From NCBI GenBank assembly GCA_965204735.1, contig OZ242008.1, positions 4,076,499-4,140,498 on the forward strand: 64,000 nucleotides of DNA. The letters run 5' to 3'. Below, piece by piece: positions 1-64,000 of the stretch. A program made the position numbers and the translations under genes. Below the pieces are notes generated by a model that saw only the letters and a list, made by a program, of their open reading frames with translations, did not search any database and was not told where the DNA came from. The stretch is from Longimicrobiales bacterium (GTDB lineage Bacteria > Gemmatimonadota > Gemmatimonadetes > Longimicrobiales > Gaopeijiaceae). Every line of letters begins with the position of its first letter. Within the stretch, counting starts at the first letter, position 1.

Positions 1-1510
1 CGGTCCCGCCCATCTCGTCCACGATCTCGGCGATCGTCTGGTGCATGTGGACGGCTTGCCGCAGCTCGTGGTCCGACCACTTCCAGTGGAAGCGCAGCAC
101 CGGAATGCCGTAGCGGTCCACGCGGTCGGGGTCGATCTCGCACCAGCAATCCTCGTTGGGGATCATCTCCCCTCGTCCGTCGAAGAAGAGGAAGCTCCCG
201 TAGTAGCGTCGGCAATCCTCCTTGAAGCGTCGGCCGTAGCTCCCGCCGGTCAGGGGCTCGACGCCGGAGAAGGCTCCGAAGCCGGGCATCCGCCGCCCGC
301 CGCCGAACTCGACGTGGTACCCACGGGGGAAGTCCAGCCGGCCCGCCAGCTGCTCGCCGTAGAGCCACCAGGGCATGTACATGTGCATCGCCGACGCGCC
401 GTCTTCGTTGTGAGGAGGCAGTCCCTCCAGCGCCGGGACGTGAGCCTGGAGACCCGCGCCCACCGTGTCCATCACGTACTTGCCCACCAGCCCCGAGGAG
501 TTGGCGAGCCCGTCGGGGAAGAGCCCGCTGGACGAGTTGAGGAGGATGCGGGCCGACTCGCAGGCGCTCGCCGCCAGCACCACGACCCGCGCCCCGACGA
601 ACTCGTCGGTCAGGGTGGCCTTCTCCACGTAGTGCACGCCGGTGGCCCGGCCCCGACCGTCCACCGCCACTTTCCGCACCATGGCGCCGGTGCGCACCTC
701 CAGGTTGCCCGTGGCCAGGGCGGGAGGCAGCAGCACCGTGGTGGACTGGAAGTTGGCGCGGATCGAGCAGCCCCGCCCGCACGGGGTCGCCCAGTAGCAG
801 GCGGCCCGGCCCCGCATCGAGTCGGCCACGACCCTCCGCGCCAGCGCGTTGTCGGGAAAGAGCTCGGCCGGCAGCGCGTCGGCGTCCTGGGTGCGAGTCA
901 GGATCGCCAAGTGGGCGGGGACGACCGGGATCCCCAGCCGACGGCAGGCCTTGCGCGTCAGGAGCTCGTAGGCGCGGGGCTTCGGCGGCGGCTGGAGGAC
1001 GCCGGGAGAAGAGTCGGGCGTGTTCTCCAGTCCTTCGTTGGAGCCGTAGACGCCGATCAACGCCTCGGTTCTGTCGTAGTACGGCGCCAAGTCCTCGTAG
1101 GAGATGGGCCAGTCGAAGCCGAGTCCGTCGCGGCTCCGCGGCTTGAAGTCGTACTCGCCCATGCGAAGGGAGATGCGGCCCCAGTGGTTGGTCCGCCCCC
1201 CGAGCATCCGCGAGCGCCACCACATGAACTCGGAGCCGTCGGCCACCGAGTAGGGCTCGCCGGGGACCTGCCAGCCCCCGTCCACCGTGGCGTCGTAGAA
1301 CCCGAAGGGCTTCTCCGGCGTGCCGGCGCCGCGCAACGGAGCGTCCTTCGGAAGCTGGAACATGGGGGTCTCCCGAAGGGGGTCGTAATGACGGCCCGCC
1401 TCCAGCATGACGACCCGCAGACCGGAGGCAGCAAGAACGAACGCGGCCATTCCGCCGCCGGCGCCCGACCCGACGACGACGGCGTCGTAGCGTTCCTGCC
1501 GCCGCCTCAC
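1..1510 (-). CDS. GMC-family FAD-dependent oxidoreductase (3' end runs off the window)
   Basis: Absent from the ORF track because it is open at the edge. Manual minus-strand translation from GTG at 1510 gives MRRQERYDAVVVGSGAGGGMAAFVLAASGLRVVMLEAG (FAD-binding GxGxxG), and later RARMLGGRTNHWGR. Confidence 0.85.
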   Translation of the reverse strand, partial: MRRRQERYDAVVVGSGAGGGMAAFVLAASGLRVVMLEAGRHYDPLRETPMFQLPKDAPLRGAGTPEKPFGFYDATVDGGWQVPGEPYSVADGSEFMWWRSRMLGGRTNHWGRISLRMGEYDFKPRSRDGLGFDWPISYEDLAPYYDRTEALIGVYGSNEGLENTPDSSPGVLQPPPKPRAYELLTRKACRRLGIPVVPAHLAILTRTQDADALPAELFPDNALARRVVADSMRGRAACYWATPCGRGCSIRANFQSTTVLLPPALATGNLEVRTGAMVRKVAVDGRGRATGVHYVEKATLTDEFVGARVVVLAASACESARILLNSSSGLFPDGLANSSGLVGKYVMDTVGAGLQAHVPALEGLPPHNEDGASAMHMYMPWWLYGEQLAGRLDFPRGYHVEFGGGRRMPGFGAFSGVEPLTGGSYGRRFKEDCRRYYGSFLFFDGRGEMIPNEDCWCEIDPDRVDRYGIPVLRFHWKWSDHELRQAVHMHQTIAEIVDEMGGT

Positions 1511-1516
1511 GCGCTT

Positions 1517-2428
1517 CTAGCCGCCCCCGTCGTCGCCCGGCGGGGCAGGCGCCACCCGGTCGGCCCGGTAGGTGGGCACCTCGAAGACGTATGGGCTGGT
1601 GGGAGCGGCGGCCCGGAAGGCGCCCTCGTGCTCCATCAGGAAGAGAGACGCCACCTCGGCGCCGTCCGCGTCCACGGCCCGCACGCTGCGGTCGGCGCTC
1701 CCGTCGCCCGGCGGCTCCGCGTCTTCCGGCGCGAACCCCGTCGCCCGCAGGCCCGACAGCTCCTGCAGGATGTTGCGCACGGTGGTGGCGTCGGCCTCGT
1801 CGCCGCCCACCGTCCAGGTCGAGTCCTGGCCTTGGCGCTCGTACAGCGTCTCGACGCCGTCCCTGGTCACCCGGATGCCGACGACGACGGCGGTGTCGGC
1901 CCGGATCACGATCTTGTTCCGCCAATCCAGCAGGGAGCGCGTCGCCGCGGAGCGCAAGTCGCCGCGGATCAGGCTCGCCACGTCCTCGCCGGGGAGCCGC
2001 GCGTAGAAGGTGCGAAAGCGGGTGCCGGCCTTCCCCAGCAGCACCCGGAAGTCGTCGCCCACCTGGAGCGTCCAGGCGCTGTCCGCCTCCAGCCCCAGCC
2101 GCCGATGAGTCGCCGGGTTGGCGGCTGCCACCGAAGCGACTTCCACCTCGTCCAGCGCCCGCATCAGCCGCTCGACCGCTCCCGAGTCGGCCTCGAAGCC
2201 GTTGACCGTCCACTCGGTCCCTTCCCGGACGAGGCGGATCGTGTCCTGGGGACCGGCGACCTCCACGTCCGACACCAGCACCGGGTCGATCCCATCCAGT
2301 GCCGCCGCCAGGCCCGGGTCGCCGCCGGACGCGCCGCCGCCCCTGCCGCCCAGCACGACGGACAGCCCGTAGAGGACCGCCACCGACGCCAGGAAGTACA
2401 GAGACATCCTCAAGGTCTTCTCGCTCAC
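1517..2428 (-). CDS. DUF4340-like membrane-anchored protein (Gld-type ABC operon)
   Basis: N-terminal hydrophobic segment (VSEKTLRMSLYFLASVAVLYGL). The GTG start overlaps the upstream stop (GTGA). Usual position after GldG. Confidence 0.7.
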   Translation of the reverse strand: MSEKTLRMSLYFLASVAVLYGLSVVLGGRGGGASGGDPGLAAALDGIDPVLVSDVEVAGPQDTIRLVREGTEWTVNGFEADSGAVERLMRALDEVEVASVAAANPATHRRLGLEADSAWTLQVGDDFRVLLGKAGTRFRTFYARLPGEDVASLIRGDLRSAATRSLLDWRNKIVIRADTAVVVGIRVTRDGVETLYERQGQDSTWTVGGDEADATTVRNILQELSGLRATGFAPEDAEPPGDGSADRSVRAVDADGAEVASLFLMEHEGAFRAAAPTSPYVFEVPTYRADRVAPAPPGDDGGG

Positions 2429-4713
2429 GACTCGCCTCCTTCCCGCCACCGACGCTCCGCCCGCGCGCCTCGTCCGGTCACGCGAACGAAGCCGAAGACG
2501 ACGAATGCAAGGGGCACGCCCAGGAGCGAGCCCCACTTCAGGACGCCTTGGCCCAGCTCGGATTGGAAGACCAGGGCCGGAGGCTGCCGGTTCTTGGACC
2601 GGATCCCGATCAGGGCCTCGTCCTGAGCCAGCCAGTCCACCGCGTTGGCGGCGAAGGCCAAGTTCTGGGGGCTCGACTGGGCAAAGTGGTCCTCCATGAA
2701 CTGAGCGTCGCCCACGGCCACGATCCGTCCACCGGGCCTGGGGGCGTCTTCCCCCTCGTCGCCGCCTTCGCCCTCGGCGTCCGCGTTCTCTTCTTCGGCC
2801 AAGCCCGGGTCCACGGCCACCGCCAGGACCTGCACGCCCAGCTCCTCCTCCGTGAAGGGTATCTGAACGCTGGGGTCGATCATCCCTCCGCCAGGGCGCG
2901 CTCCTCCCGCCTCGGTCGTCGTCCACAGGGCGGCGATCGTCGGGTCGTCCTCCTCCCACCGGAAGGGGGCGGCCCACCCCAGCGTCAGGTTCTCAAGGTT
3001 TCGGTTGGTGGCGTGGGGCTCGCCGCGGAACGAGATCGGCCAGAGAGGATATGGCCGGATCACGCTGAACGGTCCCTGCCGTCCCACGGACACGGACTGG
3101 GCCGAGCGCAGGTCGAAGACCATCTGCGACGTGAGCTCGACTCCCCGCGCCGACAGGAGGTCCTCCATGCCCGTCGTCACCGGCACGGCCATCGGACCCT
3201 GCTGCGGGTCGATCGCGTGGCGGTCCAGGAGCATGAACGCCGCTCCCCCCGCGTCCAGGTACTCGCCCACTGCCGCCCCCGCCTCGTCGGAGACCGGCTC
3301 GCTCGGCGCCGCCACCACCAGCACGTCGATCGTGTCCGGCCGCAGGACTCCAGCCGAGTCGTTCTCCACGTCGATCGACGTGACGTGGTACCGGTCCGCG
3401 ACGGCTTGGCGGAACGATCGGAAGTGGAACGACTCCTTGGCGCCGAAGCCCGACATGAACGCCACCGTCGGCGTCCGCTCCGTGGTCATCGCCGCAACCG
3501 CCGACACGAGACGGAACTCCAGGTCGTCGGCCCGGTCCACGACGGGGATCACCTCCTGCTCGTCGGCGTAGGTTACCGCCAGCCCGAAGTACCCCCGCTT
3601 GACCTGCAGCTCGTCGTCTCGAATGACGTTGAACTCGATCGGCACGATCCCCAGCGACGTGGCTTCCTCGCCTGCCGCCTCGTCGTCGTCGGGGTTGATC
3701 TCCTCGGCAGCCAGCATCCCGTTGGACGCGTTGTCCAGGTCCGCCACCAAGTCCCGCACGTCTCGCAGGATGAGCTGGATCTCCGGCGGCAGGTCGTTGC
3801 TGACGAAGAGCTTGAGGTTCACCACGTCGTCCAGGGAGCCCATGATCTGCCGGCTGCCGTCGGAGAGGGTGAAGAGGTTGTCTCGGGTCAGGTCCAGCCG
3901 GCCGCGGACGTGGCTCCCCAGAAGGTTCAGGATCAGCACGGCCGCCGTGATCGCCGCCGTGCCCAGCCGCAGCCGCCGGAAGGCGTCGCCCTTGCGGCTC
4001 AGCCGCTCCCGGCCCAGGGCCGCCAAGGCCAGGAGAAGGAAGAGGCCGCAGGTGGAGGCGAAGTAGAGCAGGTCCCGCAGGTCCACCACGCCCCGGGCCA
4101 CGTTCTCGAAGTGGCTGATCACCGACAGCTGAACTGCCCACCCGCCGATCAGTCGCGGCAGGCCGATCTGGACGATGGGCGTGCCGATGAGCACCAGCAC
4201 GAAGCAGGTGAACGCCCCGAAGATGAAGGCGGTGATCTGGTTGCGGGTCATCGACGACGCCCATATCCCCACGGCGGTCATCTGGGCCGCCAGCAGCAGG
4301 GCGCCGGCGTACTGGGCCGCCATGATCCCGGGGTCGGCCTCGGAGGCCAGGAGAACCCCAATCGCCATGGGAAGGGTCCCGGCCAGGGTGATCGCCACGA
4401 AAGCCAAGTTGCCCAGGAACTTGCCCAGGACGATCTCGACCTCGGTCAGGGGCTGGGCGACCAGCCACTCCAGCGTGCGGCTGCGGCGCTCCTCCGCCAG
4501 GCTCTTCATCGCCACGGCGGGCACGAACACCACGTACAGCCACGGCAGGAGGTCGAAGAAGGGCCGAAGGGTGGCCGCGCTCATGGCGAAGAGCGACCGG
4601 AACGAGATGTAGAGGCCGAGACCCAGGAAGGCGACGGCCAGGACGTAGGCGGTCGGCTGGTCGAAGAAGCTCCGCACCTCCCGCCGAGCCACGAGAAGGG
4701 TCTGCTTGATCAC
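2425..4713 (-). CDS. ABC transporter permease fused to GldG-type periplasmic domain (GldF+GldG-like)
   Basis: ABC-2 TM region (RREVRSFF, AEERRSRTLEWL), then RLDLTRDNLFTLS and NLAFAANAVDWL. The start overlaps the ATPase stop. Confidence 0.85.
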   Translation of the reverse strand: MIKQTLLVARREVRSFFDQPTAYVLAVAFLGLGLYISFRSLFAMSAATLRPFFDLLPWLYVVFVPAVAMKSLAEERRSRTLEWLVAQPLTEVEIVLGKFLGNLAFVAITLAGTLPMAIGVLLASEADPGIMAAQYAGALLLAAQMTAVGIWASSMTRNQITAFIFGAFTCFVLVLIGTPIVQIGLPRLIGGWAVQLSVISHFENVARGVVDLRDLLYFASTCGLFLLLALAALGRERLSRKGDAFRRLRLGTAAITAAVLILNLLGSHVRGRLDLTRDNLFTLSDGSRQIMGSLDDVVNLKLFVSNDLPPEIQLILRDVRDLVADLDNASNGMLAAEEINPDDDEAAGEEATSLGIVPIEFNVIRDDELQVKRGYFGLAVTYADEQEVIPVVDRADDLEFRLVSAVAAMTTERTPTVAFMSGFGAKESFHFRSFRQAVADRYHVTSIDVENDSAGVLRPDTIDVLVVAAPSEPVSDEAGAAVGEYLDAGGAAFMLLDRHAIDPQQGPMAVPVTTGMEDLLSARGVELTSQMVFDLRSAQSVSVGRQGPFSVIRPYPLWPISFRGEPHATNRNLENLTLGWAAPFRWEEDDPTIAALWTTTEAGGARPGGGMIDPSVQIPFTEEELGVQVLAVAVDPGLAEEENADAEGEGGDEGEDAPRPGGRIVAVGDAQFMEDHFAQSSPQNLAFAANAVDWLAQDEALIGIRSKNRQPPALVFQSELGQGVLKWGSLLGVPLAFVVFGFVRVTGRGARAERRWREGGES

Positions 4714-5783
4714 GATCCGCCCTCCTCTCGGCTGCCGGCCGAGGCCGTCGAGTGCGTGGAGGCGCCCGAGCCGGCCGAGGCCGCCGTCGCGGGAGCCGCC
4801 GTCGAGCCCGACTCCGCTGGGGCCCCGGACGTGGCGGGAGCGCCCGAAGTCGCGGGAGCCTGCGGAGCCGTGGTCAGGTCGCGGAAGAGCTGCTCCAGGT
4901 TGGCCTTCTCGCGGCGCAGCTCCCAGAGCACCCACCCTCTGGCCGACGCCAGCTTGAAGATCTCGGGGCGAAGCTCGCGGTCGGCGGGGGCTTCCAGGCG
5001 CACTCGCAGCCGACCGTTCACGGCCTCGGCGGAGTGGCCCGCAACCCCCGGCAGTCCCCGCAGTCCCTCCGCCACGCCGTCGCCCTCGGCCTCCACCACG
5101 TAGCGCGCGCCGCCCTTGCCCGCGTCCAGGAGCTCGGCCACGGTTCCGTCGGCGGCGATTGCGCCGTTGGCGATCACCAGAAGGCGGTCGCAGGTGGCTT
5201 CCACCTCCTGCATGACGTGAGTGCTGAGGATGACGGTGCGCTCGCTGCCCAGCGAACTCACCAGCTTCCGGATCTCGACGCGCTGGTTGGGGTCGAGCCC
5301 CTCGGTCGGCTCGTCCAGGACCAGGATCTCGGGCTGGTGGAGGATCGCCCCCGCCATGCCGGTCCGCTGTCGGTAGCCCTTCGAGAGCTCGCTGACGGGC
5401 CGGAAGAACACGTCCTCCAGTCCCGTTTCCTCCACCGCGGCGCCGATCCCCGCCCGGGACCCGGCCTCGTCCATGCCCCGGAGGCGCGCCACGAACTCCA
5501 GGAACTCGCAGACGAGCATCTCGTCGTAGAGCGGGTTCGCCTCGGGGAGGTACCCGATCCGGGCCTTCGCCGCGATCAGGTCGTCCGAGATCGGTTCGCC
5601 GTCGAAGCGGATCGTGCCTTCGTCGGGCTGGAGCGTGCCCGTCAGCATCCGCATGGTGGTCGTCTTGCCCGCCCCGTTGGGCCCGAGAAAGCCGACGACC
5701 TCGCCCCGGCTCACCTCGAAGCTGGCCTTGTCGACGGCCACGATCGAGTCGTAGCGCTTGGTCACGCCTTCGACCGAGATCAT
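4710..5783 (-). CDS. ABC transporter ATP-binding protein (GldA-like)
   Basis: Walker A GPNGAGKTT, signature LSKGYRQR, Walker B LVLDEP. ATG preceded by AGGAG/GGGG. Confidence 0.92.
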   Translation of the reverse strand: MISVEGVTKRYDSIVAVDKASFEVSRGEVVGFLGPNGAGKTTTMRMLTGTLQPDEGTIRFDGEPISDDLIAAKARIGYLPEANPLYDEMLVCEFLEFVARLRGMDEAGSRAGIGAAVEETGLEDVFFRPVSELSKGYRQRTGMAGAILHQPEILVLDEPTEGLDPNQRVEIRKLVSSLGSERTVILSTHVMQEVEATCDRLLVIANGAIAADGTVAELLDAGKGGARYVVEAEGDGVAEGLRGLPGVAGHSAEAVNGRLRVRLEAPADRELRPEIFKLASARGWVLWELRREKANLEQLFRDLTTAPQAPATSGAPATSGAPAESGSTAAPATAASAGSGASTHSTASAGSREEGGS

Positions 5784-6278
5784 ACGTTCCCCTGTTCTCC
5801 TTTCCTGTACCGGCTGTCCCTGTCGTAGGCGCCCCCGAAACGAGGGCGCTCCTGCCAAGACAATGAAACTAATGAACGGAACAAGCTGTCCAGTGGTCAA
5901 GCGGTGTTCCGGGGCCCCACGGACGGAATCCCTGCCCGGCTTCGGCGGCTCGGACGCGGGCGAGCCAGATGGGCGGCGGCGGAGCCCTGGGCCCGAGTCC
6001 ACAAATAGGCGCCGGCAGTCCCGACGGTGAAGTGCTCGTCCAAGATCAGGACCCTGCGCCCTCCAGGACTCGGCTTGCCACCGCCTCCCAGTCGTACGCC
6101 CCAAGTGGCGTCGCGTCCTCTTCGTTCCACCGCGCCTGCCGGTGCCAGTCGGCCCTTGGCCAGAGCCTCGTCACCGTCCGGTCTCGCTCCCCCAGGCTCG
6201 CCTCCATCGCTCCGATGGGGCCCCGAGTAGACACCCAGCACGTTCCATGGTTACCTTGTCGTCCAAGCCTTCCGCTGG

Positions 6279-8330
6279 ATGTCCCTTCTGAACACACTCG
6301 CCGCGATGTCGGCCAAGGAACGACAGCCTGTCGAAACCCTCAATGAGAACCAGCGGAAGGCCGTATCGTGGAACGATGGTCCGCTTCTGGTGCTGGCAGG
6401 GCCGGGCTCCGGCAAGACGCGAGTGCTGACCTGTCGTGTTGCCCGAATACTCGAGGACGATGACGAGTCGTCCGTGCTTGCGCTGACCTTTACAAACAAA
6501 GCCGCGGCGGAAATGCGGAACCGGGTCGAACGGCTTCTCGGTCAGCAGGCAAGTCGTGCTCGTCTGTGCACCTTCCATTCGTTCGCCGCCGACATCCTTC
6601 GCCAGCATGGCAGCCACCTAGGGCTGCGCCCCGACTTCAGCCTGCTCGTTCAGGACGAGGACCGCATAGCCATCCTTGAAGACGTGGCGGCTGACTTGTC
6701 CGGCAACGGCGACCACTTGCCATCGGATCGACGGAACCTCCTCCGTTTCGTCGACCGCCTGTTCGCCGAATCCTACGACGGCGGAGAAATGGCGGCCTCG
6801 CTAGTCCGTTCCCCAACATGGGCGCCCCCACTGTATCGGGGCTACCGCCAAGCTCTCGTTTCCGAAAACCGCCTCGACTTCGGCAGCTTGTTGCACTTTG
6901 CCTGTCGCCTATTGAGGGAGAAGCCGGGGGTTGCCCGCTTGGTGCGGTTGGGCTGGACCCACGTATGCGTCGACGAATTTCAGGACACCAACAAGGCACA
7001 GTACGACCTTCTTCGGTTGATTGCGCCCCGTAAGATGCACAATCTGTTCGTGGTTGCAGACGACGATCAGGTCATCTACCAGTGGAACGGCGCAAGTCCC
7101 GAACGACTCGCACATTTGCGGCGCGACTACAGCATGCGTGTCGTTCAGCTCCCGGAGTGCTATCGCTGTCCGCCATCCATCGTCGCAGTCGCCAACCGCC
7201 TAATCGCCTACAACGTCGAAAGGATGTCGAGCAAGCTGTCCCTGACGGCTTCGGCCAGCATGGAGGACCGCTGCGATGGTGGCATCCGATGTGGGGCGTT
7301 CGAATCACCGGAAGCAGAGGCGGCATTCATTCCAAGAGACATCCGAAGCAGAGGGCTCGCCGCCGCCGAATGTGTCGTGTTGGGGCGTTCTGTAAAGTTG
7401 CTGTCGGACGTCGTCGTTGGTTTGACCAACGAAAGAACCGAAGCCGTCCTGATGCGGCGAAAGGACGATTTCGAGTCGCCTGTGATTCGCGTGTTGGTCG
7501 AGGCGTTGCGCTTGACGAATGCCAGACATGACCGCGAAGTACTGCGGAGACTTTGCGTGGCATGGACGGAGCTGTCCGACCGTGCCCTCGAGTCAGACGC
7601 TGTAGCAGCCGCAGCCGCGCTCTCGGGTGGAGATTTCTTGCGCGCATGGGCGGACGCGGCCTCAGCCTCGGCGACCTTATCCGCCCCTTCCATGGCGATG
7701 GTGGCCCGGATTCGCTCGGAGCTTGTGGATGCTCTGGCGTTTCGTGACATTATCGACTGGTTTCTCGACGAAGGTTGGCGAACTTGGAACGGCAGTGACG
7801 GCCGGGGTGACACGATTGATCAGGAGGCCAATGAGGATCGGGGCGTCGCCGACGAAATGGAAGCGTGGAGGGAGTTGCACGAAGACATGATCCAGGAGTA
7901 CGGTGCACGCAAGCTGACTCTGAACGTCTACCTCCAACAGATGGACTTGATGTCCAAGCTGCCCCCTCAGAAACCGGACGCAGTGCGCTGCATGACCGTG
8001 CATGGCTCGAAGGGACTGGAGTTCAAGCATGTCTACCTGATGGGCATGGCGCAGGAAGTGTTTCCGTCGTTTCAGGCGTTGCGCAACGGATCCCAGAGTC
8101 GGGAAGTGGAGGAGGAGCGCCGGAATTGTTTTGTGGCCATCACTCGCACGGAAGAGACGTTGACCCTTACTCGGTCAAGGATGTACTACGGATACCCGAA
8201 GGAACCATCGCAGTTTCTTGAGGAGATGGGAGTACGCGAACTGCCGCTGGCGGATGTTCGCGGGGGTGACCACAGGCGCCGTTGGTCTCACGAACCGCCG
8301 ATTCCGAGCGACCCGTGCGTCCGCCGATGA
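6279..8330 (+). CDS. UvrD/Rep/PcrA-family SF1 DNA helicase
   Basis: Motifs AGPGSGKT, TFTNKAA, TFHSF, VDEFQD, DDDQ, MTVHGSKGLEF, EEERR, VAITR. Confidence 0.92.
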   Translation: MSLLNTLAAMSAKERQPVETLNENQRKAVSWNDGPLLVLAGPGSGKTRVLTCRVARILEDDDESSVLALTFTNKAAAEMRNRVERLLGQQASRARLCTFHSFAADILRQHGSHLGLRPDFSLLVQDEDRIAILEDVAADLSGNGDHLPSDRRNLLRFVDRLFAESYDGGEMAASLVRSPTWAPPLYRGYRQALVSENRLDFGSLLHFACRLLREKPGVARLVRLGWTHVCVDEFQDTNKAQYDLLRLIAPRKMHNLFVVADDDQVIYQWNGASPERLAHLRRDYSMRVVQLPECYRCPPSIVAVANRLIAYNVERMSSKLSLTASASMEDRCDGGIRCGAFESPEAEAAFIPRDIRSRGLAAAECVVLGRSVKLLSDVVVGLTNERTEAVLMRRKDDFESPVIRVLVEALRLTNARHDREVLRRLCVAWTELSDRALESDAVAAAAALSGGDFLRAWADAASASATLSAPSMAMVARIRSELVDALAFRDIIDWFLDEGWRTWNGSDGRGDTIDQEANEDRGVADEMEAWRELHEDMIQEYGARKLTLNVYLQQMDLMSKLPPQKPDAVRCMTVHGSKGLEFKHVYLMGMAQEVFPSFQALRNGSQSREVEEERRNCFVAITRTEETLTLTRSRMYYGYPKEPSQFLEEMGVRELPLADVRGGDHRRRWSHEPPIPSDPCVRR

Positions 8331-8574
8331 CGGCCGGCTTGCCCCGCCTCGTGGGCGGGCTGATCTTACTGGCGAGGGGCTCCGGCCCCGACCGCCGCCC
8401 ATTCCTTCTTCCGCCGGGCTCGGCCCCACCGGGACGGACCCGGCGTTGACCGCTTCGTTACGGGGTCGTCGCCGGAGGGCGCTTCCGGCCCTGCTATCGT
8501 GCGGTGCTCAAGCCATCCATCCCAGGGGGCTCCGGCCCCTTCCGAGACGCAAGCAAAGAGGAGGAACACAGGGA

Positions 8575-11322
8575 ATGAAGCCGTTTCGTCTGATCGTCCC
8601 GTCGCTGCTGCTTCTGGCGGCCCCGCTAGGGGCGCAGGAGAACGGGACCGTGACCGGATCCGTGACGGCCGACGGGTCCGGCGCCGAAAGCGCCCAGATC
8701 GTGCTGTCCCAGACCGAGACCGGGGCGCAGTACGGCGGGCTCGCCAACCAGAGCGGACGCTACAACGTCGTCGCCGTGCCCGCGGGCTCCTACGACGTGT
8801 CGGTCCAGCTGATCGGCTTCACCGCCGAACCCCAGCGGATCGTCCTCGAGGCCGGAGCCACGGCGGTGGTGGACTTCGCCATGGTCTCCTCGGCGGTGTC
8901 GCTGGGCGGCATCGAGGTGCTGGCCGAGCGGGCGGAGGAGCGTCGGACGCCCGTCGCCTTCACCGACGTGTCCAAGGCCCAGATCCAGACCCAGCTGGGC
9001 TCGCGCGACCTGCCGCTCGTCCTGAGCATCACGCCCTCGGTCTACTCCACCGCCCAGGGCGGGGGCGCCGGGGACGCCCGCATCAACGTCAGGGGGTTCA
9101 GCCAGCGCAACACGGCGGTGATGATCAACGGCGTGCCCGTCAACGACATGGAGAACGGGTGGGTCTACTGGTCGAACTGGGACGGCCTGGGCGACGCCGC
9201 GACGAGCATCCAGCTCCAGCGGGGGCTGAGCGCGGTGAACCTGGCCACGCCCTCGATCGGCGGAACCCTCAACGTCATCACGGACCCGAGCCAGCAGCGA
9301 CCGGGCTACAACTTCAAGCAGGAGTTCGGCAGCGGGAACTTCCTGAAGACGACGATGACCGCCTCCACCGGCCCCATCGGCAAGTTCGCCCTGACGGCGT
9401 CGGGCGTGCGCAAGACCGGCGACGGCCTGATCGACGGGACGTGGACCGACGCCTGGTCGTACTACGTGGCGTCCCAGTACAGGGTCAGCGACAACAACCG
9501 GCTGGAGCTCTACGCGGTGGGCGCGCCCCAGCGCCACGGCCAGAACCTGTACAAGCTCAACTTGGCCACGCTGAACCGGGAGTTCGCCGCCGGCCTGACC
9601 GACTACGATCCCCGGGCGCTGGAGCGCTTCTCCACCGAGGCCGGCCGCTACTGGAGCCCGAACGTGGGCGGGGTGAACCCGGCGTACACCGGTCGCCAGT
9701 TCAACAGCACGGGTCCGGGCGCCGGCGTCTCCAGCCGCCACGCCCGGGACTTCATCAACGAGCGGGAGAACTACTTCCACAAGCCCCAGGTCAACCTGAA
9801 CTGGTACTCGTACTTCGGGAACGGCCTCACGATGAACACCGTGGCCTACTACTCCGGCGGCAACGGCGGCGGCACGGGCACCTACGGCTCGCTCCGCTGG
9901 GACTACACCTACGGCCAGCGCTTCGCCGACTGGAACGCCACGATCGAGCGCAACCGGGGCAACGACGACGGCGGGTCGTCGGGCATCCTGCGCAACTCGG
10001 TGAACAACCAGGACACGTGGGGCGCGATCGCCAAGCTCCAAAAGGACTTCTCCAACGGGTTGGTGACCGAGGTGGGGGTGGACTGGCGAACCGCCACGAT
10101 CGAGCACTACCGGGAGGTCCGGGACCTGCTTGGCGGCAGCTTCTACAACGACTGCTTCCGAGGCTGCAGCTCCGACTTCTGGAGCGAGGCCGAAGGCGAC
10201 CGCGGCCTGGGCGACAAGATACACTACCACAACGAAAACGACGTCAACTGGGTCGGTGCCCACCTGCAGGCGGAGAAGTCTTCGCAAGCCGGGTCGTTCT
10301 ATGGAATGGCCGGCATTTCGCGGATCTCCTACGACTTCACCGACTTCTTCACGCGGGGTCCCGGCGGCGGCTTTCTGGAGCTGAGCAGCGGCGGGATCAG
10401 CGGATTCCAGTTCAAGGGCGGAGCCGTGCGCAATCTGGGTCCCGAGTGGTCCGTCTACGGCAACGCCGGCTACGTGTCGAAGGTGCCGATCTTCGACGGC
10501 GTGATCGACGACAACAACGGAGAGCTCGTCCAGGACCCCAAGAACGAGAAGTTCGTGTCGTTCGAGGCCGGGACCCGCTTCCGGTCGCTGAACCGCCGCT
10601 TCTCCTTCGACGCCAACGTGTACTTCACCCAGTGGAACGACCGAACCCGCATCGAGCGCGACCGGATCACCGAGGACGTGAACGTGCTGGTCAACCTTCT
10701 GGGAGTGGACGCTCGCCACATGGGGGTGGAGATGGAGGGCGCCTTCCAGCCAGCCGACTACCTGCGCTTCGACGCGGCGATGTCGTGGGGCGACTGGAAG
10801 CACACCAACAACCCTTCGGGCACTTTCAGGCGGGCGGACCGCCAGGGCGAGACCGAGGTCAGGACGTACTACCTGAACGGGTTGTACGTGGGCGACGCAC
10901 CCCAGTTCCAGGTCGCCTACGCGCTGTCGCTCTTCCCGTCGGGCGGGCTCTACGTGCGGGCCGTGGGCAAGACCTTCGGCAAGCACTACGCCAACTACGA
11001 CCTCTTCGGGCGGTCCAGCAACATCGACGAGGGCGTCCAGTCCTGGCGCGCGCCGGGGTACACCGTCTTCGACATGCACGCCTCGTACCGCCTCTCGTCC
11101 GAGGTGACGGCGGCGATCGGCGGCAACGTCCGCCTCTTCCTGCACGTGTTCAACATCTTGGACACGATCTACGTGCAGGACGCCTCCGACAACTCCCGCT
11201 TCAACGGCTTCCGCGACGACGCCGAGCGCGAGCGGGGCGCACTCAGCCACAAGGCCGACGACGCCGAGGTCTTCCTGGGCTACCCCAGGTCGCTGAACTT
11301 CGGCTTCCAGATCATGCACTAG
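8575..11322 (+). CDS. TonB-dependent outer-membrane receptor with N-terminal carboxypeptidase-regulatory-like domain
   Basis: Signal peptide MKPFRLIVPSLLLLAAPLGA, plug motif INVRGFSQRNTAVMINGVPVN, beta-barrel C-terminus GYPRSLNFGFQIMH, GAGGAGG RBS. Confidence 0.92.
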   Translation: MKPFRLIVPSLLLLAAPLGAQENGTVTGSVTADGSGAESAQIVLSQTETGAQYGGLANQSGRYNVVAVPAGSYDVSVQLIGFTAEPQRIVLEAGATAVVDFAMVSSAVSLGGIEVLAERAEERRTPVAFTDVSKAQIQTQLGSRDLPLVLSITPSVYSTAQGGGAGDARINVRGFSQRNTAVMINGVPVNDMENGWVYWSNWDGLGDAATSIQLQRGLSAVNLATPSIGGTLNVITDPSQQRPGYNFKQEFGSGNFLKTTMTASTGPIGKFALTASGVRKTGDGLIDGTWTDAWSYYVASQYRVSDNNRLELYAVGAPQRHGQNLYKLNLATLNREFAAGLTDYDPRALERFSTEAGRYWSPNVGGVNPAYTGRQFNSTGPGAGVSSRHARDFINERENYFHKPQVNLNWYSYFGNGLTMNTVAYYSGGNGGGTGTYGSLRWDYTYGQRFADWNATIERNRGNDDGGSSGILRNSVNNQDTWGAIAKLQKDFSNGLVTEVGVDWRTATIEHYREVRDLLGGSFYNDCFRGCSSDFWSEAEGDRGLGDKIHYHNENDVNWVGAHLQAEKSSQAGSFYGMAGISRISYDFTDFFTRGPGGGFLELSSGGISGFQFKGGAVRNLGPEWSVYGNAGYVSKVPIFDGVIDDNNGELVQDPKNEKFVSFEAGTRFRSLNRRFSFDANVYFTQWNDRTRIERDRITEDVNVLVNLLGVDARHMGVEMEGAFQPADYLRFDAAMSWGDWKHTNNPSGTFRRADRQGETEVRTYYLNGLYVGDAPQFQVAYALSLFPSGGLYVRAVGKTFGKHYANYDLFGRSSNIDEGVQSWRAPGYTVFDMHASYRLSSEVTAAIGGNVRLFLHVFNILDTIYVQDASDNSRFNGFRDDAERERGALSHKADDAEVFLGYPRSLNFGFQIMH

Positions 11323-11330
11323 CGCAGGTT

Positions 11331-11373
11331 CCGGGCGGCGCGGCTCGGCAGGTGGCCGCGCCGCCCGGTTTCT
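11331..11373 (+). terminator. Intrinsic terminator after the TonB receptor
   Basis: Perfect 14-bp stem CCGGGCGGCGCGGC/GCCGCGCCGCCCGG followed by TTTCT, 9 nt after the stop. Confidence 0.75.
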
Positions 11374-11501
11374 GCGGGGCTGGGACTTGTCGCGAGGATT
11401 CCGTGGGTTGGGACTTCCGGCCAGTGCCTTCGCGGGGCGGCCGAGCTCTTTTAGGCTGGTTGCGGCTGGGTCACGGGCACCGCAGGGGCGTTGCGACGAC
11501 T

Positions 11502-12044
11502 CTATGGTTGCTCAACACGGAGTCGACCTCGATCAGTTCCTCGAGCGTCACGTCGTACCCCGTTGATCTGGGCCGTGGCGAGTCCCGATTCTCTCAGCGA
11601 CTCCAGATGGCCTCGAAACATGCACTGGATGGAGTCGGCCCAGGCAGGCGTCCACTCCGGCCGGGCAAGCTCGGCTTCCATTTCCGCCAGGGCCACCCGA
11701 AGCTCGGCGGCGAACGAGTCTGGGTTGGCGATGTTGGCTCGCACCTGCGGGTCGTTCTCCAGGTCATGGATCTCCTGCCGGTGCATCTCGATACTGGCTC
11801 GCAGCGCTTCCCTCTTCGTCAATGGCGTCGCCCTCCTCCCCATCAGGAAATACAGCGAGTCCAAGCCCGGATGGTCGACATAGATTATCGTCGTGTCCGT
11901 CCACACCGTCGTCGTGTCCAGCGCAGGCTCCAGATCTGACGAAGACTCGGGACCCCGAAGGTCGCCCTGGGAGCACGCCGCAAGGGCGACGGCGAGCAGC
12001 CCGATCGACGCAGCGACCTGTCGCGTGGTTCGTGGCGTGATCAT
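11502..12044 (-). CDS. Hypothetical lipoprotein
   Basis: Lipobox-like VALAAC after a hydrophobic stretch; AAGGA upstream of the ATG. Confidence 0.6.
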   Translation of the reverse strand: MITPRTTRQVAASIGLLAVALAACSQGDLRGPESSSDLEPALDTTTVWTDTTIIYVDHPGLDSLYFLMGRRATPLTKREALRASIEMHRQEIHDLENDPQVRANIANPDSFAAELRVALAEMEAELARPEWTPAWADSIQCMFRGHLESLRESGLATAQINGVRRDARGTDRGRLRVEQP

Positions 12045-12110
12045 GGCTCCATTCCTTGTGCTGACGGTGGGGTTTCGGCCTACAATAGATAAGACGCCGC
12101 ACGCCTCCGG

Positions 12111-12126
12111 CATGGTATATCAAAAT
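12111..12126 (-). promoter_or_regulatory. Conserved 16-bp motif ATTTTGATATACCATG, copy 1
   Basis: Exact reverse complement of 13413-13428. Both copies are followed by GGCGTCT and a CTA(A/T)T box. Confidence 0.55.
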
Positions 12127-12166
12127 TGAACGCGACCCCTCTCCGCGCTCGGACGAGCTGTCCGTC

Positions 12167-12236
12167 GGGCTGGGGAACGCTCGCCGGGATGGGGGCTGGG
12201 GAACGCCCGCCATCTGGGACTGGGGAACAGCCCGCC
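12167..12236. repeat. Three imperfect tandem repeats (core CTGGGGAAC, ~25 bp period)
   Basis: GGGCTGGGGAACGC at 12167 and 12193; GGACTGGGGAACAGC at 12217. Confidence 0.7.
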
Positions 12237-12254
12237 CGCCCACGGACCGGGCCG

Positions 12255-13001
12255 CTACGCCCGGACGGCGGCTCCCGGCTTCAGCCCCACGACCCCGATC
12301 CGGCGACGCAGCAGGGGGACGAACCGCTGGCACAGCCGCTCGACCACGCGGAGGCCGGGCAGGTGGGACTCGGCGAAGCGGGCGGTCTCGATCTCGAAGC
12401 CGGCGTCCGTCAGGAGGCCCTTCATGCGGGCCATGGACTTGTAGTCCACGTGGCTGGGGTCCCGCTTGAGCAGGATGTCGTTGTTCTTGAGGACCTCGAG
12501 GATGTGACTCCGGCAAGGCGTCCACACAACCACCCGGCCCCCGGGCTTCAGCACCCGGAACGCTTCCGCGGCCACGGCTTCGGAGTCGGCCGGGTAGAGG
12601 TGCTCGAAGAGGTCGGCCGCGACGACCACGTCGAAGCTTGCCGCCTCCAGGCCGGTGTCCCGGGCGTCGGCCACCCGAAACGCCACGTTGTCGAACTCGG
12701 TCTGGGCCAAGTGGGCGTTGCACTCGGCGACGGCCCGCTCGGCGAAGTCCACTCCCACGACTTCCTTGGCCAGGGGGGCGAGGGCGCAGCTGATCGTCCC
12801 CCAGCCGCACCCCAGATCGAGCGCTCGGTCCGCCGGGCCGGGCGAGTGAAGCGCGAGCACCATGCGAACCCGGTAGCGCTGGAAAGGGCTCTGGAAGTCC
12901 CGAAGGTGGGCCGCCCCCTCGAAGTACGTCGTCTCGTCGTAGTACGACTTGTCGATTCGTTCGGCGGCCGCCTCTGGTTCGGCGGCCGCTTCTCCTACCA
13001 A
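12255..13001 (-). CDS. Class I SAM-dependent methyltransferase
   Basis: [30 protein letters not shown]. Probable TTG start overlaps the rpsN stop. Confidence 0.85.
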
Positions 13002-13300
13002 GACGACTTGCGGACGCCGGGGATCAGGCCGTGGAGCGACATGTCCCGGAACGCGATCCTGGAGAGCCCGAACTTGCCGATGAACCCCCTGGGGCGACCG
13101 GTCATCTGACACCGATTGCGGTGACGCACGGCGGACGAATCCCGGGGAAGGGACTGGAGCTCGGCCATCGCCTTCCGCTTCTCGCCGGGAGTGGCGTCCG
13201 GGTTCTTCACGACGGCGGTGAGCTTCTGGCGGCGCTCGGCGTACTTGGCGACGAGCCGCGCGCGTTGGTCGTTCCTCTGGAGCTTGCCCTTCTTGGCCAT
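12995..13300 (-). CDS. rpsN: 30S ribosomal protein S14, long zinc-independent (C-) type
   Basis: MAKK...[51 protein letters not shown]; 101 aa, only one Cys. Confidence 0.97.
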
Positions 13301-13412
13301 GCTGGATGCTTCTCTCGGGGGGTGGTTCGGGGTCGGGACGGCCGGAGGAGTCCGGGGACGGAAAGATAGGAAGAAAGGCGGTTCGGTCAATGGGGGGCAG
13401 CGCCTGGTGCCG

Positions 13413-13428
13413 ATTTTGATATACCATG
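13413..13428 (+). promoter_or_regulatory. Conserved 16-bp motif ATTTTGATATACCATG, copy 2
   Basis: Identical to copy 1 in inverted orientation. Confidence 0.55.
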
Positions 13429-13588
13429 ACCCCGGCCCAATGGCGTCTACCTAATAGAGCCGCAGGTGGGGGTCCCACGGAACGGCTCCGTGAGCCGACC
13501 CACCACTGGAAGGGAGAAGCTTCATGAAGATGTTCGAAGGAGCCATCCTGTTCATCTGTCGCATCGCGCCTGACGGAGTCGAGTTCTG

Positions 13589-13816
13589 ATGCCGCTCTGG
13601 CTGTGGCTCGTTCTTCCGCCGTTGCTGGCGTGCTTCGTGGCGGTCATGGCGTTCTTGGCCTGGGGTTGGGGAGAGATCGACCGCATCTGGGACGAGACGT
13701 CGGAGTGGGACGAGAGTCGGTCAGGCTGTCGCTGTTCAGCATGTGGTTGCTCGGAGTCGCCGTCACAAGACGGTCGACCTTCGCCCCCTACAGCTCCGAA
13801 AGTCCGGCGGCGGTGA
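13589..13816 (+). CDS. Small putative membrane protein
   Basis: Hydrophobic N-terminus. TGATG-coupled to a 21-aa upstream ORF (13524-13589) that has a GGGAG RBS. Confidence 0.3.
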   Translation: MPLWLWLVLPPLLACFVAVMAFLAWGWGEIDRIWDETSEWDESRSGCRCSACGCSESPSQDGRPSPPTAPKVRRR

Positions 13817-13825
13817 CGCCTGGGC

Positions 13826-13960
13826 TCAGCGGCAGCCGGCCCAGCGCTTGAGAAGCGTGGTCTTGCCCGACTGCCGGGGTCCGGTGAGAACGACCGCCGG
13901 GAACTCCGAGGCCGCCCGGGCCAGCGTGTGCTCAAGGGCTCGCGTGATGTACTTGGTCAT
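13826..13960 (-). pseudogene. N-terminal fragment of an AAA_14/DUF4143-type ATPase
   Basis: MTKYITRALEHTLARAASEFPAVVLTGPRQSGKTTLLK is a typical family N-terminus with Walker A; it stops after 44 aa. Confidence 0.75.
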
Positions 13961-14012
13961 GGTTGGCCTGGAAGAAACGCGCAGATCGGCATTCGGAATG
14001 CAAATATACATG

Positions 14013-14840
14013 TTATCCCCAGAAGAGGTCGCGCTGGCGCCGATGCTTCTTGGCGGGACGGTACTTCTTGAGGGACCGCAGGTCGCCGATGCCCATCTGT
14101 CCCGCCAGGTCCAGGAGCCGCAGGAAGATCCGCGCCGTGGCAAGCGCGTCGCCGTAGGCTCGGTGCCGCTGGTGGACGGGAATGCGGAAGACTTGCGACA
14201 GGGTGCTCAGGTCGTGGCGGGCTACTTCGGGGAAGAGGCGTCGCGACAGGTCCACGGTGCAGAGCCGCTCCACCTTCGGCACGTCCCCCAGCGCGTCGCC
14301 CAGCTGGGCGGCGATCCACCCCCAGTCGAAGGCGGCGCTGTGGGCCACGAACACCCGTCCGTCGAGCCGGCGGAACACCTCTTGGGCGACCTCGTCGAAG
14401 GCCGGCGCGGAGGCGACCATCTCGTCGGTGATGCCGGTCATTCGGACGACTGCCGGATGCAGGCGGCGACCGGGGTTCACAAGGGTGCGGAAGCGGCCGG
14501 CGACCGCGCCGTCCCGGACCTCCACCACCGCCACGTCGGTGATCCTGTGGCCGTGTTCGTGGCGTCCTCCCGTCGTCTCGACGTCCACCACGGCGTAGGA
14601 GAGGCGGGCGAGGGGCGTGCCGGGGCGAGGCTTGCGGGGCCGGATGCTCCACAGGCCGTCGGCGTCGGCGCGGAAGCGGTCGTCGGGACCCAGCAGCGCG
14701 AAGACGGCGGCGGCCGCCGCGCCGGGGTGGCCGGTGATGCCCATGACCTGCCGGGCGAGGTCGGTCGCGTGCAGGGGGCCGCCTTCCAGCGCGGCCCAGG
14801 CCCGCTGGAGGAGGGAGTCGTCCGCCGCCCGGGGCGTCAT
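14013..14840 (-). CDS. DEDDh 3'-5' exonuclease (DNA Pol III epsilon-like)
   Basis: ExoI VVDVETTG, ExoII VAHSAAFD, ExoIII HRAYGDA. Confidence 0.9.
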   Translation of the reverse strand: MTPRAADDSLLQRAWAALEGGPLHATDLARQVMGITGHPGAAAAAVFALLGPDDRFRADADGLWSIRPRKPRPGTPLARLSYAVVDVETTGGRHEHGHRITDVAVVEVRDGAVAGRFRTLVNPGRRLHPAVVRMTGITDEMVASAPAFDEVAQEVFRRLDGRVFVAHSAAFDWGWIAAQLGDALGDVPKVERLCTVDLSRRLFPEVARHDLSTLSQVFRIPVHQRHRAYGDALATARIFLRLLDLAGQMGIGDLRSLKKYRPAKKHRRQRDLFWG

Positions 14841-15474
14841 CCGCTTCGTCCTCGGGCCAGGGCGTAGGAGAGACCTTCCAGCTCCATCAGCATGCTGACG
14901 TTGCCCAGGGTCACGTCCGGCGGCACCCGCAGCTGGACCGGCGCGAAGTTGAGGATCGCCTTCACGCCCGCCGACACCGCCCGGTCGGCCACCTCCTGCG
15001 CGACCCGCGCCGGCACCGCCAGGATCACCAGCTCGATCCCGTCTTCCCGCAACGCCTCCTCCATCTCGTCGCCGCTGCGGACCACCACGTCGCCCATCCG
15101 AGCCCCCGCCTTGGCCGGGTCGCTGTCCACCACCGTCGTGATGGCGAAGCCCCGCTTGCGGAACGGCTCGTACTCGAAGAGCGCGGTCCCGATCCGCCCG
15201 GCGCCCACCAGCGCGACCCGCCAAGTGGAGTCGAGCCCCAGCACCCGGCGCAGGACCCGCGTCAGCTCGGGCACGGAGTAGCCCAGTCCCCGCTTCCCGA
15301 ACGACCCCAGGTAGGAGAGGTCCTTCCGCACCTGGGCTGCCGTGGTCCCGCCCCGCTCGGCCAGGGCGGCGCTGGAGACGGTCGCCAGCCCCAGGCGCCC
15401 GAACTCCTCCAGGAAGCGCAGGTAGAGCGAGAAGCGCCGGACCGTGCCGGCCGGTATCCGCTGGTTCGCCGAGC

Positions 15475-15478
<4 letters not shown>
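14837..15478 (-). CDS. rex: Redox-sensing transcriptional repressor Rex
   Basis: [39 protein letters not shown]. Start probably non-canonical (CTG overlapping the ahcY stop). Confidence 0.93.
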
Positions 15479-17094
<1,616 letters not shown>

Positions 17095-17247
17095 CGGTGT
17101 TGGTCCTGGTTGGTCCTGTGTCCGCTGACCGGGTGGTTGGCCAAGGCGGCGCTGGGGCTTCAGGGACACCTGTAAGGTAGCGAGGCCGGGGACGGGCGGG
17201 GACGGGTGGCAGCCGGAGCTCCAGCCGGCAAATCGGCTCAGCTGGGC

Positions 17248-17420
17248 CTACAGGCGCGCCTTGATCCTCTGCGCCAGTGCATCGAAATCGTCCGGGCATT
17301 TCTGCGGATCACCTGGATGTTTCTCGCAGCTTCTCTGCCCAGGAGCTTGCGCCCGCCCCCTGGGTAGTCGGTCAATGTCGTTCGCGCACCAACGGTACAA
17401 AGTATCTCTCCTTGACGTGG
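17248..17420 (-). pseudogene. Frameshifted C-terminal remnant of a partner gene of the upstream ATPase
   Basis: Three successive frames join as EVHVKERYFVPLVRER / TLTDYPGGGRKLLGREAARNIQVIR / QKCPDDFDALAQRIKARL*. No N-terminal part is present. Confidence 0.45.
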
Positions 17421-18730
17421 ACTTCTGTCCCCGCTTCCCGCTCGCTTGCACCTTCCCCCAAGAAGACTGCGTCTTCCATCCATCCAGAAGCGTGTAGCGT
17501 GCCCAGTCCTTGCGATTCTCGAAGCTCTCTTGCGTTGGAAAGCTCTGCGACTTGACGGATGACTGCATCGCCCGTGTCCGGTCGCCGACACACGACGGCA
17601 GTGTTCTTGAACGTCTGATTGTTGACCATGGCCAGCAACTCCGGCGAGTGCGTCGTGGTCACGACCTGGGATTCACTCTCGGCAGTCCAGGTTTCGATGA
17701 GCTCCAGCAGAAGACGCAAGCGGGACGGGTGAACGCCGTTGTCGATCTCCTCAAAGAAATACAGGTCCGCCTGATCCCTCCCGAACAAGGCGGCCAGGAT
17801 GGCCAGAAAGCGCAACATCCCGTCTGACGCGGAGTAGGCAGAGATGTGTCGGCCGCTTCGCTCCGTTATGCGCAACTGCACCTTGCCGCTCACGGGGTCC
17901 CTCGGGAACTCGAAGTCAGCCACGTCCATCGGCGTCAATTCTCTGCTCCAGTCGACCAATGCGCCTCGGCGATCGGAGTCGTCGCAGATATCCTTCAGCA
18001 CAGTCGGCAAGTTGTCGCCCCGGTCTCCGAGCGTCGTCTGTCCAGGCAAGGATGGTATGCGCATACGAGTCGGCGACGGGTCGAGGAAGCGCATGCTGGC
18101 GAACGAGTCGGCGACCACTTGCGCTTGTGTCTTGTGCAAGCGCAATGCCTTCTTGTGTTCGTGCATCTGCGTCAAGGCCGGTTGATCCGGCCTGGCTTCG
18201 ATTCGATGCCCATATTTCCTCTGCTTCGCAGTCTTTGCCATGCGCAACAGCAAGTGCATCTCGTCGTCTTGCTTCCGTACCGGGTCGGGAGGGGGCGGAT
18301 GACTGTTGTAGACGAAACGCTTCCTGTGCTGGAGAGATTCCTCTGTGACGCGAAACGACCCGGAAGCCTCTTTGCTGCGTATCTTGTACGTGACCTTGCT
18401 CTGCGTCGAGTTCGCGATGCCTGTCGGCAACTGCATCTCCACTTCGAGGGCGAATCCGTTCTCTCCGGCCTCTCCGTCTTGTTCGATCCGCACGACCTCG
18501 CCTAGCGCGCCTCGAATCCCGTCCCACTGGACTTCGCCGCCAGGACCGTACTTGCCGCCAAGAATCTCCGCCAGCGTGTAGCCCCGTCCGAGGCCGTGGA
18601 GGAAACGCAGTGCTTCGCGGATGTTGCTCTTTCCGCTGCCGTTGGTGCCGGCGATGACGGTGAACGGACCCATGCGCAGCCGCTCGTCGGCAAAGCTCTT
18701 GAAGTCCAACAGCCTGATGGACGTGATCAT
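17372..18730 (-). CDS. ABC-type (AAA_21-like) ATPase, defence-associated
   Basis: LDFKSF, GTNGSGKSN, signature SASDGMLR, Walker B FFEEIDNGVHP, H-loop TTHSP. Confidence 0.88.
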   Translation of the reverse strand: MITSIRLLDFKSFADERLRMGPFTVIAGTNGSGKSNIREALRFLHGLGRGYTLAEILGGKYGPGGEVQWDGIRGALGEVVRIEQDGEAGENGFALEVEMQLPTGIANSTQSKVTYKIRSKEASGSFRVTEESLQHRKRFVYNSHPPPPDPVRKQDDEMHLLLRMAKTAKQRKYGHRIEARPDQPALTQMHEHKKALRLHKTQAQVVADSFASMRFLDPSPTRMRIPSLPGQTTLGDRGDNLPTVLKDICDDSDRRGALVDWSRELTPMDVADFEFPRDPVSGKVQLRITERSGRHISAYSASDGMLRFLAILAALFGRDQADLYFFEEIDNGVHPSRLRLLLELIETWTAESESQVVTTTHSPELLAMVNNQTFKNTAVVCRRPDTGDAVIRQVAELSNARELRESQGLGTLHASGWMEDAVFLGEGASEREAGTEVHVKERYFVPLVRERH

Positions 18731-19105
18731 GGGGGTGCCGTCTCTGTGCCGATGGACGTCACGTGATCACGGGGCATCTGGGTCCGGGGCCGGATGCCGG
18801 GCCAACGTGGCAAACACCCAGCAGGGACCAGGGCTTGGGCGCAGCAAGTCGTCCATCGGGAGCGGTAGTCATGATGCTCAACAGTAATTGAGCAGTTGCG
18901 GGAAGGCCACCGCCAAGGTTGCCGGCGTCTCCGCGATCGGCGGCGTCTCTGCGATCGGCAGGGGGGAACTTCGGTCAGCTGGCACTGCCCAGTCACCCCA
19001 ACCGGGCCAGTTGCAGCCTCGTCCGGGTCGAACCCTGAAGCCCGAATCGACTGTTGTTCTGGCGACTCGAGGAGTGCGGTGTCCAGGCTCTTGACTTGAC
19101 AGGAC

Positions 19106-19136
19106 TTGACATTCTGTCGCTGTCCTGCGATACATT
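19106..19136 (+). promoter_or_regulatory. Putative sigma70 promoter (TTGACA...TACATT) of the four-gene operon
   Basis: Perfect TTGACA at 19106 and TACATT at 19131 (19-nt spacer, suboptimal). Predicted +1 falls near ATG 19143. CTTGAC occurs three times in 19090-19110. Confidence 0.45.
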
Positions 19137-19142
19137 AGTATT

Positions 19143-20505
19143 ATGCTCCTTCCTGCCCCCCCCCCCCCCCCCCCCGAGAATTGAGGGAGGCCGTCTTCCG
19201 GCCATAGGGCGTCCGCCCTCCGGTAGCCAAACGGCTGCCCGCAACGAGGTCGGCGTTCGGGAGATATCCGCTCGCGCCGAGGAGCACGAACACCTTCCCC
19301 ACATCGTCAAGTTCTCCGGGGGACGGTCGTCGGCCGCACTGGCGTTTCTGCTGGCCGAGTCGGGGCTGCTACGGCCCGAGCGGGGCGACGCGATTCTTTT
19401 CGCGAACACGTCAGCGGAGCACCCGGCCACCTACGAGTTCGCCCGGGAGTGCAAGCGCAGCCTCGAGCACGACTTCGGCATCCCGTTCTTCTGGTTCGAG
19501 TTCTGCACGGTGGAGGACGCCTCGCGGGGCGTCTACGTCCGCCGTCCGTCGTACCGACTTGTGCTGCCCGAGCCGGTGGAAGACGATCCCCGTGGCTTCT
19601 GCTCCCGAGGCGAAGTCTTCGAGGAGATGCTTTCCTATCAGGGGATGCTTCCCAACCCTCACAGCCGCTCCTGCACGGCCAAGCTGAAGCTGTATCCGTC
19701 GCACCAGCTTCTGGCCGAATGGCTGGGGGTCACGGACGGCCCCGCCCACGCCGGCCACTGGGGAAGACGTCGCTTCGTCACCCCCGACACGGCCTTGGTC
19801 CAGTACCGTCGGAACCGGGGCGCGGCTTCTGACGACGTGTACCGGGAGCGGGTGCGCTGCATGACGAATCGTCCGCACGCGCGCTCGGCCCAGCGTTGGG
19901 ACGAGTACACGGAAGCGCCGGTGCTGGCGTTCGGGGAGCGCATTCACGCTGCCGACCGTCCCGCGGGCCCCGCCCCAATGTGGGGACCAGCCGCCGCCGG
20001 CCACGTCACGCTGCTGGGCCTTCGCGCCGACGAGCAGAAGCGCATCGACAAGATCGAGTCCCGCTCGGTCTTTGCCGAAGGGGCCAGCACATCCTGCTCC
20101 ATCCACACCCAACCGCCGGGCGAGCATCCGATCTTCCCGCTGGCGGAGTGGGGCATCGACGCCACGGACGTTCGCTGCTTCTGGCTGGGACGCGACTTCG
20201 ACCTCCGCATTCCCGAGCACGCGGGCAACTGCGTCTTCTGCTTCATGAAGGGCACCCGGTCGCTGGCGGCTGCGGCGGCTCGGCCCGACCCCGATCGGGA
20301 GGCCGGTGCGCCGTCCGACATCGCCTGGTGGAGCCGGATGGAGGAGCGCTACCGCAGGCAGGTTGCCGCCCGTGACGGCGACGGCACGTCCAGCTTCGGC
20401 TTCTTCGGCCTGAGCGGCCCCACCTTCGCCGAGATCGCCGCGGGCGCCGCGCCGGACCTGGGCCGGTACGCCGTCGGCGCCCCCGCCTGCGACTGCACCG
20501 ACTAA
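19143..20505 (+). CDS. NinC-like / PAPS-reductase-family PP-loop enzyme (ATG 19143 is out of frame at C20)
   Basis: KFSGGRSS, ANTSAEHPATYEF, CTAKLKLYP, LGLRADE, FDLRIPEHAGNCVFCFMK and CDCTD resemble lambda NinC motifs as recalled (SFSGGRTS, DTGCEHP, IGIRADE, GNCIFC). Confidence 0.82.
19156..19175 (+). repeat. C20 homopolymer in the 5' end of the NinC-like gene
   Basis: 20 consecutive C counted directly. Confidence 0.95.
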
Positions 20506-20525
20506 GAACAAGGACCCGCGCACAC

Positions 20526-22460
20526 GTGAAGACCATGCAAGACGACCTCGTATTCCAGTCCGGCCAGCCCCAAGGATTCTCGACCCTTACCACGACTCAG
20601 TGGGACGGCAAGCCGGAGCCGATCGTCCGCGAACTCCTTCAGAACTGTCTGGACGCCGCCGCAGAGATTGATGTCGAACAGGCGGAGGTGGACTTTGACA
20701 TTCGCCAAGTTCCGCTCGACCAACTCCCGGGGATCGGATCGTACCGCAATCACTTCGAAGAAGCGGTAGCCCAACGCCAGGCGGAGACCCAGGGCAGAGC
20801 CGAGAAGAGGGTCATCGATCGCATCCGGCGGATCCTGGACAAGGAAACCGTCCGCTTACTCGTGTGCCGGGACAACGGCGTGGGACTCGATCGCGACCGG
20901 ATGCGGCGCATCCTGACGCAAGGAAACACCAGCAAAGACGAGGGCGGGGCCGGCGCGTTCGGCATCGGCCACCTGACGGCTTTCGCAGGGTCGGACTTGC
21001 GGTACGTGCTTTATGCTGGCCGATGGGGAGACGACGACGGCGAGTTGCACGAGATCGCAAGTGGTCATGCGATCCTGGCCTCGCGCGCTCTCTGCAACGG
21101 CGAAGGTGGTCTCGGGGGCGACGGCTTCTGGTTGCACGGGGAGGAAGCCACGCTCTTCCATCAGTCCCCCTATCCAGACCGGGCGCCGCCCCTGCTGCAA
21201 GAGGAACTGGGGCGGATGACTGACACGGGCAGCGTCGTGTGCATCACCGGATTCAACAACTTTCGGAGCGAGGCCGATCCGGTGCAAGCGATCGCCCAAG
21301 TCGCGGCCAAGAACTTCCTGGTGGCGATCTGGGAAGGGAAGATGGTCGTGCGCGTGCGCGGCGAGAACGAGGCCGAGACCGTAGTAGTGACGCGCGACAC
21401 GTTGGGAGATATCCTCGAGCAGGAGAAGAGCAAGAAGCGCGGTGCCCAGACGGGCCGCTGGCTCCCGGGCGCCCAGGCCTACCAAGCGTGGCAGACGTTG
21501 AGAGACGGCGTGCCTTTCAAGCTGCGCGACGGCACGCCAGTCCGCATTCGGCTGCCGGAGGCTCGCAAGCGCAGGCCGGAGTCGCGGGCTCAGATCTTTC
21601 GGAACGGCATGTGGATCACAAACAGCGCCGACGCACTGGAGCCCCGACACTTCAGAACCTGCAAACCTTTTGCCGCGGTCGTCATGGTGGCCGACGGCAG
21701 GTTGGCGGAGCTGGTGCGTGATGCCGAAGGCCCGGAGCACCGCCATCTGGAGCGCAGCCGCCTCTCGCGACAAGACAGTCTCGAGCTGCTGGAGCGGCTC
21801 AGGGAGATCGCGGCCGAGCTGCGACAGCAGGCTGGCGAAGAGGAGGTCGACGACGAGTTCACGCCGGAGGGCTTCGTCATGCTTTCGGGTGATGTGGAAC
21901 GGAAGGCGGAGAAGGTGCCCAGCTACCGTCCACGAGAAGGCCCGGGCCAGAACCGTGTCACCGTGTCGAGTCGAAGCAACAAGGAAGAGGACGGAGTGGA
22001 CCGCCGGGAAAAGAGCGGCGAGGAGAAAGGCAGGCGCAGGCAGGGGGCGGCGCCCCGGCAGGGCAGAGCCGTTCCGGGCCGGCTGGCGTACCGAGCGTCG
22101 CGGAACGGGGCAGGAACAGTCGATACCGTCAAGGTCGAGTGGAACCATCAGGGGAGCGCCCTGTCGGTAAAGGACCTGCTGGGCGTCCGCGTCAGGGTGC
22201 CGTCCGGTTCCGACCAGACCTGCGAGCAACCTCTGGGGCCCGAGTGGGTCCCCATTCGCGAGGTTCGCTTCGAGGATGGCACAACCCACCTGCCCAAGGA
22301 CGACAACCCGTTCGAAGTGGCGCTGCCCAACACCGCTCGCAAGTTTGTCGTCTTCCTCGACACGAAAAGGCCGCTTGACGATCCCAACGTCGTTGAGGTG
22401 GACATCGTGCGCCGACGCAGCGACTCGAAGGCACGTTCGGCCGCCTCGTCGGTCGAGTAG
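20526..22460 (+). CDS. Protein with N-terminal GHKL (HATPase) ATPase domain
   Basis: N-box RELLQNCLDA, G1 DNGVGL, TSK, G2 GAFGIG, TG in TGSVVCI. Charged linker and unknown C-terminal domain. Confidence 0.78.
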   Translation: MKTMQDDLVFQSGQPQGFSTLTTTQWDGKPEPIVRELLQNCLDAAAEIDVEQAEVDFDIRQVPLDQLPGIGSYRNHFEEAVAQRQAETQGRAEKRVIDRIRRILDKETVRLLVCRDNGVGLDRDRMRRILTQGNTSKDEGGAGAFGIGHLTAFAGSDLRYVLYAGRWGDDDGELHEIASGHAILASRALCNGEGGLGGDGFWLHGEEATLFHQSPYPDRAPPLLQEELGRMTDTGSVVCITGFNNFRSEADPVQAIAQVAAKNFLVAIWEGKMVVRVRGENEAETVVVTRDTLGDILEQEKSKKRGAQTGRWLPGAQAYQAWQTLRDGVPFKLRDGTPVRIRLPEARKRRPESRAQIFRNGMWITNSADALEPRHFRTCKPFAAVVMVADGRLAELVRDAEGPEHRHLERSRLSRQDSLELLERLREIAAELRQQAGEEEVDDEFTPEGFVMLSGDVERKAEKVPSYRPREGPGQNRVTVSSRSNKEEDGVDRREKSGEEKGRRRQGAAPRQGRAVPGRLAYRASRNGAGTVDTVKVEWNHQGSALSVKDLLGVRVRVPSGSDQTCEQPLGPEWVPIREVRFEDGTTHLPKDDNPFEVALPNTARKFVVFLDTKRPLDDPNVVEVDIVRRRSDSKARSAASSVE

Positions 22461-23302
22461 TGCCCCGCCGCCCCGTGAGCAACGCGACTGCGCACCAGCT
22501 GCCGATCCTCTTGGAAAGCGGGTCCCGGTACGACTGGTCGAGCGCGAGCTACGATCCCGACGTGTCGGTCGGCACCAACCGAGCGACGGTTCAGCACCAA
22601 ATGGACGGGGCACCGGCCTTGCGCAGGCTGATTGAAGACGAAAAGGCGGTTTGGGCCGTTGAATTGCGATGCCCCAAGACCCTCATGGCTCGCGTGGAGA
22701 CATCGTCCGCCGATCGCCAAGTCGTCTCTTGGTCCTCCGAAGAAGTAGACGGCGTGGTTTGGATCGTGCCGGGGCTGATTGCGCTGAACCCCCTCTCGCT
22801 CGACGGATCGGGCCTGACGTCGCTGTGGGCCGATGCGGGCGACCTCCGGGTACCGGCAGGTTGGTGGCTGGCCAAGGGCGATGCGTACCGTTCCAAGACA
22901 CTCACTGAATCTCTGGTCAAGCTTCGTCGCGACAAGGACATGGCCAAGGGCACCATGGAGGTGCGTCCTGACCACAGCGGTGGACGCCTGCGGTTCGCAG
23001 TGCACATGGCGCCGGACGTGTTCGAGAAGGCAAGATCGGACAGGACGTTGCAAGTGGCGGCTCTGGTCGGAGTCTGCGGCTGGTTCCCTCGCGAGTTCGG
23101 CAGGGTCGCAGAGTCGCAGTCCGGTTCCGGCACCAACGATGCACGCGACGACCACCCTGTGGCCCGTGAGCTCAGGGAGCGATTGCGGCGCAAGAACCAA
23201 GACGTGTCGTTGTGGGACGACGACGAGAGCTACGACCCGGCCTTGGTGGCCACCTTACTGGAGCCCTTCGATTTCAAGGAAGAGCATGACGAAGAAGATT
23301 GA
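22460..23302 (+). CDS. Hypothetical protein (gene 3 of operon)
   Basis: 280-aa globular-looking ORF; the start overlaps the gene 2 stop. Confidence 0.75.
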   Translation: MPRRPVSNATAHQLPILLESGSRYDWSSASYDPDVSVGTNRATVQHQMDGAPALRRLIEDEKAVWAVELRCPKTLMARVETSSADRQVVSWSSEEVDGVVWIVPGLIALNPLSLDGSGLTSLWADAGDLRVPAGWWLAKGDAYRSKTLTESLVKLRRDKDMAKGTMEVRPDHSGGRLRFAVHMAPDVFEKARSDRTLQVAALVGVCGWFPREFGRVAESQSGSGTNDARDDHPVARELRERLRRKNQDVSLWDDDESYDPALVATLLEPFDFKEEHDEED

Positions 23303-24155
23303 CCGACTGGTCGACAAGTGCGGCACGGCCTTCAGCAGGTGGCAGAGCCGAATCATCTTCGACCAAAGGAAGCACGGAAAGCCTACCGAAAGTCGCAACC
23401 GCGAGATCGTCGATAAGGTCAGGGACCGGCAAGAGGCACTGGCATCCGAAGTCGGAAACGGGCCTCAGCAGTTGGGTGCCTACCTTCGTCGTGTCTTGAA
23501 GCTGGGTGTGGGCGACGAGATCGACGCACTTCCCTTTCCACGCGATTGCCTTACCCCCAGCGAATTCGTCAAGCCCCCCGTCGAGCTTGAGGAGGAGCTT
23601 GGCAAGTCATGGCAGAAGTTGCCTCCGCGGCTGGCGTCCCGGCCCGTGTTCTGGCTTCTCTGCCATGTCGCGTGGATCGAGCAGGGTCGTTTAGGCGACT
23701 CTGGCCACTTGGTCCGCGCTGCGTTGATGGACGACCCTCGCGCCAGGGACTCGGAAGCGCGAACCCGCAATCTCCTGCGACGGACCGGGGGCATTTTCGT
23801 CCGAGGCAATGTGTCCGTTTTCTCCAACTGTCCGATGGCCCGGGCGTGGTGGCGCTGGTACTTGGCGCGTCAAGTGGCGGAGGTCACGAAAGGCAGGGTC
23901 GGTCGCGCCGACGCTCATGCAACGTTGCACGCGAGCAATGGGGCATGGGAGGAGCTGGCCATGCTCTCGCTCCGGCGGATCACAGTCGTCAATCAACGTC
24001 GGGCACGGGCGGCCGTGGTGAGCCGGCTGCATGCGCTACTAGGCCAGCACGGGAAGCTGAACAAGAACCACGTAAAGGAGGTCGCGGTCGAGTTCGCCCG
24101 TGTTGGGCTGCGCCGCTCCTTTGAGCATACGTCCTGGGATGAACTGATGGGCTAA
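23286..24155 (+). CDS. Hypothetical helical protein (gene 4; possibly distant DUF6339-like)
   Basis: Overlaps gene 3 by 17 nt with an AAGGA RBS. PVFWLLCH and MARAWWR recall the W-rich RLWW motif of DUF6339 (unverified). Confidence 0.7.
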   Translation: MTKKIDRLVDKCGTAFSRWQSRIIFDQRKHGKPTESRNREIVDKVRDRQEALASEVGNGPQQLGAYLRRVLKLGVGDEIDALPFPRDCLTPSEFVKPPVELEEELGKSWQKLPPRLASRPVFWLLCHVAWIEQGRLGDSGHLVRAALMDDPRARDSEARTRNLLRRTGGIFVRGNVSVFSNCPMARAWWRWYLARQVAEVTKGRVGRADAHATLHASNGAWEELAMLSLRRITVVNQRRARAAVVSRLHALLGQHGKLNKNHVKEVAVEFARVGLRRSFEHTSWDELMG

Positions 24156-24268
24156 GCCCTAACGACCGGCGTCCATGGGGCGGTCCGGCGTAACGAGCCG
24201 CACGCCGTGGTGCCAGGCCCGCATTGGTCTGCGGCACGTTGGAGCAGAGCTTCGTATACTGACGGAGT

Positions 24269-25720
24269 TTAGCCCCTCACGGGTTTGACGCCGCCCCGCC
24301 GTCCCAGGCCGTAACCGACTCTGAACACGTCGGGAATGTTGACGCGACCGTCAAGCAATCGCTGAAATATGCTTAACGCCTCCAAATCGTCACGTAGGCC
24401 TTGAGCACCGCGCTCGATCTGACGTGGTGTCGCCTTGACCGCATCCTGTGCCGTGTCGTCGCCCAAACGCGATAGTACGTCTCGCTCCCGCCAGCGCTTC
24501 TCAATCTCCTCGAAAGAACAGGGCACTACCATGCCATCCAAGGTCATCAAGAGGCGGTGCACCCACGGATAGTCCTCCTGGAATTCCTCCACACGAATCC
24601 TGGAAGCCTCCTGAACACCAAGTTTGATGCTGTCAAAATGTAGAGCATAGTCGTGTTCCGGGTGCCTCTCGCGAGTATTGCCGGCTGCGGTCCTTAGGGC
24701 GGCAAGGAACGAACGAGGGCTTACCTTGCCTTCCGCATCTGCCAAGTGATTGGGTATCCACGTGTACGGGAATCCCCGTCGACGGTCTCTGCCCATCCAT
24801 GGTCCCGCGAGCTGATGAAAGATGGTGCGCTGTGTCTGCTCGGCAAAGACAAGCTGCCTTGGCACGGCGAAGACGGTTTGCCCCTGCAGATCCAACGACG
24901 CCCAGTGCTCCTTAGTCAGCAGAGGTCGCATCGCGGACCCGGTGGGACCATTGGCCAGCGAGTGCCAGAGGAGCCCGTACAGTTCGTTGGGCGGCCAGTT
25001 CAATTCCGCACGCGATGACAGTATCTTTGACGCATCTGGGAAGTCGGCGATGCTGGTCTCCTCAACTTGATCCGTCCGCAAGAACGCCTTTACTCTGATT
25101 CGCCTGTACGAACGCATGTCCGACGCAAGCTGCATCAGTCCTCGGATCAACCGGTACATGTCCTGCCAGCTGTCGGCGCATCGATCCAGGGCGTCGAACA
25201 GTATCAACAGGTATGTCCCGCGACTGTCTAGTTCAACGTCTCGTTTGTCCAACATGACGTCAATCTCTTCGGGTTGTCGCTTAACGTACTCGCATCGTTC
25301 CTGCCAGCTACGTGCTCGTCGCAACGGGTCCGATTCTGCGGACAAGTGCCGTGCAAGCACCGTTCGCCAAACAAGTCGCGGAGCGATGTCGGCCGCCAAC
25401 AGGTTCGCCAATACGTCCTTGCTAGGATAATCGTCGGGTGCTGCGCTGACGCCGAATCCCACTGTCACCTCGGTGGCATCAGTTAGGCGCGACTTCTCGC
25501 TCTTTCCCACAAGAAGACGGACACTGCTGTCTTGCAGTGCTTGCCACCAAAACGTCTTGCCCGCGCCCCGCATGCCAACCACAACGGAAACGTCCGGGTC
25601 CATCGCCTTGAGGTGAGACCGAGGCAGGTAGACGTTGGCGACCGGCAAGGTGGTATCGCCATGAGATGTACCCTCTGGAAGGCCGACAAGGGCCTGGCGC
25701 AAAGCCTGGGCTCGGGTCAT
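24269..25720 (-). CDS. P-loop NTPase (STAND-like) of a three-gene module
   Basis: Walker A GMRGAGKT, Walker B LILFDALD, FLRTD, SPRSFL. ATGA-coupled to the upstream gene. Confidence 0.8.
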   Translation of the reverse strand: MTRAQALRQALVGLPEGTSHGDTTLPVANVYLPRSHLKAMDPDVSVVVGMRGAGKTFWWQALQDSSVRLLVGKSEKSRLTDATEVTVGFGVSAAPDDYPSKDVLANLLAADIAPRLVWRTVLARHLSAESDPLRRARSWQERCEYVKRQPEEIDVMLDKRDVELDSRGTYLLILFDALDRCADSWQDMYRLIRGLMQLASDMRSYRRIRVKAFLRTDQVEETSIADFPDASKILSSRAELNWPPNELYGLLWHSLANGPTGSAMRPLLTKEHWASLDLQGQTVFAVPRQLVFAEQTQRTIFHQLAGPWMGRDRRRGFPYTWIPNHLADAEGKVSPRSFLAALRTAAGNTRERHPEHDYALHFDSIKLGVQEASRIRVEEFQEDYPWVHRLLMTLDGMVVPCSFEEIEKRWRERDVLSRLGDDTAQDAVKATPRQIERGAQGLRDDLEALSIFQRLLDGRVNIPDVFRVGYGLGRRGGVKPVRG

Positions 25721-26985
25721 CGGGTCGCCGCCGGACGAAGATAGCTGTCAAACGATCGCAGGAAGGCGGAGTACGCAAGCGTCACGGGGGCAGCGTCGAT
25801 CCTGTGCAGCGAAGAACCGGCGGCCAAGCCTCGATTCCAGTGAATTGCGAGGGGGCTATGAGGGGCAGGAGACTCCCGCAGGTCAAAAGAAAAGGCGTCG
25901 TTAGGAAACGACGGTTCCACCCCGTCGTACAGGTAGTCGCGAAACAAGTGCCAAGAACGCTCAGTAAACCTCGCAAGGTATTGATCTGTGCCGGTCTCTG
26001 GCGTTAGAGCTGACACGATGGACAGTCGGTCTCTCATCTTTTCTGCGAGACGGTGATCGCGCCAATGCGAAAAAACCATCTCGAAGGTGCTCCAAGTGCT
26101 TGCAGAATCGGTGGCGAACAGCATGACATGAGCACCGACGTCGGTGACCGTGGCGGCCGCAAGATCGTGTAGGCCGCTACGGCTCTCGATAACCACGATG
26201 CTTGGTTGCCATGCTTCCTCGAGCGACGTGATCACGCGGTCGAGCCGCTCGGTCCATGGCAACCCCGTGTTGAGATACACTCGGCCGAGCTTTGCCAGGT
26301 ATTCGCCGGGGCGACGTCCGTGGGCGGGCACCACGGCAACCGAGCCTTCAAGGTCTTGGGCCCAGGTCGGCGTTCCCACCATGCGGTCCAAGACATGAGC
26401 GGCCTGGCCAACCAAGTCCTCCACGAACCAGTCTACGATTCCGAACTGGGGATGGGCGCCTTGGTCCAAGACCGTCGAGCCCAAACCCGGCGACTCGACG
26501 TCCGCATCCACGACCAGGACCCGTTCTCCTTGGTGGGCCAAGTGCCAGGCGAGAACCACAGCCGTGGTGCTCCTTCCCACCCCGCCGTTGACCGAGAACA
26601 GCGTGTAGCGGATTCGTCGCGACGCTGGCGCATTGACCGTCTGCCATCCGTTACCAGTGATCATGCGATCAACCCAAAACATGCACCCCGACATCCTCCT
26701 CGCGGAGGAACCAAGCAAGGTGGATGCGGGTGTGTCGAGGATCAGCAAGGAAGCGTCGGGTGGATGACCATGGGCGCCCAGTTCACGACTAAGGCGCGTG
26801 GCCAACTCCGCCAACGCTCCCTGGACCGAGTCGCTGGCCGGTTCGTCAGCGATGATCCGGACCCTGCCATAGAGGTCGCGAACGAGGTAGACGTCGATTC
26901 CCTGAAGTGGAGTCAGGTCCATGGACGCCAGAATCGTTTCGACTCGCTGGTATACGCTGTCGAACCTGATGAAGTCTCCTCTCAT
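25717..26985 (-). CDS. ParA/MinD-like ATPase (KGGVGR-variant family; NGGVGRST here)
   Basis: FSVNGGVGRSTT, VLVVDADVESPGL, ESRSGLHD, plus an N-terminal VRDLYGRVR domain. Confidence 0.82.
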   Translation of the reverse strand: MRGDFIRFDSVYQRVETILASMDLTPLQGIDVYLVRDLYGRVRIIADEPASDSVQGALAELATRLSRELGAHGHPPDASLLILDTPASTLLGSSARRMSGCMFWVDRMITGNGWQTVNAPASRRIRYTLFSVNGGVGRSTTAVVLAWHLAHQGERVLVVDADVESPGLGSTVLDQGAHPQFGIVDWFVEDLVGQAAHVLDRMVGTPTWAQDLEGSVAVVPAHGRRPGEYLAKLGRVYLNTGLPWTERLDRVITSLEEAWQPSIVVIESRSGLHDLAAATVTDVGAHVMLFATDSASTWSTFEMVFSHWRDHRLAEKMRDRLSIVSALTPETGTDQYLARFTERSWHLFRDYLYDGVEPSFPNDAFSFDLRESPAPHSPLAIHWNRGLAAGSSLHRIDAAPVTLAYSAFLRSFDSYLRPAATR

Positions 26986-27425
26986 ACGATGCCGTCCACT
27001 TCCGCGAGGCGCATGATGCGGACGACTTCTCGGGTCGCCTTCTGGTACCGGCTTACCTCCTCTGGGCCGACATGGCCGCGGTTGGCGTAGCGATCATGGT
27101 GCGACCAATCGTGGAACGGATTCCCAGGGGCGAGGCCGTACCTTGCTCCGAACTGGTCGCTGGCAAGGTCCGCAAAGAGTGGCCAGATCGCTTGGATGTG
27201 TTGGCGGTGTTTACGTTCCCGAGGTGTGCCCATGGCATCCAAGGGCATCCACTTGAGCACCTGCATCGCGGCTTTCAGCCCGCACTCCGCGCTGAACCCA
27301 AGGAGATACGCAGCGTTGGCCCACCTGTCGTGGTCGCAGAGAAGGTTGCCGTCTTCCCAATGTCGCTGGTGGGCGTCCACGAAGTCGGCGGGTTGCTCGG
27401 CGCGGTTCGGGTTCGATCTGATCAC
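26982..27425 (-). CDS. HEPN-domain protein
   Basis: DAHQRHWEDG...WANAAYLLGFSAECGLKA...H...WSHHDRY. GTG start with AGGAGG RBS; ATGA coupling downstream. Confidence 0.72.
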   Translation of the reverse strand: MIRSNPNRAEQPADFVDAHQRHWEDGNLLCDHDRWANAAYLLGFSAECGLKAAMQVLKWMPLDAMGTPRERKHRQHIQAIWPLFADLASDQFGARYGLAPGNPFHDWSHHDRYANRGHVGPEEVSRYQKATREVVRIMRLAEVDGIV

Positions 27426-27536
27426 TGCGGCCCTCCTGCATCTGTCTGTCGTCTTTGTCTGTCGTCGCCACATGACCGGGCCCGGTCGCAAGCTGCCACC
27501 GCTCTTCCCGCAACTTCGGCCCGTTCGAGCCCCGAG

Positions 27537-27650
27537 TCAAGAAGTATCCTCCACCACCGTTGTCATCCGCAAGGGGTGGCTCTCGGGGTCGTCGGACACC
27601 AAGCACCAGGTGCCCGCCCATGGTCGTGGGTTGCCAGCCGGCCGCGCCAA
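27537..27650 (-). pseudogene. Degenerate, internally deleted remnant of a Fic paralog
   Basis: Minus strand GGGCACCTGGTGCTTGGTGTCCGACGACCCCGAGA matches GGGCACCTGGCGCCTGGTGTCCGACGACGCCGAGA at ~29824. Both end in ...GGATG...CTTCTTGA. Confidence 0.6.
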
Positions 27651-27669
27651 CTACCGTCGTCGCACTTGA

Positions 27670-28236
27670 TCATTGCGCGTCAAGCTCGGGTATCCAGCGT
27701 TTGTGCACTAGCGTGGTGATTGCGATGCGAATCTGCCGTTCTGTAAACTGGTGCTTGCGTGGACTCCAAGCGTGCGTGCGGCGGAGCGTGTCCACTACCG
27801 ATGTGACACGTTCTCTGTCAACCACCCAGTGCACCGTCGACAACAACTCCAAGCCAAAGGACGATTCGAAACCCTCCACAAGATCGGACACCCGCAAGAA
27901 ACGGGCCTGCGTATCTGGATACTGGCCAAGAAACACACGAGCATCTTCAACCGCACCGGGCACCAAGTCCATTCGCTTGTGCGGGGCATCGCTTCCGTCG
28001 GCATACCCCGACACAAGATGCTCTTCCACAGCGTTAAGGACATGTCGCAAGTTGTCGGCATATGGTCCATAGTGTCCCTTCCTGAATCTCAAGCGCAGTG
28101 GCTCGCCAGCAATTTGCATAAAATACATCAACTTGTGCACCTCCAACAATGTAATATACGGATCCAATAGCGCTTGATTGTAGCGATGCATCAATTGAAC
28201 CAGGACCGCTCTAGATTGGTTGGTTGGCTGGATCAT
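27670..28236 (-). pseudogene. darG: C-terminal domain of DarG-type antitoxin, macrodomain missing
   Basis: ITLLEVHKLMYFMQ...GHYGPYADNLRHVL...VEGFESSFGLELLSTVHWV...WSPRK. No macrodomain and no darT. Confidence 0.7.
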
Positions 28237-28521
28237 GGACCGGTCCTGGTAGGGGGGCGGATGTCCGAAGGAGCGTCCTGAACGATAGCCTCCGTCGTTC
28301 GTCGGTGCAACCGGGCTTGACCGGGCCTCGCGGATATCCTCTTGGGACGGCCACATCTTCCAGGGCTCGTACGATTCGGTGGACATGTTACCGGGCGTTC
28401 CTGGATGTGTGGTCGCTTCGCACACTTCTGGCTCTTGACGAAGCGGTGGCGCGAGCCCCTTGGGCTGCCGTCCGCATGGATCAAGTACGCTGCGTCTTCA
28501 TCCCAAGCCGGAGGAGACGCG

Positions 28522-28676
28522 ATGTTCAGGAGGGGAAGCGAGTGCTGCTGCGACACTATCTCGACCAGGGGTGCCGAAGGCGGAGGTCGCCCGCCGCGTC
28601 GGCGTCAGCCGGAGGACGGTCTACCACTGGATCGAGACAGGCCAGCTCGACCGCGAACTCGACGCCGGGCCCCCCT
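28522..28676 (+). mobile_element. istA: IS21-family transposase N-terminal HTH remnant (frameshifted)
   Basis: GGAGGAG RBS and ATG, then KRVLLRHYLDQG / VPKAEVARRVGVSRRTVYHWIETGQLDRELD in two frames. Confidence 0.7.
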
Positions 28677-28858
28677 GGTGGTCAGGCCTCCGTCTCATCG
28701 CCCCTCGCGGTGTTCGCGCAGGTACTGGAACCGCCCGTCGCCGAGGTCTTCCGCCGGACACCGGGGAACAGCCTCGACACGCTAATCTTCCGTTCTTCTC
28801 TCCTCGACAGCATTATCTTGGGATTGTTCTCCCCAGCAGCGGTGAGACGACAGCCAAA

Positions 28859-30421
28859 ATGGCCAAAACTCCAGCCAACCAATCGCTAGGGCCTTCGGCT
28901 CAAGAATCGGCTGCCGCGACGCCCGTGAAGGCCGCCGCGACGCTGGCCGCGGCGCCCGAGGCGTTCGTGTCCACGACGGCGATCAGCCGCGCCGTCTCGC
29001 GGGCCGTGCGGGGCGGCAAGCTACGGAAGATCGGCTCCCGCCTCTACACCAGCAACTTGGTGGACCCGGCCGAAGTCGTGGTGCGGCGCAACCTCTGGGG
29101 GATCGTCGCGGGATACTTCCCAGGCGCAGTGGTGGCCGACCGCACGGCGTTCGAGATCGGCCCAGCCCCGGACGGCTCCGTCTGCATTGCGGCCGCGCGG
29201 GGGCGCGAGATCGAGCTGCCCGGAGTCGTCCTCCGTCCTCGCCGAGGGGCGGGGCCGGTCGAGCTGGACCAGCCGTTCATGACCGGACTTCACCTGAGCT
29301 CCCGGGCGCGGGCGTTCTTGGAGAACATGCGGCCCAGCCGGGCACGGGGCGGGCGCGTGTCGCGAACCCTGTCCCGGCGCGAGATCGAAGAACGCCTGGA
29401 CGCCGTGACCTCGTTGTCGGGCGAAGCGGCGGTCAATCGGCTGCGCGAACAAGTGCGGATCGTGGCGACGGCACTGGACATGCGCGACGAGGCGGCAGCG
29501 CTGGACGCCTTGATCGGCGCGCTCCTGGGAACCCGGTCAGCCCGGCTGTCCTCCCCCGCGGCCCAGGCACGCGCGAGAGGTCGTCCTTTCGACTCCGGCC
29601 GGGTCGCCCTCTTCGAGACGCTGGATCGCGCGCTCCGCGACTACCCGCCCCGAACTGTTCCCGCCCCGCCCCGCGACACTGCCGGCCGCAAGACTCTGGC
29701 CTTCTTCGAGGCGTACTTCTCGAACTTCATTGAAGGCACCGAGTTCAGCATCGAAGAAGCCGCCGGAATCGTCTTTGACGGCAATGTCCCAGCGGAGCGA
29801 CCGGCGGACGCCCACGACGTGACGGGCACCTGGCGCCTGGTGTCCGACGACGCCGAGATGGCCCGGACCCCGGACAGCTTTCGCGACCTTGAAGCGCTGC
29901 TCCAGTCGCGCCACCGAACGATCATGGGCGGGCGGCCCGACACGCGCCCCGGCGAGTTCAAGTCCGTCTCCAACCGAGCCGGGGCGACGGTGTTCGTGGA
30001 CCCCGCATTGGTGCGCGGCACGCTGGAGCAGGGCTTCGGACATTGGCGGAGTCTCGAGACGCCCTTTCAGCGCGCCGTCTTCGCGATGTTCCTCGTGACC
30101 GAGGTCCACCCCTTCGCGGACGGCAACGGACGAGTGGCCCGCATCATGATGAACACGGAGCTGGTGGCCGGCGGCGAACACCGCATCCTGGTGCCCACGG
30201 TCTTCCGCGCCAACTACGTCGCCGCGCTCCGAGCCCTGTCGCGAACGGGACGCCCTGAGCCGCTGGTCCAAGTGATGGACTACGCCCGCCGATGGACCGC
30301 CCAGGTCCCGTGGCGCTCGCTGGACGAAACGCGCCGCGAACTCGAGCAGTGCCACGCATTCCTGGACGCGGAAGACGCCGAAGCCGAGGGGAAGCGCTTG
30401 AGGATGCCTGCGGCTTCTTGA
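28859..30421 (+). CDS. Fic-domain protein with N-terminal extension
   Basis: Canonical Fic motif HPFADGNGRVAR; FFEAYFSNFIEGT. Confidence 0.92.
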   Translation: MAKTPANQSLGPSAQESAAATPVKAAATLAAAPEAFVSTTAISRAVSRAVRGGKLRKIGSRLYTSNLVDPAEVVVRRNLWGIVAGYFPGAVVADRTAFEIGPAPDGSVCIAAARGREIELPGVVLRPRRGAGPVELDQPFMTGLHLSSRARAFLENMRPSRARGGRVSRTLSRREIEERLDAVTSLSGEAAVNRLREQVRIVATALDMRDEAAALDALIGALLGTRSARLSSPAAQARARGRPFDSGRVALFETLDRALRDYPPRTVPAPPRDTAGRKTLAFFEAYFSNFIEGTEFSIEEAAGIVFDGNVPAERPADAHDVTGTWRLVSDDAEMARTPDSFRDLEALLQSRHRTIMGGRPDTRPGEFKSVSNRAGATVFVDPALVRGTLEQGFGHWRSLETPFQRAVFAMFLVTEVHPFADGNGRVARIMMNTELVAGGEHRILVPTVFRANYVAALRALSRTGRPEPLVQVMDYARRWTAQVPWRSLDETRRELEQCHAFLDAEDAEAEGKRLRMPAAS

Positions 30422-30469
30422 TTTGGTGCCGTCCCCGAGCACCCCGCGGTCTCGGGTCGGGCGGTTCGG

Positions 30470-32215
30470 CTACCGTGAAGGTACGCCCAGCAACTTGGTG
30501 ATTTCGTCTCTCAGGACATCACGGCGAGTATCGTAAAACAACTTGAAGTCGGTCATCTCCCTGGGTACGTCACCAAGTCTGTGAAGATCGCAGTACGACT
30601 GGCGCTGTTCTTCGCTCATCTCTCCGCCCATCCAGTCCGCCGGCAACTTGGTGCCCTTGGTGACGTTCTCCGTGCCGGGGAGCAACTGAAGATTGGCTAG
30701 CCGATCGCGACAGTCAACGACGTCCTCCCACTCGTCTTCTGGCAGCCCAGCCTTCCGTAACTGGGTCCTGGTGAACCCAGCCTTCGGAAAGACATGGTCG
30801 ATGTGGAAGAAAAAGCTGTCGACGTTGACGAACGGAAAGAGGAGTGAGAGCAGAGCAAACGTCCGGGAGTCGCCGTACTTGATATCCGCCAGGTCCTCGA
30901 TCTCTTCGGGCTCGAAGGCCAAGGATCGACCATGACGAGTCATCTCCCTTCTTATGTCGATCACAGGGAAAGGTCCGCTACTCTCCCTGATGACACTCCG
31001 CAATCCTGTGAGCAGGGTATCCAGACCGCTTCCCCATATTCCCGATTTGAGGATGCTTCGCACCAACCAGCCACGGATTTCGTTTCTATCTTCCGCATAA
31101 TCCCTGCTCGTCAGAAAAGTATCTGTGTGATCCCTCGTATGAATGTAATAGGCTATCGGCAAGACCGCGCTGTCTGCGCGCAGCGTCCGGCTGCTGAACC
31201 CAAAGCTAGCAATCAAGCGAACAGTCCGTACGAGAGAGTCCTTGATGCTCTGCCACGACTTTTCTAGAGTGGTCATGTTCCGATTGTTGAAATTGCCGAC
31301 CTTGAATCTTATGCTCCCAATGTCGCTCATCATTAGACCCGCCTTGAGAACCCAATCCTTTGAGAACGAAAACCGTCCTTGGTGTCGAATGTCTTGTACC
31401 AGACTGCGAATCTCTTTGCGTGCGTCGTGGTCCTTGAATGCCGCTACGGCGACAGAAAGCAAGAGATCAGAGTAAGACAACGGCGTGCCGCCGCTGTTCA
31501 TCCGAATGAAGATCTGGAGCACTTTCTCGAGATCTTGGCTGTCTTCTTCATAGTACGCCACGACTTGGTCCTTATGAGTCACTTGATACAGACGCCACAG
31601 TGCTCCCAGTCCGCCAGTCAGGGCTTTTTGACTTGGGTGCTTGTCCAGCCAGTCCTGCATTTCTACAGGGGAGGTCATGGACAGGATATCCGACACCCTA
31701 AACCAGCACTCGTCGGAATCGGCGTTGTCAAGGTTGCCCTTGGTCAAGAATGCAAAGCGGTATCTCCTGCCTCCCCCGTCTTCGTGGGGCTCCCACAGCA
31801 AGTCCAGGTGGAGATGCCGAATAGGAAAAGCACTGGGATCATTCCAGCGTCGATAGGGCAGCTTCCAAGCCATGCTTCCTCGGAAGCCAATGTTGAGCGC
31901 AGTTAGACGTTGCTGTCCGTCAAGCACTGCCGTGAGTGGTTGTCCCGGCATCGGCTCGTATGATCTGCCGTAGGGCAGCTTGCTTTGGTGATAGTTTAGT
32001 ACGAAGTCGTAGTAGGTGTAATCGCCGCTGTTCTTGGGCTCTACGTTCCAGTACAGGAAGGTCCCGAACGGATAGCCCTGCATCAGGCTGTCGAACAACC
32101 CGCAGATCTGGCGAGGCCGCCACACGAATTCGCGCTGGATTGCGGGCAGAACCAGCCGATTGCTGTGGACCGCATCAAGTGTCTTCTTGATGGTATGGCC
32201 AGTCTGGTACGACAC
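30470..32215 (-). CDS. DUF262 + DUF1524 protein (GmrSD/SspE-like modification-dependent nuclease)
   Basis: LPAIQREFVW, LDGQQRLT, FIRMNSGG; C-terminal HNH-like IDHVFP...NLQLL...EN. Confidence 0.88.
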   Translation of the reverse strand: MSYQTGHTIKKTLDAVHSNRLVLPAIQREFVWRPRQICGLFDSLMQGYPFGTFLYWNVEPKNSGDYTYYDFVLNYHQSKLPYGRSYEPMPGQPLTAVLDGQQRLTALNIGFRGSMAWKLPYRRWNDPSAFPIRHLHLDLLWEPHEDGGGRRYRFAFLTKGNLDNADSDECWFRVSDILSMTSPVEMQDWLDKHPSQKALTGGLGALWRLYQVTHKDQVVAYYEEDSQDLEKVLQIFIRMNSGGTPLSYSDLLLSVAVAAFKDHDARKEIRSLVQDIRHQGRFSFSKDWVLKAGLMMSDIGSIRFKVGNFNNRNMTTLEKSWQSIKDSLVRTVRLIASFGFSSRTLRADSAVLPIAYYIHTRDHTDTFLTSRDYAEDRNEIRGWLVRSILKSGIWGSGLDTLLTGLRSVIRESSGPFPVIDIRREMTRHGRSLAFEPEEIEDLADIKYGDSRTFALLSLLFPFVNVDSFFFHIDHVFPKAGFTRTQLRKAGLPEDEWEDVVDCRDRLANLQLLPGTENVTKGTKLPADWMGGEMSEEQRQSYCDLHRLGDVPREMTDFKLFYDTRRDVLRDEITKLLGVPSR

Positions 32216-32438
32216 AAGACCTCCTCATGGTCTCTATGGGGCGAGGTGTGGGCGCTGCGGGCTTCCACGTGAGCAGAACTTCATTCAATCAGTCAGAAGT
32301 CTACAGCACTGAGTGCGCGGTGTCAACGACACGGCATGGCCAGCCTGTCAAGCCAGTGGATACACCTCCTCGTAGCCGAGAGCCGTCCGGGGAGAACGCT
32401 CGACCCGTCGCTGGACCTCGATTCCGATCCGCCGACCG

Positions 32439-33998
32439 TCACACGTACTCCCGGCGCCACTTGCCGAACTCCCGCTCGAGTTCCTTCATCAGCGACCGAC
32501 ATTCGCCTCCCGGTCGCCCGGCCTCCGCGTGGGCGACGACCTGGCAGAGGTCGGTCGGGTCCCACCCCAGCGGCTCGGCCAGATTCCGAAGCTTGACGTC
32601 CGCAATCGCGGATGGACCGTCCGCTGCCCGGTCGTACACGGCTTCCAGGTAGTCCATGCGGTCCGCAAGGTCACCGGCTTCGACGTGCAGCTGATCCGCC
32701 GTCGCTTCCAATCTGCGTCGCAGCAGTCTCCAAACCCAGACGGCCGGTGCGTCGTCGCCGGGAAGGAAGACTACGGTCGCTGTCCGCCGCGCCCTGTCGG
32801 CGATCTCGGCCTCGACACCGGTGTCGCGCCGGTCGCCGCCCAGAACGAACACGAAGTTGCCGATCTCCCCGAACTTCATGAACGCGGCGGCACGGCCGGG
32901 AAACTCGGAGGCGTCGGCGTCCCGGCCGATCCTCACGCACTCCCTTCGAGTCCGAAGCCGTGGGAACAGGACATCGAAGACGCCGCGGAGGATCGCTTCC
33001 GCCGTCTCGTCCTCGCACAGCAGGCTGAGCGCGTTCCGGGCGCGACCGTAGAGCGCGTCCTGCACGATGTCGCGATAGGGCGCGACGGCCTCGACGCGCC
33101 CCTGCGCATCGCGCTCGAGGAATACCCGGCCAAGGGGGTGAATGGACTCCAGCACGACAGGGCTGTGAGTCGTCACGATGATCTGGAGGCCATTCAGCAC
33201 GGACAACTCCTGCAATTGAAGCATGAGAAGCTGCTGCACCCAAGGATGCAATCCAGCTTCGACCTGGTCGATCAGAACCAGCGCGTCGCGCAGATGCGCA
33301 ATCTCTTGGGACAAGCGCAGTATGGCCCGCTCGCCGGCGGCCATGTGGAGCTCCGAGTACGCCGCGCCTCCCTTCTGTCTGGCGAACAACAGGCTGTGGC
33401 CGTCTCGCGCAAGGTTGGTCACTCCCGAGTACTTGAACGGCAACATCTTCTCGGCAAAGTCCGTCTCCCAGAGCGTCAACGGTCTCTCCTTCGTCGCAGA
33501 CCGTCCCCGGGTCATGCCGGCGACCGAGTCGCGAACCTCCGCCGGGTCGTCGAGGTTCCTCGTCACGTGCACGTGGACGGGCCGCTCGGGCTGGGACGCG
33601 TTCCACCGACCGTAGAACGTCTGCCGCCAACCACTGGTGCGGCGCCACCGCATGGCCCGTCCCCCGTTCGGGGTGGAGTACTCGAACTCGATGGCGGCGG
33701 GCCCCCGAACATCCCTGTACGTCCCCCGCCTGGGCCGATAGTCCGCGAACAGCGTGGCCGGCAGAAAGTCTCCGTGGCGCGCTCCGGGCACTCGGTAGGC
33801 GCAGGCTACCGCGGCCAGGACCGTGGACTTGCCGGTGGCGTTGCCGCCGCCGACCGCGACGACCGGCGAGATGAACCCCACAGCCAAGTCGTCGATTCCC
33901 CGAATGCCTTGCAGGCGAACCTGCGTCAAGAAGTGGGGCAGATCGGCCCTCTTTGCCAGCACACGGTCCCAGAGGCTCCGGAGGCGTCTCTCGATCAC
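32439..33998 (-). CDS. ABC ATPase fused to TOPRIM-like domain (OLD-like), degenerate motifs
   Basis: GGNATGKST, HMAAGE, LIDQVEAGLHP, TTHSP; C-terminal LCEDETAE...VLGGD. Confidence 0.78.
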   Translation of the reverse strand: MIERRLRSLWDRVLAKRADLPHFLTQVRLQGIRGIDDLAVGFISPVVAVGGGNATGKSTVLAAVACAYRVPGARHGDFLPATLFADYRPRRGTYRDVRGPAAIEFEYSTPNGGRAMRWRRTSGWRQTFYGRWNASQPERPVHVHVTRNLDDPAEVRDSVAGMTRGRSATKERPLTLWETDFAEKMLPFKYSGVTNLARDGHSLLFARQKGGAAYSELHMAAGERAILRLSQEIAHLRDALVLIDQVEAGLHPWVQQLLMLQLQELSVLNGLQIIVTTHSPVVLESIHPLGRVFLERDAQGRVEAVAPYRDIVQDALYGRARNALSLLCEDETAEAILRGVFDVLFPRLRTRRECVRIGRDADASEFPGRAAAFMKFGEIGNFVFVLGGDRRDTGVEAEIADRARRTATVVFLPGDDAPAVWVWRLLRRRLEATADQLHVEAGDLADRMDYLEAVYDRAADGPSAIADVKLRNLAEPLGWDPTDLCQVVAHAEAGRPGGECRSLMKELEREFGKWRREYV

Positions 33999-34257
33999 CA
34001 GGTCGTCCGTAGCCGCTGGCTGGCCGGCGTCACTTCAGGACCTCCCAGCGCCCAGCCTTCGTCGGACCAACGTGCCGAATGATCCCGGCTTTCCGCAGCT
34101 TGGCCAGATGGTACTTGACGCCACTCGGCGTGATGCCGATGCGTTCGGCCAGAAGGCGTCGCGTGATGCGCGGTTCGGCTTCAAGGAGCGTCAGGATGCG
34201 CTCTCGCGTAGTCGTCGGCAGGGGCTCGGCTTCTTGCTCTTGGACACGAGGGCACGG

Positions 34258-34380
34258 TTCTTGGGTAGTCGCGGTCGGTTCTTGGGTAGTCCAGGCCGGT
34301 TCTTGGGCAGTTTCTTGGGCAGTCGTAGCTGTTTCTTGGGTAGTTTCTTGGGTAGTCGCCTCCAGTTCTTGGGCAGTCGT
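34258..34380 (-). repeat. Tandem TTQE-type coding repeats in the linker before the HTH
   Basis: Recurrent TTCTTGGG(T/C)AGT units encoding TAQE/TTQE. Confidence 0.85.
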
Positions 34381-35332
34381 GGTCGTGGCCGTGCCGTTCT
34401 GGGCCGTGGTTTCCCTCGAGCCGGCCCCCACGTCGGCCATCCGATAGGAAGCCGAGAACGGGAACTCCACCCACAACCCGTCCGGCTCGACTCGCCACTG
34501 CGGCAGTGGACAACCGGCCGCCTCGCAGCTCTCGACGACTCGCTGGACGCCTCGGCCCCAAGCTTCGATCAGCCCCGCCCGGAAGAACGCATTGGCAATC
34601 ACGGGGTTGTACGGCTGGGAAGGGTGGCTCCCCATCAGCTTCTCCAGCGACCATCCCTCCGGCAGACGGCCTGGATTCCAAAGCACGATCCGGTCGTCGT
34701 AGACTCGAATTTGACTGGGCGTCGGACGAGCGTAGTCCCTGTGAATCACGGCGTTGACGACCGCCTCGCGCATCGCGTCCGCCGGTACGGGGAACGTCTC
34801 GACCCGCTTCACGCCCCGGTACGACACCAATGCTCTTGTGTACTTCGTGAAGAGAAGGTCCACGGTGCGGTCCACTTGCGTGAACAGGGTGCCTTCAATC
34901 ACGTCCTGAAACACCAGTTCCGAGCCATGGAAGTACCCGATCTTTACATATGCTTCGCCCCAGAAGCGATGCGGCGCCGGATGGAAGAGCAATACCGCCG
35001 CCCGCTTGAGGTGCCTGCCTTCCCGCAGGTTGAGCTTGTCGACCACTCCAGCATCCGATTCGTCCGCGACGGCCGGGGACAACCGTTCGCTGGTCGCTGC
35101 TAGACGCCGAAAGTTCTCGATCGCCCGTCCGTCCAAGTCGTTGATGCCGACTTCCGGCATCGCCACGTCGTCCCATGTCTTGCCGTGCTTCCGCATCAGG
35201 AACCGGCTCAAGGCAGCGCCGTGAAGCACCTGTTTCGTTGATCCGCTCCGGTAGTGAAACTCTCCCTTGTAGCTGATCGGATTCGGGTAGGGACCAACCA
35301 CGATCTGCAGGTACTCGGCGCCGTCCTTGGAC

Positions 35333-37131
35333 CCCGCCTTATTCACCAGAGGTGCGGTGAGAGGGATGGCGTGCGGCGGCGAGGCCGATAGGTTCAAGGT
35401 GTCCGGCCAAGAACTGGCGACCTGCCGCTCGCAACGCCGAGGTGAAGATAGTGAGTGCTCCGTTTCGATTCAACAAGTCGGTGCGCGTCGAGGTCCGTCC
35501 CGACAAGGTGACGGGCGACGCGGGAGCCCTGCTGTGCCGCGAGGTGCTGAGCGCCAGCGGCGTGGACCGCTGGATGAGCGAGCGCATCGACGACGCACGG
35601 GACCCGCGCCGGATTCGCCATTCGATGGCGGACCTGGTGCGGACGGCGTGCCTGCTGGCCGCCCAGGGCCGGCGAGACCACGACGACGCGACGGTGTTGC
35701 GCGACGATCCCGCGTTCCGGTTGGCAACCAGCGGGCGGGCAGGCACGACGCCGTTGGCCGACGGGCATGGCCTGGCGTCGCAGCCGACGCTGTCGCGGCT
35801 GGTGGCGACGCTGACACGGGGCGCCAACCCGGAGGTGCTGCGGGAGGGGCTGGTGCGGCTGGCGGGCTGGCGGCTGCGGGCGCGCAACGGAGGCTGCCGA
35901 TCGCCGCAGATGGTGGTGGACCTGGACAGCCTGCCGATCAAGGTGCACGGCCGGCAGCCGGGCAGCAAGTGGAACGGCTACTTCAAGGCGACGGGGTACC
36001 ATCCGCTGGTGGCGTCGTCGGGCGAGACGGGCGACTTGCTGGACGCTCGCCTGCGGGAGGGCTCGGCCCACACGGCTGAGGGCGGGATGGAGTTCGTGCT
36101 GGCGGTGCTGGACCGAGTGGAGCGGCACTGCTGCCGCAAGGCGGTGGTGCGGATGGACGCGGGCTACCCGGCCGAACCTCTGATGCGGGCGCTCGAGGAC
36201 CGGCGCACGCCGTACGTGGCGCGGATCAAGGCCAACTCGGTGCTGGACGAGTTGGCGGAGCCGGGCGTGGACGAGGCGGTGCTGGCGGCTTGGGACGACG
36301 AGGGGGAAGAGGGGGACGAGCGGGAAGAGGCGCGGATGTGGACCTGGGAGCCCGAGTACTACCGAGCCGCTTCGTGGTCGCGGGCGCGGCGCGTCGTGTG
36401 CGTGATCAAGGAGCGGCCCGGCGAGTTCTTCCCGGAGAAGTTCTGGCTGATCACGTCGATGTCGGCCGACGAGATGCCCGCCGCCGCGCTGCTGGCGCTC
36501 TACCGGAAGCGGGGCAAGGCCGAGGGCCACATGGGGGAGCTGAAGAGCGTCGTGGACCCGGCGTTGTCGTCGTCGCCGCGGCCCAAGCGCTGCTACCGGG
36601 GCCGACCGGTCGCGACGCGCGGCCCGAGCGTCGACGCGTTCGCCTGCAACGAGGTGCGCCTGCTCGTCGCGCTCTTCGGCTACCAGATCATGCACGTGCT
36701 GCGCACCTCGCTGGAACGGGCCACCAAGACCGGCTGGAGCCTGCGCCGGCTGCTGGAGCGCGTCTTGCGCGCGCCGGCCCGGTTCACCGTGTCGGGCCGG
36801 CGCGTGACGACGATCGTGGGCCGCTCCGCGCAACACTGGGCGCTGGCCGTCCGGCAGCTGTCCTTGTTGCCGGACCCGGGCGGCTAGCCACGAAGAACCG
36901 ACTGCCAACCGCCCTCCTGTTCGACGATCCCGGGTCGCCCCGACGCCCCCGTGCGTCCAAGTGCGCTCCGACCGGCCAGGAACGCCTGCCCAAGTCTCGC
37001 TCCGCCCGCCCCATGCTCCCGAATTGGCCCCATTCACGCCGAATTGGCCCCCATTCACGCACTGTCCGCGCCTCGCCGCCGCCCAACCTCCACAAATCCC
37101 GTCCGCACGCCCACTTCATGAATAAGGCGGG
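35333..37131 (+). mobile_element. IS1380-family insertion sequence, 1799 bp
   Basis: Perfect 13-bp terminal IR CCCGCCTTATTCA / TGAATAAGGCGGG. Flanking direct repeat TTGGAC at 35327-35332 and 37132-37137. Confidence 0.95.
35442..36887 (+). CDS. IS1380-family DDE transposase
   Basis: TGDAGALL, LASQPTLSR, VDLDS, RMDAGY, YRKRGKAEGHMGELK. Confidence 0.93.
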   Translation: MKIVSAPFRFNKSVRVEVRPDKVTGDAGALLCREVLSASGVDRWMSERIDDARDPRRIRHSMADLVRTACLLAAQGRRDHDDATVLRDDPAFRLATSGRAGTTPLADGHGLASQPTLSRLVATLTRGANPEVLREGLVRLAGWRLRARNGGCRSPQMVVDLDSLPIKVHGRQPGSKWNGYFKATGYHPLVASSGETGDLLDARLREGSAHTAEGGMEFVLAVLDRVERHCCRKAVVRMDAGYPAEPLMRALEDRRTPYVARIKANSVLDELAEPGVDEAVLAAWDDEGEEGDEREEARMWTWEPEYYRAASWSRARRVVCVIKERPGEFFPEKFWLITSMSADEMPAAALLALYRKRGKAEGHMGELKSVVDPALSSSPRPKRCYRGRPVATRGPSVDAFACNEVRLLVALFGYQIMHVLRTSLERATKTGWSLRRLLERVLRAPARFTVSGRRVTTIVGRSAQHWALAVRQLSLLPDPGG

Positions 37132-37416
37132 TTGGACTTGAGGTTCACGTCCACGATGATGCCCAGCAACGACTGAATCTTGTTGGGGATCTCCTCCAGG
37201 AGTCGGACAATGTCCTTCACGCCCACGACCTTGCCCCGATCGTCCCTTCCGACTTCCAGCACGCCGCCGTGCGCGTTTGCAAAGCCGCACACCCACTTCA
37301 GATGCTCGTCCCGCCAAGACGTCTTCCATTCCAGGTTTTGGCTCTCGGCCATGACGCCCTTCCGAGACAGCGTTATCGGCTTGACGAGTCCAGCGCGGTC
37401 TAGTCGGTTCCCTCTG

Positions 37417-38436
37417 CTACGCGCCCGGCACGTAAGCCACGATCCTCAACGGCCCACCGCTCCCGTTCTCGATCTTCATCGGCAGCGCGACCACCGCCGC
37501 TCCCACAGCTGGCAACTCGTCCAGGTTCGTGACGTTCTCGAAGCCGGCAATCTCCTGGGCGTACAGGATCACGTGGGACTCGAAGTTGACGGACTGGCCG
37601 TAGTCGATGCTGGGCGTGTCAATGCCCACGGCGGCCACGGCCCGGTTGTCCACCAGCCACTGGGCCGCGTCGGGGCCGATCCCGGGGAAGTGCAGCTCGG
37701 GCACGGCGGCGGGACCGGTGGCCGAAGTCCCCAGGTAGGCCGCGCGGTCGCTCCATCGCTCCGACCAGCCCGTCCGCACCAGCAGGATCGAGCCGTCGGC
37801 GATGCGCCCGTGCTCGGCCTCCCACGCTTCCAGATCGGCGGCGGAGAGTTGGTAGTCGGGCGTCGCCTGGGCCGACACGTCCACGACCGACGCGGGCGCG
37901 ATCAGGCTCGACAGCGGCACTTGGTCGGCCGTCCGCCGGCCCTCGGCGAAGTGGCTGGGGGCGTCCAGGTGGGTCCCCCCGTGCTCGGCGGAGGCGAAGG
38001 CGTAGGAGGAGTAGAACCAGCCGGCCTCGGTCGTGCCGTAGGCGAGCTCGGTGTGCTGGAAGCCGGCGGTGTCGGTAGGCCAGTAGATCGTCGAAGGGCC
38101 GAAGGAGTGGGAAAGGTCCACCCAGCGTCCGGCGCTGCCGTCGAAGGCGGCCAGAGGGTTGTCGGGCGGGGACGCGGCGGGCTGGCAACCGGTCAAGAGA
38201 AGTACGGCCAGAGTGCCGACGAAGCTTGGGAACACCGACGGCCTGGACACCGACGCCCCGGACACCAACCGCCCCGACGCCGACGGCCCCGATGCCGACC
38301 GCCCGGACACCAACCGCCCCGACACCGACGCCCCCGACGCCGACCGCCCAGACGCCAACGGCCGGAAACCGCCGGAAGGTCGCGGGCCGACCGCAGCGAC
38401 CCGCCGACGAGGCACCCGCGGCGCCGCAATCGCCAT
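37417..38436 (-). CDS. Cyclase family (kynurenine formamidase-like) lipoprotein
   Basis: EHGGTHLDAPSHF, LVRTGW, GIDTPSID, SGGPLR; lipobox LLTGC; TGATG coupling. Confidence 0.9.
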   Translation of the reverse strand: MAIAAPRVPRRRVAAVGPRPSGGFRPLASGRSASGASVSGRLVSGRSASGPSASGRLVSGASVSRPSVFPSFVGTLAVLLLTGCQPAASPPDNPLAAFDGSAGRWVDLSHSFGPSTIYWPTDTAGFQHTELAYGTTEAGWFYSSYAFASAEHGGTHLDAPSHFAEGRRTADQVPLSSLIAPASVVDVSAQATPDYQLSAADLEAWEAEHGRIADGSILLVRTGWSERWSDRAAYLGTSATGPAAVPELHFPGIGPDAAQWLVDNRAVAAVGIDTPSIDYGQSVNFESHVILYAQEIAGFENVTNLDELPAVGAAVVALPMKIENGSGGPLRIVAYVPGA

Positions 38437-40454
38437 CACTCCTCCGGCAGCCGCAGCGCCACCAGCGCGCCCGCCATCCCCCGTCCGCCCACGGCCATCA
38501 CCACGTACTGGACGCCTTCGTGCATGTAGGTCATCGGCGCGGTCAACGTCGAACCCGGCAGCTCGACCGCCCCCAGCTCCTCGCCCGTCGCCTTGTCCAC
38601 GGCCCGGAAGACCGGCGCCGCGCCCCGGCCCTCGCCGTACATCAGGAGCGTCTTGGTCACCAGCTTGGTGGCGTGGGAGCGGGCACCGGTGTTGCCCACC
38701 TCCACGCCTTGGAGCCGCGGGTGGTTCTTCACCGACTCGGGCGTGGTGCCGTTGGGTATCTGCCATAGATGGTCGCCCGTGTTCAGGTCGATCGCGGTGA
38801 TCGTCCCGTACGGCGGCTTGAAGATCGGCAGGCCCTCGGGGCCGCGCACGCCGCCCGGTCCCACCGACACCCACTCCACGTTCGACTCCGGGTCCACGTC
38901 GGTTCCGGGGACCAGCCGGGGCGCACTGCAACCCCTCGTGGACGCCACGTAGAGGACGCCCGTCTCCGGGTCCGCCGCCGCGCCGCCGGGGATGTTGGCG
39001 CCCCCGTTCGCGCCGGGACAGTGGATCGCGGCTTGCGTGCCGTCGGGCGCGTTCTCGCGCGAAGGCGGGTTGAAGAGCGGCCCCAGCCGAAAGTCCTTCA
39101 CGATCTCCAGGGCCATGGCGCGCAGCTCGGGCGTGAAGTCGATCAGGTCGTCCTCGGCCAGCCCCTGCATCTCGAAGGGAGCGGGGCGCGTCACGAACGG
39201 CTGCGTGGGCGACAGCTGCTCCCCGGGCACGTCGGACCGGGGAACCGGGCGCTCCTCGATCGGCCACACCGGTTCGCCCGTGGCACGGTCCAGGACGTAG
39301 GCCCAGCCCTGCTTGGTGACCTGCGCCAGCACGGGCACCTCTCGGCCGTCCACCGTGACGTCCACCAAGTTGGGCGCCGTCGGGTTGTCGTAGTTCCACA
39401 CGTCGTGGTGCACGGTCTGGAAGTGCCAGCGCCGCTCGCCGGTGGCCACGTCGATCGCCAGGATCGTGTTGGCGAAGAGGTTGTCGCCCGGGTGGAAGCC
39501 GCCGAAGTAGTCGATCGTGGGCGGGTCGGTGACGACGTAGACCAGCCCCAGCTCCGGGTCCGCCGAGAGGGGCGCCCACGCCGACACGTTGCCGGTTCGC
39601 TTCCAGGCGTCGTTCTCCCAGGTGTCGTTGCCGAACTCGCCCTCCTGCGGGATCACGTTGAAGGTCCAGAGGTGCTCGCCGGTGACGGCGTCGTAGCCCA
39701 GGATGTTGCCGGGGACGTTCTCCTGGCGCGTCTGGTAGTAGCCCTGCTCGTGCGAGTTGCCGACCACGACCACGCCGTTCACGACGATCGGCGGCGACGA
39801 GTTGGTGATGTAGCCGGTGGCGGGGTCGAGTCCCTTGTCCCGGTCGTGGGGCCAGGGACCCAGACTGTCCAGAAGGTCCACCACGCCCCCTTCGCCGAAC
39901 GACTCGACGGGGTAGCCGGTGTCGGGGTCCAGGGCGTGAAGGAAGAACGCCGGGGTGACCAGGTAGATTACGCCCCGGCCGTCCACCTCGGCGTAGGCGA
40001 CGCCCTTGCCGTAGTTCTTCCGCATCGAGTCCTCCCAGCGCTTGGTGGGCGGCTCGCGGAAGGTCCAGAGCGTCTCGCCGGTGGCGGGGTCGATCGCGAC
40101 GGCGGTGCGGCGCGAGCCGGCCACCGAGTACAGCGTGCCGTCCACGTAGATCGGCGTGGCCCGGAGCAAGGGGTCCGCCTCGGGGCCGAAGTTGTCGCCC
40201 CGCCACGTCCACGCCACCTCCAAGTCGCCGAAGTTGGAGGCGTCGATCTGGTCCAGGGGCGAGTACCGCGTGCTGGCGGCGTCGCTGCCCCAGTACCGCC
40301 ACTCGCCGTCCTGGGCTTGCAGGGCTTTCGGGACGGCCGACAGGGGACCGGCCGCGAGGATGCCGGCCCAGGCCACGGCCACGGCTGCGCTTCGGCGCCG
40401 GCCTCCTGCCAGACGCTGGAGACGGGGGAGTCCGAACTCGGCGGCATGGGGCAT
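38436..40454 (-). CDS. PQQ-dependent glucose/quinate-type dehydrogenase
   Basis: TRYSPLDQI, WHFQTVHHDVWNYD, CPGANGGAN, KPPYGTITAIDL, APMTY. Confidence 0.9.
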   Translation of the reverse strand: MPHAAEFGLPRLQRLAGGRRRSAAVAVAWAGILAAGPLSAVPKALQAQDGEWRYWGSDAASTRYSPLDQIDASNFGDLEVAWTWRGDNFGPEADPLLRATPIYVDGTLYSVAGSRRTAVAIDPATGETLWTFREPPTKRWEDSMRKNYGKGVAYAEVDGRGVIYLVTPAFFLHALDPDTGYPVESFGEGGVVDLLDSLGPWPHDRDKGLDPATGYITNSSPPIVVNGVVVVGNSHEQGYYQTRQENVPGNILGYDAVTGEHLWTFNVIPQEGEFGNDTWENDAWKRTGNVSAWAPLSADPELGLVYVVTDPPTIDYFGGFHPGDNLFANTILAIDVATGERRWHFQTVHHDVWNYDNPTAPNLVDVTVDGREVPVLAQVTKQGWAYVLDRATGEPVWPIEERPVPRSDVPGEQLSPTQPFVTRPAPFEMQGLAEDDLIDFTPELRAMALEIVKDFRLGPLFNPPSRENAPDGTQAAIHCPGANGGANIPGGAAADPETGVLYVASTRGCSAPRLVPGTDVDPESNVEWVSVGPGGVRGPEGLPIFKPPYGTITAIDLNTGDHLWQIPNGTTPESVKNHPRLQGVEVGNTGARSHATKLVTKTLLMYGEGRGAAPVFRAVDKATGEELGAVELPGSTLTAPMTYMHEGVQYVVMAVGGRGMAGALVALRLPEE

Positions 40455-40674
40455 CGCGGCTCTTTCCTTCGGCTGGGGATCTACCGGCGGCTGGGGGATA
40501 TACCGGCGCTGCCAGCCCTGACGGCCGGAGCGCTCTTCGCAGCATACTACTTCCCGGCGGCAACGCTGGCCAGCGGAACCAGGGGCGCGCTTTGGCGGCT
40601 GCTTGGCTCGCCGCTCCTCACGCCAGGAGGCGGCCCGCCGCCCCTCACGCCCAGGAGGCGCGCGCTTCACAGCG

Positions 40675-41709
40675 TCACGGCGGCGGAAGCTCGCCGTCCA
40701 GCTCCATGTAGACGCGTGCTATCGCCCGAGCGGCTTGGCTGGAGCGCAGCGACCACTCCTCCAGCTCCCCGAAGTCGGCGTGCTCGACCGCTTCTTCCAA
40801 GGTCAGCCCCGCGGTGTGGAGCCGCGTCGCCTCGTCCACCACCTGCGCGACCGCCCGGCGGAAGACCTCCAGCTCCGCCTCGAGCACGGGGGGCGAGTCC
40901 ACGAAGCCGTGGCCGGGGACGTACACATCCGCGTCCATCGCCTGGGCCGCCTTGATCATAGCGACCCACTCCGACGGGAAGGCCGACCGCATCGCCGGGA
41001 AGATCCGGTGCAGGTACGCCTCGCTCATGAAGAGCACCCCTTCCCGGGGCAGGTGGACGACCAGGTCGCCGCCCGTGTGAGCCCGTCCCAGGAAGAGGAT
41101 GCGCACTTCCGTGCCGCCCAAGTTCAGGGTCCGGCTCGTCTCCACGATCTCGTTGGGGAGGACGACGGGAGGCGCGTCGGCAGGTCGTCCGGCCCGGCCG
41201 GCCGCCGCCTCCAGCGCCGCCGCCGAAGTCGGATGAGCGTAGAAGCGGGCGTCGGGCGGGAACTCGCTGTTGCCGGCGGTGTGGTCGCCGTGGTCCGAGC
41301 AGATCACCACGTGGGCGATGGGCTGGTCGGTGATGCCGGCAATCGTCTCCACCAGCCGTCGCGTCTCCTCCGGGCTCCCCTGCCCGTCGGCCACGAGGAC
41401 GCCTTCGTCGGTCGTCACGAACATGCTGACGGTGGTGAAGAGCTCGTCGCCGGCGGAACGAAGCTGCTCGTAGGAGTAGACCCCTGGCGCCAGCTCCTGG
41501 ACCCGCGGAAAGTCGTGCACCGAGTAGCCTCGGGCGACGGGGTCGGCCGTGCGGACGGCCTCGGGCGGCTGGACGTGCGCCGACTGGCCTTCGGCCGATC
41601 CGCCGGAGGAAGGCTCGCCGGAGGGTTGGCCGCAGGCGGTCACGGCGGCCGCGGCCGCAAGGCACGTCGCGAAGACGGCTTCCATGGATCGGGCGACTCG
41701 TCGGGGCAT
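40675..41709 (-). CDS. MBL-fold metallo-hydrolase lipoprotein
   Basis: SDHGDHTAGN, AHTGGD, VPGHG; lipobox VTAC. Confidence 0.85.
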   Translation of the reverse strand: MPRRVARSMEAVFATCLAAAAAVTACGQPSGEPSSGGSAEGQSAHVQPPEAVRTADPVARGYSVHDFPRVQELAPGVYSYEQLRSAGDELFTTVSMFVTTDEGVLVADGQGSPEETRRLVETIAGITDQPIAHVVICSDHGDHTAGNSEFPPDARFYAHPTSAAALEAAAGRAGRPADAPPVVLPNEIVETSRTLNLGGTEVRILFLGRAHTGGDLVVHLPREGVLFMSEAYLHRIFPAMRSAFPSEWVAMIKAAQAMDADVYVPGHGFVDSPPVLEAELEVFRRAVAQVVDEATRLHTAGLTLEEAVEHADFGELEEWSLRSSQAARAIARVYMELDGELPPP

Positions 41710-41866
41710 GGTCCTAATCTTTGCTTCAAAGCTCGGTTCGCGCCACAAAGAGCGCCCCTGGCGTCCGCTGCGTCCGCTCGGAGACCTCGCTCGGTTCGCC
41801 GGGAGGGGTCGTCCGCGCTAGAATAGGGTTCGCCAAACAGCCCCGAGACTCCAAGGAGGCGTCAAG

Positions 41867-42811
41867 ATGAAGAACGGACGGTGGTTCCCTTCGGCGACCG
41901 CATGGCGGGCAACGGTTTCTGCGCTGGCGCTCGCGGCGTGGTTGCCGCCGGTCGCCGGGCACGCCCAGCAGCGCGGCAGAGACCTGACCCCGGAGCAGCG
42001 CGCCGCCCGCGCCGCCGAGATGGAAGCGGCGTTCCAGGCCGACATGGCGATGGAGCGGCCCATCGAGGCGCTGAACACGGTGTGGATCGAGGAGATGACC
42101 TGGATGGAGGTCCGGGACGCCCTTCGAGACGGCAAGACCACCGCCATCGTCTCCACCGGCGGGATCGAGCAGAACGGTCCCTACCTGGCGACGGGGAAGC
42201 ACAACTACGTGCTGGCGGGCGCGTGCGAGGGGATCGCGAGGAAGCTGGGGAACGCGCTGTGCGCACCGGTGCTCAAGCTGGTGCCGGAAGGCGCCATCGA
42301 GCCGGAGAAGACGGGCCACATGCGCTATCCGGGCACGATCAGCCTGCAAGAGGAGACCTATCGCGCCGTGCTGGACGACGTGGCGAGCAGCCTCCGCGCC
42401 CACGGCTTCACCGACGTCGTCTTCATCGGCGACAGCGGGGGCAACCAGCGGGGAATGGAGGCGGTGGCGGCGACGCTGAACGAGCGCTGGGACGGCGAGG
42501 GCCGGGCCCACTTCGTGCCCGAGTTCTACCGCTACGCCGACGTCCGGAGCTGGATGAACGAGGAGCTGGGCATCGAGCAGCCGACCGACGACGGCTTCCA
42601 CGACGACTTCGTGATCACGGCGATCATGATGGTGGAGGACCCGGCGATGGTGCGCCACGCCCAGCGGGTGGCGGCGGGGAAGGCGTCGATCAACGGCGTC
42701 AGCATCGCCGACAAGGAGGACGCGATCGAGACGGGCCGGAAGCTGCTGGGCTTCCGCGTGGACCAGACGGTCAAGGCGATCCGGGCGGCAGTCGCGGGAT
42801 CGATGCAGTAG
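41867..42811 (+). CDS. Creatininase family protein (secreted)
   Basis: EEMTWMEV, GGIEQNGP, HMRYPGTISL, DSGGNQ; signal peptide. Confidence 0.87.
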   Translation: MKNGRWFPSATAWRATVSALALAAWLPPVAGHAQQRGRDLTPEQRAARAAEMEAAFQADMAMERPIEALNTVWIEEMTWMEVRDALRDGKTTAIVSTGGIEQNGPYLATGKHNYVLAGACEGIARKLGNALCAPVLKLVPEGAIEPEKTGHMRYPGTISLQEETYRAVLDDVASSLRAHGFTDVVFIGDSGGNQRGMEAVAATLNERWDGEGRAHFVPEFYRYADVRSWMNEELGIEQPTDDGFHDDFVITAIMMVEDPAMVRHAQRVAAGKASINGVSIADKEDAIETGRKLLGFRVDQTVKAIRAAVAGSMQ

Positions 42812-42864
42812 CCGAGCAAGGACGAACACGAGCACGGAACCAGGAACCAAAGGAGACGGATCGA

Positions 42865-43458
42865 ATGCGCGGACTCATCCTGCCGGCCTTGGCGCTCGCC
42901 GCGATCGTTGCGGCCGCGCCGGGGGACGCGAAGGCGCAGGAAGCGGGGGCGGGCCTCGTCGAAGTGGGCGCGATGGCGCCGGAGATCGAGATGACGGGCG
43001 CGACGCGCCACGGCGTCCTGCGGGACAAGATCAAGCTCAGCGACTACCGCGGGGAGACGGTGGTGCTGGCGTTCTTCTTTCGAGTAAGGACGCGTGGCTG
43101 AACGGTCCAGATGAGAGCGTACCGTGATCAGTACGCAGAGCTTTTCAACGAGGGCCGGAACGTGGTGCTGCTGGGCGTGTCCAACGACTCGCCCGAGGAG
43201 CTTGCCTCCTGGCTGAAGGACGAGGACTTCCCCTTCGTCTTCGGAAGCGACGCCGAGAACGACGGGGCGTCCTACGCGGCGTTCGGCGGCGGTCTGCGGG
43301 ACAACGGGATGGTGGACAGCCGAGCCGTGATCGTGGTAGGTCCCGACGGCCGGGTCGCCAAGGTGATTCCCCAGTTCAACCAAGTGGACCCTGCGGCGTA
43401 CGACGAGCTGGCGGCAGCGATCGACGAGGTGACCCCCGAACCGGAGGGAGCGGGCTAG
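42865..43458 (+). CDS. Secreted peroxiredoxin/BCP-like protein, predicted selenoprotein (TGA 43099-43101 = Sec)
   Basis: The two track ORFs are in the same frame. TGA occupies the peroxidatic Cys position (VLAFFFRVRTRG-U-TVQM; compare TxxC). A SECIS-like hairpin follows. Confidence 0.85.
43117..43136 (+). promoter_or_regulatory. Bacterial SECIS-like stem-loop
   Basis: GCGTAC-CGTGATCA-GTACGC. The loop starts 21 nt after TGA and has G then T near its start. Confidence 0.7.
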
Positions 43459-43551
43459 TCCCCAGGCGGCCGAGCTGGGCGGGCGCGACTAGGCGGGCGC
43501 GACGTGCTTCGCTACGCTCCGCCGGAGAAGGCTAGTCCCACAGGTGCCGGG

Positions 43552-44232
43552 CTAGGCGCCGCCGATCATCGCTTCCACGGCTCCGACCAAGTCCTGCTCC
43601 GGGCCGGTGCCTGCATAGGCGACCCGGCCGTCGCCGTCCACCAGCACGACGATCGAGGTGGTGAGGGCTTGGTAGGCCCGCACCGCTTCTCCCGAGGCGT
43701 CGTAGACGTACGGGTAGCCGGGCGAGTGCCGCTCCACGTGGCGACGCACCCGGCGACGGGACTGGGCCACGGCCACGGCCACGGCCACTACGCCGACCTG
43801 ACCGGCCCACCGTTCCCGCACTGCGTCCAGCTGAGGCTGCAGGGCCTCGCACTGCTCGCACCAGGAGGCCCAGAACTCGATCAAGGCCGGCCGTCCGCCG
43901 GTCACGCCCGCCATGTCCAAAAGGGATACGGCGGCGCCCTCCAGGTCTTCGACCGTGGCATCGGGCGCGGGCGTGCCGACGGGAAGGGCGACTCCCTCTT
44001 GGGCGGCCAAGGGCCAAGCCGTCGCCGCCGTCGAGACGAGGGCGCCGGAGAGGAGGCCGCCGCCGACGGCCACGGCGAAGGCGGCTCGGGTTGCCAGCGA
44101 GACGGCTCGGGTCGCCAAGACGGTTCGGGGCGCCAGCGGGCCGGTTCGGGGCGCCAACGACACGACTCGCGCCGCCAGCGAGACGGCTCGCGGCGCCCCC
44201 GCGGTGGAGTTGCTCGGATCGGGTCTGGTCAC
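43552..44232 (-). CDS. TlpA-family thiol:disulfide oxidoreductase
   Basis: EFWASWCEQC; signal peptide ending AWPLAA. Confidence 0.88.
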   Translation of the reverse strand: MTRPDPSNSTAGAPRAVSLAARVVSLAPRTGPLAPRTVLATRAVSLATRAAFAVAVGGGLLSGALVSTAATAWPLAAQEGVALPVGTPAPDATVEDLEGAAVSLLDMAGVTGGRPALIEFWASWCEQCEALQPQLDAVRERWAGQVGVVAVAVAVAQSRRRVRRHVERHSPGYPYVYDASGEAVRAYQALTTSIVVLVDGDGRVAYAGTGPEQDLVGAVEAMIGGA

Positions 44233-44294
44233 GGTGACCTCGGAAGATCGAGAACGGGGGAAAGCGCCGGAGAAGTTGCGGACGAAGCGCCGAA

Positions 44295-45014
44295 TCAAAG
44301 GTTGAAGCCGGCCTGGATGAAGTAGTACTCCGCGACGCCCAGCATGACGACCGCCGCGACCTTCTTCACCGCCGCCATCCACCTTCCCGAACGCGGCAGC
44401 GCGGCCACGGCGCCCGAGAAGAGGCCCACCACCACCAGCAGCGCGGTCATTCCCAGCGAGAAGACGAAGAGGTAGGCGAAGCCCATCAGCCCGGCCCCCG
44501 TGGCGGCGACCCACGCCAGCACGGCCCCGAAGGCCGGGGCGCCGCAGGGGGCGGCCACGACCCCGGAGGTCGCGCCCAGCACGAACACGGCGCCGTAGGA
44601 GCCCCCTTCCCGGCTTGCGGCCCACGCCAGCAGCCGCTTCGGCACGGGCACGGGCAGGACGTCGAGCATGGCCAGGGCGAACACCAGCAGGAGGTTGCCG
44701 ATGGCGAAGAGGGCCCACGGGCTGGCGCTCACGGTGCCGAAGAGGGTTCCCGTGAGCCCCGCGACGGTGCCCAGGACGGCGTAGAGCAAGGCCAAGCCGG
44801 CCGCGTAGGTCGCGGTGAGCCCCGCCGTGCGCCAGGGGCGGCCCTCCTGGGCGGTGCCCGAGATCACCGACGCGGTGATCGGGATCATGGGGTAGACGCA
44901 CGGCGTGAGGCTGGTCAGCACGCCGGCGCCGAAGAGCACGGCCAGGGCCAGCAGGGGACTCGAGCCCAGGGCGGCGGAGAGGCCGCCCGCGGGCTCGAGC
45001 TGAAGAACGGTCAC
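44295..45014 (-). CDS. ccdA: CcdA/DsbD-beta transmembrane electron transporter
   Basis: LTSLTPCVYPMIP and AAPCGAP; multiple TM helices. Confidence 0.88.
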   Translation of the reverse strand: MTVLQLEPAGGLSAALGSSPLLALAVLFGAGVLTSLTPCVYPMIPITASVISGTAQEGRPWRTAGLTATYAAGLALLYAVLGTVAGLTGTLFGTVSASPWALFAIGNLLLVFALAMLDVLPVPVPKRLLAWAASREGGSYGAVFVLGATSGVVAAPCGAPAFGAVLAWVAATGAGLMGFAYLFVFSLGMTALLVVVGLFSGAVAALPRSGRWMAAVKKVAAVVMLGVAEYYFIQAGFNL

Positions 45015-45045
45015 CGTGCCGGGACGTCCGCTCCCGGCGCCAAGG

Positions 45046-46218
45046 TCACTTCCCCCGCCTCTTGGCCTTTCGGCCCGAGCTTCCGCTGCGGGCGGGAGGC
45101 GGCGAAGTGCGGCTCCCCCCGCTGCTGCCGATCGTGGAGCGGCCCGAGCCCGAACCGAACGGCTGGCTGGAAGGCGCCACGGCGGCGGCCCCGCCTCGCC
45201 GGTACCCCTTGCCCGCGACCACTCGGCCCCCCGCCGCCGGCAGCTTGCGGTCCACGTTCACCACGACCGGCGTGTAGCCGTAGCCGTAGCCCCAGTTCCG
45301 CCAGCCCCCGTAGCCGTAGCCCCCGTAGCCGAACCTGCTGTAGCGGGAGTAGCCATAGCCGTAGCCGTAGTAGGGGTCGTAGTAGCCTGTCGGGTCGAGC
45401 CAGATCGGCCGGCCGGCGCGTCGCGCCCCGGCGTATTCGTCGGGCGCCGGGCGACCGCGGTTCAGGGCGAAGCGCTCGGGAAACGAGACCGCCACCACCA
45501 CGTCCACCACGTCTTCGGGGACCCCGGCGTCGGCCATGCGGATCAGGTCGTCGGCGTCCAGTCCCCGGAACTCCTGGCCCAGCTCGGCCACCCACGCCTC
45601 GACCGCCTTGCCGTCCACGTTGCGCGCCGCGTCGATCACGTCCGCCACGTCGATCGGCGCCGTGGCGCGGGCCGCGGCGGCGCCCCCGGCGAAGGGACGC
45701 GCTCCGGTGCGGATTCCGAGCTCCGCCAGCACGTCGTCGTCGGCCCGCTGGTACCACCGGGACCAAGCCGTGGTCCCGCCGTTCGCCTCCATCGCGCGCA
45801 CGTCCACCCACTCGTCGAGCGCGGGCATGGAGATGATCCCCGTGCTCCGCCGAAGCGACCCGCCCTGGCAGGTGACGGCAGAGGCCGTGTAGATGCGCTG
45901 CCCGTCCGACGACGCCCGAGCCGTCTCCGTCCCGCGGCACTCGTCCTGCTCGACGGAGCGCTCCCTGCCGTCCACCGAGAAGGGTTCCCGGTACTCGACG
46001 GCGCCGTCCACCACCGTCAGCATCTCGACCCGGCCGTCGGTCGGGACGAAGCAGAGCACGCCCTCGCCGGGGACCACGTCCAGAGCTTCCCAGCAGCCGA
46101 TGTAGGGCTGTAGCGCCAGCGCCTCCTGAGCCTGCGCCCGGTGGTCCGCCGGAGCGGCCAGCGTCGCGGCGGCGACCAGGGCCGCCAAGCTTGCCGTTGT
46201 CGTCTTCGTCTTCCTCAT
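45046..46218 (-). CDS. Hypothetical secreted protein with Gly/Tyr-rich C-terminus
   Basis: Signal peptide, globular core, YGYG repeats; AAGGAG RBS. Confidence 0.75.
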   Translation of the reverse strand: MRKTKTTTASLAALVAAATLAAPADHRAQAQEALALQPYIGCWEALDVVPGEGVLCFVPTDGRVEMLTVVDGAVEYREPFSVDGRERSVEQDECRGTETARASSDGQRIYTASAVTCQGGSLRRSTGIISMPALDEWVDVRAMEANGGTTAWSRWYQRADDDVLAELGIRTGARPFAGGAAAARATAPIDVADVIDAARNVDGKAVEAWVAELGQEFRGLDADDLIRMADAGVPEDVVDVVVAVSFPERFALNRGRPAPDEYAGARRAGRPIWLDPTGYYDPYYGYGYGYSRYSRFGYGGYGYGGWRNWGYGYGYTPVVVNVDRKLPAAGGRVVAGKGYRRGGAAAVAPSSQPFGSGSGRSTIGSSGGSRTSPPPARSGSSGRKAKRRGK

Positions 46219-46247
46219 CGTCGTTCTCCTTTCGGCTGGAACCGGGA

Positions 46248-47054
46248 TCATAGCCTGATGGACACGCCGGCCGTCGCCAGGAAGCCTGCCAAGTCCAGGT
46301 CGGCAAACCCCACGAAGTCGGCTTCAAGAGGCGCCTTGGCGAATCCGTAGCGGGCCTCTCCGGTCAGGGCCACGCGGGGTCCCAGGCTCACTTCCGCGCC
46401 ACCCATCAAATGTACGGTCGGCGCCCGTCCGTCGGAAACAAAGCTGTCCTCGAAGATCTCTTCGGTCTCGTAGTCGACGAACTCGCCGAACTGGCTGAAG
46501 CGGTACCACACGAAGCCGCCCGCCGCCCCGACGTAGGCGTTCCACTTCCGCGGAATCCAGGCGAAGCGACCGACGGAGCGCCCCCGCTCCCACAGGTACG
46601 CCTTCACGCCGGCGGTCGCGGGGATGGTCCTGAACTCGGTGTTCTGGACGATGGGCAGGTCGTCCACGCCCACCCAGTCCCGGAACTCGGACTCGGTCCT
46701 GGACCGGGAGAACCCGACGCCGACCACGACGTCCAGGCGCTCGCCGACCCGCACCCCCAGGTCTCCGGCGAAGTGCAGTCCTCCGAAGTCGCTCGTCTCC
46801 GTCGTGAGCTCCTTCCTGGTGAAGTCCCACAGGCTCTCTCCACCGTTGCCTCCCCCGGCGCGCGGCATGTGGTACCCCGCCCTCACCGTCAGCGAAGCGT
46901 AGGGCGCGCCCAGCAGGAAGCCCCGGGCCGACTGGGCCGCAGCCTCGGGCGTCGCCAGCCCCGACGCCGCCCCGCCGATCGCCAGCGCTACGGCTGCGGT
47001 TGCAGCGCCGGCGAGTCTTCCCCACCCCTTCCGTTGCCTCGTCCTGCAAGTCAT
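46248..47054 (-). CDS. Small outer-membrane beta-barrel protein
   Basis: Signal peptide, amphipathic strands, C-terminal GVSIRL. Confidence 0.7.
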   Translation of the reverse strand: MTCRTRQRKGWGRLAGAATAAVALAIGGAASGLATPEAAAQSARGFLLGAPYASLTVRAGYHMPRAGGGNGGESLWDFTRKELTTETSDFGGLHFAGDLGVRVGERLDVVVGVGFSRSRTESEFRDWVGVDDLPIVQNTEFRTIPATAGVKAYLWERGRSVGRFAWIPRKWNAYVGAAGGFVWYRFSQFGEFVDYETEEIFEDSFVSDGRAPTVHLMGGAEVSLGPRVALTGEARYGFAKAPLEADFVGFADLDLAGFLATAGVSIRL

Positions 47055-47103
47055 TTCATGCCTCCCGCTGCGGTGGTCGATCATGCGCCGACACCAAATG
47101 TGA

Positions 47104-47119
47104 AGCAAGAATCATGCCA
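47104..47119 (-). promoter_or_regulatory. Sigma-54 (-24/-12) promoter
   Basis: Minus strand TGGCATGATTCTTGCT versus consensus TGGCAC-N5-TTGCW, with correct GG/GC spacing, 50 nt upstream of the beta-barrel gene. Confidence 0.72.
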
Positions 47120-47300
47120 GCGTTCCGGAGCGGATCGACGCGGCGAGCGGATTCTTCGTCTGCTGCGGGCTGCACGCCCTTGGGGGGCGGATCGACGCGA
47201 CGAGCCAGCCCGTCGCGGAACTCTCGGCGGAACCGGCGCCGTCCACCATTTGCGACACCAGCCGTCACGTTTTCGCGACACGAGGCTTGCCGGACCGGCG

Positions 47301-48224
47301 TCAGCCCTCGTCGCCCGCCCGCAGCGTCCGGTCCAGGTAGGACTTGAGGCGCGTCCATGCGTCGGCGGCGGGCGCGGCGCGAACGTCCGGGTCCTCGTCC
47401 ACCCGGAGCCAGAAGCCGTGGTTCACGTCGTCGTAGACGTGCAGGTCGTGCTCGACGCCGGCGGCCCGCAGCGCGCTCTCGAAGGCCGCGACCGACTCGG
47501 GGGAAGGTCCGTTGTCCAGGGCAGCGAACGTTCCGTAGACCTCGTGGTCGAGCCGGGCCAGCGCTTCGGGGTCGTCCACCAGTCGGCCGTAGAAGATCGC
47601 CGTGGCCTCGTGGTTCTCTCCGTCCAGTCCGAAGGAAAGCGCCACGCCTCCGCCGAAGCACCAGCCCATGGCGCCGACGCGGCCGGTCACGTCGGTGCGG
47701 CCCTTCAGGTAGGCGACGGCGGCGTTCAGGTTCGCGATCATCTTGGCGGGGTCGGACTGGGCTTCCCGCACCAGTGCCATGTTCTCGTCCCGGTTCGAGC
47801 CGGTGCGGCCTTGAAACAGGTCGGCCGCCAGGGTCACGTAGCCCTCGTCGGCGAAGTCGTCGGCCAGCTGCCGGACCCGGTCCTGCAGCCCGTTCCACTC
47901 GTGGATGATCACCAGCGCCGGGAACGGTCCGTCGCCGGCGGGGACGGCCAGGTAGCCCGTGGTCAGGGCGTCGCCGTCCACGTAGGAGAGGTCTGCGCCT
48001 TCCAGCGCGCCGCCTTGGCCGGTGATGGCGGGGGGCAGCTGGGCGACGGACTCGGCGGAGGCAGCGGCGGAAGCGCCGGCGGACTCGGCGCCTTGGCCAG
48101 CGTCCTCTTCGGGAGGGGCGCCGGTGCAGGCGGCGAGGGTCAGGGCGACGGCGAGCGGCCTGGCGACGGCGAACGGGACGCTGCAGCGGGAGGCGCGGCG
48201 GCGGGCTTCGGCAAGAGGATTCAT
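47301..48224 (-). CDS. Dienelactone hydrolase family lipoprotein
   Basis: HEWNGL, GWCFGG nucleophile, HGF; lipobox LAAC. Confidence 0.92.
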   Translation of the reverse strand: MNPLAEARRRASRCSVPFAVARPLAVALTLAACTGAPPEEDAGQGAESAGASAAASAESVAQLPPAITGQGGALEGADLSYVDGDALTTGYLAVPAGDGPFPALVIIHEWNGLQDRVRQLADDFADEGYVTLAADLFQGRTGSNRDENMALVREAQSDPAKMIANLNAAVAYLKGRTDVTGRVGAMGWCFGGGVALSFGLDGENHEATAIFYGRLVDDPEALARLDHEVYGTFAALDNGPSPESVAAFESALRAAGVEHDLHVYDDVNHGFWLRVDEDPDVRAAPAADAWTRLKSYLDRTLRAGDEG

Positions 48225-48323
48225 GGCGTGCGACCTCGGCTGTTGGGGCGTGCCCGCTGGTCGACTTCTCCGTATAGTGTCCAAGGCGGGCCGAGACCCA
48301 CCATTAACCTGGAGGAGCACGAA

Positions 48324-49286
48324 GTGGCAAGGATCGGGAGGATCGGAAGGCTGATCGGTCGAGGGTTGGCCGTCGGGTTCGCGGCAGGGTTCGGGACGCT
48401 CGGGAGCGGGCTGGCGGGAGCTTTGGCGGGGGCGACGACTTCCACGGGGGCGACGGCGTTCCAGCAGGAGATGGCGGACGTCGAGATCGAGACCATTCGG
48501 CTGGAGGACGACCTGTTCATGCTGGTGGGGCGGGGTGGCAACATCGGCCTGTCGGTGGGCAGCGACGGGGCGTTCTTGGTGGACGACCAGTACGCGCCGC
48601 TGACCGAGAAGATCCTGGCTGCGGTGGCCGCGGTGACCGACCAGCCCGTCCGCTGGGTCTTGAACACGCACTGGCACGGCGACCACACCGGCGGCAACGA
48701 GAACCTGGGCGAGGCCGGCGCCATGATCGTGGCCCACGAGAACGTCTACCGCCGCATGAACCCGGCCGAGTTCGCCGAGCTGGTCGGGCGTTCGCAGCAG
48801 GCCCCGCGCGCCGCGCTGCCCGTGGTGACCTTCGACGACGGCGTGCGCTTCCACTGGAACGGCCGCCACGTCCGAGTCACGCACGTCGGTCGCGCCCACA
48901 CCGACGGCGACGCCATCGTGCACTTCCCTGCCGCCAACGTCTTCCACATGGGCGACACCTTCTTCCTGGGACGCTACCCTTTCGTGGACGTGGACAGCGG
49001 CGGCGGCATCGACGGCGTGATTGCGGCCGCCAACTTCGTGCTGGCGCGCTCCGACGAAGCCACGCGCATCATCCCCGGCCACGGTCCCCTGGCCACGCCC
49101 GTCGACCTGCGCGGCTACCGCGACATGCTGGAGACGGTTCGACTCCGGGTGGCGCGCCTGCTGGCCGACGGCCGCACCGAGGACGAGGTGGTGGCGGCCG
49201 CGCCCACGGCGGACCTGGACGCCCAGTGGGGCGAGAACCCGGAGGGCTTCGTGCGGGCCGTGCATCGGAGCCTGGCGGGAAGGTGA
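48324..49286 (+). CDS. MBL-fold hydrolase (cyclase-like)
   Basis: NTHWHGDHTGGN, AHTDGD, HMGD, IPGHG; GGAGGAG RBS. Confidence 0.92.
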   Translation: MARIGRIGRLIGRGLAVGFAAGFGTLGSGLAGALAGATTSTGATAFQQEMADVEIETIRLEDDLFMLVGRGGNIGLSVGSDGAFLVDDQYAPLTEKILAAVAAVTDQPVRWVLNTHWHGDHTGGNENLGEAGAMIVAHENVYRRMNPAEFAELVGRSQQAPRAALPVVTFDDGVRFHWNGRHVRVTHVGRAHTDGDAIVHFPAANVFHMGDTFFLGRYPFVDVDSGGGIDGVIAAANFVLARSDEATRIIPGHGPLATPVDLRGYRDMLETVRLRVARLLADGRTEDEVVAAAPTADLDAQWGENPEGFVRAVHRSLAGR

Positions 49287-49300
49287 GGGAGGCGAACGAC

Positions 49301-49498
49301 ATGTCGCGAGAGGTTGCTGACACGGAGGTGTCTGTGCCGGAGTCCAAGACAGCGGCTGCACTGGACGGCGTCCCGTTCCCGGACAAGGACTGGCGCGAGC
49401 GAATCGCACGTGCGAAACAGGCTCGGCAAGAAGGCAGAGAGGCACGCCGAGGCAAGCCGTTGACCTTCCGCACCAAATACAAGATCGAGATCGAGTAG
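49301..49498 (+). CDS. Small hypothetical protein
   Basis: GGAGG RBS; 65 aa filling the gap between co-oriented genes. Confidence 0.55.
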   Translation: MSREVADTEVSVPESKTAAALDGVPFPDKDWRERIARAKQARQEGREARRGKPLTFRTKYKIEIE

Positions 49499-49501
49499 GC
49501 T

Positions 49502-50206
49502 TTGCGAGTCAAGGACGTCTTCGACTTCGAGGGCGAATACGGCGAAGGGTACGAGGAGTTGGCCCGGCGGGTCATTCCGGGGTACGAAACGCTGTTTCCC
49601 ATGCTCGCGGCGCTCCTCGACCCCGATCTCCCCGCAGGAGGCCGTGTTCTGGTGGTCGGCGCGGGCACCGGCATCGAGCTCGTCACGCTCAAGTGGGCGC
49701 GACCGGACCTGGCCCTCCACGGCGTCGATCCGTCTCGACAGATGCTGGACCTGGCCCGCCGCCGCGTCGAGGAGGCCGGAAACGTCAACGGGATCACCTA
49801 CCAGCTCGGCTATGCGGAAGACGTGGTCGCGCCGCCACTGTTCGACGCCGCCACGCTTGTCAACGTGCTCCACTTCGTCCCGGACGACGGTGGCAAGGCG
49901 TCGCTGCTCCAGTCGATCGCTGAGCGGGTCAGACCAGGAGGAACCTTCGCCCTCTTCGACCTTCAAGGCGACCCCGATTCCGCCGAGTACGCCCGCAGCA
50001 TGCCTGCCTGGCGGCGCTACTGGACGCTCATGGGCATGAACGCCAAGGACAAGCCGCACTTCGACGAAATGATTCGCACCGGCATCCACTTCGCGTCGCC
50101 GGAACGCACAATCGCACTGGCCCTGGAGGCGGGCTTCGACAAGCCGCGCCGCTTCTACAAGAGTCTCCTCTACGGCGGCTGGACGTTCAGGAGGTTGCCG
50201 GCCTAG
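49502..50206 (+). CDS. Class I SAM-dependent methyltransferase (CmoA-like)
   Basis: RRVIPGYE, VLVVGAGTG, GVDPSRQML, VLHF, RPGG. Confidence 0.88.
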   Translation: MRVKDVFDFEGEYGEGYEELARRVIPGYETLFPMLAALLDPDLPAGGRVLVVGAGTGIELVTLKWARPDLALHGVDPSRQMLDLARRRVEEAGNVNGITYQLGYAEDVVAPPLFDAATLVNVLHFVPDDGGKASLLQSIAERVRPGGTFALFDLQGDPDSAEYARSMPAWRRYWTLMGMNAKDKPHFDEMIRTGIHFASPERTIALALEAGFDKPRRFYKSLLYGGWTFRRLPA

Positions 50207-52518
50207 TTGGCGATCCAGCCCAGCTCTTCCACGACCGTGCGAAACGTCAAGTCCATGTCGCGGTAGGTCTCCGCGATCGCGGCTTCCTTCGCCGCCCTCG
50301 GGAGCGTCGGCGACTGTCGCGTCTCTTCGGCCTGCCGACGCATTGCCGTGGCTCTTGAAGCCACGCGGTTCGTTGCCCGGTCCAGGGCGCACACGGGCGG
50401 TCCTCCGGCAAAGGCGGAAGTGCGCGAGGGGCGAGGACACCGGATGCCGCCGCGTTTCTCGTCGTCGGCCCACTTCGCCAAGCGGTAGAACTCGTCGGGC
50501 CAGCGGGTGCGCCGGGGCCGGGGAGACTGGATGCCGTAGACGCCGATCAGCATCCGCCCGGCACGCGGGAAGGGCAGCGCGCCGTCGTTCCACGCGGCTT
50601 CGTCGAGCGCGGTGGCGATCAGCGTGCCCAAGTGGCCGGTGTAGCCGCGCCAAATCGTCTGCACGTGAAGGGGCGACACGTTGAGCGCCTCTCCGAGGGC
50701 GACGTAGGGAGCGGCCGTCGAGCGGAACTTCTGCTGTTCCGGGCGCCAGTTCGTCATGTAGCCCGGAACGATCTCGCCGCCGAAGTAGTTGCGGTTGGTG
50801 TAGATGTCGATCAGAGGCGCGACGACTGCCGGCTTCCAGCCCATCCACAAGTTGCCGTGCACGATCTCCCACGCGAAGCGGGACCCGGCGACCGTGCCGA
50901 TCCCGCCCATCAGGTCCAGCGCGGCTTCGGGGAGCTTGATGAACGCGGCGCCGATCTGGAACGGCACTGGAAGCCGCACGTCGGTGCCGCCCACGTCGTA
51001 CAGCGTGACCCACGCGGCCTTGCTCCATTCGGCTTCTCCCTCGTAGGCGGCGCGGCGCTCCGGGTCCGACGTGTTCCATGCCCAGACGAAGGTGCTGGCG
51101 GCGGCCATGAGCGCCCCGGCGGCAAGGGTCTTGCGCACGTGCTGCCGCTGGTCCGGGCTGCGCTTGCCGCTGGCGGGCCGCCGGGCGATCTGGTACAGCT
51201 GGTCCAGCCCTTGCAGCGCCGCGTTCAGGAAGGGCACGGTGTGCACGTACATGCGCCATGGCCGCGCCGACCCGATGTTGGCGAAGTCGCTCGACACCAT
51301 CCGGGCCGCTCGGCTCGCCTCGTAGCCCAGCGCGCCCGCGGCCTTCGCCTTCTGGAACTGGTCCAGCCGCGTTCCCGCCTCCGCGATCCATGCCGGGCGC
51401 GTCGCCCAGTGCACTGCCAGCGACCACCAGCGGCGCGGCGTTGCCCAGCGGTGGGGACCTGCGCGCGCCGGCGCGAAGTCGGTCTCGGCCTCGACGAGTC
51501 CCGAGTAGAAGCCGCCTTGCAGCAGGTAGTCGCGCATCGCCGCGCTTTGCCCGCTCGCCATGTCGGCGACCGCATGGCAGCTTCCGGCCAGCGTCCCCAG
51601 GAACGGGACTTGCCAGTACCGACCGGCCACGAACCCCGCCAGCGTGTCGCGGAAGAAGTTCTTCAGCACGAACACGGGCATTGCCGTGATCATCGCGCTC
51701 ACCGCCGTGCGCACGGCCGCCAGCGTCCGCGCCAGGGGCGGCATCGGGGGCTCGTGGACGCTGGCCAGCATCGACGCCAGCGCGGGATCGTGAACGTGCC
51801 ACCGGCGACGGACGCCCCCATGCAATGCCGTGTGCACGTTGGGGCGCCGTCGGTGATCTGCCGGCTCCGCGAACCGACGACCGTGCGGGTGGGCTTCGAT
51901 CACGCGGAACAGATCGGCCCGCGCCCTGGCGGACAAGGCGTTGTAGAGGTTCGCTCCGAAGGCGCTTCGCAGCGCGGCCACCAAGTCCCCGACCTCCGAG
52001 GGGTCGAGACCGTTCCTGATCTCGTTGCCGTCCTCCGTGAGCAGCGGCTCCAGCACAGGCATCGGGCGCGCCTTCCACCGCGCCGCCTCTGCGCCCGTCA
52101 GCCACTCCATCTGCACGTAATAGTCCAGCATCGCCCGGTGGAGCGTGGCAATTCCGTCGGCGCACTTGCGGACGTCGGGGCGGGCGGCCAGTGGGCCGGT
52201 TGCGGCTTTGCCGGACGCCAGCTTGACCGCCGTCTCCAGCGCTTTGCGGTCGTCGCCCTCGCTGGCCAGCGGCGCGATGATCTCTTGCAGGCCCGGTCCC
52301 TGGACGGGGACTCGGCCGCCGCCGTTGTCCGCCTCTCGGAAGGCGCCGTGCAGCCAGACGTACTGCACCAGCGAGCGGGCGTGATTGATGTGCTCGAAGC
52401 GTCGTCCGAGGGCGTCGCCCGCGCCGAGCGCTTCGCCGAGGGTCTGGGCCGCGTGCCAACGGTGAACGAACAGGGTGCGCCACAGTCGGAGGCGGGCTCG
52501 GAGTTCTTTGCTGGTCAT
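50203..52518 (-). CDS. LPD38-domain protein (related to phage large polyvalent/ejection proteins)
   Basis: NFFRDT, VPFLNAALQG, W.K..W, LPVPFQIG..F..LPE, NRNYFGGEIVP, SPLH...GYTGHLG match the recalled LPD38 pattern. Confidence 0.65.
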   Translation of the reverse strand: MTSKELRARLRLWRTLFVHRWHAAQTLGEALGAGDALGRRFEHINHARSLVQYVWLHGAFREADNGGGRVPVQGPGLQEIIAPLASEGDDRKALETAVKLASGKAATGPLAARPDVRKCADGIATLHRAMLDYYVQMEWLTGAEAARWKARPMPVLEPLLTEDGNEIRNGLDPSEVGDLVAALRSAFGANLYNALSARARADLFRVIEAHPHGRRFAEPADHRRRPNVHTALHGGVRRRWHVHDPALASMLASVHEPPMPPLARTLAAVRTAVSAMITAMPVFVLKNFFRDTLAGFVAGRYWQVPFLGTLAGSCHAVADMASGQSAAMRDYLLQGGFYSGLVEAETDFAPARAGPHRWATPRRWWSLAVHWATRPAWIAEAGTRLDQFQKAKAAGALGYEASRAARMVSSDFANIGSARPWRMYVHTVPFLNAALQGLDQLYQIARRPASGKRSPDQRQHVRKTLAAGALMAAASTFVWAWNTSDPERRAAYEGEAEWSKAAWVTLYDVGGTDVRLPVPFQIGAAFIKLPEAALDLMGGIGTVAGSRFAWEIVHGNLWMGWKPAVVAPLIDIYTNRNYFGGEIVPGYMTNWRPEQQKFRSTAAPYVALGEALNVSPLHVQTIWRGYTGHLGTLIATALDEAAWNDGALPFPRAGRMLIGVYGIQSPRPRRTRWPDEFYRLAKWADDEKRGGIRCPRPSRTSAFAGGPPVCALDRATNRVASRATAMRRQAEETRQSPTLPRAAKEAAIAETYRDMDLTFRTVVEELGWIAN

Positions 52519-52547
52519 TTGGGTGTCAGTGGCTGATCTTGGGCTGA

Positions 52548-53384
52548 TCAGGGCTGTGATCCCATCGAGCGCCAAGCAGCAACACGAGCCTGCCGGAACT
52601 TTGTAGCTTCATCAGAGGAAAGCGTCACAGATGGATCAAAAAGAATCGATCCGTCGGGAAACCGTGAAATCATCCAAAAACGCCACTCTTGAGCAAGTTC
52701 GCATGCTCCGTCAACAGAGATTGCGAAACCTTCTAACGCCAGATTGTACAACATTTTGCCCATTCGGGTTAGTTCTTCTCCTTTTATGCGATTGGCGTTG
52801 CCCATACCCTTCACCACTTCCAGGGTGAGAGGAGGGACGGTAAAGACCTTGCCAGGAGGAGTTTTCAGTTCATAAGTGTCCGGGGATCGCCTCGGGTTCT
52901 CAATCAACCCAGCTTCATAAAGGAGTACCCGTTCTTCGTCGTTTGGGAACGAACCTTGCTTTTTGGGTCGAGGGAGAAAACCACCCAAACAAACAAACGG
53001 GGCTGCTTTCATAAAGATCGCAGCCTCGTTGTGGTCCATCCTCTTCATCGTTCCAATCAATCGCTTGCTCGAGCTACCAGGTGCTTCGAGTTCACCAGCC
53101 AGAAGACGAGCCCAGAGTTCTTGTTCAGGTTCAGTCGAGGCACGGGACGCACCCTCCATGATCTCCAAGAATCTCACCGGATCATGAGATCCCGGAACCT
53201 TCTTGCCGCGTCTAAAGTAAGATGACGTCTTCGTGAAGACTTGACATAGATTGTCATGAAGAACTGGAAGCACCCTAGCATTTACAAAGGATACTACCAT
53301 TGACGTAGTTATTGGGTCAAGCCCCCAGCCTTGGAGTGATACACCTAAAGCTGTACCGACAGCGGCTTTGGTCTCTTCATTCAT
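52548..53384 (-). CDS. DUF2806/Abi-alpha-like protein, low GC
   Basis: QELWARLLAGELEAPGSSSKR...EA..F motif; AAGGAG RBS; markedly AT-richer than flanks. Confidence 0.7.
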   Translation of the reverse strand: MNEETKAAVGTALGVSLQGWGLDPITTSMVVSFVNARVLPVLHDNLCQVFTKTSSYFRRGKKVPGSHDPVRFLEIMEGASRASTEPEQELWARLLAGELEAPGSSSKRLIGTMKRMDHNEAAIFMKAAPFVCLGGFLPRPKKQGSFPNDEERVLLYEAGLIENPRRSPDTYELKTPPGKVFTVPPLTLEVVKGMGNANRIKGEELTRMGKMLYNLALEGFAISVDGACELAQEWRFWMISRFPDGSILFDPSVTLSSDEATKFRQARVAAWRSMGSQP

Positions 53385-53586
53385 CTTCGTTCTCCTTGTT
53401 GCGGTGGTTCCTTTGCGGATCCGAATAGTGTACGGTCGCAGCGAGTCCGCATTTCGCACTGAAGCTTAACGGAATGTCCGGTGGAAGTCGACTCCTCATC
53501 ATTTTTCTCTCCCCAGCAGCTTGGTTCCTTGGTCGATCCAGTCGATGCGGCCGCTGACGGAGCCGCCAGACCCGAAACTCGCCGCT

Positions 53587-53713
53587 GGCGCTTCAAGTCG
53601 GGACCGACGCTCTCGATGGGGAACGACTCAACGGTCGAGAGGTCAAGCGGGTGGCCCCAGCCCCTGGCGGCGAAGTCCATGCGAGGGCGGCCTTCCATGC
53701 GGGGCGTGCGAGG
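53587..53713 (-). pseudogene. Internally deleted 5' remnant of an Rpn-family paralog
   Basis: RMEGRPRM-DFAARGWGHPLDLSTVESFPIESVGPDLKR aligns to RMEGRHRM...DFAAKGWVHRLDLRAVKPFLTESVSADLKR at 60621-60840, also at DNA level. Confidence 0.8.
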
Positions 53714-53835
53714 TGGCACTACGTGGCGGGGCACCCGCGTCCGCGTGAGCAGACCGCTACAGTGCGACTGTCGCTTCAAGGTCCCTTCACCGCGCGCGGG
53801 GTGCTTGCATGCCCGAATGGGACGGACTCGGGAGT

Positions 53836-53970
53836 TCGCGGTCACCCGTGACCGCCAAATCGGTTTTGCGGCCACGAAACGGCCAAGGTGGCCGCTAAGC
53901 TGGCTGAACGGACACGAACGACGCCAATCGGCTCTCCCGTGGCCGGGTCGCGGTCACCGGTGACCGCCAA
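53836..53970. repeat. Two 23-bp direct repeats, each an 18-bp (near-)palindrome
   Basis: TCGCGGTCACC(C/G)GTGACCGCCAA at 53836-53858 and 53948-53970. Confidence 0.85.
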
Positions 53971-53992
53971 GCGTGTCGTGTGCTCCCTGTCG

Positions 53993-55273
53993 CTACGGTC
54001 CCGGCGGCTCGATTCGCCAGATGTCCACGTGGTCCAAGCCCAGGCTGTCTTGGCGAATCAGCGCAAGGTGGCGGGCGCCGAACGCGGGCAGCGGACCCGT
54101 CTTGCGGTCGCGGGCGGGCAAGCGGGCCAGCAGCCTGCCTTCGGGGTCGAAGAGATCCCAGTGCTTTCCGCCGTCCCGTTCCGCTTCGATCCACATGCGC
54201 CCCCGAGCATCGAGGAAGATGCCGGCCATGAACGGCTTTGCGGACGGCCTGCTCAAGCGGGGAGGTTCGCAGGACGCGCCGGGCCTCTCCGCCAGCCACG
54301 CGTCGAACTGTTGAGAAAGGGCGTCCCACTCCTCGTCGGAAACGGGCTCCGGAGCCAGCTCCCGCTCGATTGTCCGCAACGTGTCGCTTTGCCGGGCGAC
54401 GACGATTCGATACTCGTTCGAGACAGCCGTGTAGAGCGTGCCGCCGGGTCCTGGATGCTCAAGGAGGCGCGACGAAAAAGGGTCTCCGAAGAAGTCGACG
54501 ACCAGAGAGGCTCCGCGCTGCGCGCGGCACGTCAGCGAACCTCCCGATCCCCAGGAGGAAACGAGCGGCCGCACGGTGTCGGGCGTCGCGCCGTCGGCGG
54601 CGTGGCCGTGGAACTCGTACGTCAAGGAACTGGTCTCGGTGCGTCTGTCCACCAGCGCACGCGCATACGCTTCGTCGGGGCCGGTCGGGTACAGGGCGAA
54701 CGCGGGGCTGCCGCGCCCGATGCCGGGAACCCGTCGCTGTCCGCTCCACTCTCCGTCGGCAGTGAACTCGCCGATCCGACCTCCGGCGAAGTCGTAGGTC
54801 AGCAGCTTGTCGCCTACCCACGCGATGGAGTAGAGGTGTTCGGTGAACTCTCCTGGACCCGCTCCGCATCGCCCGAAGGTACGAACGTGAGTCCCGTCGA
54901 GCCCGAAGACCCTGATCTCGCAGTTCAGCCGGTCGGCGACGTACACGGCCTGTTCGCCAGGGCCGAAGGTCACGCTCGCGACGGAGCCGAAGTCGCGCGG
55001 GGTGGCTTCGGCGGACGTGGCGTCGGGGCCGATCGACGCAACGGGCGCCAAGTTCCACTCCGGCGGATCGCCCCTGTTCACGACACGAACCCACGTGCCC
55101 GCGGTGTCGACGGTGACCGTCAGCGCATCGTCGGCCGTGGGCGTGCGCGCCGATTCTCCTGAGCCGCCGCAACTGGCCGCGAGCGCTGTCGCTCCGGTTG
55201 CCAGCGCCAAGCGCGACCGATGCCGGACGCCTCGGCCAGCGCAGGTCTCTACTACTACCGGTCCCATAGCCAT
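53993..55273 (-). CDS. 6-bladed beta-propeller (NHL-like) lipoprotein
   Basis: Lipobox LAASC; VYVADR...IRVFG..G..VRTFGR.G.GPGEF; WDLFDPEGRLL. Start uncertain. Confidence 0.8.
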   Translation of the reverse strand: MAMGPVVVETCAGRGVRHRSRLALATGATALAASCGGSGESARTPTADDALTVTVDTAGTWVRVVNRGDPPEWNLAPVASIGPDATSAEATPRDFGSVASVTFGPGEQAVYVADRLNCEIRVFGLDGTHVRTFGRCGAGPGEFTEHLYSIAWVGDKLLTYDFAGGRIGEFTADGEWSGQRRVPGIGRGSPAFALYPTGPDEAYARALVDRRTETSSLTYEFHGHAADGATPDTVRPLVSSWGSGGSLTCRAQRGASLVVDFFGDPFSSRLLEHPGPGGTLYTAVSNEYRIVVARQSDTLRTIERELAPEPVSDEEWDALSQQFDAWLAERPGASCEPPRLSRPSAKPFMAGIFLDARGRMWIEAERDGGKHWDLFDPEGRLLARLPARDRKTGPLPAFGARHLALIRQDSLGLDHVDIWRIEPPGP

Positions 55274-58200
55274 TCCAGTCCAGAGAACGCCAGCTCTCGG
55301 CCGAAGCCCCTGATGTTGTCCTCGACGTTGATGATCAAGCACCGCTCGTTGCCGCCATTCTTCGGGCCGCGCAGACCTCGCCCGATCATCTGAAAGTACA
55401 GGTTGGGGCTGTAGACCGGTCGTGCCACCATGATGACGCGTGTGTTGGGGGCGTCGAACCCCTCTGCGAACACTCGATAGTTGACCAGCACCTGCACCTC
55501 CCCGCGACGAAATTCTTCCACCACCTGCCGGCGTGAGTACGTCTCGGTCTCGCCGCTCACGGACCGGGCTCGAATGCCCTCCAGATTGAGCAGCGTGGCG
55601 ATCGTGTGGCTGTGGTCGACAGACGTGGCGAAGACGAGGGTGGGCCATGCATGACCTGCTACGTAACGCTTGTACGCATCGACGATCCTCTCCGTGCGCT
55701 CCCGGTCGGCGGCGAGGCGTTGCTCCGCCGTTCGTGGCAGCCAAGCGTGGTGAGGCGTGCTGTCCAGCTCTTCCTTCTCGGCCTTCGTAAGGACGAACTC
55801 TCCTGCGCCTTCGACCGCCTGGTGGTCGGCCTTCGCCAGGATGCCGTGTTCCTGCAGGAGGCGCACGACCGATTCCGGCTCGGTTGTGGGAAACGCCTTA
55901 TCGTCCAGGCGGTTGTGGTCATATCGGTCTGCCAGCCTAGCGGTCTCACGCTTGCTCTGCCCCCGATACGGCGTGGCGGTAAGTCCGATCAGGAATGGTT
56001 CGTCCGATCGCTTCCATCGAGTTACGCCGAGTTCATGCTGTACGGATGTTGCCGTGGGCGCCGTGGATCGATGAGCCTCGTCGAACACAACCACCGAGAA
56101 GTCGAAGTGATGCCGGGCAACGTCTACCTTGTTTCGCAAGGTCTGGGGCGTCGCTACAACGACGTTTCGGCCTGGTCCCGGCTCCGGTCCTGATTGGCCG
56201 CCCCACATCCTGGACACGCGCAGTCGCTGCCCTTGGGGGCCCACCGCAGACCATACTTGACACCAAGCCTGCACAGCCTGCTCGCACAGCTCGTCCCGGT
56301 CGGCGACCCACAGAATGCTGCCCTCCAGATCCTTGTCCATGGCCGTGACGATGGCTTCGACGGCGGCGCGAGTCTTCCCGGCGCCTGTGGGCAGCGTCAT
56401 CATCCCACGTCGGTCGGCTCCCGCTCCGCCAGCCGACTCCAAGAGCATCTTGTGGATGTTGTCGACGATCGTCTTCTGGTAACCGTGAAGCTTGGGCAGG
56501 GAGTGCGGCGCATTCACCTCTTGGAACGGACGCCGGCTGTGGCCTCGTTCACCGGCCCACTCCTCCGGAAACCCTAGGGAGCAAACGAACTTGCGAGCCT
56601 CCGCCGATCCTGCCCACCGGGAGGGTGGCTCAAGGCGCGTCAGAAACGACTGATACTCCTTCAACGCCCCTGTGTGATATCTGGCTATCGCCGCCTTCGC
56701 GATCTTGGCCGGCGTCAGCGGCTCGATCGCGGCCAGGACCGACCGCCCAAGACGAGATTGGAGTCCTTCGCGACCGACGGCGAGAAGCAAACGTTCCTCG
56801 TCGCTTGAGCCTCTTCTGACGAGATCGCGTTCGCGATCGACATCGTTGGGCCCGATTGGCTCCGGGTGAGGATAGTCGAGGCCAAAGACGTCCCGAATCT
56901 GCTCGGCCTTCGGATGTGTCATCAGGGTCCGCAGCGCAGATGCGTACTTCTGGGGCGACGTGCGGAGGTCGCGCATGGTTGCGTAGCGGCCGTCGAAATC
57001 GATCAAGCCGTGCTTCAGGATGGCGTGGACCGTCAGCGAATCGAACTCGCGCTCGCCCCAGCCCGGCCGAGATTTGTGGCGCATCGTCCAGCGCGCATAT
57101 GTGTCGTCGTGATCCAACAGCAGCGTTGTGTACTGCGCCTTGCCTTCGTCCGTCAGGTATTCCATGAGGTCAAGCGGCCCGGCACCCTGGGTGGCGTCAA
57201 ATACGAGGAACTTGGTGTGGGGTTTGCCGTCAACGCTGCGCCGGAACTCCTCTCGCTTGTCACACAAGAACGACAAGAAGAGAGTGCTGTCCGCCAGCTC
57301 GACACACCCACGCGGCCCCTCCGAAGCGCCAAGGCTTCGCAACAGGTCCATGTCCTCCTGATGATACTTCGTGTCTATGGCAAAGCCAGCGTCGCGCGTG
57401 CCATCGTACGGCACTACGCACCCGGGCAGCAACACATGGCGCAACCTCTGCCAAGTTCCTTTGATCGTGCGTACGCACGGTTCGCGAGGACACGCGGTGA
57501 TGACGCGACAAGCCTCCTGCGGGTCGACTGGACGGGCAAGTCGCCAGAACTTGTCCCAACTTTCACCGCCACCACAGGCTTCACCCTTGCCGACACCCAG
57601 CATCGCTTTGGCCTCGGCCTTGAAGAGCCCGGCTGGCGACATCCACTGGACGCCGAGGAGGACCAACAGCCCAAGGGTCAATGGATCACAAGCAACGTCA
57701 CGATGGACGATCAAGCCGTCATCGCCGTGGAAACCGTCGTACTCCTTCTCTTCGAGGACGAAGACCTCTGCGGAGCCTGGCTCCTTCCATGCCCCAGACT
57801 GCGTCAGCACAATCTCGCCAAATTCGGAATGATCAACCGAGGCACCCGTTTTCGTGGCGGCAATGGCGAGAGCGTGCCGCCGATCGGTCCGGGCTCCAGG
57901 AGAACCGTCCTGGGGAAGGTCACGCCAGGAGGCGCCGATCCAGATCGCAATCTTGGACGCCACGACGGCCTCGTCGCCTGGACGCTCCACAACCGACTCC
58001 AGAAGGCTCGCGAAGCGATCAACCGGGGCACCCGTGATCATGGCTGCAATGTTGATCGCAGTCTTGGACGCCACGACGGCTTCGTCGCCCACCTGACCCT
58101 TCACAAGCGACTCCAGCCAGCACGCGAAGGACTCCCGACGCACGGGTCGACTGGGTTTCTGCTCGTTCAGGTTCCCGGAGCGGAGGCGGTCAATCTTTGC

Positions 58201-59589
58201 AAGCCGATCCCGGGTAACGGCCTTGCCATGCAGCCACTCCCGTGGCCGCCAAGTGCACTGTTCCCACACGTCAAGTATCTTGCGCGGCAGATCGGGAGGA
58301 CACCGAACGTCCGCAAGCTCACGCAGTCGGCCGTCCTGATCGGGCACAATGGGCGTTTTCGACAGCTCTTCCGACAGGCGGTCCCGCAACAGATTGACGT
58401 ACGGGTGATCGCCTTTCTCGTGGCGACGAGGCAGCAGGTCAAGGTGGACGGCCGGGTCTTGGGGAGCAGACATCTCCCGCAGGGAGTCCGCGACCAGCGA
58501 GGCGGCCACTCCCACCAGTTCGTCGTTGTAGTACCTCCCCTCCAGGAGGTTCTGGCGGTTGGAGTCGGTGCGCCACGGGGCGTTGAGAATGCCGCCCAAG
58601 AGGCTGGGCGTTGTCGTTGGGAAGAAGGCCCAGTACCTGCCCGACACGTCATCGCCGTCCTGGCGCATCCCGTCAACGGGAGCTGCCCACCAGATCGGCA
58701 CCTTGTCGCTGTCGTCGGCCATGTCGGGAGCGTCGTCGCGGGCTCTGTCCGACAGGACGTGGGTTTTCTTGAAGCAGCGCCACCGCGCGGGGGCGTCGGG
58801 GCTTGGCTGGCTCTGTGCGTTGTGGTCGGACAGGTGGAGAACACCGTCCGCGTCTTTGTGGAGGACGAGCTCCCGGCAGAGGTCGTCGGCCTCAAGGGTG
58901 AGGCTCTTCACGTGATCGACGAACAACAGAAACTCTGGCGGGAAGCGTTCGACCTGCTGGCGCAGATCGGCGCGGCTGCCCGACTTGAGCGGCAGCCGCA
59001 CGATGTTCATGGCCCAGCCCATCATTTCCTGCAGATGTTCGTCCGGGTCCTCTTGCGGGTCGAAAGGCTCGGGGAAAGGGAACAACGGGTAGTGCGTCAA
59101 GGGTTCTGCGAGGTGCCGCCGCAAGCGCTGTTCCGCTCTCCGCTTGTCGAAGGACAGGGAAACCGAGCAGCTGATGAAGTCGGGCGAGTCCGTCACGCGC
59201 AACACGGACTTGAAGCCCAAGCCGAACCGGCCGATCTCGTTGATCGCTCTCTTGGTCGAGAGCCGAGAGAACATCAGGGCCTTTACCCCATCGAGCGCGA
59301 TGGCCTTCCCGTCGTCCGCACAGTAGAGGTGCGTTCCTGTGAGCTTGATGAGGATTCTGCCGCCGTGGCCGCTACGGATGGCGTCGGCGCTGTTCTGCAC
59401 CAATTCGTAGAGCTGCCTGCGGGCGTAGCCGCCGCCGGCGGTGTCCCGCTCGATCTCGGCCTGCTGCTTCGCCAGCGAAGGTTGGCGGCCAAACGCCTCC
59501 AGGGTCCTGGAGACCTCTCGCTCCACCTCCCGAGCCAGCGGGCTCGTCGGTCCTTTCCAGTCCGGACAGCGTGAGGCAGGCGACATCAT
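55255..59589 (-). CDS. Sacsin-N-like GHKL ATPase fused to SF2 DEAH helicase (1444 aa)
   Basis: ELVQNSADA, DDG, IGRFGLGFKSV; then LPTGAGKT, FDEAH, GLTATP, EGFDAP, QMIGRGLR. Confidence 0.9.
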   Translation of the reverse strand: MMSPASRCPDWKGPTSPLAREVEREVSRTLEAFGRQPSLAKQQAEIERDTAGGGYARRQLYELVQNSADAIRSGHGGRILIKLTGTHLYCADDGKAIALDGVKALMFSRLSTKRAINEIGRFGLGFKSVLRVTDSPDFISCSVSLSFDKRRAEQRLRRHLAEPLTHYPLFPFPEPFDPQEDPDEHLQEMMGWAMNIVRLPLKSGSRADLRQQVERFPPEFLLFVDHVKSLTLEADDLCRELVLHKDADGVLHLSDHNAQSQPSPDAPARWRCFKKTHVLSDRARDDAPDMADDSDKVPIWWAAPVDGMRQDGDDVSGRYWAFFPTTTPSLLGGILNAPWRTDSNRQNLLEGRYYNDELVGVAASLVADSLREMSAPQDPAVHLDLLPRRHEKGDHPYVNLLRDRLSEELSKTPIVPDQDGRLRELADVRCPPDLPRKILDVWEQCTWRPREWLHGKAVTRDRLAKIDRLRSGNLNEQKPSRPVRRESFACWLESLVKGQVGDEAVVASKTAINIAAMITGAPVDRFASLLESVVERPGDEAVVASKIAIWIGASWRDLPQDGSPGARTDRRHALAIAATKTGASVDHSEFGEIVLTQSGAWKEPGSAEVFVLEEKEYDGFHGDDGLIVHRDVACDPLTLGLLVLLGVQWMSPAGLFKAEAKAMLGVGKGEACGGGESWDKFWRLARPVDPQEACRVITACPREPCVRTIKGTWQRLRHVLLPGCVVPYDGTRDAGFAIDTKYHQEDMDLLRSLGASEGPRGCVELADSTLFLSFLCDKREEFRRSVDGKPHTKFLVFDATQGAGPLDLMEYLTDEGKAQYTTLLLDHDDTYARWTMRHKSRPGWGEREFDSLTVHAILKHGLIDFDGRYATMRDLRTSPQKYASALRTLMTHPKAEQIRDVFGLDYPHPEPIGPNDVDRERDLVRRGSSDEERLLLAVGREGLQSRLGRSVLAAIEPLTPAKIAKAAIARYHTGALKEYQSFLTRLEPPSRWAGSAEARKFVCSLGFPEEWAGERGHSRRPFQEVNAPHSLPKLHGYQKTIVDNIHKMLLESAGGAGADRRGMMTLPTGAGKTRAAVEAIVTAMDKDLEGSILWVADRDELCEQAVQAWCQVWSAVGPQGQRLRVSRMWGGQSGPEPGPGRNVVVATPQTLRNKVDVARHHFDFSVVVFDEAHRSTAPTATSVQHELGVTRWKRSDEPFLIGLTATPYRGQSKRETARLADRYDHNRLDDKAFPTTEPESVVRLLQEHGILAKADHQAVEGAGEFVLTKAEKEELDSTPHHAWLPRTAEQRLAADRERTERIVDAYKRYVAGHAWPTLVFATSVDHSHTIATLLNLEGIRARSVSGETETYSRRQVVEEFRRGEVQVLVNYRVFAEGFDAPNTRVIMVARPVYSPNLYFQMIGRGLRGPKNGGNERCLIINVEDNIRGFGRELAFSGLEWLWDR

Positions 59590-59760
59590 AGGCCCAGCAT
59601 AGCCCCATACTCATGGCCGGAGCAAGCGACCGTCGAAACCCGGTTGCGGCTCGGACCCGCGGCCGCTTGCCAGTCTCACGTCTCGCTCATGTCGGTCCAG
59701 ACCGGCAGTGCCTTGGAGGGCCAGCCGATAGGTCAGTTTCCGCCGGCCAGAACGATGGTG

Positions 59761-60024
59761 CTACCGCGAACGCTGCTCGGCAGCGCCGTTTCCTGCGGCC
59801 TCCAGTAGCTCGTCGCCGGTGTCGCTGTCCACCACCGCGTCCCCGACCCGAGTCAACTCCTTCGCGCCCATCCCCTCCACCAGCCCCTCCAGCTCCCGCG
59901 CCGTCTCCGCACCGAACCGCCGGGACGCCAGCCGCAGCACCATCGACCGGCCCTGCTCCGCCCGGCCCCGCGCCCGCCCCCTCTCCTCGTGGCCTCTCGC
60001 CCAGTCGTCGTAGGTCTCGCTCAT
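59761..60024 (-). CDS. Predicted in-frame internal small protein (Rpn-S antitoxin), 87 aa
   Basis: AAGGAG 9 nt upstream of the in-frame ATG of MSETYDDWARG. Confidence 0.6.
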   Translation of the reverse strand: MSETYDDWARGHEERGRARGRAEQGRSMVLRLASRRFGAETARELEGLVEGMGAKELTRVGDAVVDSDTGDELLEAAGNGAAEQRSR

Positions 60025-60807
60025 GTGGTCTTGCTCCTTCGGTTGGATGATCCATTGCACGGCTTGCCGCCGACGCTCCTCCGGCCCCCTCGCAACCCGC
60101 AGCCGCTCGTCGACCCAAACCGACAGCGCCCTGCGCACGTCCGAATGCGCCGGTCCGCCCCAGCGCTTCGCCAAGCTTCGGCGAACGCTCGGCAGGCTCG
60201 TCCACGGCGCCGTCTCCATCGCCGCAAGCCAGGCGAGGAGGCTGTCCTCGGGAAGCAAGTCTTGCGCGAAGGCCGCCTGCAAGTCAAGCACCCGGTGGCC
60301 GTGGGAGTGCTGCCATTCGCCCCCCAGCCCACGCGCCGCCTCCGGCAACGAGGGCGTCCGCCTGCGGGCGAGTTGGGCCAACGTCGGAACCGCGCTCCAC
60401 GGCTGCCCGCCGGAGTAGACGACGACGGACACGATGTGGGGCATGGCGCCGCCGGGGTCGAGCATGCCTGGATTGCGGTGAAACACCAAGTGCGCCCCGT
60501 GGCTGTAGTCCATGGTGCGGAAGACCATTTCGTGGTCCACCGAGGACTGGAACTCGACGAGAAAGACGACCGACGCCCGGCGGCCCTTGAACCAGACCCG
60601 CCAGGCGCAGTCGCCGAGCCGGCGCTTCAAGTCGGCGCTGACGCTCTCGGTAAGGAACGGCTTGACGGCCCGGAGGTCGAGCCGGTGGACCCAGCCCTTG
60701 GCGGCGAAGTCGCGGACCAGGTCGGTGGCGGCGGGGGGGTGCGAGAACAGGAGCTTGCTGGTCTGGTCGTGCCTGCGCGAATCGGGTTCTTGGGCGGGGC
60801 GGTTCAT
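59761..60807 (-). CDS. Rpn/YhgA-family PD-(D/E)XK nuclease (putative transposase)
   Basis: HDQTSKLLFSHP, DCAW, LVEFQSSVD, VVYSG..PW; C-terminal G...G...G repeats and RRFG. Confidence 0.88.
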   Translation of the reverse strand: MNRPAQEPDSRRHDQTSKLLFSHPPAATDLVRDFAAKGWVHRLDLRAVKPFLTESVSADLKRRLGDCAWRVWFKGRRASVVFLVEFQSSVDHEMVFRTMDYSHGAHLVFHRNPGMLDPGGAMPHIVSVVVYSGGQPWSAVPTLAQLARRRTPSLPEAARGLGGEWQHSHGHRVLDLQAAFAQDLLPEDSLLAWLAAMETAPWTSLPSVRRSLAKRWGGPAHSDVRRALSVWVDERLRVARGPEERRRQAVQWIIQPKEQDHMSETYDDWARGHEERGRARGRAEQGRSMVLRLASRRFGAETARELEGLVEGMGAKELTRVGDAVVDSDTGDELLEAAGNGAAEQRSR

Positions 60808-61059
60808 GCGATGGCGGCCTTCCATGCGGGACGTGCGAGGGGTGGTGCTTCGCGGCGGGCGCCGACCGCGTCCGCCGGAGCAGGCCACCAAGATGCGACT
60901 GCCGCATCAAGGTTCCTTCATCGCGCGGGGCGCTCGCATCCCGCGATGTGGAAAGGCCGATTCTTCGACCCCTCATCCCCCGAAACCATTCGCATCATAT
61001 CAACGTATAGTGTAAAATTGGGGCACATCCAAGTCGCCCTCTCCGAATCAAGGAGCCCC

Positions 61060-62205
61060 ATGAAGGACGAAGCGCGGATCGGCGCGAATCTGGCCCGGTT
61101 GCGACGGGACCGGGACCTCACGCAGGAGGAGCTGGCCAAGAAGGCCGGCCTCTCTCGGGTCACGGTGGGAAAGGCCGAGAGGGGGACCGCTCTGCCTCGC
61201 GCGGGGACCCTGCGGGCGCTGGCGGGAGCGCTCGGCGTGCGGGTCGCCGATCTGGTCGCGGTCGTGCGGCCCCTGGACAACGTGAGGTTCCGGGCCCGGG
61301 CCACCGTCTACTCGCGCGAGCAGATTCTGGCGGAGGTGTCGGAGCGGCTGGCCGGCTACGAGGAGCTGGAAGCCTGTCTCGACGAGCGCCTGCCGTTTCG
61401 GTTCGGAGCGTCCTGGGACCCGGCGTGGGCCAGATCGCCGACCCAAGCAGCGAAGCGCGCCCGACAAGCCGTCGGCCTTGGCCCGCGCGAGCCGGTTCGC
61501 GACATCTGCGGGCTCCTCGAAGACAACGGCGTCAAGGTGCTGCTGCTGGACAAGCCGCGAGACTCCTTCTTCGGCCTCAGCGTCGGAGTCGGAGGCCGTG
61601 GCCCGGCCGTAGTCGTGAACACGTGGCGCCGCATCTCGGTGGAGCGCTGGGTCTTCACGGCAGCCCACGAACTGGGACACCTGCTGCTTCATCCCTCCGA
61701 CTACGTACGCGACGCGACCGGACCGTCCCACGACGCCGAGCGGGAAGCCGACGCGTTCGCCAGCGAGTTCTTGATGCCCGAGCAGGCGTTCGGGCCCGAG
61801 TGGTCGGCGACCCGCGGCCAGCCGTTGATCGTTCGCGTCCTGAAGGTCAAGCGGATGTTCAAGGTAAGCTACAAGACGGTCCTGTTCCGGCTGGTCGCCT
61901 CGGACCGAGCGACTCGTGCCGTGTGGCCGGCGTTTCAGCGCCAGCACAAGGCGCGCTTCGGCAGGACGCTGCGCAAGAAAGACGAGCCGGCGGCCATGGA
62001 GCGCACCGAGTTCGCGTGGGACTGGCTCCGATCCGGCGAACCGGACGGCGTCTCGCCTCACGACTTCGTGGACGACAGGCTGTCCCGACTCGTGCGCCAG
62101 GCTCTGGAAAGCAACCACGTGTCTCTCGGACGCGCGGCCGAAGTCCTTGGCCTGACCCCAATGGAGATGCGACAACGTACCCGTGACTGGCGGAGCCGAC
62201 AATGA
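61060..62205 (+). CDS. XRE HTH fused to ImmA/IrrE (DUF955) metallopeptidase
   Basis: LTQEELAKKAGLSRVTV, FTAAHELGH, EREADAFASEFLMP; AAGGAG RBS. Confidence 0.93.
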   Translation: MKDEARIGANLARLRRDRDLTQEELAKKAGLSRVTVGKAERGTALPRAGTLRALAGALGVRVADLVAVVRPLDNVRFRARATVYSREQILAEVSERLAGYEELEACLDERLPFRFGASWDPAWARSPTQAAKRARQAVGLGPREPVRDICGLLEDNGVKVLLLDKPRDSFFGLSVGVGGRGPAVVVNTWRRISVERWVFTAAHELGHLLLHPSDYVRDATGPSHDAEREADAFASEFLMPEQAFGPEWSATRGQPLIVRVLKVKRMFKVSYKTVLFRLVASDRATRAVWPAFQRQHKARFGRTLRKKDEPAAMERTEFAWDWLRSGEPDGVSPHDFVDDRLSRLVRQALESNHVSLGRAAEVLGLTPMEMRQRTRDWRSRQ

Positions 62206-62414
62206 GCAGCCGCAGCCATTCTTCACCTTCTCTGGAAGGAGATATCTCCATGCAGCCCACCTTTCTCCTAGACGCAAACTTGGTGGCAGCCAGGGCCGTC
62301 TCTTCTGTCTTCGCCTGGGAAGTCGCACTCCAGATACAACGGTCCAACCCTCATCACATCAACGACAGGGTGATGCGGCGGTTTGAGAACAAGCTTCGAG
62401 GCCTTGGCCAATAG
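62202..62414 (+). pseudogene. Possible truncated PIN-like partner of XRE-ImmA
   Basis: ATGA-coupled. FLLDAN resembles the first PIN motif, but the rest is unrecognisable. Confidence 0.25.
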
Positions 62415-62758
62415 CAGAAGATGCCCGCTTGATTCACTTTGTTAGCGGTGCCACCGGGTCGGGGCGCGTGGGCTTTGCCAGCTCTGTGCGTTGCCGTCCG
62501 ACAGGTGGAGAACTTCGTCTTCGTGCTTGCGAAGGATCATTTCCCTGTCAGCAGCTGTTGTCGGTCAAGAGGACGGCTGACCTGCGTCTTCTCCTTGCGG
62601 AACGATTCTCACCGCCTTTGCGGCCCGGGCGATCATGGACCGACCCTGGTCGCTCCGAAGGAAGTCTCCAAACTGCTTTCGGTCTACCGAGTGACCACCG
62701 GCTGTGGTGTGGTGGATCTTCCATTCGGTAATCGTCGGCTGACCGTCCCGCGCCATCT

Positions 62759-63385
62759 CTACTTCTTCCGCAGGCGCTCCCCGGCCTTCTTGATCCCCTC
62801 GCCGGTCCGGCTGATCCCCTGGCCGATGCCGCTCAGGACGCTGCCCAGGGCCCTTCGCACGACGTCCGCGTCCTCCTCCTCGTGCAGGAAGATCTGGATG
62901 ACGCCGTTCGAAGCCTCGTCGCCGTAGAGCTCCACTGCGGCCGGGCCCTTGAGGACCTCGACGCGATCGATGCTCGAAGGGTCCAAGGCGTCCAGCACTT
63001 CCCGTCTGCTGGCGCCCCCGTGGTCCACGCGGACCCCGTCCACGTAAAGGAGCGGCTGCGCGGGCACGGCTTCGGCTTCCCGCTCCACGCGGACTCCGTC
63101 GACGTACACGAGATCGGCCTCTCCCAGGGCAACGACGTCGTTGCCGACGATCCGAATCCTCGTCTTGGAGACCGCGTCCGCCCCGTTCTCGGCGTCCGTG
63201 GTCGCGGGGCTGGTCGCGTCCGTGGTCGCCTCTGCCGGAGTCGCCGCAACGGTGACCTCGACGTCCACGGCACTATCGGAGCCGCCGTTGGAGACAGGCG
63301 CGTCGCACGCGACCAGGGCGGCAAGGGCGACTCCCGCCAACAGGGTCCGGCGGGAGAAATCCAGGGTGCTCTTCTGCTCGGGCAT
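62759..63385 (-). CDS. Lipoprotein with stand-alone TonB-plug-like domain
   Basis: Lipobox LVAC; PLLYVDG...LDPSSIDRVEVLKGPAAVELYG..ASNGVIQI. Confidence 0.78.
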   Translation of the reverse strand: MPEQKSTLDFSRRTLLAGVALAALVACDAPVSNGGSDSAVDVEVTVAATPAEATTDATSPATTDAENGADAVSKTRIRIVGNDVVALGEADLVYVDGVRVEREAEAVPAQPLLYVDGVRVDHGGASRREVLDALDPSSIDRVEVLKGPAAVELYGDEASNGVIQIFLHEEEDADVVRRALGSVLSGIGQGISRTGEGIKKAGERLRKK

Positions 63386-63460
63386 GAGTCTCGGCCTCCG
63401 TGTTCTCGATTTCGGTGTCCCGACAGCGGCAACTACGGTAAGTGCCGTCGAAGGGGTTCG

Positions 63461-63850
63461 TCAAACTGGGCATCGCCCGGCGGCGGCGCGGGACGCTGCC
63501 CAGACGGCTCCGATGGCGCACCACTGGGGGTTCGTGGTGGTCCTGCGTGTCCAGACTTCGCCGACCGATGTCGGCGGGTGCGCCACCACAGGGCGAGCCG
63601 CACCGGGGACACCGCGATCACCGTGACGGGATAGGCGACCAGGACCGCCGTGATGGAGAAAGGCGAAGTGGATCGACAGGAACACCGTCTCGACCACGTA
63701 CAGCGCCGCCTTGGCCACGTGCTTCACGGCGACACGCACTCGCCGCAGACGGTCGCCCTCTTCGCCGCCCTCGGACTCGATCCGCGCCGCCGCCGTCTCG
63801 CCGCCGCTCGCGCACGACTCGCACTCGATGATGATTGTCGCCTCGGTCAT
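63461..63850 (-). CDS. Hypothetical protein
   Basis: GGAGAG RBS before MTEATIIIECESC; one hydrophobic segment; weak support. Confidence 0.3.
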   Translation of the reverse strand: MTEATIIIECESCASGGETAAARIESEGGEEGDRLRRVRVAVKHVAKAALYVVETVFLSIHFAFLHHGGPGRLSRHGDRGVPGAARPVVAHPPTSVGEVWTRRTTTNPQWCAIGAVWAASRAAAGRCPV

Positions 63851-64000
63851 GTCTCTCTCCATCTTCAGTCCGGGGAGCAGCCGACCGCCACCCCCTCGCA
63901 CACCACTACGCCGGTAAATGACCGGGGACGCACAGCTCCGTGGCCAGCCCCTGGGCCTCTGCCGCGTGCTCGTCCACGACGGGCCACCAGGCGGCACCGT

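Follow-up and report, generated by a model that had tools for sequence, protein, structure and literature searches.

The window, by which we mean the whole stretch of 64,000 nucleotides analysed here, sits at the end of a genome assembled as a single contig of 4.14 Mb (G000), and the labelled sequencing runs that contain the stretch are sponge or marine metagenomes. MAGs of Longimicrobiales (Gemmatimonadota) are its closest named relatives. Its forward strand carries an operon of four genes. Gene 1 (19143..20505) encodes an enzyme of the PP-loop type (PAPS-reductase fold) in which the cysteine motifs RxCT, NCxxC and, at the C-terminus, CDCTD are invariant; gene 2 (20526..22460) encodes a GHKL/HSP90-type ATPase with invariant ExxQNxxDA, DxGxG and GxxGxG motifs, distantly related to PDC-M33A (PADLOC, E 6.9e-32); gene 3 (22460..23302) encodes a 280-aa protein distantly related to PDC-M33B (PADLOC, E 1.6e-4 here and 3.5e-10 in a sister-clade copy); and gene 4 (23286..24155) encodes a predicted all-helical protein distantly related to DUF6339 and PDC-M33C. 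The last assignment comes from 59 aligned homologues, among which DUF6339 matches five (best E 3.5e-9) and PDC-M33C three, the PDC-M33C model giving no match to gene 4 in the window itself; all PDC-M33 matches are given without PADLOC's own thresholds. At an E value of 0.001, Pfam returned no match for genes 1 to 4.

The structure model of gene 1 aligns with PAPS reductase at Z 11.6 (rmsd 3.7, 178 aligned), a match tied with GMP synthase and APS reductase. At the sequence level gene 1 falls below every curated family cut-off, and no NCBIfam DndC model is listed; it matches SspD weakly (E 1e-10), BrxP at 0.075 (PADLOC) and the phage PAPS-reductase family phrog_424 at 1.3e-28. Phage PAPS-reductase-like proteins are also its top viral fold matches, and the viral contigs and phage records searched hold no close relative of it. 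The sequence-only reading had called the enzyme NinC-like; the label is a usable family pointer, as the phrog_424 match indicates, but it misses the context, in which gene 1 would be the sulfur-transfer enzyme of a four-gene operon of DNA-modification type. For gene 2, sacsin and HSP90 models match under their cut-offs and weak HSP90/MutL matches occur among solved structures, a sequence search of which gave nothing credible for genes 1, 3 and 4. Gene 3 falls with unnamed Atlas clusters at 0.96, the Atlas search yielding nothing beyond unnamed or low-scoring clusters, and the gene 4 model, at pLDDT 95, has no fold match above Z 5.

The operon has defence-island neighbors at 17372-18730, 24269-27491, 27670-28425 and 28850-30421; the island follows ahcY and contains a PDC-M07A-like ATPase, PDC-M28ABC, a DarG C-terminal part and a Fic protein. 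An isolated fragment of gene 4 (64% identical over 142 aa) lies elsewhere in the genome, at G000:C1:3724471-3724896, beside transposase-like sequence.

The C20 tract and the start of gene 1

Between ATG 19143 and the PP-loop of gene 1 lies a homopolymer of exactly 20 C (19156..19175, forward strand) with a G on either side, as the sequence-only reading had claimed and a count of the letters bears out. The tract provides poly-proline codons in an N-terminal arm that is modelled as disordered (pLDDT below 50 over residues 15 to 38), and because of its position ahead of the PP-loop, its length sets the reading frame. In this assembly gene 1 is frameshifted at the tract: translation from ATG 19143 through C20 yields MLLPAPPPPPPEN*, a product of 13 aa closed by the TGA at 19182..19184, whereas C19 and C22 open frames of 453 and 454 aa, as had been proposed. 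C21 gives 21 aa only, the frame that it shares with C18 being closed by the TAG at 19205..19207, so that lengths of the form 3n+1 are ON. The further claim that no canonical restart separates the tract from the SGGRSS motif (encoded from 19315) likewise stands, the first in-frame ATG, GTG or TTG being GTG 19510, a start at which would yield 331 aa without that motif.

ATG 19143 (19143..19145) is the best-supported start codon of gene 1, because relatives without the tract open with in-frame MLLPA: in a related 20-member cluster, 12 of the 15 proteins listed run from this start into the enzyme with no proline run. TTATG stands ahead of the tract in G000 and in the congeners G002 and G003, and the ON allele P0133 reads MLLPA, nine prolines and RIEGG, which would correspond to C28 if every proline codon belongs to the run. 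Given this start and these relatives, C20 would be the OFF length, and C19 and C22 would be ON.

It could be argued that translation begins instead at an upstream TTG, which would make C20 ON, or at a non-canonical codon past the tract, the tract then merely tuning expression. TTG 19054 and TTG 19096 are in frame with the enzyme at C20 (giving 483 and 469 aa, a point left implicit in the earlier reading), G003 has an in-frame TTG too, and ATT 19180 and ATA 19204 are in frame past the tract, the ATA 13 nt after a GGGAGG. We nevertheless consider such starts highly improbable for several reasons: (i) TTG 19096 and the TTG of G003 belong to TTGAC promoter-like hexamers, the former being the beginning of a TTGACA at 19096-19101 (forward strand); (ii) G002 has neither an in-frame TTG nor an in-frame GTG upstream; (iii) the tract-free relatives begin with MLLPA; and (iv) even with a TTG start the tract remains a frameshift switch.

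A second TTGACA on the forward strand (19106..19111) is a candidate -35-like element, GGACTTGAC being present also in G003, and TACATT (19131..19136), 19 nt after it and 6 nt before the ATG, is a candidate -10-like element of a leaderless promoter, with CGATACATTA in G003 and no counterpart in G002. A leaderless mRNA had been suggested previously; the layout of TTGAC, 19 nt, TACATT, 6 nt and ATG is kept in the one congener but absent in the other, and a leaderless gene 1 transcript beginning at ATG 19143 is plausible on these motifs. A consensus promoter scan, which covered spacers of 16 to 18 nt only, returned 0 sites. In this genome TANNNT is eight times commoner ahead of early than of late ATGs (66/2341 versus 40/11364). 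The case for leaderless starts as a general trait of the gene 1 family is weak, TANNNT preceding 3 of 32 ATGs against a background of 1.5%.

Evidence for probable slipped-strand phase variation

This genome has 168 G/C runs of length 7, 15 of length 8 and one of length 9, yet 27 runs have lengths of 12 to 36, compared with about 0.001 expected at lengths of at least 12 from a geometric extrapolation. Loss of mismatch repair as the cause of the tracts was ruled out, since mutS and mutL are intact. Presence of the tract in orthologs had been named earlier as a way to check the idea of a switch, and at the DNA level two congeners carry it at the same site, as C17 in G002 and C19 in G003. In a 90%-identity cluster of 23 members, 15 of them listed, three of the listed proteins read through from the ATG, four are in the phase of the window (one being this genome), seven are truncated calls of 330-331 aa and one has another start; these alleles are known as proteins and not as DNA, and the seven truncated calls may be contig breaks. 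Proline runs among the listed members are 4 to 9 long at the protein level, and P0123, P0128 and P0133 are ON alleles that use the same ATG. The MLLPA relatives, the ON and OFF alleles in near-identical proteins, the tract in two congeners and the repeated tracts elsewhere in the operon (see below) all favor the phase variation first proposed from the sequence, and the C20 tract is in all probability a slipped-strand switch, one that would be reversible.

The three genomes with the 5' tract (G000, G002 and G003) share one OFF phase, which could have its source in leak or in assembly bias. In the former case C20 would not be fully OFF: +1 ribosomal frameshifting on CCC codons, which are known +1 shift sites, or slippage on the transcript would turn the tract into a dimmer or a programmed recoding site, and the finding that this tract is one base longer than an ON length in 3/3 genomes fits such a device. 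Same-ATG ON alleles exist, however, and the tracts found at other sites of the operon consist of G and occur in all three phases, which makes a leaky C20 very unlikely in our view. As for the latter case, long G/C runs are error-prone and the length of 20 may be off by one. Contigs from three of the four runs examined (X1, X2 and X3) end at the tract and none of the four bridges 19144-19183, which is weak evidence, as short reads also fail at long G/C runs; in addition, 18 of the 24 internal tracts in the orthologs are out of frame, as might be expected of plain gene decay. On the other hand, the tract occupies one site in three species, tracts are concentrated in genes 1 and 2 with one per operon and occur in short-read-type contigs as well, and the frame beyond the tract stays open for about 170 to 540 codons in the 21 loci tested; an assembly artefact or decay is thus an extremely unlikely account.

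If the phase-variation reading is correct, replication slippage would add or drop C's in the tract, translation from ATG 19143 would reach the enzyme at C19, C22, C25 and C28 and would otherwise halt after 13 to 21 residues, and a population would be a mixture of ON and OFF cells. Such switching may let a host-bound symbiont hold modified and unmodified subpopulations, either as a hedge against phage or to avoid cost.

Tracts across orthologous operons

In the ortholog set, the best 80 of 104 related loci, genes 1, 2, 3 and 4 are present in 80, 78, 76 and 73 loci, respectively, and no fifth conserved gene appears across the 80 neighborhoods. The loci belong to Gemmatimonadota, Chloroflexota, Acidobacteriota and Actinomycetota, with single loci from Verrucomicrobiota and Pseudomonadota. 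A G/C run of at least 10 lies in the operon, taken from 300 nt upstream of gene 1 to the end of gene 4, in 37 of these 80 loci, one apiece; the density of runs is 9.4 per 100 kb in the operon versus 1.4 in the flanks (about sevenfold, contig-end runs excluded), and 0 operons have two runs, compared with about 6 expected under a Poisson model. Genes 3 and 4 contain no run of at least 10 in any of the 80 loci.

Of the 37 runs, 24 are internal, at five sites, and one precedes gene 2; the remaining twelve are found at the 5' end of gene 1 or upstream of it, three of these at a distance of 130-260 nt. The run sites overall are the gene 1 5' end, gene 1 residues ~210-240, 282 and 435, the gene 2 5' end, and gene 2 residues ~105 and 415. 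The internal tracts are in frame in six cases and out of frame in 10 and 8, a distribution close to thirds (chi-square p 0.6, the loci being related, so that p-values overstate). Stops follow soon after the tracts in both OFF frames, with medians of 2 and 13 codons versus 11 and 48 (21 tracts). The three tracts near gene 1 residue 435 would cut off only the last ~20 residues, CDCTD included. Eight of the 37 tract loci are on contigs with short-read assembler names, and the JGI metagenomes contributed 12 loci, one of them with a tract.

Since kin are not independent, we count differing tract positions as separate origins; the number of origins rests on these positions and not on the gene-1 tree, a quick version over 156 columns from which 12 rows were dropped (11 for motif mismatch and 1 as short) and whose backbone is poorly supported. 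Judged in this way from the sequences, the operon switches have evidently arisen repeatedly. The restriction to a single switch per operon, in every case on gene 1 or gene 2, suggests that the four genes function together and that cells survive in the OFF state, which in turn would make genes 3 and 4 unlikely to be free-standing killers. To our knowledge, phase variation by G/C tracts is known mostly from pathogens; here the same switch logic recurs at differing positions in sponge-dwelling symbionts from four phyla.

Two further features of the orthologous loci are recorded. Upstream of gene 1, the G003 locus (L013:7082-7706) has three tandem units of ~305 bp, in each of which G16-18 separates GGAATTC from a CATGG. 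The operon is duplicated, in stacked or partial form, in L036, L057 and L164, L036 holding both clades side by side and L164 repeated blocks of genes 2, 3 and 4.

Proposed function of the operon

A sister clade, for which we took the best 80 of 91 loci, has a gene 1 that is 40% identical to that of the window over its full length, and all three cysteine motifs are present in 74/74 intact sister-clade gene 1 proteins. Directly after gene 1 in 70 of the 80 loci stands a cysteine desulfurase (DndA/IscS-type), followed by the same three genes; in the clade of the window a desulfurase directly after gene 1 is found in 0/80 loci. The sister-clade desulfurase matches DndA and SspA at E ~1e-137, and its scores are higher with the IscS and NifS models than with those of DndA, all of them under the cut-offs. 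The genome studied here has a stand-alone IscS-like desulfurase homologue (E 1e-87). Tracts are far commoner in the desulfurase-less clade, with 37/80 loci versus 6/80 in the sister clade.

Several observations bear on a link between the operon and DNA. DUF262 genes lie nearby in 24/80 sister-clade and 10/80 own-clade loci and PbeA-like genes in 6/80 of each, PbeA/PbeC-like genes recurring around the operons. Three distant gene 1 homologues carry fused C5 methylase domains, and a cassette of GHKL, X, DUF6339 and C5 methylase genes with a distantly related core is present in this genome (L091, G000:C1:90281-95600) and in L192, the sole orthologue found; just after the ATG of the GHKL gene, the former has a C18 (out of frame) and the latter a C27. 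No C5 methylase adjoins the gene-1 operons in 172 loci with the query used. A short distant homologue of gene 1 on a Bosea plasmid (from sponge) lies between thymidylate synthase and dihydrofolate reductase genes (L193:7111-9286), a context that points to nucleotide chemistry in that branch.

On balance, we favor the view that the four-gene operon is a candidate DNA sulfur-modification system with a GHKL ATPase, and hold the switch and sulfur on DNA, taken together, to be somewhat more probable than otherwise. Gene 1 would be the chemistry subunit: ATP bound at its PP-loop would activate the DNA target, and its conserved cysteines would deliver sulfur taken from a cysteine desulfurase, which the sister clade encodes within the operon and for which the stand-alone IscS-like gene presumably serves here. 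The DNA-engaging part would consist of the GHKL ATPase and the products of genes 3 and 4, and could alternatively be paired with a cytosine methylase. Sulfur transfer, DNA as the target and a role in defence are what we infer from motifs and gene neighbors.

More tentatively, the operon may represent a further kind of DNA phosphorothioation system, with sulfur in the backbone, that is driven by a GHKL ATPase and not by a P-loop NTPase. It is possible, to about the same extent, that such a system is widespread in sponge symbionts of many phyla, that its core pairs with a sulfur-transfer enzyme in some cases and with a cytosine methylase in others, and that the desulfurase-less clade repeatedly gained one switch per operon.

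The switch could also be real and the chemistry another, which we regard as rather unlikely: sulfur or some other group might be placed on a DNA base, a tRNA, a protein or a small molecule, or the desulfurase might only build an Fe-S cluster on gene 1. This explanation draws on several lines of reasoning: (i) the fold neighbors of gene 1 include the tRNA thiolases NcsA and TtuA together with LarE and QueC/Cap9, and the fold is common to non-sulfur enzymes; (ii) the desulfurase is inseparable from IscS/NifS and could thus serve Fe-S assembly alone; (iii) the Bosea homologue stands in a thymidylate context; and (iv) the operon has no P-loop NTPase or known nickase, a P-loop NTPase being what the published neighborhood search demanded (PMC12914056). 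The interchange and fusion with C5 DNA methylases and the DUF262 and PbeA/PbeC neighbors, by contrast, point to DNA, backbone and base being left unseparated by this evidence.

Relation to known systems

The candidate system has several features in common with Dnd, Ssp and BREX type 4 (PMC12914056, PMC10853773, PMC12839542): an enzyme predicted to have the PAPS-reductase fold and carrying additional cysteines, a cysteine desulfurase (linked or stand-in), an ATPase, interchange with methylases, and neighbors of the DUF262 and Pbe kinds. The desulfurase, which Dnd and Ssp have linked or supplied by IscS, is linked in 70/80 sister-clade loci and stand-alone in G000. Methylases are described as standing in for phosphorothioation on the Dnd core, a precedent for the swap of sulfur and methylase here (PMC10853773). 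In contrast to Dnd, the ATPase is of the GHKL and not the P-loop type, the DndD ABC ATPase and DndE are absent, and no Dnd model matches any of the four genes; in contrast to Ssp and BREX type 4, the operon is without SspB (DUF4007), SspC, BrxC and PglZ, and genes 2 to 4 match no Ssp or Brx model. Gene 1 is nearer to phage PAPS-reductase-like proteins than to DndC or SspD, although it differs from the phrog_424 phage family in being longer, chromosomal and operonic. By these comparisons of gene content the operon resembles phosphorothioation systems but belongs to none of Dnd, Ssp and BREX type 4. PMC12914056 gives four established phosphorothioation systems and a search for them that required a P-loop NTPase, by which a GHKL system would have been passed over; a GHKL-driven route, and a switchable one, would be added to these four if sulfur is placed on DNA.

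Genes 2 to 4 are distant homologues of A, B and C of PDC-M33, in A-B-C order and with weak scores for B and C; unlike PDC-M33, which has three models, the operon is headed by a PP-loop gene and in the sister clade has a desulfurase in addition. The PDC set is described in bioRxiv 2024.01.29.577857, the main text of which does not name M33. On the favored reading the candidate PDC-M33 would have a defined role, namely to act as a core for the recruitment of different DNA-marking enzymes. The literature searched, which comprised non-subscription papers without supplements, yielded nothing on PDC-M33, DUF6339, the combination of GHKL, PAPS reductase and desulfurase, or phase variation in sponge symbionts, and the main texts of PMC10853773, PMC12839542 and PMC12914056 contain neither GHKL nor HSP90. 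The operon is apparently undescribed.

As regards the switch, it is very likely that a known mechanism, homopolymer phase variation, acts here on a new target operon. The Pgl system of Streptomyces coelicolor (BREX type 2) undergoes phase variation at a G-tract in pglX (PMC4365076); as there, a homopolymer in the modification gene would toggle a defence-type operon of several genes here. In contrast to Pgl, the switched gene here encodes a cysteine-rich PP-loop enzyme and not an adenine methyltransferase, Pgl/BREX core genes are missing, and the tracts occupy many sites in four phyla. Phasevarions are DNA methyltransferases switched by repeats, and the likeness lies in slippage on a likely DNA-modifying enzyme and in genome-wide G/C tracts on surface, glycosylation and restriction-modification genes (PMC12707154). 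Here, on the other hand, the candidate mark is sulfur and not methyl and the host is an uncultured sponge-associated member of Gemmatimonadota; if the reading holds, the system would amount to a phase-variable sulfur epigenome.

Other long G/C runs in the genome and its relatives

Runs of at least 12 in this genome sit on typical contingency targets, namely giant ORFs, PMT-type glycosyltransferase-like genes, restriction-modification genes and Cas3. Twelve of the 16 coding-like ORFs of at least 3000 aa (up to 13,587 codons, surface-protein-like) have C16-C33 on the coding strand at the 5' end, in both phases, at G000:C1:24254, 1448582, 1530078, 1548510, 2146061, 2198275, 2247295, 2299010, 2339180, 2418535, 2606898 and 2986029; judged by tract placement, these ORFs appear to be a genome-wide switchable set. 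Tandem PMT-type glycosyltransferase-like genes at G000:C1:969393 and 973310 carry C19 (out of frame) and C14 (in frame) after MPMP.

A C18 splits a type IIG (MmeI/Eco57I-like) gene, a C13 lies in frame in an Mrr-helicase-methylase gene, another C13 is at the 5' end of the Cas3 gene of a GSU0053-type CRISPR locus, and a run of 36 bases precedes a gene for a type I restriction subunit (G000:C1:2687460 and 3424558; 2079705; 439642). Five runs of at least 12 whose C strand ends in G (G000:C1:95304, 439642, 2687460, 3424558 and 4095654) are all at restriction-modification-type genes, a pattern recognized post hoc; of the remaining 22, the C strand ends in T in 20 and in A in two. Runs of 36, 33 and 15 at G000:C1:1237406, 1448582 and 3620537 adjoin promoter-like hexamers or AT-rich stretches, which suggests that these may be promoter-level switches. 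Among the relatives G001-G060, C/G runs of at least 12 number 6, 27 and 46 in the three congeners and 0-3 in most other members of the family or order; G007 and G022 reach 35-37, and G052, which is fragmented, has 176.

Follow-up and report, generated by a model that had tools for sequence, protein, structure and literature searches.

Gene content and conservation of the cassette

The window (the whole stretch of DNA analysed, 64,000 nucleotides) carries four genes on the + strand, joined by a 20-nt gap, then a 1-nt overlap and then a 17-nt overlap, and the coordinates agreed with the arrangement that an earlier note on this DNA had described. The flanks of the operon form a defence island, in which PADLOC detected defence systems, as had also been claimed. 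The features of the locus are as follows.

19106..19136, + strand: possible promoter, TTGACA ... TACATT with a 19-nt spacer, read by eye; weak
19143..20505, + strand: gene 1, PP-loop enzyme of the PAPS-reductase fold and NinC/phage type, predicted to insert sulfur as a [4Fe-4S] writer; its ATG is not in frame with the gene body in the assembly
19156..19175, + strand: 20-C tract, 13 nt past the ATG; candidate phase-variation switch
20526..22460, + strand: gene 2, GHKL ATPase, divergent PDC-M33A with a paraMORC2-type ExxxH motif
22460..23302, + strand: gene 3, divergent PDC-M33B; predicted partner of gene 4
23286..24155, + strand: gene 4, all-helical DUF6339/PDC-M33C-like protein; candidate DNA-recognition subunit
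30470..32215, - strand: GmrSD-type protein (HEC-05, E 1.9e-207), 6 kb downstream of the cassette

All four genes differed from those of a same-genus genome chiefly at third codon positions (for gene 1, 23/12/87 differences by codon position across 407 codons), and DNA similarity to that genome spanned 19141 to 24168, with unlike flanks. A chance gene neighbourhood was therefore rejected. Among 80 loci gathered by a search with gene 2, the full four-gene set was present in 70, and the gene order, a survey of which the earlier note had named as a check, is thus conserved. Literature searches on the cassette, PDC-M33 and DUF6339 found no description of the four-gene cassette, and 'PDC-M33' and 'DUF6339' used as search terms returned no papers. 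The cassette is mobile, conserved and uncharacterised. The proposal that the system is uncatalogued held for the cassette as a whole, but not for genes 2 to 4, which are distant relatives of PDC-M33A, B and C.

Gene 1 and its homopolymeric tract

The PP-loop of gene 1 reads SGGRSS and its five cysteines were found unchanged in all 64 aligned relatives, in keeping with the PP-loop and cysteine clusters noted earlier. The NinC-like affinity also stood: the best family match was phrog_424 (phage NinC/PAPS reductase; E 1.3e-28), and tblastn reached a protein annotated 'putative NinC' (E 5e-5). The match to SspD (E 8.7e-11) covered only about 55 residues (29-84) at the N-terminal motif, and those to BrxP (E 0.07) and to Pfam PAPS_reduct (E 0.008, below the cut-off) were weaker. 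The PP-loop and RxCT motif could be aligned with DndC (hhalign E 0.005, with a probability of just 7%), and the DndC family model TIGR03183 gave no match. By these comparisons, gene 1 is nearer to phage PAPS-reductase proteins than to DndC, SspD or BrxP, a point against the phosphorothioate reading given below; it differs from NinC/phrog_424 in being longer (>400 aa), chromosomal and operon-bound. Only three weak relatives were found in viral contigs, and the two matches of the gene 1 alignment to PDB sequences were both spurious. Sulfate-assimilation CysH was rejected as the identity of gene 1, given the Pfam score under the cut-off and the defence context. A PAPS-reductase-fold PP-loop enzyme with cluster cysteines is a feature that gene 1 shares with DNA phosphorothioation systems.

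Translation from the ATG at 19143 through the 20 C's meets a stop after 13 codons, and the frame of the gene body is open from 19054; the tract thus puts gene 1 out of frame in the assembly. The same site holds C17 in G002 and C19 in G003, and P0002 and P0003 start in frame at the matching Met without a long tract. Among contigs from four sequencing runs, one that spans the region was 9 nt shorter net, the tract itself being skipped as a repeat. Lengths of C20, C17 and C19 between strains, together with a shorter allele, describe the long homopolymer, located in the reading frame and differing between strains, that is expected of repeat phase variation. Across the 80 loci, the cassettes had 24 tracts in 456 kb and the flanks had 12 in 837 kb (p 1.2e-4, with kin that are not independent); the cassette tracts were mostly in gene 1 or in a desulfurase gene. 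Runs of at least 12 numbered 27, compared with 17 expected under an independent-base model; this model fits the run lengths poorly, and the observed gap in the length distribution was therefore used instead. Tracts that put their gene out of frame made up 17 of the 20 that could be classified (sorted by eye, 4 of the 24 being unclear), an excess over the expected two thirds that was not significant (p 0.06). Long C/G tracts were gained at no fewer than eight different cassette sites in other lineages and also occur at other defence genes of the same genome, pointing to phase variation. The slippery C run therefore appears, from sequence, to switch the cassette on and off.

A rival that concerns expression only holds that the tract is no on/off switch: translation could start further upstream, at a TTG (19106) that shares the body frame, slippage or a +1 frameshift could be fixed, or the tract length could be a consensus error. 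The identical frame offset in G000 (the genome of the window), G002, G003 and P0001 is consistent with this, as is the open body frame upstream in G000 and G003, and long-read assemblies are error-prone at long runs. The body frame of G002, however, has no upstream start, P0002 and P0003 begin in frame as described above, locus L019 shows the opposite offset while L021 reads in frame, and tracts at unrelated sites disrupt genes internally too. We consider this rival unlikely, if worth keeping in mind. Elements resembling the promoter are retained in G003; a consensus scan restricted to spacers of 16-18 nt found no promoter upstream of gene 1. The putative promoter stops 6 nt short of the ATG, and the transcript of gene 1 may therefore lack a leader.

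Genes 2 to 4 and the exchange of their partner

Gene 2 matched PDC-M33A at E 6.9e-32, whereas canonical members score between 1e-94 and 1e-137. Its GHKL residues were invariant or nearly so, and E36, N40, D116, G120, G143/G146/G148, E401 and H405 were kept in 119 of 119 aligned proteins, which bears out the complete GHKL boxes reported before. The GHKL motifs and ExxxH were also found in 11 of 13 sister and distant proteins. Both are features of the paraMORC2 ATPases associated with restriction-modification (R-M) (Iyer et al., 2008, PMC2292703), an assignment made here by motif only; the R-M context of the sister clade, Gram-positive hosts included, is a further likeness, whereas PAPS, PP-loop and phosphorothioate are absent from that paper. 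PDB matches of gene 2 were weak (Hsp90/MutL/MORC), and viral contigs gave none.

Gene 3 is a homolog of PDC-M33B (E 1.6e-4; relatives, 3e-7 to 2.6e-9). Its model (pLDDT 90.6) has an N-terminal Ig/FN3-like beta-sandwich and a helical C-terminal part, and its top fold match (Z 7.5, rmsd 3.2, 95 aligned residues) was within the range of common arrangements. The gene 4 model (pLDDT 96.1) is all helical, with a best fold match of Z 5.0. Foldseek returned nothing at E 0.001 for either model, which is no proof of a new fold. No domain or PDC-M33C profile matched gene 4 directly. Among its relatives, DUF6339 was matched in a single protein of one scan (E 6.5e-6), and PDC-M33C weakly in two of eight (E 1.4e-4) and in none of seven in another set; PDC-M33C models matched neither the genome of the window nor the control genomes. 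The first ESM Atlas match of gene 4 was DUF6339 at 0.86, which we treat as a lead. A complex of genes 3 and 4 was predicted with a score of 0.89 (best control, 0.00), contact agreement of at least 79% between runs and a partner pLDDT of at least 88; the score mark is reached by 116 of 157 solved pairs and by 2 of 215 mismatched pairs. The two proteins are therefore predicted to be partners. Several loci carry additional copies of gene 4, which is a candidate DNA-recognition subunit.

Compared as sequences, genes 2 to 4 are a divergent sister of the PDC-M33 candidate (GHKL ATPase, M33B protein, DUF6339-like protein), with which they share the order GHKL ATPase, M33B and, tentatively, DUF6339/M33C. 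They differ in forming a separate sister clade in a quick gene 2 tree (SH-aLRT 99 vs 97), which suffers from long branches and biased composition. In canonical PDC-M33 loci the trio is accompanied by a C5 methylase and a type II endonuclease or other R-M genes; in the cassette clade it is accompanied instead by the PP-loop enzyme and often a desulfurase. M33 is absent from the main text of Payne et al. 2024 (10.1101/2024.01.29.577857).

Replacement of gene 1 by a DNA methyltransferase, which the earlier note had anticipated, was indeed seen: a C5 cytosine methylase accompanied 11 of 16 loci without gene 1, 0 of 18 with gene 1 and 0 of the 80 gene 2 loci. The partner of the trio is thus interchangeable, being either gene 1 or a C5 methylase. 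The genome of the window itself holds a methylase-linked trio, but the kinship is remote (E 5.5e-6 for gene 2, 0.35 for gene 3 and 0.04 for gene 4), and this trio is therefore an analogue of the swap rather than its best proof. A C5 methylase is fused to a gene 1 homolog in L182 and L175, which ties the gene 1 family to DNA.

Genes 2 to 4 had been proposed as the restriction module. Domain and PADLOC profiles for genes 2-4 and fold searches for genes 3 and 4 found no nuclease domain or fold, and this label is therefore unsupported; canonical PDC-M33 loci have a separate type II endonuclease, and putative sulfur-type loci frequently have separate GmrSD or PbeA proteins. The HEC-05 protein matched a profile of cassette-linked GmrSD proteins at E 4.2e-25, and is a distant relative of those inside related cassettes; at 6 kb away it is a candidate link only. 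The trio could nonetheless carry out the defence itself, as a restriction or abortive complex, with gene 1 providing a self mark or an antitoxin-like modification, an idea compatible with either chemistry considered below. PADLOC predicts PDC-M33 as a stand-alone three-gene defence candidate (method, 10.1101/2024.01.29.577857), many loci including this one lack an adjoining nuclease, and trios occur with neither gene 1 nor methylase (5 of 16 loci; also L038, L040 and L050). In addition to the lack of a nuclease match in genes 2-4, the concentration of tracts in gene 1 and the desulfurase weighs against it: self DNA would be exposed if the trio cut unmarked DNA, unless the frameshift is polar. 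We regard an effector trio as improbable.

A predicted sulfur mark

That gene 1 might write a sulfur mark, as suggested earlier, gained support from its relatives: 35 of 80 loci have a DndA/SspA-like cysteine desulfurase, whose gene lies immediately between genes 1 and 2 in 30 of them. The single desulfurase scanned matched DndA (3e-135) and SspA (9e-135); the cassette desulfurase passed no NCBIfam cut-off, that for DndA included, which weakens the case for a phosphorothioate. The branch of the gene 2 tree that holds the window (15 rows) contains no cassette desulfurase, which counts against a phosphorothioate. A further desulfurase-like match was present elsewhere in each of four genomes checked; in the genome of the window, whose cassette has none, this was an IscS/NifS-like gene (G000:C1:2433551, E 4e-73). 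Phosphorothioation systems have a cysteine desulfurase, encoded either within the gene cluster or at another place in the genome; against the phosphorothioate reading, the one in these cassettes might serve just to build the Fe-S cluster. Neighbours among the 80 loci included GmrSD (18), PbeA (11), TIGR04096-type proteins (10; the single one scanned was above the cut-off) and DndB/DGQHR (5). PbeA or TIGR04096 adjoined the cassette in 15 genomes, 11 of which had no DndC over the cut-off. Pbe/CxC modules are described, in part of PMC10853773, as occurring also without Dnd genes and with methylases, and a PbeA neighbour is therefore weak evidence.

With SspABCD-SspE and BREX type 4 (BrxP/BrxC) the cassette shares a putative writer of the PAPS-reductase fold, a cysteine desulfurase that may or may not be present, an ATPase and a neighbour of the GmrSD/DUF262 type; it differs in that its ATPase is GHKL and not P-loop AAA+, and that gene 1 resembles SspD over the N-terminal motif only. 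SspC/BrxC P-loop ATPase models matched none of the four genes, and SspB/DUF4007 matched none of five genomes, nor the control genomes. With DndABCDE and PbeABCD it shares the DndA-like desulfurase of relatives, the three-cysteine cluster motif and cysteine pair of gene 1, and the DndB, PbeA, PbeC and TIGR04096 neighbours; gene 1 is, however, no DndC member, and the trio stands in place of DndDE. A DndE model matched neither gene 3 nor gene 4. The DndD ABC ATPase was not matched in the genome of the window and gave sub-cut-off matches in three of four others. DndC (TIGR03183) was not matched in G000 (98% complete) and passed the cut-off in 14 of 50 searched genomes, a co-presence that counts against the phosphorothioate. 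The NTPase of the Dnd, Ssp and BREX-4 systems is of the P-loop kind, as stated in a portion of PMC12914056, and the literature offered no precedent for a GHKL ATPase in that role, which also counts against it. The same portion reports that in TdpABC a single PP-loop enzyme is enough for phosphorothioation, through an adenylated intermediate; likened by description only, TdpABC may serve as a model for the chemistry of gene 1.

We favour the reading, at a probability of about 0.6, that the cassette is an undescribed phosphorothioate-type self-marking system under phase variation. Judged from sequence, this bacterium most likely marks its DNA with sulfur where sister cassettes use methyl groups. 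Three cysteines of gene 1 (RxCT, NCxxC) would hold a [4Fe-4S] cluster, and its PP-loop would adenylate a phosphate of the DNA backbone; the adenylate would then be replaced by sulfur relayed via the cluster or the C-terminal CDC pair. The sulfur would come from a cassette desulfurase or, in this genome, from the housekeeping IscS/NifS-like enzyme. Genes 2-4 would assemble into a targeting complex and ATP-driven clamp that does the work of DndDE or SspBC, and in which gene 4 would be the subunit likely to set specificity. Any restriction would fall to separate proteins (GmrSD, PbeA), and slippage in the C tract would turn on the writer in some cells of the population.

The main rival, which we judge distinctly less probable, is that the mark made by gene 1, sulfur or derived from an adenylate, sits on a base (as in a thiocytosine), and that the trio targets or proofreads it as with C5 methylases. 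TtcA/TtuA-type PP-loop Fe-S enzymes thiolate tRNA bases, the partner replaced is a cytosine base modifier, gene 1 homologs occur fused to a C5 methylase, and gene 1 lies outside the DndC family. The neighbours are, on the other hand, typical of backbone-sulfur islands, and the DndC, SspD and BrxP systems are described as making phosphorothioate (in part of PMC12914056). An equally doubtful extension is that the NinC/phage-type PAPS reductases constitute a separate family of DNA sulfur writers, which with a GHKL targeting complex would write a thiolated base in place of a phosphorothioate, a mark so far not known from DNA, on or off at the population level; phage 'cysH/PAPS reductase' genes, lambda ninC included, would then be DNA-modifying counter-defence genes. 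That the target of gene 1 is not DNA but a tRNA, a nucleotide or a trio protein, with the desulfurase just assembling the Fe-S cluster, is very improbable. PP-loop enzymes take many substrates (part of PMC11437467) and no activity is assigned to the phage PAPS-reductase family, but gene 1 is mutually exclusive with DNA methylases, has homologs fused to one, and has Dnd-island neighbours in related loci.

If gene 1 writes DNA sulfur, the cassette would be a further class beside Dnd, Ssp, BREX-4 and Tdp, and the first such system found with a GHKL ATPase. It would escape searches seeded on DndC/SspD that demand a P-loop NTPase (as outlined in part of PMC12914056). Because the same trio pairs with a methyl or a putative sulfur writer, the cassette offers a direct test of the function of the R-M-associated PDC-M33/paraMORC trio, as well as of phage NinC/PAPS-reductase function. 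That slippery tracts arose time and again suggests a costly mark, or one whose variation is an escape from phage adaptation.

Layout and conservation of the four-gene cassette

On re-examination of the window, the four genes and their junctions were as the earlier note had described them, and its placing of the cassette in a defence island was borne out by the following matches around it.

Defence-related matches flanking the cassette
17372-18730, minus strand: PDC-M07A-like ABC ATPase, upstream of and divergent from the cassette
24269-27491, minus strand: PDC-M28ABC, complete, a defence candidate oriented towards the cassette (E = 2e-175, 6e-126 and 1e-38)
27670-28425, minus strand: DarG-like C-terminal part
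28460-30421, plus strand: HTH-Fic gene; G002, the genome of a relative, likewise has one close to its cassette
30470-32215, minus strand: HEC-05 GmrSD protein

Elsewhere in the window, a UvrD helicase that scores as GajB (6279-8330, plus strand; E = 4.5e-222) and a 1444-aa sacsin-type GHKL and SF2 helicase protein matching Tiamat TmtA (55255-59589, minus strand; E = 2.7e-50) were present.

DNA similarity to a same-genus genome was limited to 19141-24168, with different flanks, indicating that the cassette moves as one unit. In that comparison, third-position changes were in excess in all four genes.

An alignment of gene 2, the GHKL ATPase, was searched against species-representative genomes; 601 pattern matches yielded 120 confirmed relatives, of which the best 80 were analysed. 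Their record titles covered several phyla and included many sponge-symbiont names. Profiles of our own detected gene 1 in 74/80, gene 3 in 76/80, gene 4 in 74/80 and all four genes in 70/80 of these loci, which are kin and partly redundant, so that the counts are not independent trials. The four-gene order, for whose conservation the earlier note had proposed a survey, was recovered as 1-2-3-4 (n = 32), together with 1-desulfurase-2-3-4 (n = 28), 2-3-4-1 (n = 6) and arrangements with GmrSD or DndB inserted (n = 6). Metagenome loci retrieved via gene 1 carried gene 2 in 51 of 75 cases, the misses being mostly short contigs, and in 16/16 where long DNA was available on both flanks. The cassette was also found on low-GC contigs (25-35%), and is therefore not restricted to one host group.

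The trio and its exchange of partners

Gene 2 matched PDC-M33A (E = 6.9e-32) and gene 3 matched PDC-M33B (E = 1.6e-4); the trio of genes 2-4 corresponds to a catalogued defence candidate, PDC-M33, of which it is a divergent relative. Gene 4 itself had no direct family match; weak DUF6339 or PDC-M33C matches were seen among some of its relatives, and in 3/4 plasmid records examined the two genes downstream of the gene-2 relative were an unknown one and then one annotated as DUF6339. In 119/119 gene-2 proteins the GHKL residues were kept, as was an ExxxH, the motif given for paraMORC2 in PMC2292703. A third PDC-M33A-like ATPase lies at G000:C1:3071381-3071974 in the source genome (E = 2.8e-16); both gene 1 and a methylase are missing from its surroundings.

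Models of gene 3 (an Ig-like sandwich with helices) and gene 4 (all-helical) gave no convincing match for either in the structure comparison that the earlier note had called for. The predicted complex of the two scored 0.89, compared with 0.00 for the best control, at a mark reached by 116/157 solved pairs and 2/215 mismatched pairs; contact agreement between runs was at least 79% and partner pLDDT at least 88. These predictions support binding of gene 3 to gene 4. Several cassettes (L013, L021 and L226) are followed by additional copies of gene 4, which suggests that gene 4 may be a specificity subunit. A C-terminal half of gene 4 (64% identity) stands alone, next to transposase-like genes, at G000:C1:3724471-3724896, minus strand.

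PDC-M33A was searched in 301 genomes of the same phylum and in 400 of a gammaproteobacterial class, and matched in 18 and 16 of them, respectively. The 34 loci fetched account for 35/42 matches, the remaining 7 being gene-1-type loci from the earlier set. A C5 methylase was present in 0/18 fetched loci with gene 1 as against 11/16 without it, in keeping with the exchange of gene 1 for a DNA methyltransferase for which a survey had been proposed. None of the best 80 of 120 gene-2 loci carried a C5 methylase. In three canonical M33 loci the methylase lies directly 3' of M33C, with a type II endonuclease next in two. In a quick tree of 65/97 gene-2 proteins, a branch with SH-aLRT 99 set the gene-1-linked proteins apart, next to canonical M33A (97). 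The source genome itself holds a second, distant GHKL trio with a C5 cytosine methylase downstream (G000:C1 ~90300-95300; L132:5282-10310, minus strand). This trio matches PDC-M33A (E = 4.5e-10) and PDC-M33C (E = 8.6e-5), and its ATPase gene has a run of 18 C's six bases downstream of the ATG. On two low-GC contigs (L182:5858-8287 and L175:587-2404) a C5 methylase and a gene-1 homolog, the latter complete in L182, form a single-frame fusion, and genes 2-4 are absent from the available DNA of both. By eye, the L182 fusion follows ParB-like and topoisomerase genes, and looks like part of an integrative element.

Gene 1, whose counterpart in other loci is a C5 methylase, could instead be the writer of a base mark, which we consider unlikely. 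That the trio, itself a defence candidate, is the effector is a somewhat weaker prospect still.

Gene 1 and its sulfur-linked neighbours

The NinC-like affinity proposed for gene 1 held up: its top family match was the phage PAPS reductase phrog_424 (E = 1.3e-28), and tblastn gave weak matches in 96 phage records, one labelled 'putative NinC'. The ESM Atlas returned PAPS-reductase clusters at 0.95, 55% viral. Relatives of gene 1 made up 817/8000 scored candidates. The match to SspD was confined to the N-terminal motif; DndC aligned over the PP-loop and RxCT (E = 0.005). Five cysteines were present in 64/64 aligned relatives (RxCT, NCxxC and C-terminal CDC). DndC, according to PMC10853773, holds a [4Fe-4S] cluster by three cysteines and transfers sulfur through a distinct pair of cysteines, and by analogy the cysteines of gene 1 may parallel this triad and pair. 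Action of gene 1 on a non-DNA target appears very improbable.

Among the best 80 of 120 loci, 35 carried a class V aminotransferase (cysteine desulfurase) scoring equally as DndA and SspA, and under every NCBIfam cut-off. Other neighbours in these loci were GmrSD (18), PbeA (11), TIGR04096-type proteins ('phosphorothioation-associated putative methyltransferase'; 10), DndB/DGQHR (5) and PbeC (4). In 10/80 (including L041, L052, L053, L070, L073 and L081), the cassette and PbeA are separated, downstream of gene 4, by a ~650-aa protein that contains a sigma-70 region 4 domain. A search for DndC in 50 cassette genomes gave 14 over cut-off and no match in the source genome; it was absent over cut-off from 11/15 genomes, of unstated completeness, in which PbeA or TIGR04096 adjoins the cassette. 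Two observations count against a sulfur reading: Pbe/CxC modules also occur together with methylases and where Dnd genes are lacking (PMC10853773), and the gene-2 branch of the window has no cassette desulfurase. The cassette of the window would depend on a housekeeping desulfurase, which is present in the source genome; for Dnd and Ssp, reliance on such an enzyme is an accepted arrangement (PMC12914056).

Taken together, we favour, at a probability of roughly 0.6, a phosphorothioate-type writer with an ATP-driven trio, separate readers and a tract switch. Gene 1 would adenylate the DNA backbone phosphate and then insert sulfur, genes 2-4 would load and target it using ATP, and the mark would be read by separate nucleases or sensors. 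The cassette resembles Dnd, Ssp and BREX type 4 in this proposed working, but falls outside them on writer family or ATPase. No description of gene 1 combined with the trio was found in the openly accessible literature searched; supplements of bioRxiv papers may cover PDC-M33 contexts. Word searches found no mention of GHKL or MORC in the available text of PMC10853773 and PMC12839542, or of PAPS in that of PMC2292703 and the Tiamat and paraMORC preprints.

C tracts and possible phase variation

The ATG at 19143 is followed, beginning 13 nt downstream, by 20 C's (such long runs being of uncertain exact length in assemblies), and the frame from this ATG halts after 13 codons, while the body frame of gene 1 is open up to 20505. 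This ATG is probably the true start, since two related proteins (P0002 and P0003) have their first Met at the corresponding place and stay in frame, and DNA similarity starts at 19141. The C tract would switch the writer on and off. One frame offset is common to four close alleles, and it is possible that gene 1 is instead expressed by fixed slippage or from another start.

Over the best 80 of 120 loci, 24 tracts lie in cassette genes as against 12 in nearly double the length of flank. The cassette tracts occupy at least 8 different sites, which points to their repeated independent gain.

Sites of tracts within the cassette
Gene 1: 5' end, middle, 3' end
Desulfurase: 5' end, middle
Gene 2: 5' end and two inner sites
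Gene 3/4 junction

C/G runs in the source genome fall steadily to 15 of length 8, 1 of 9 and 2 of 10, followed by 27 of 12-36. An ATG lies at most 30 nt upstream of 12/27 long runs, compared with 19% of random positions. The tracts (L105-L130), many right after start codons, lie at or in a type I hsdR (C36), a type IIG R-M gene and a DrmMI-like methylase that is split at its C18, as well as several surface proteins and large proteins of fn3, Calx-beta or unknown type. We read them as a contingency-locus system of an uncultured lineage. In another relative (G003; L017:5809-6434), a ~305-nt unit is repeated three times immediately upstream of the cassette, each copy with a terminal run of 16-18 G.
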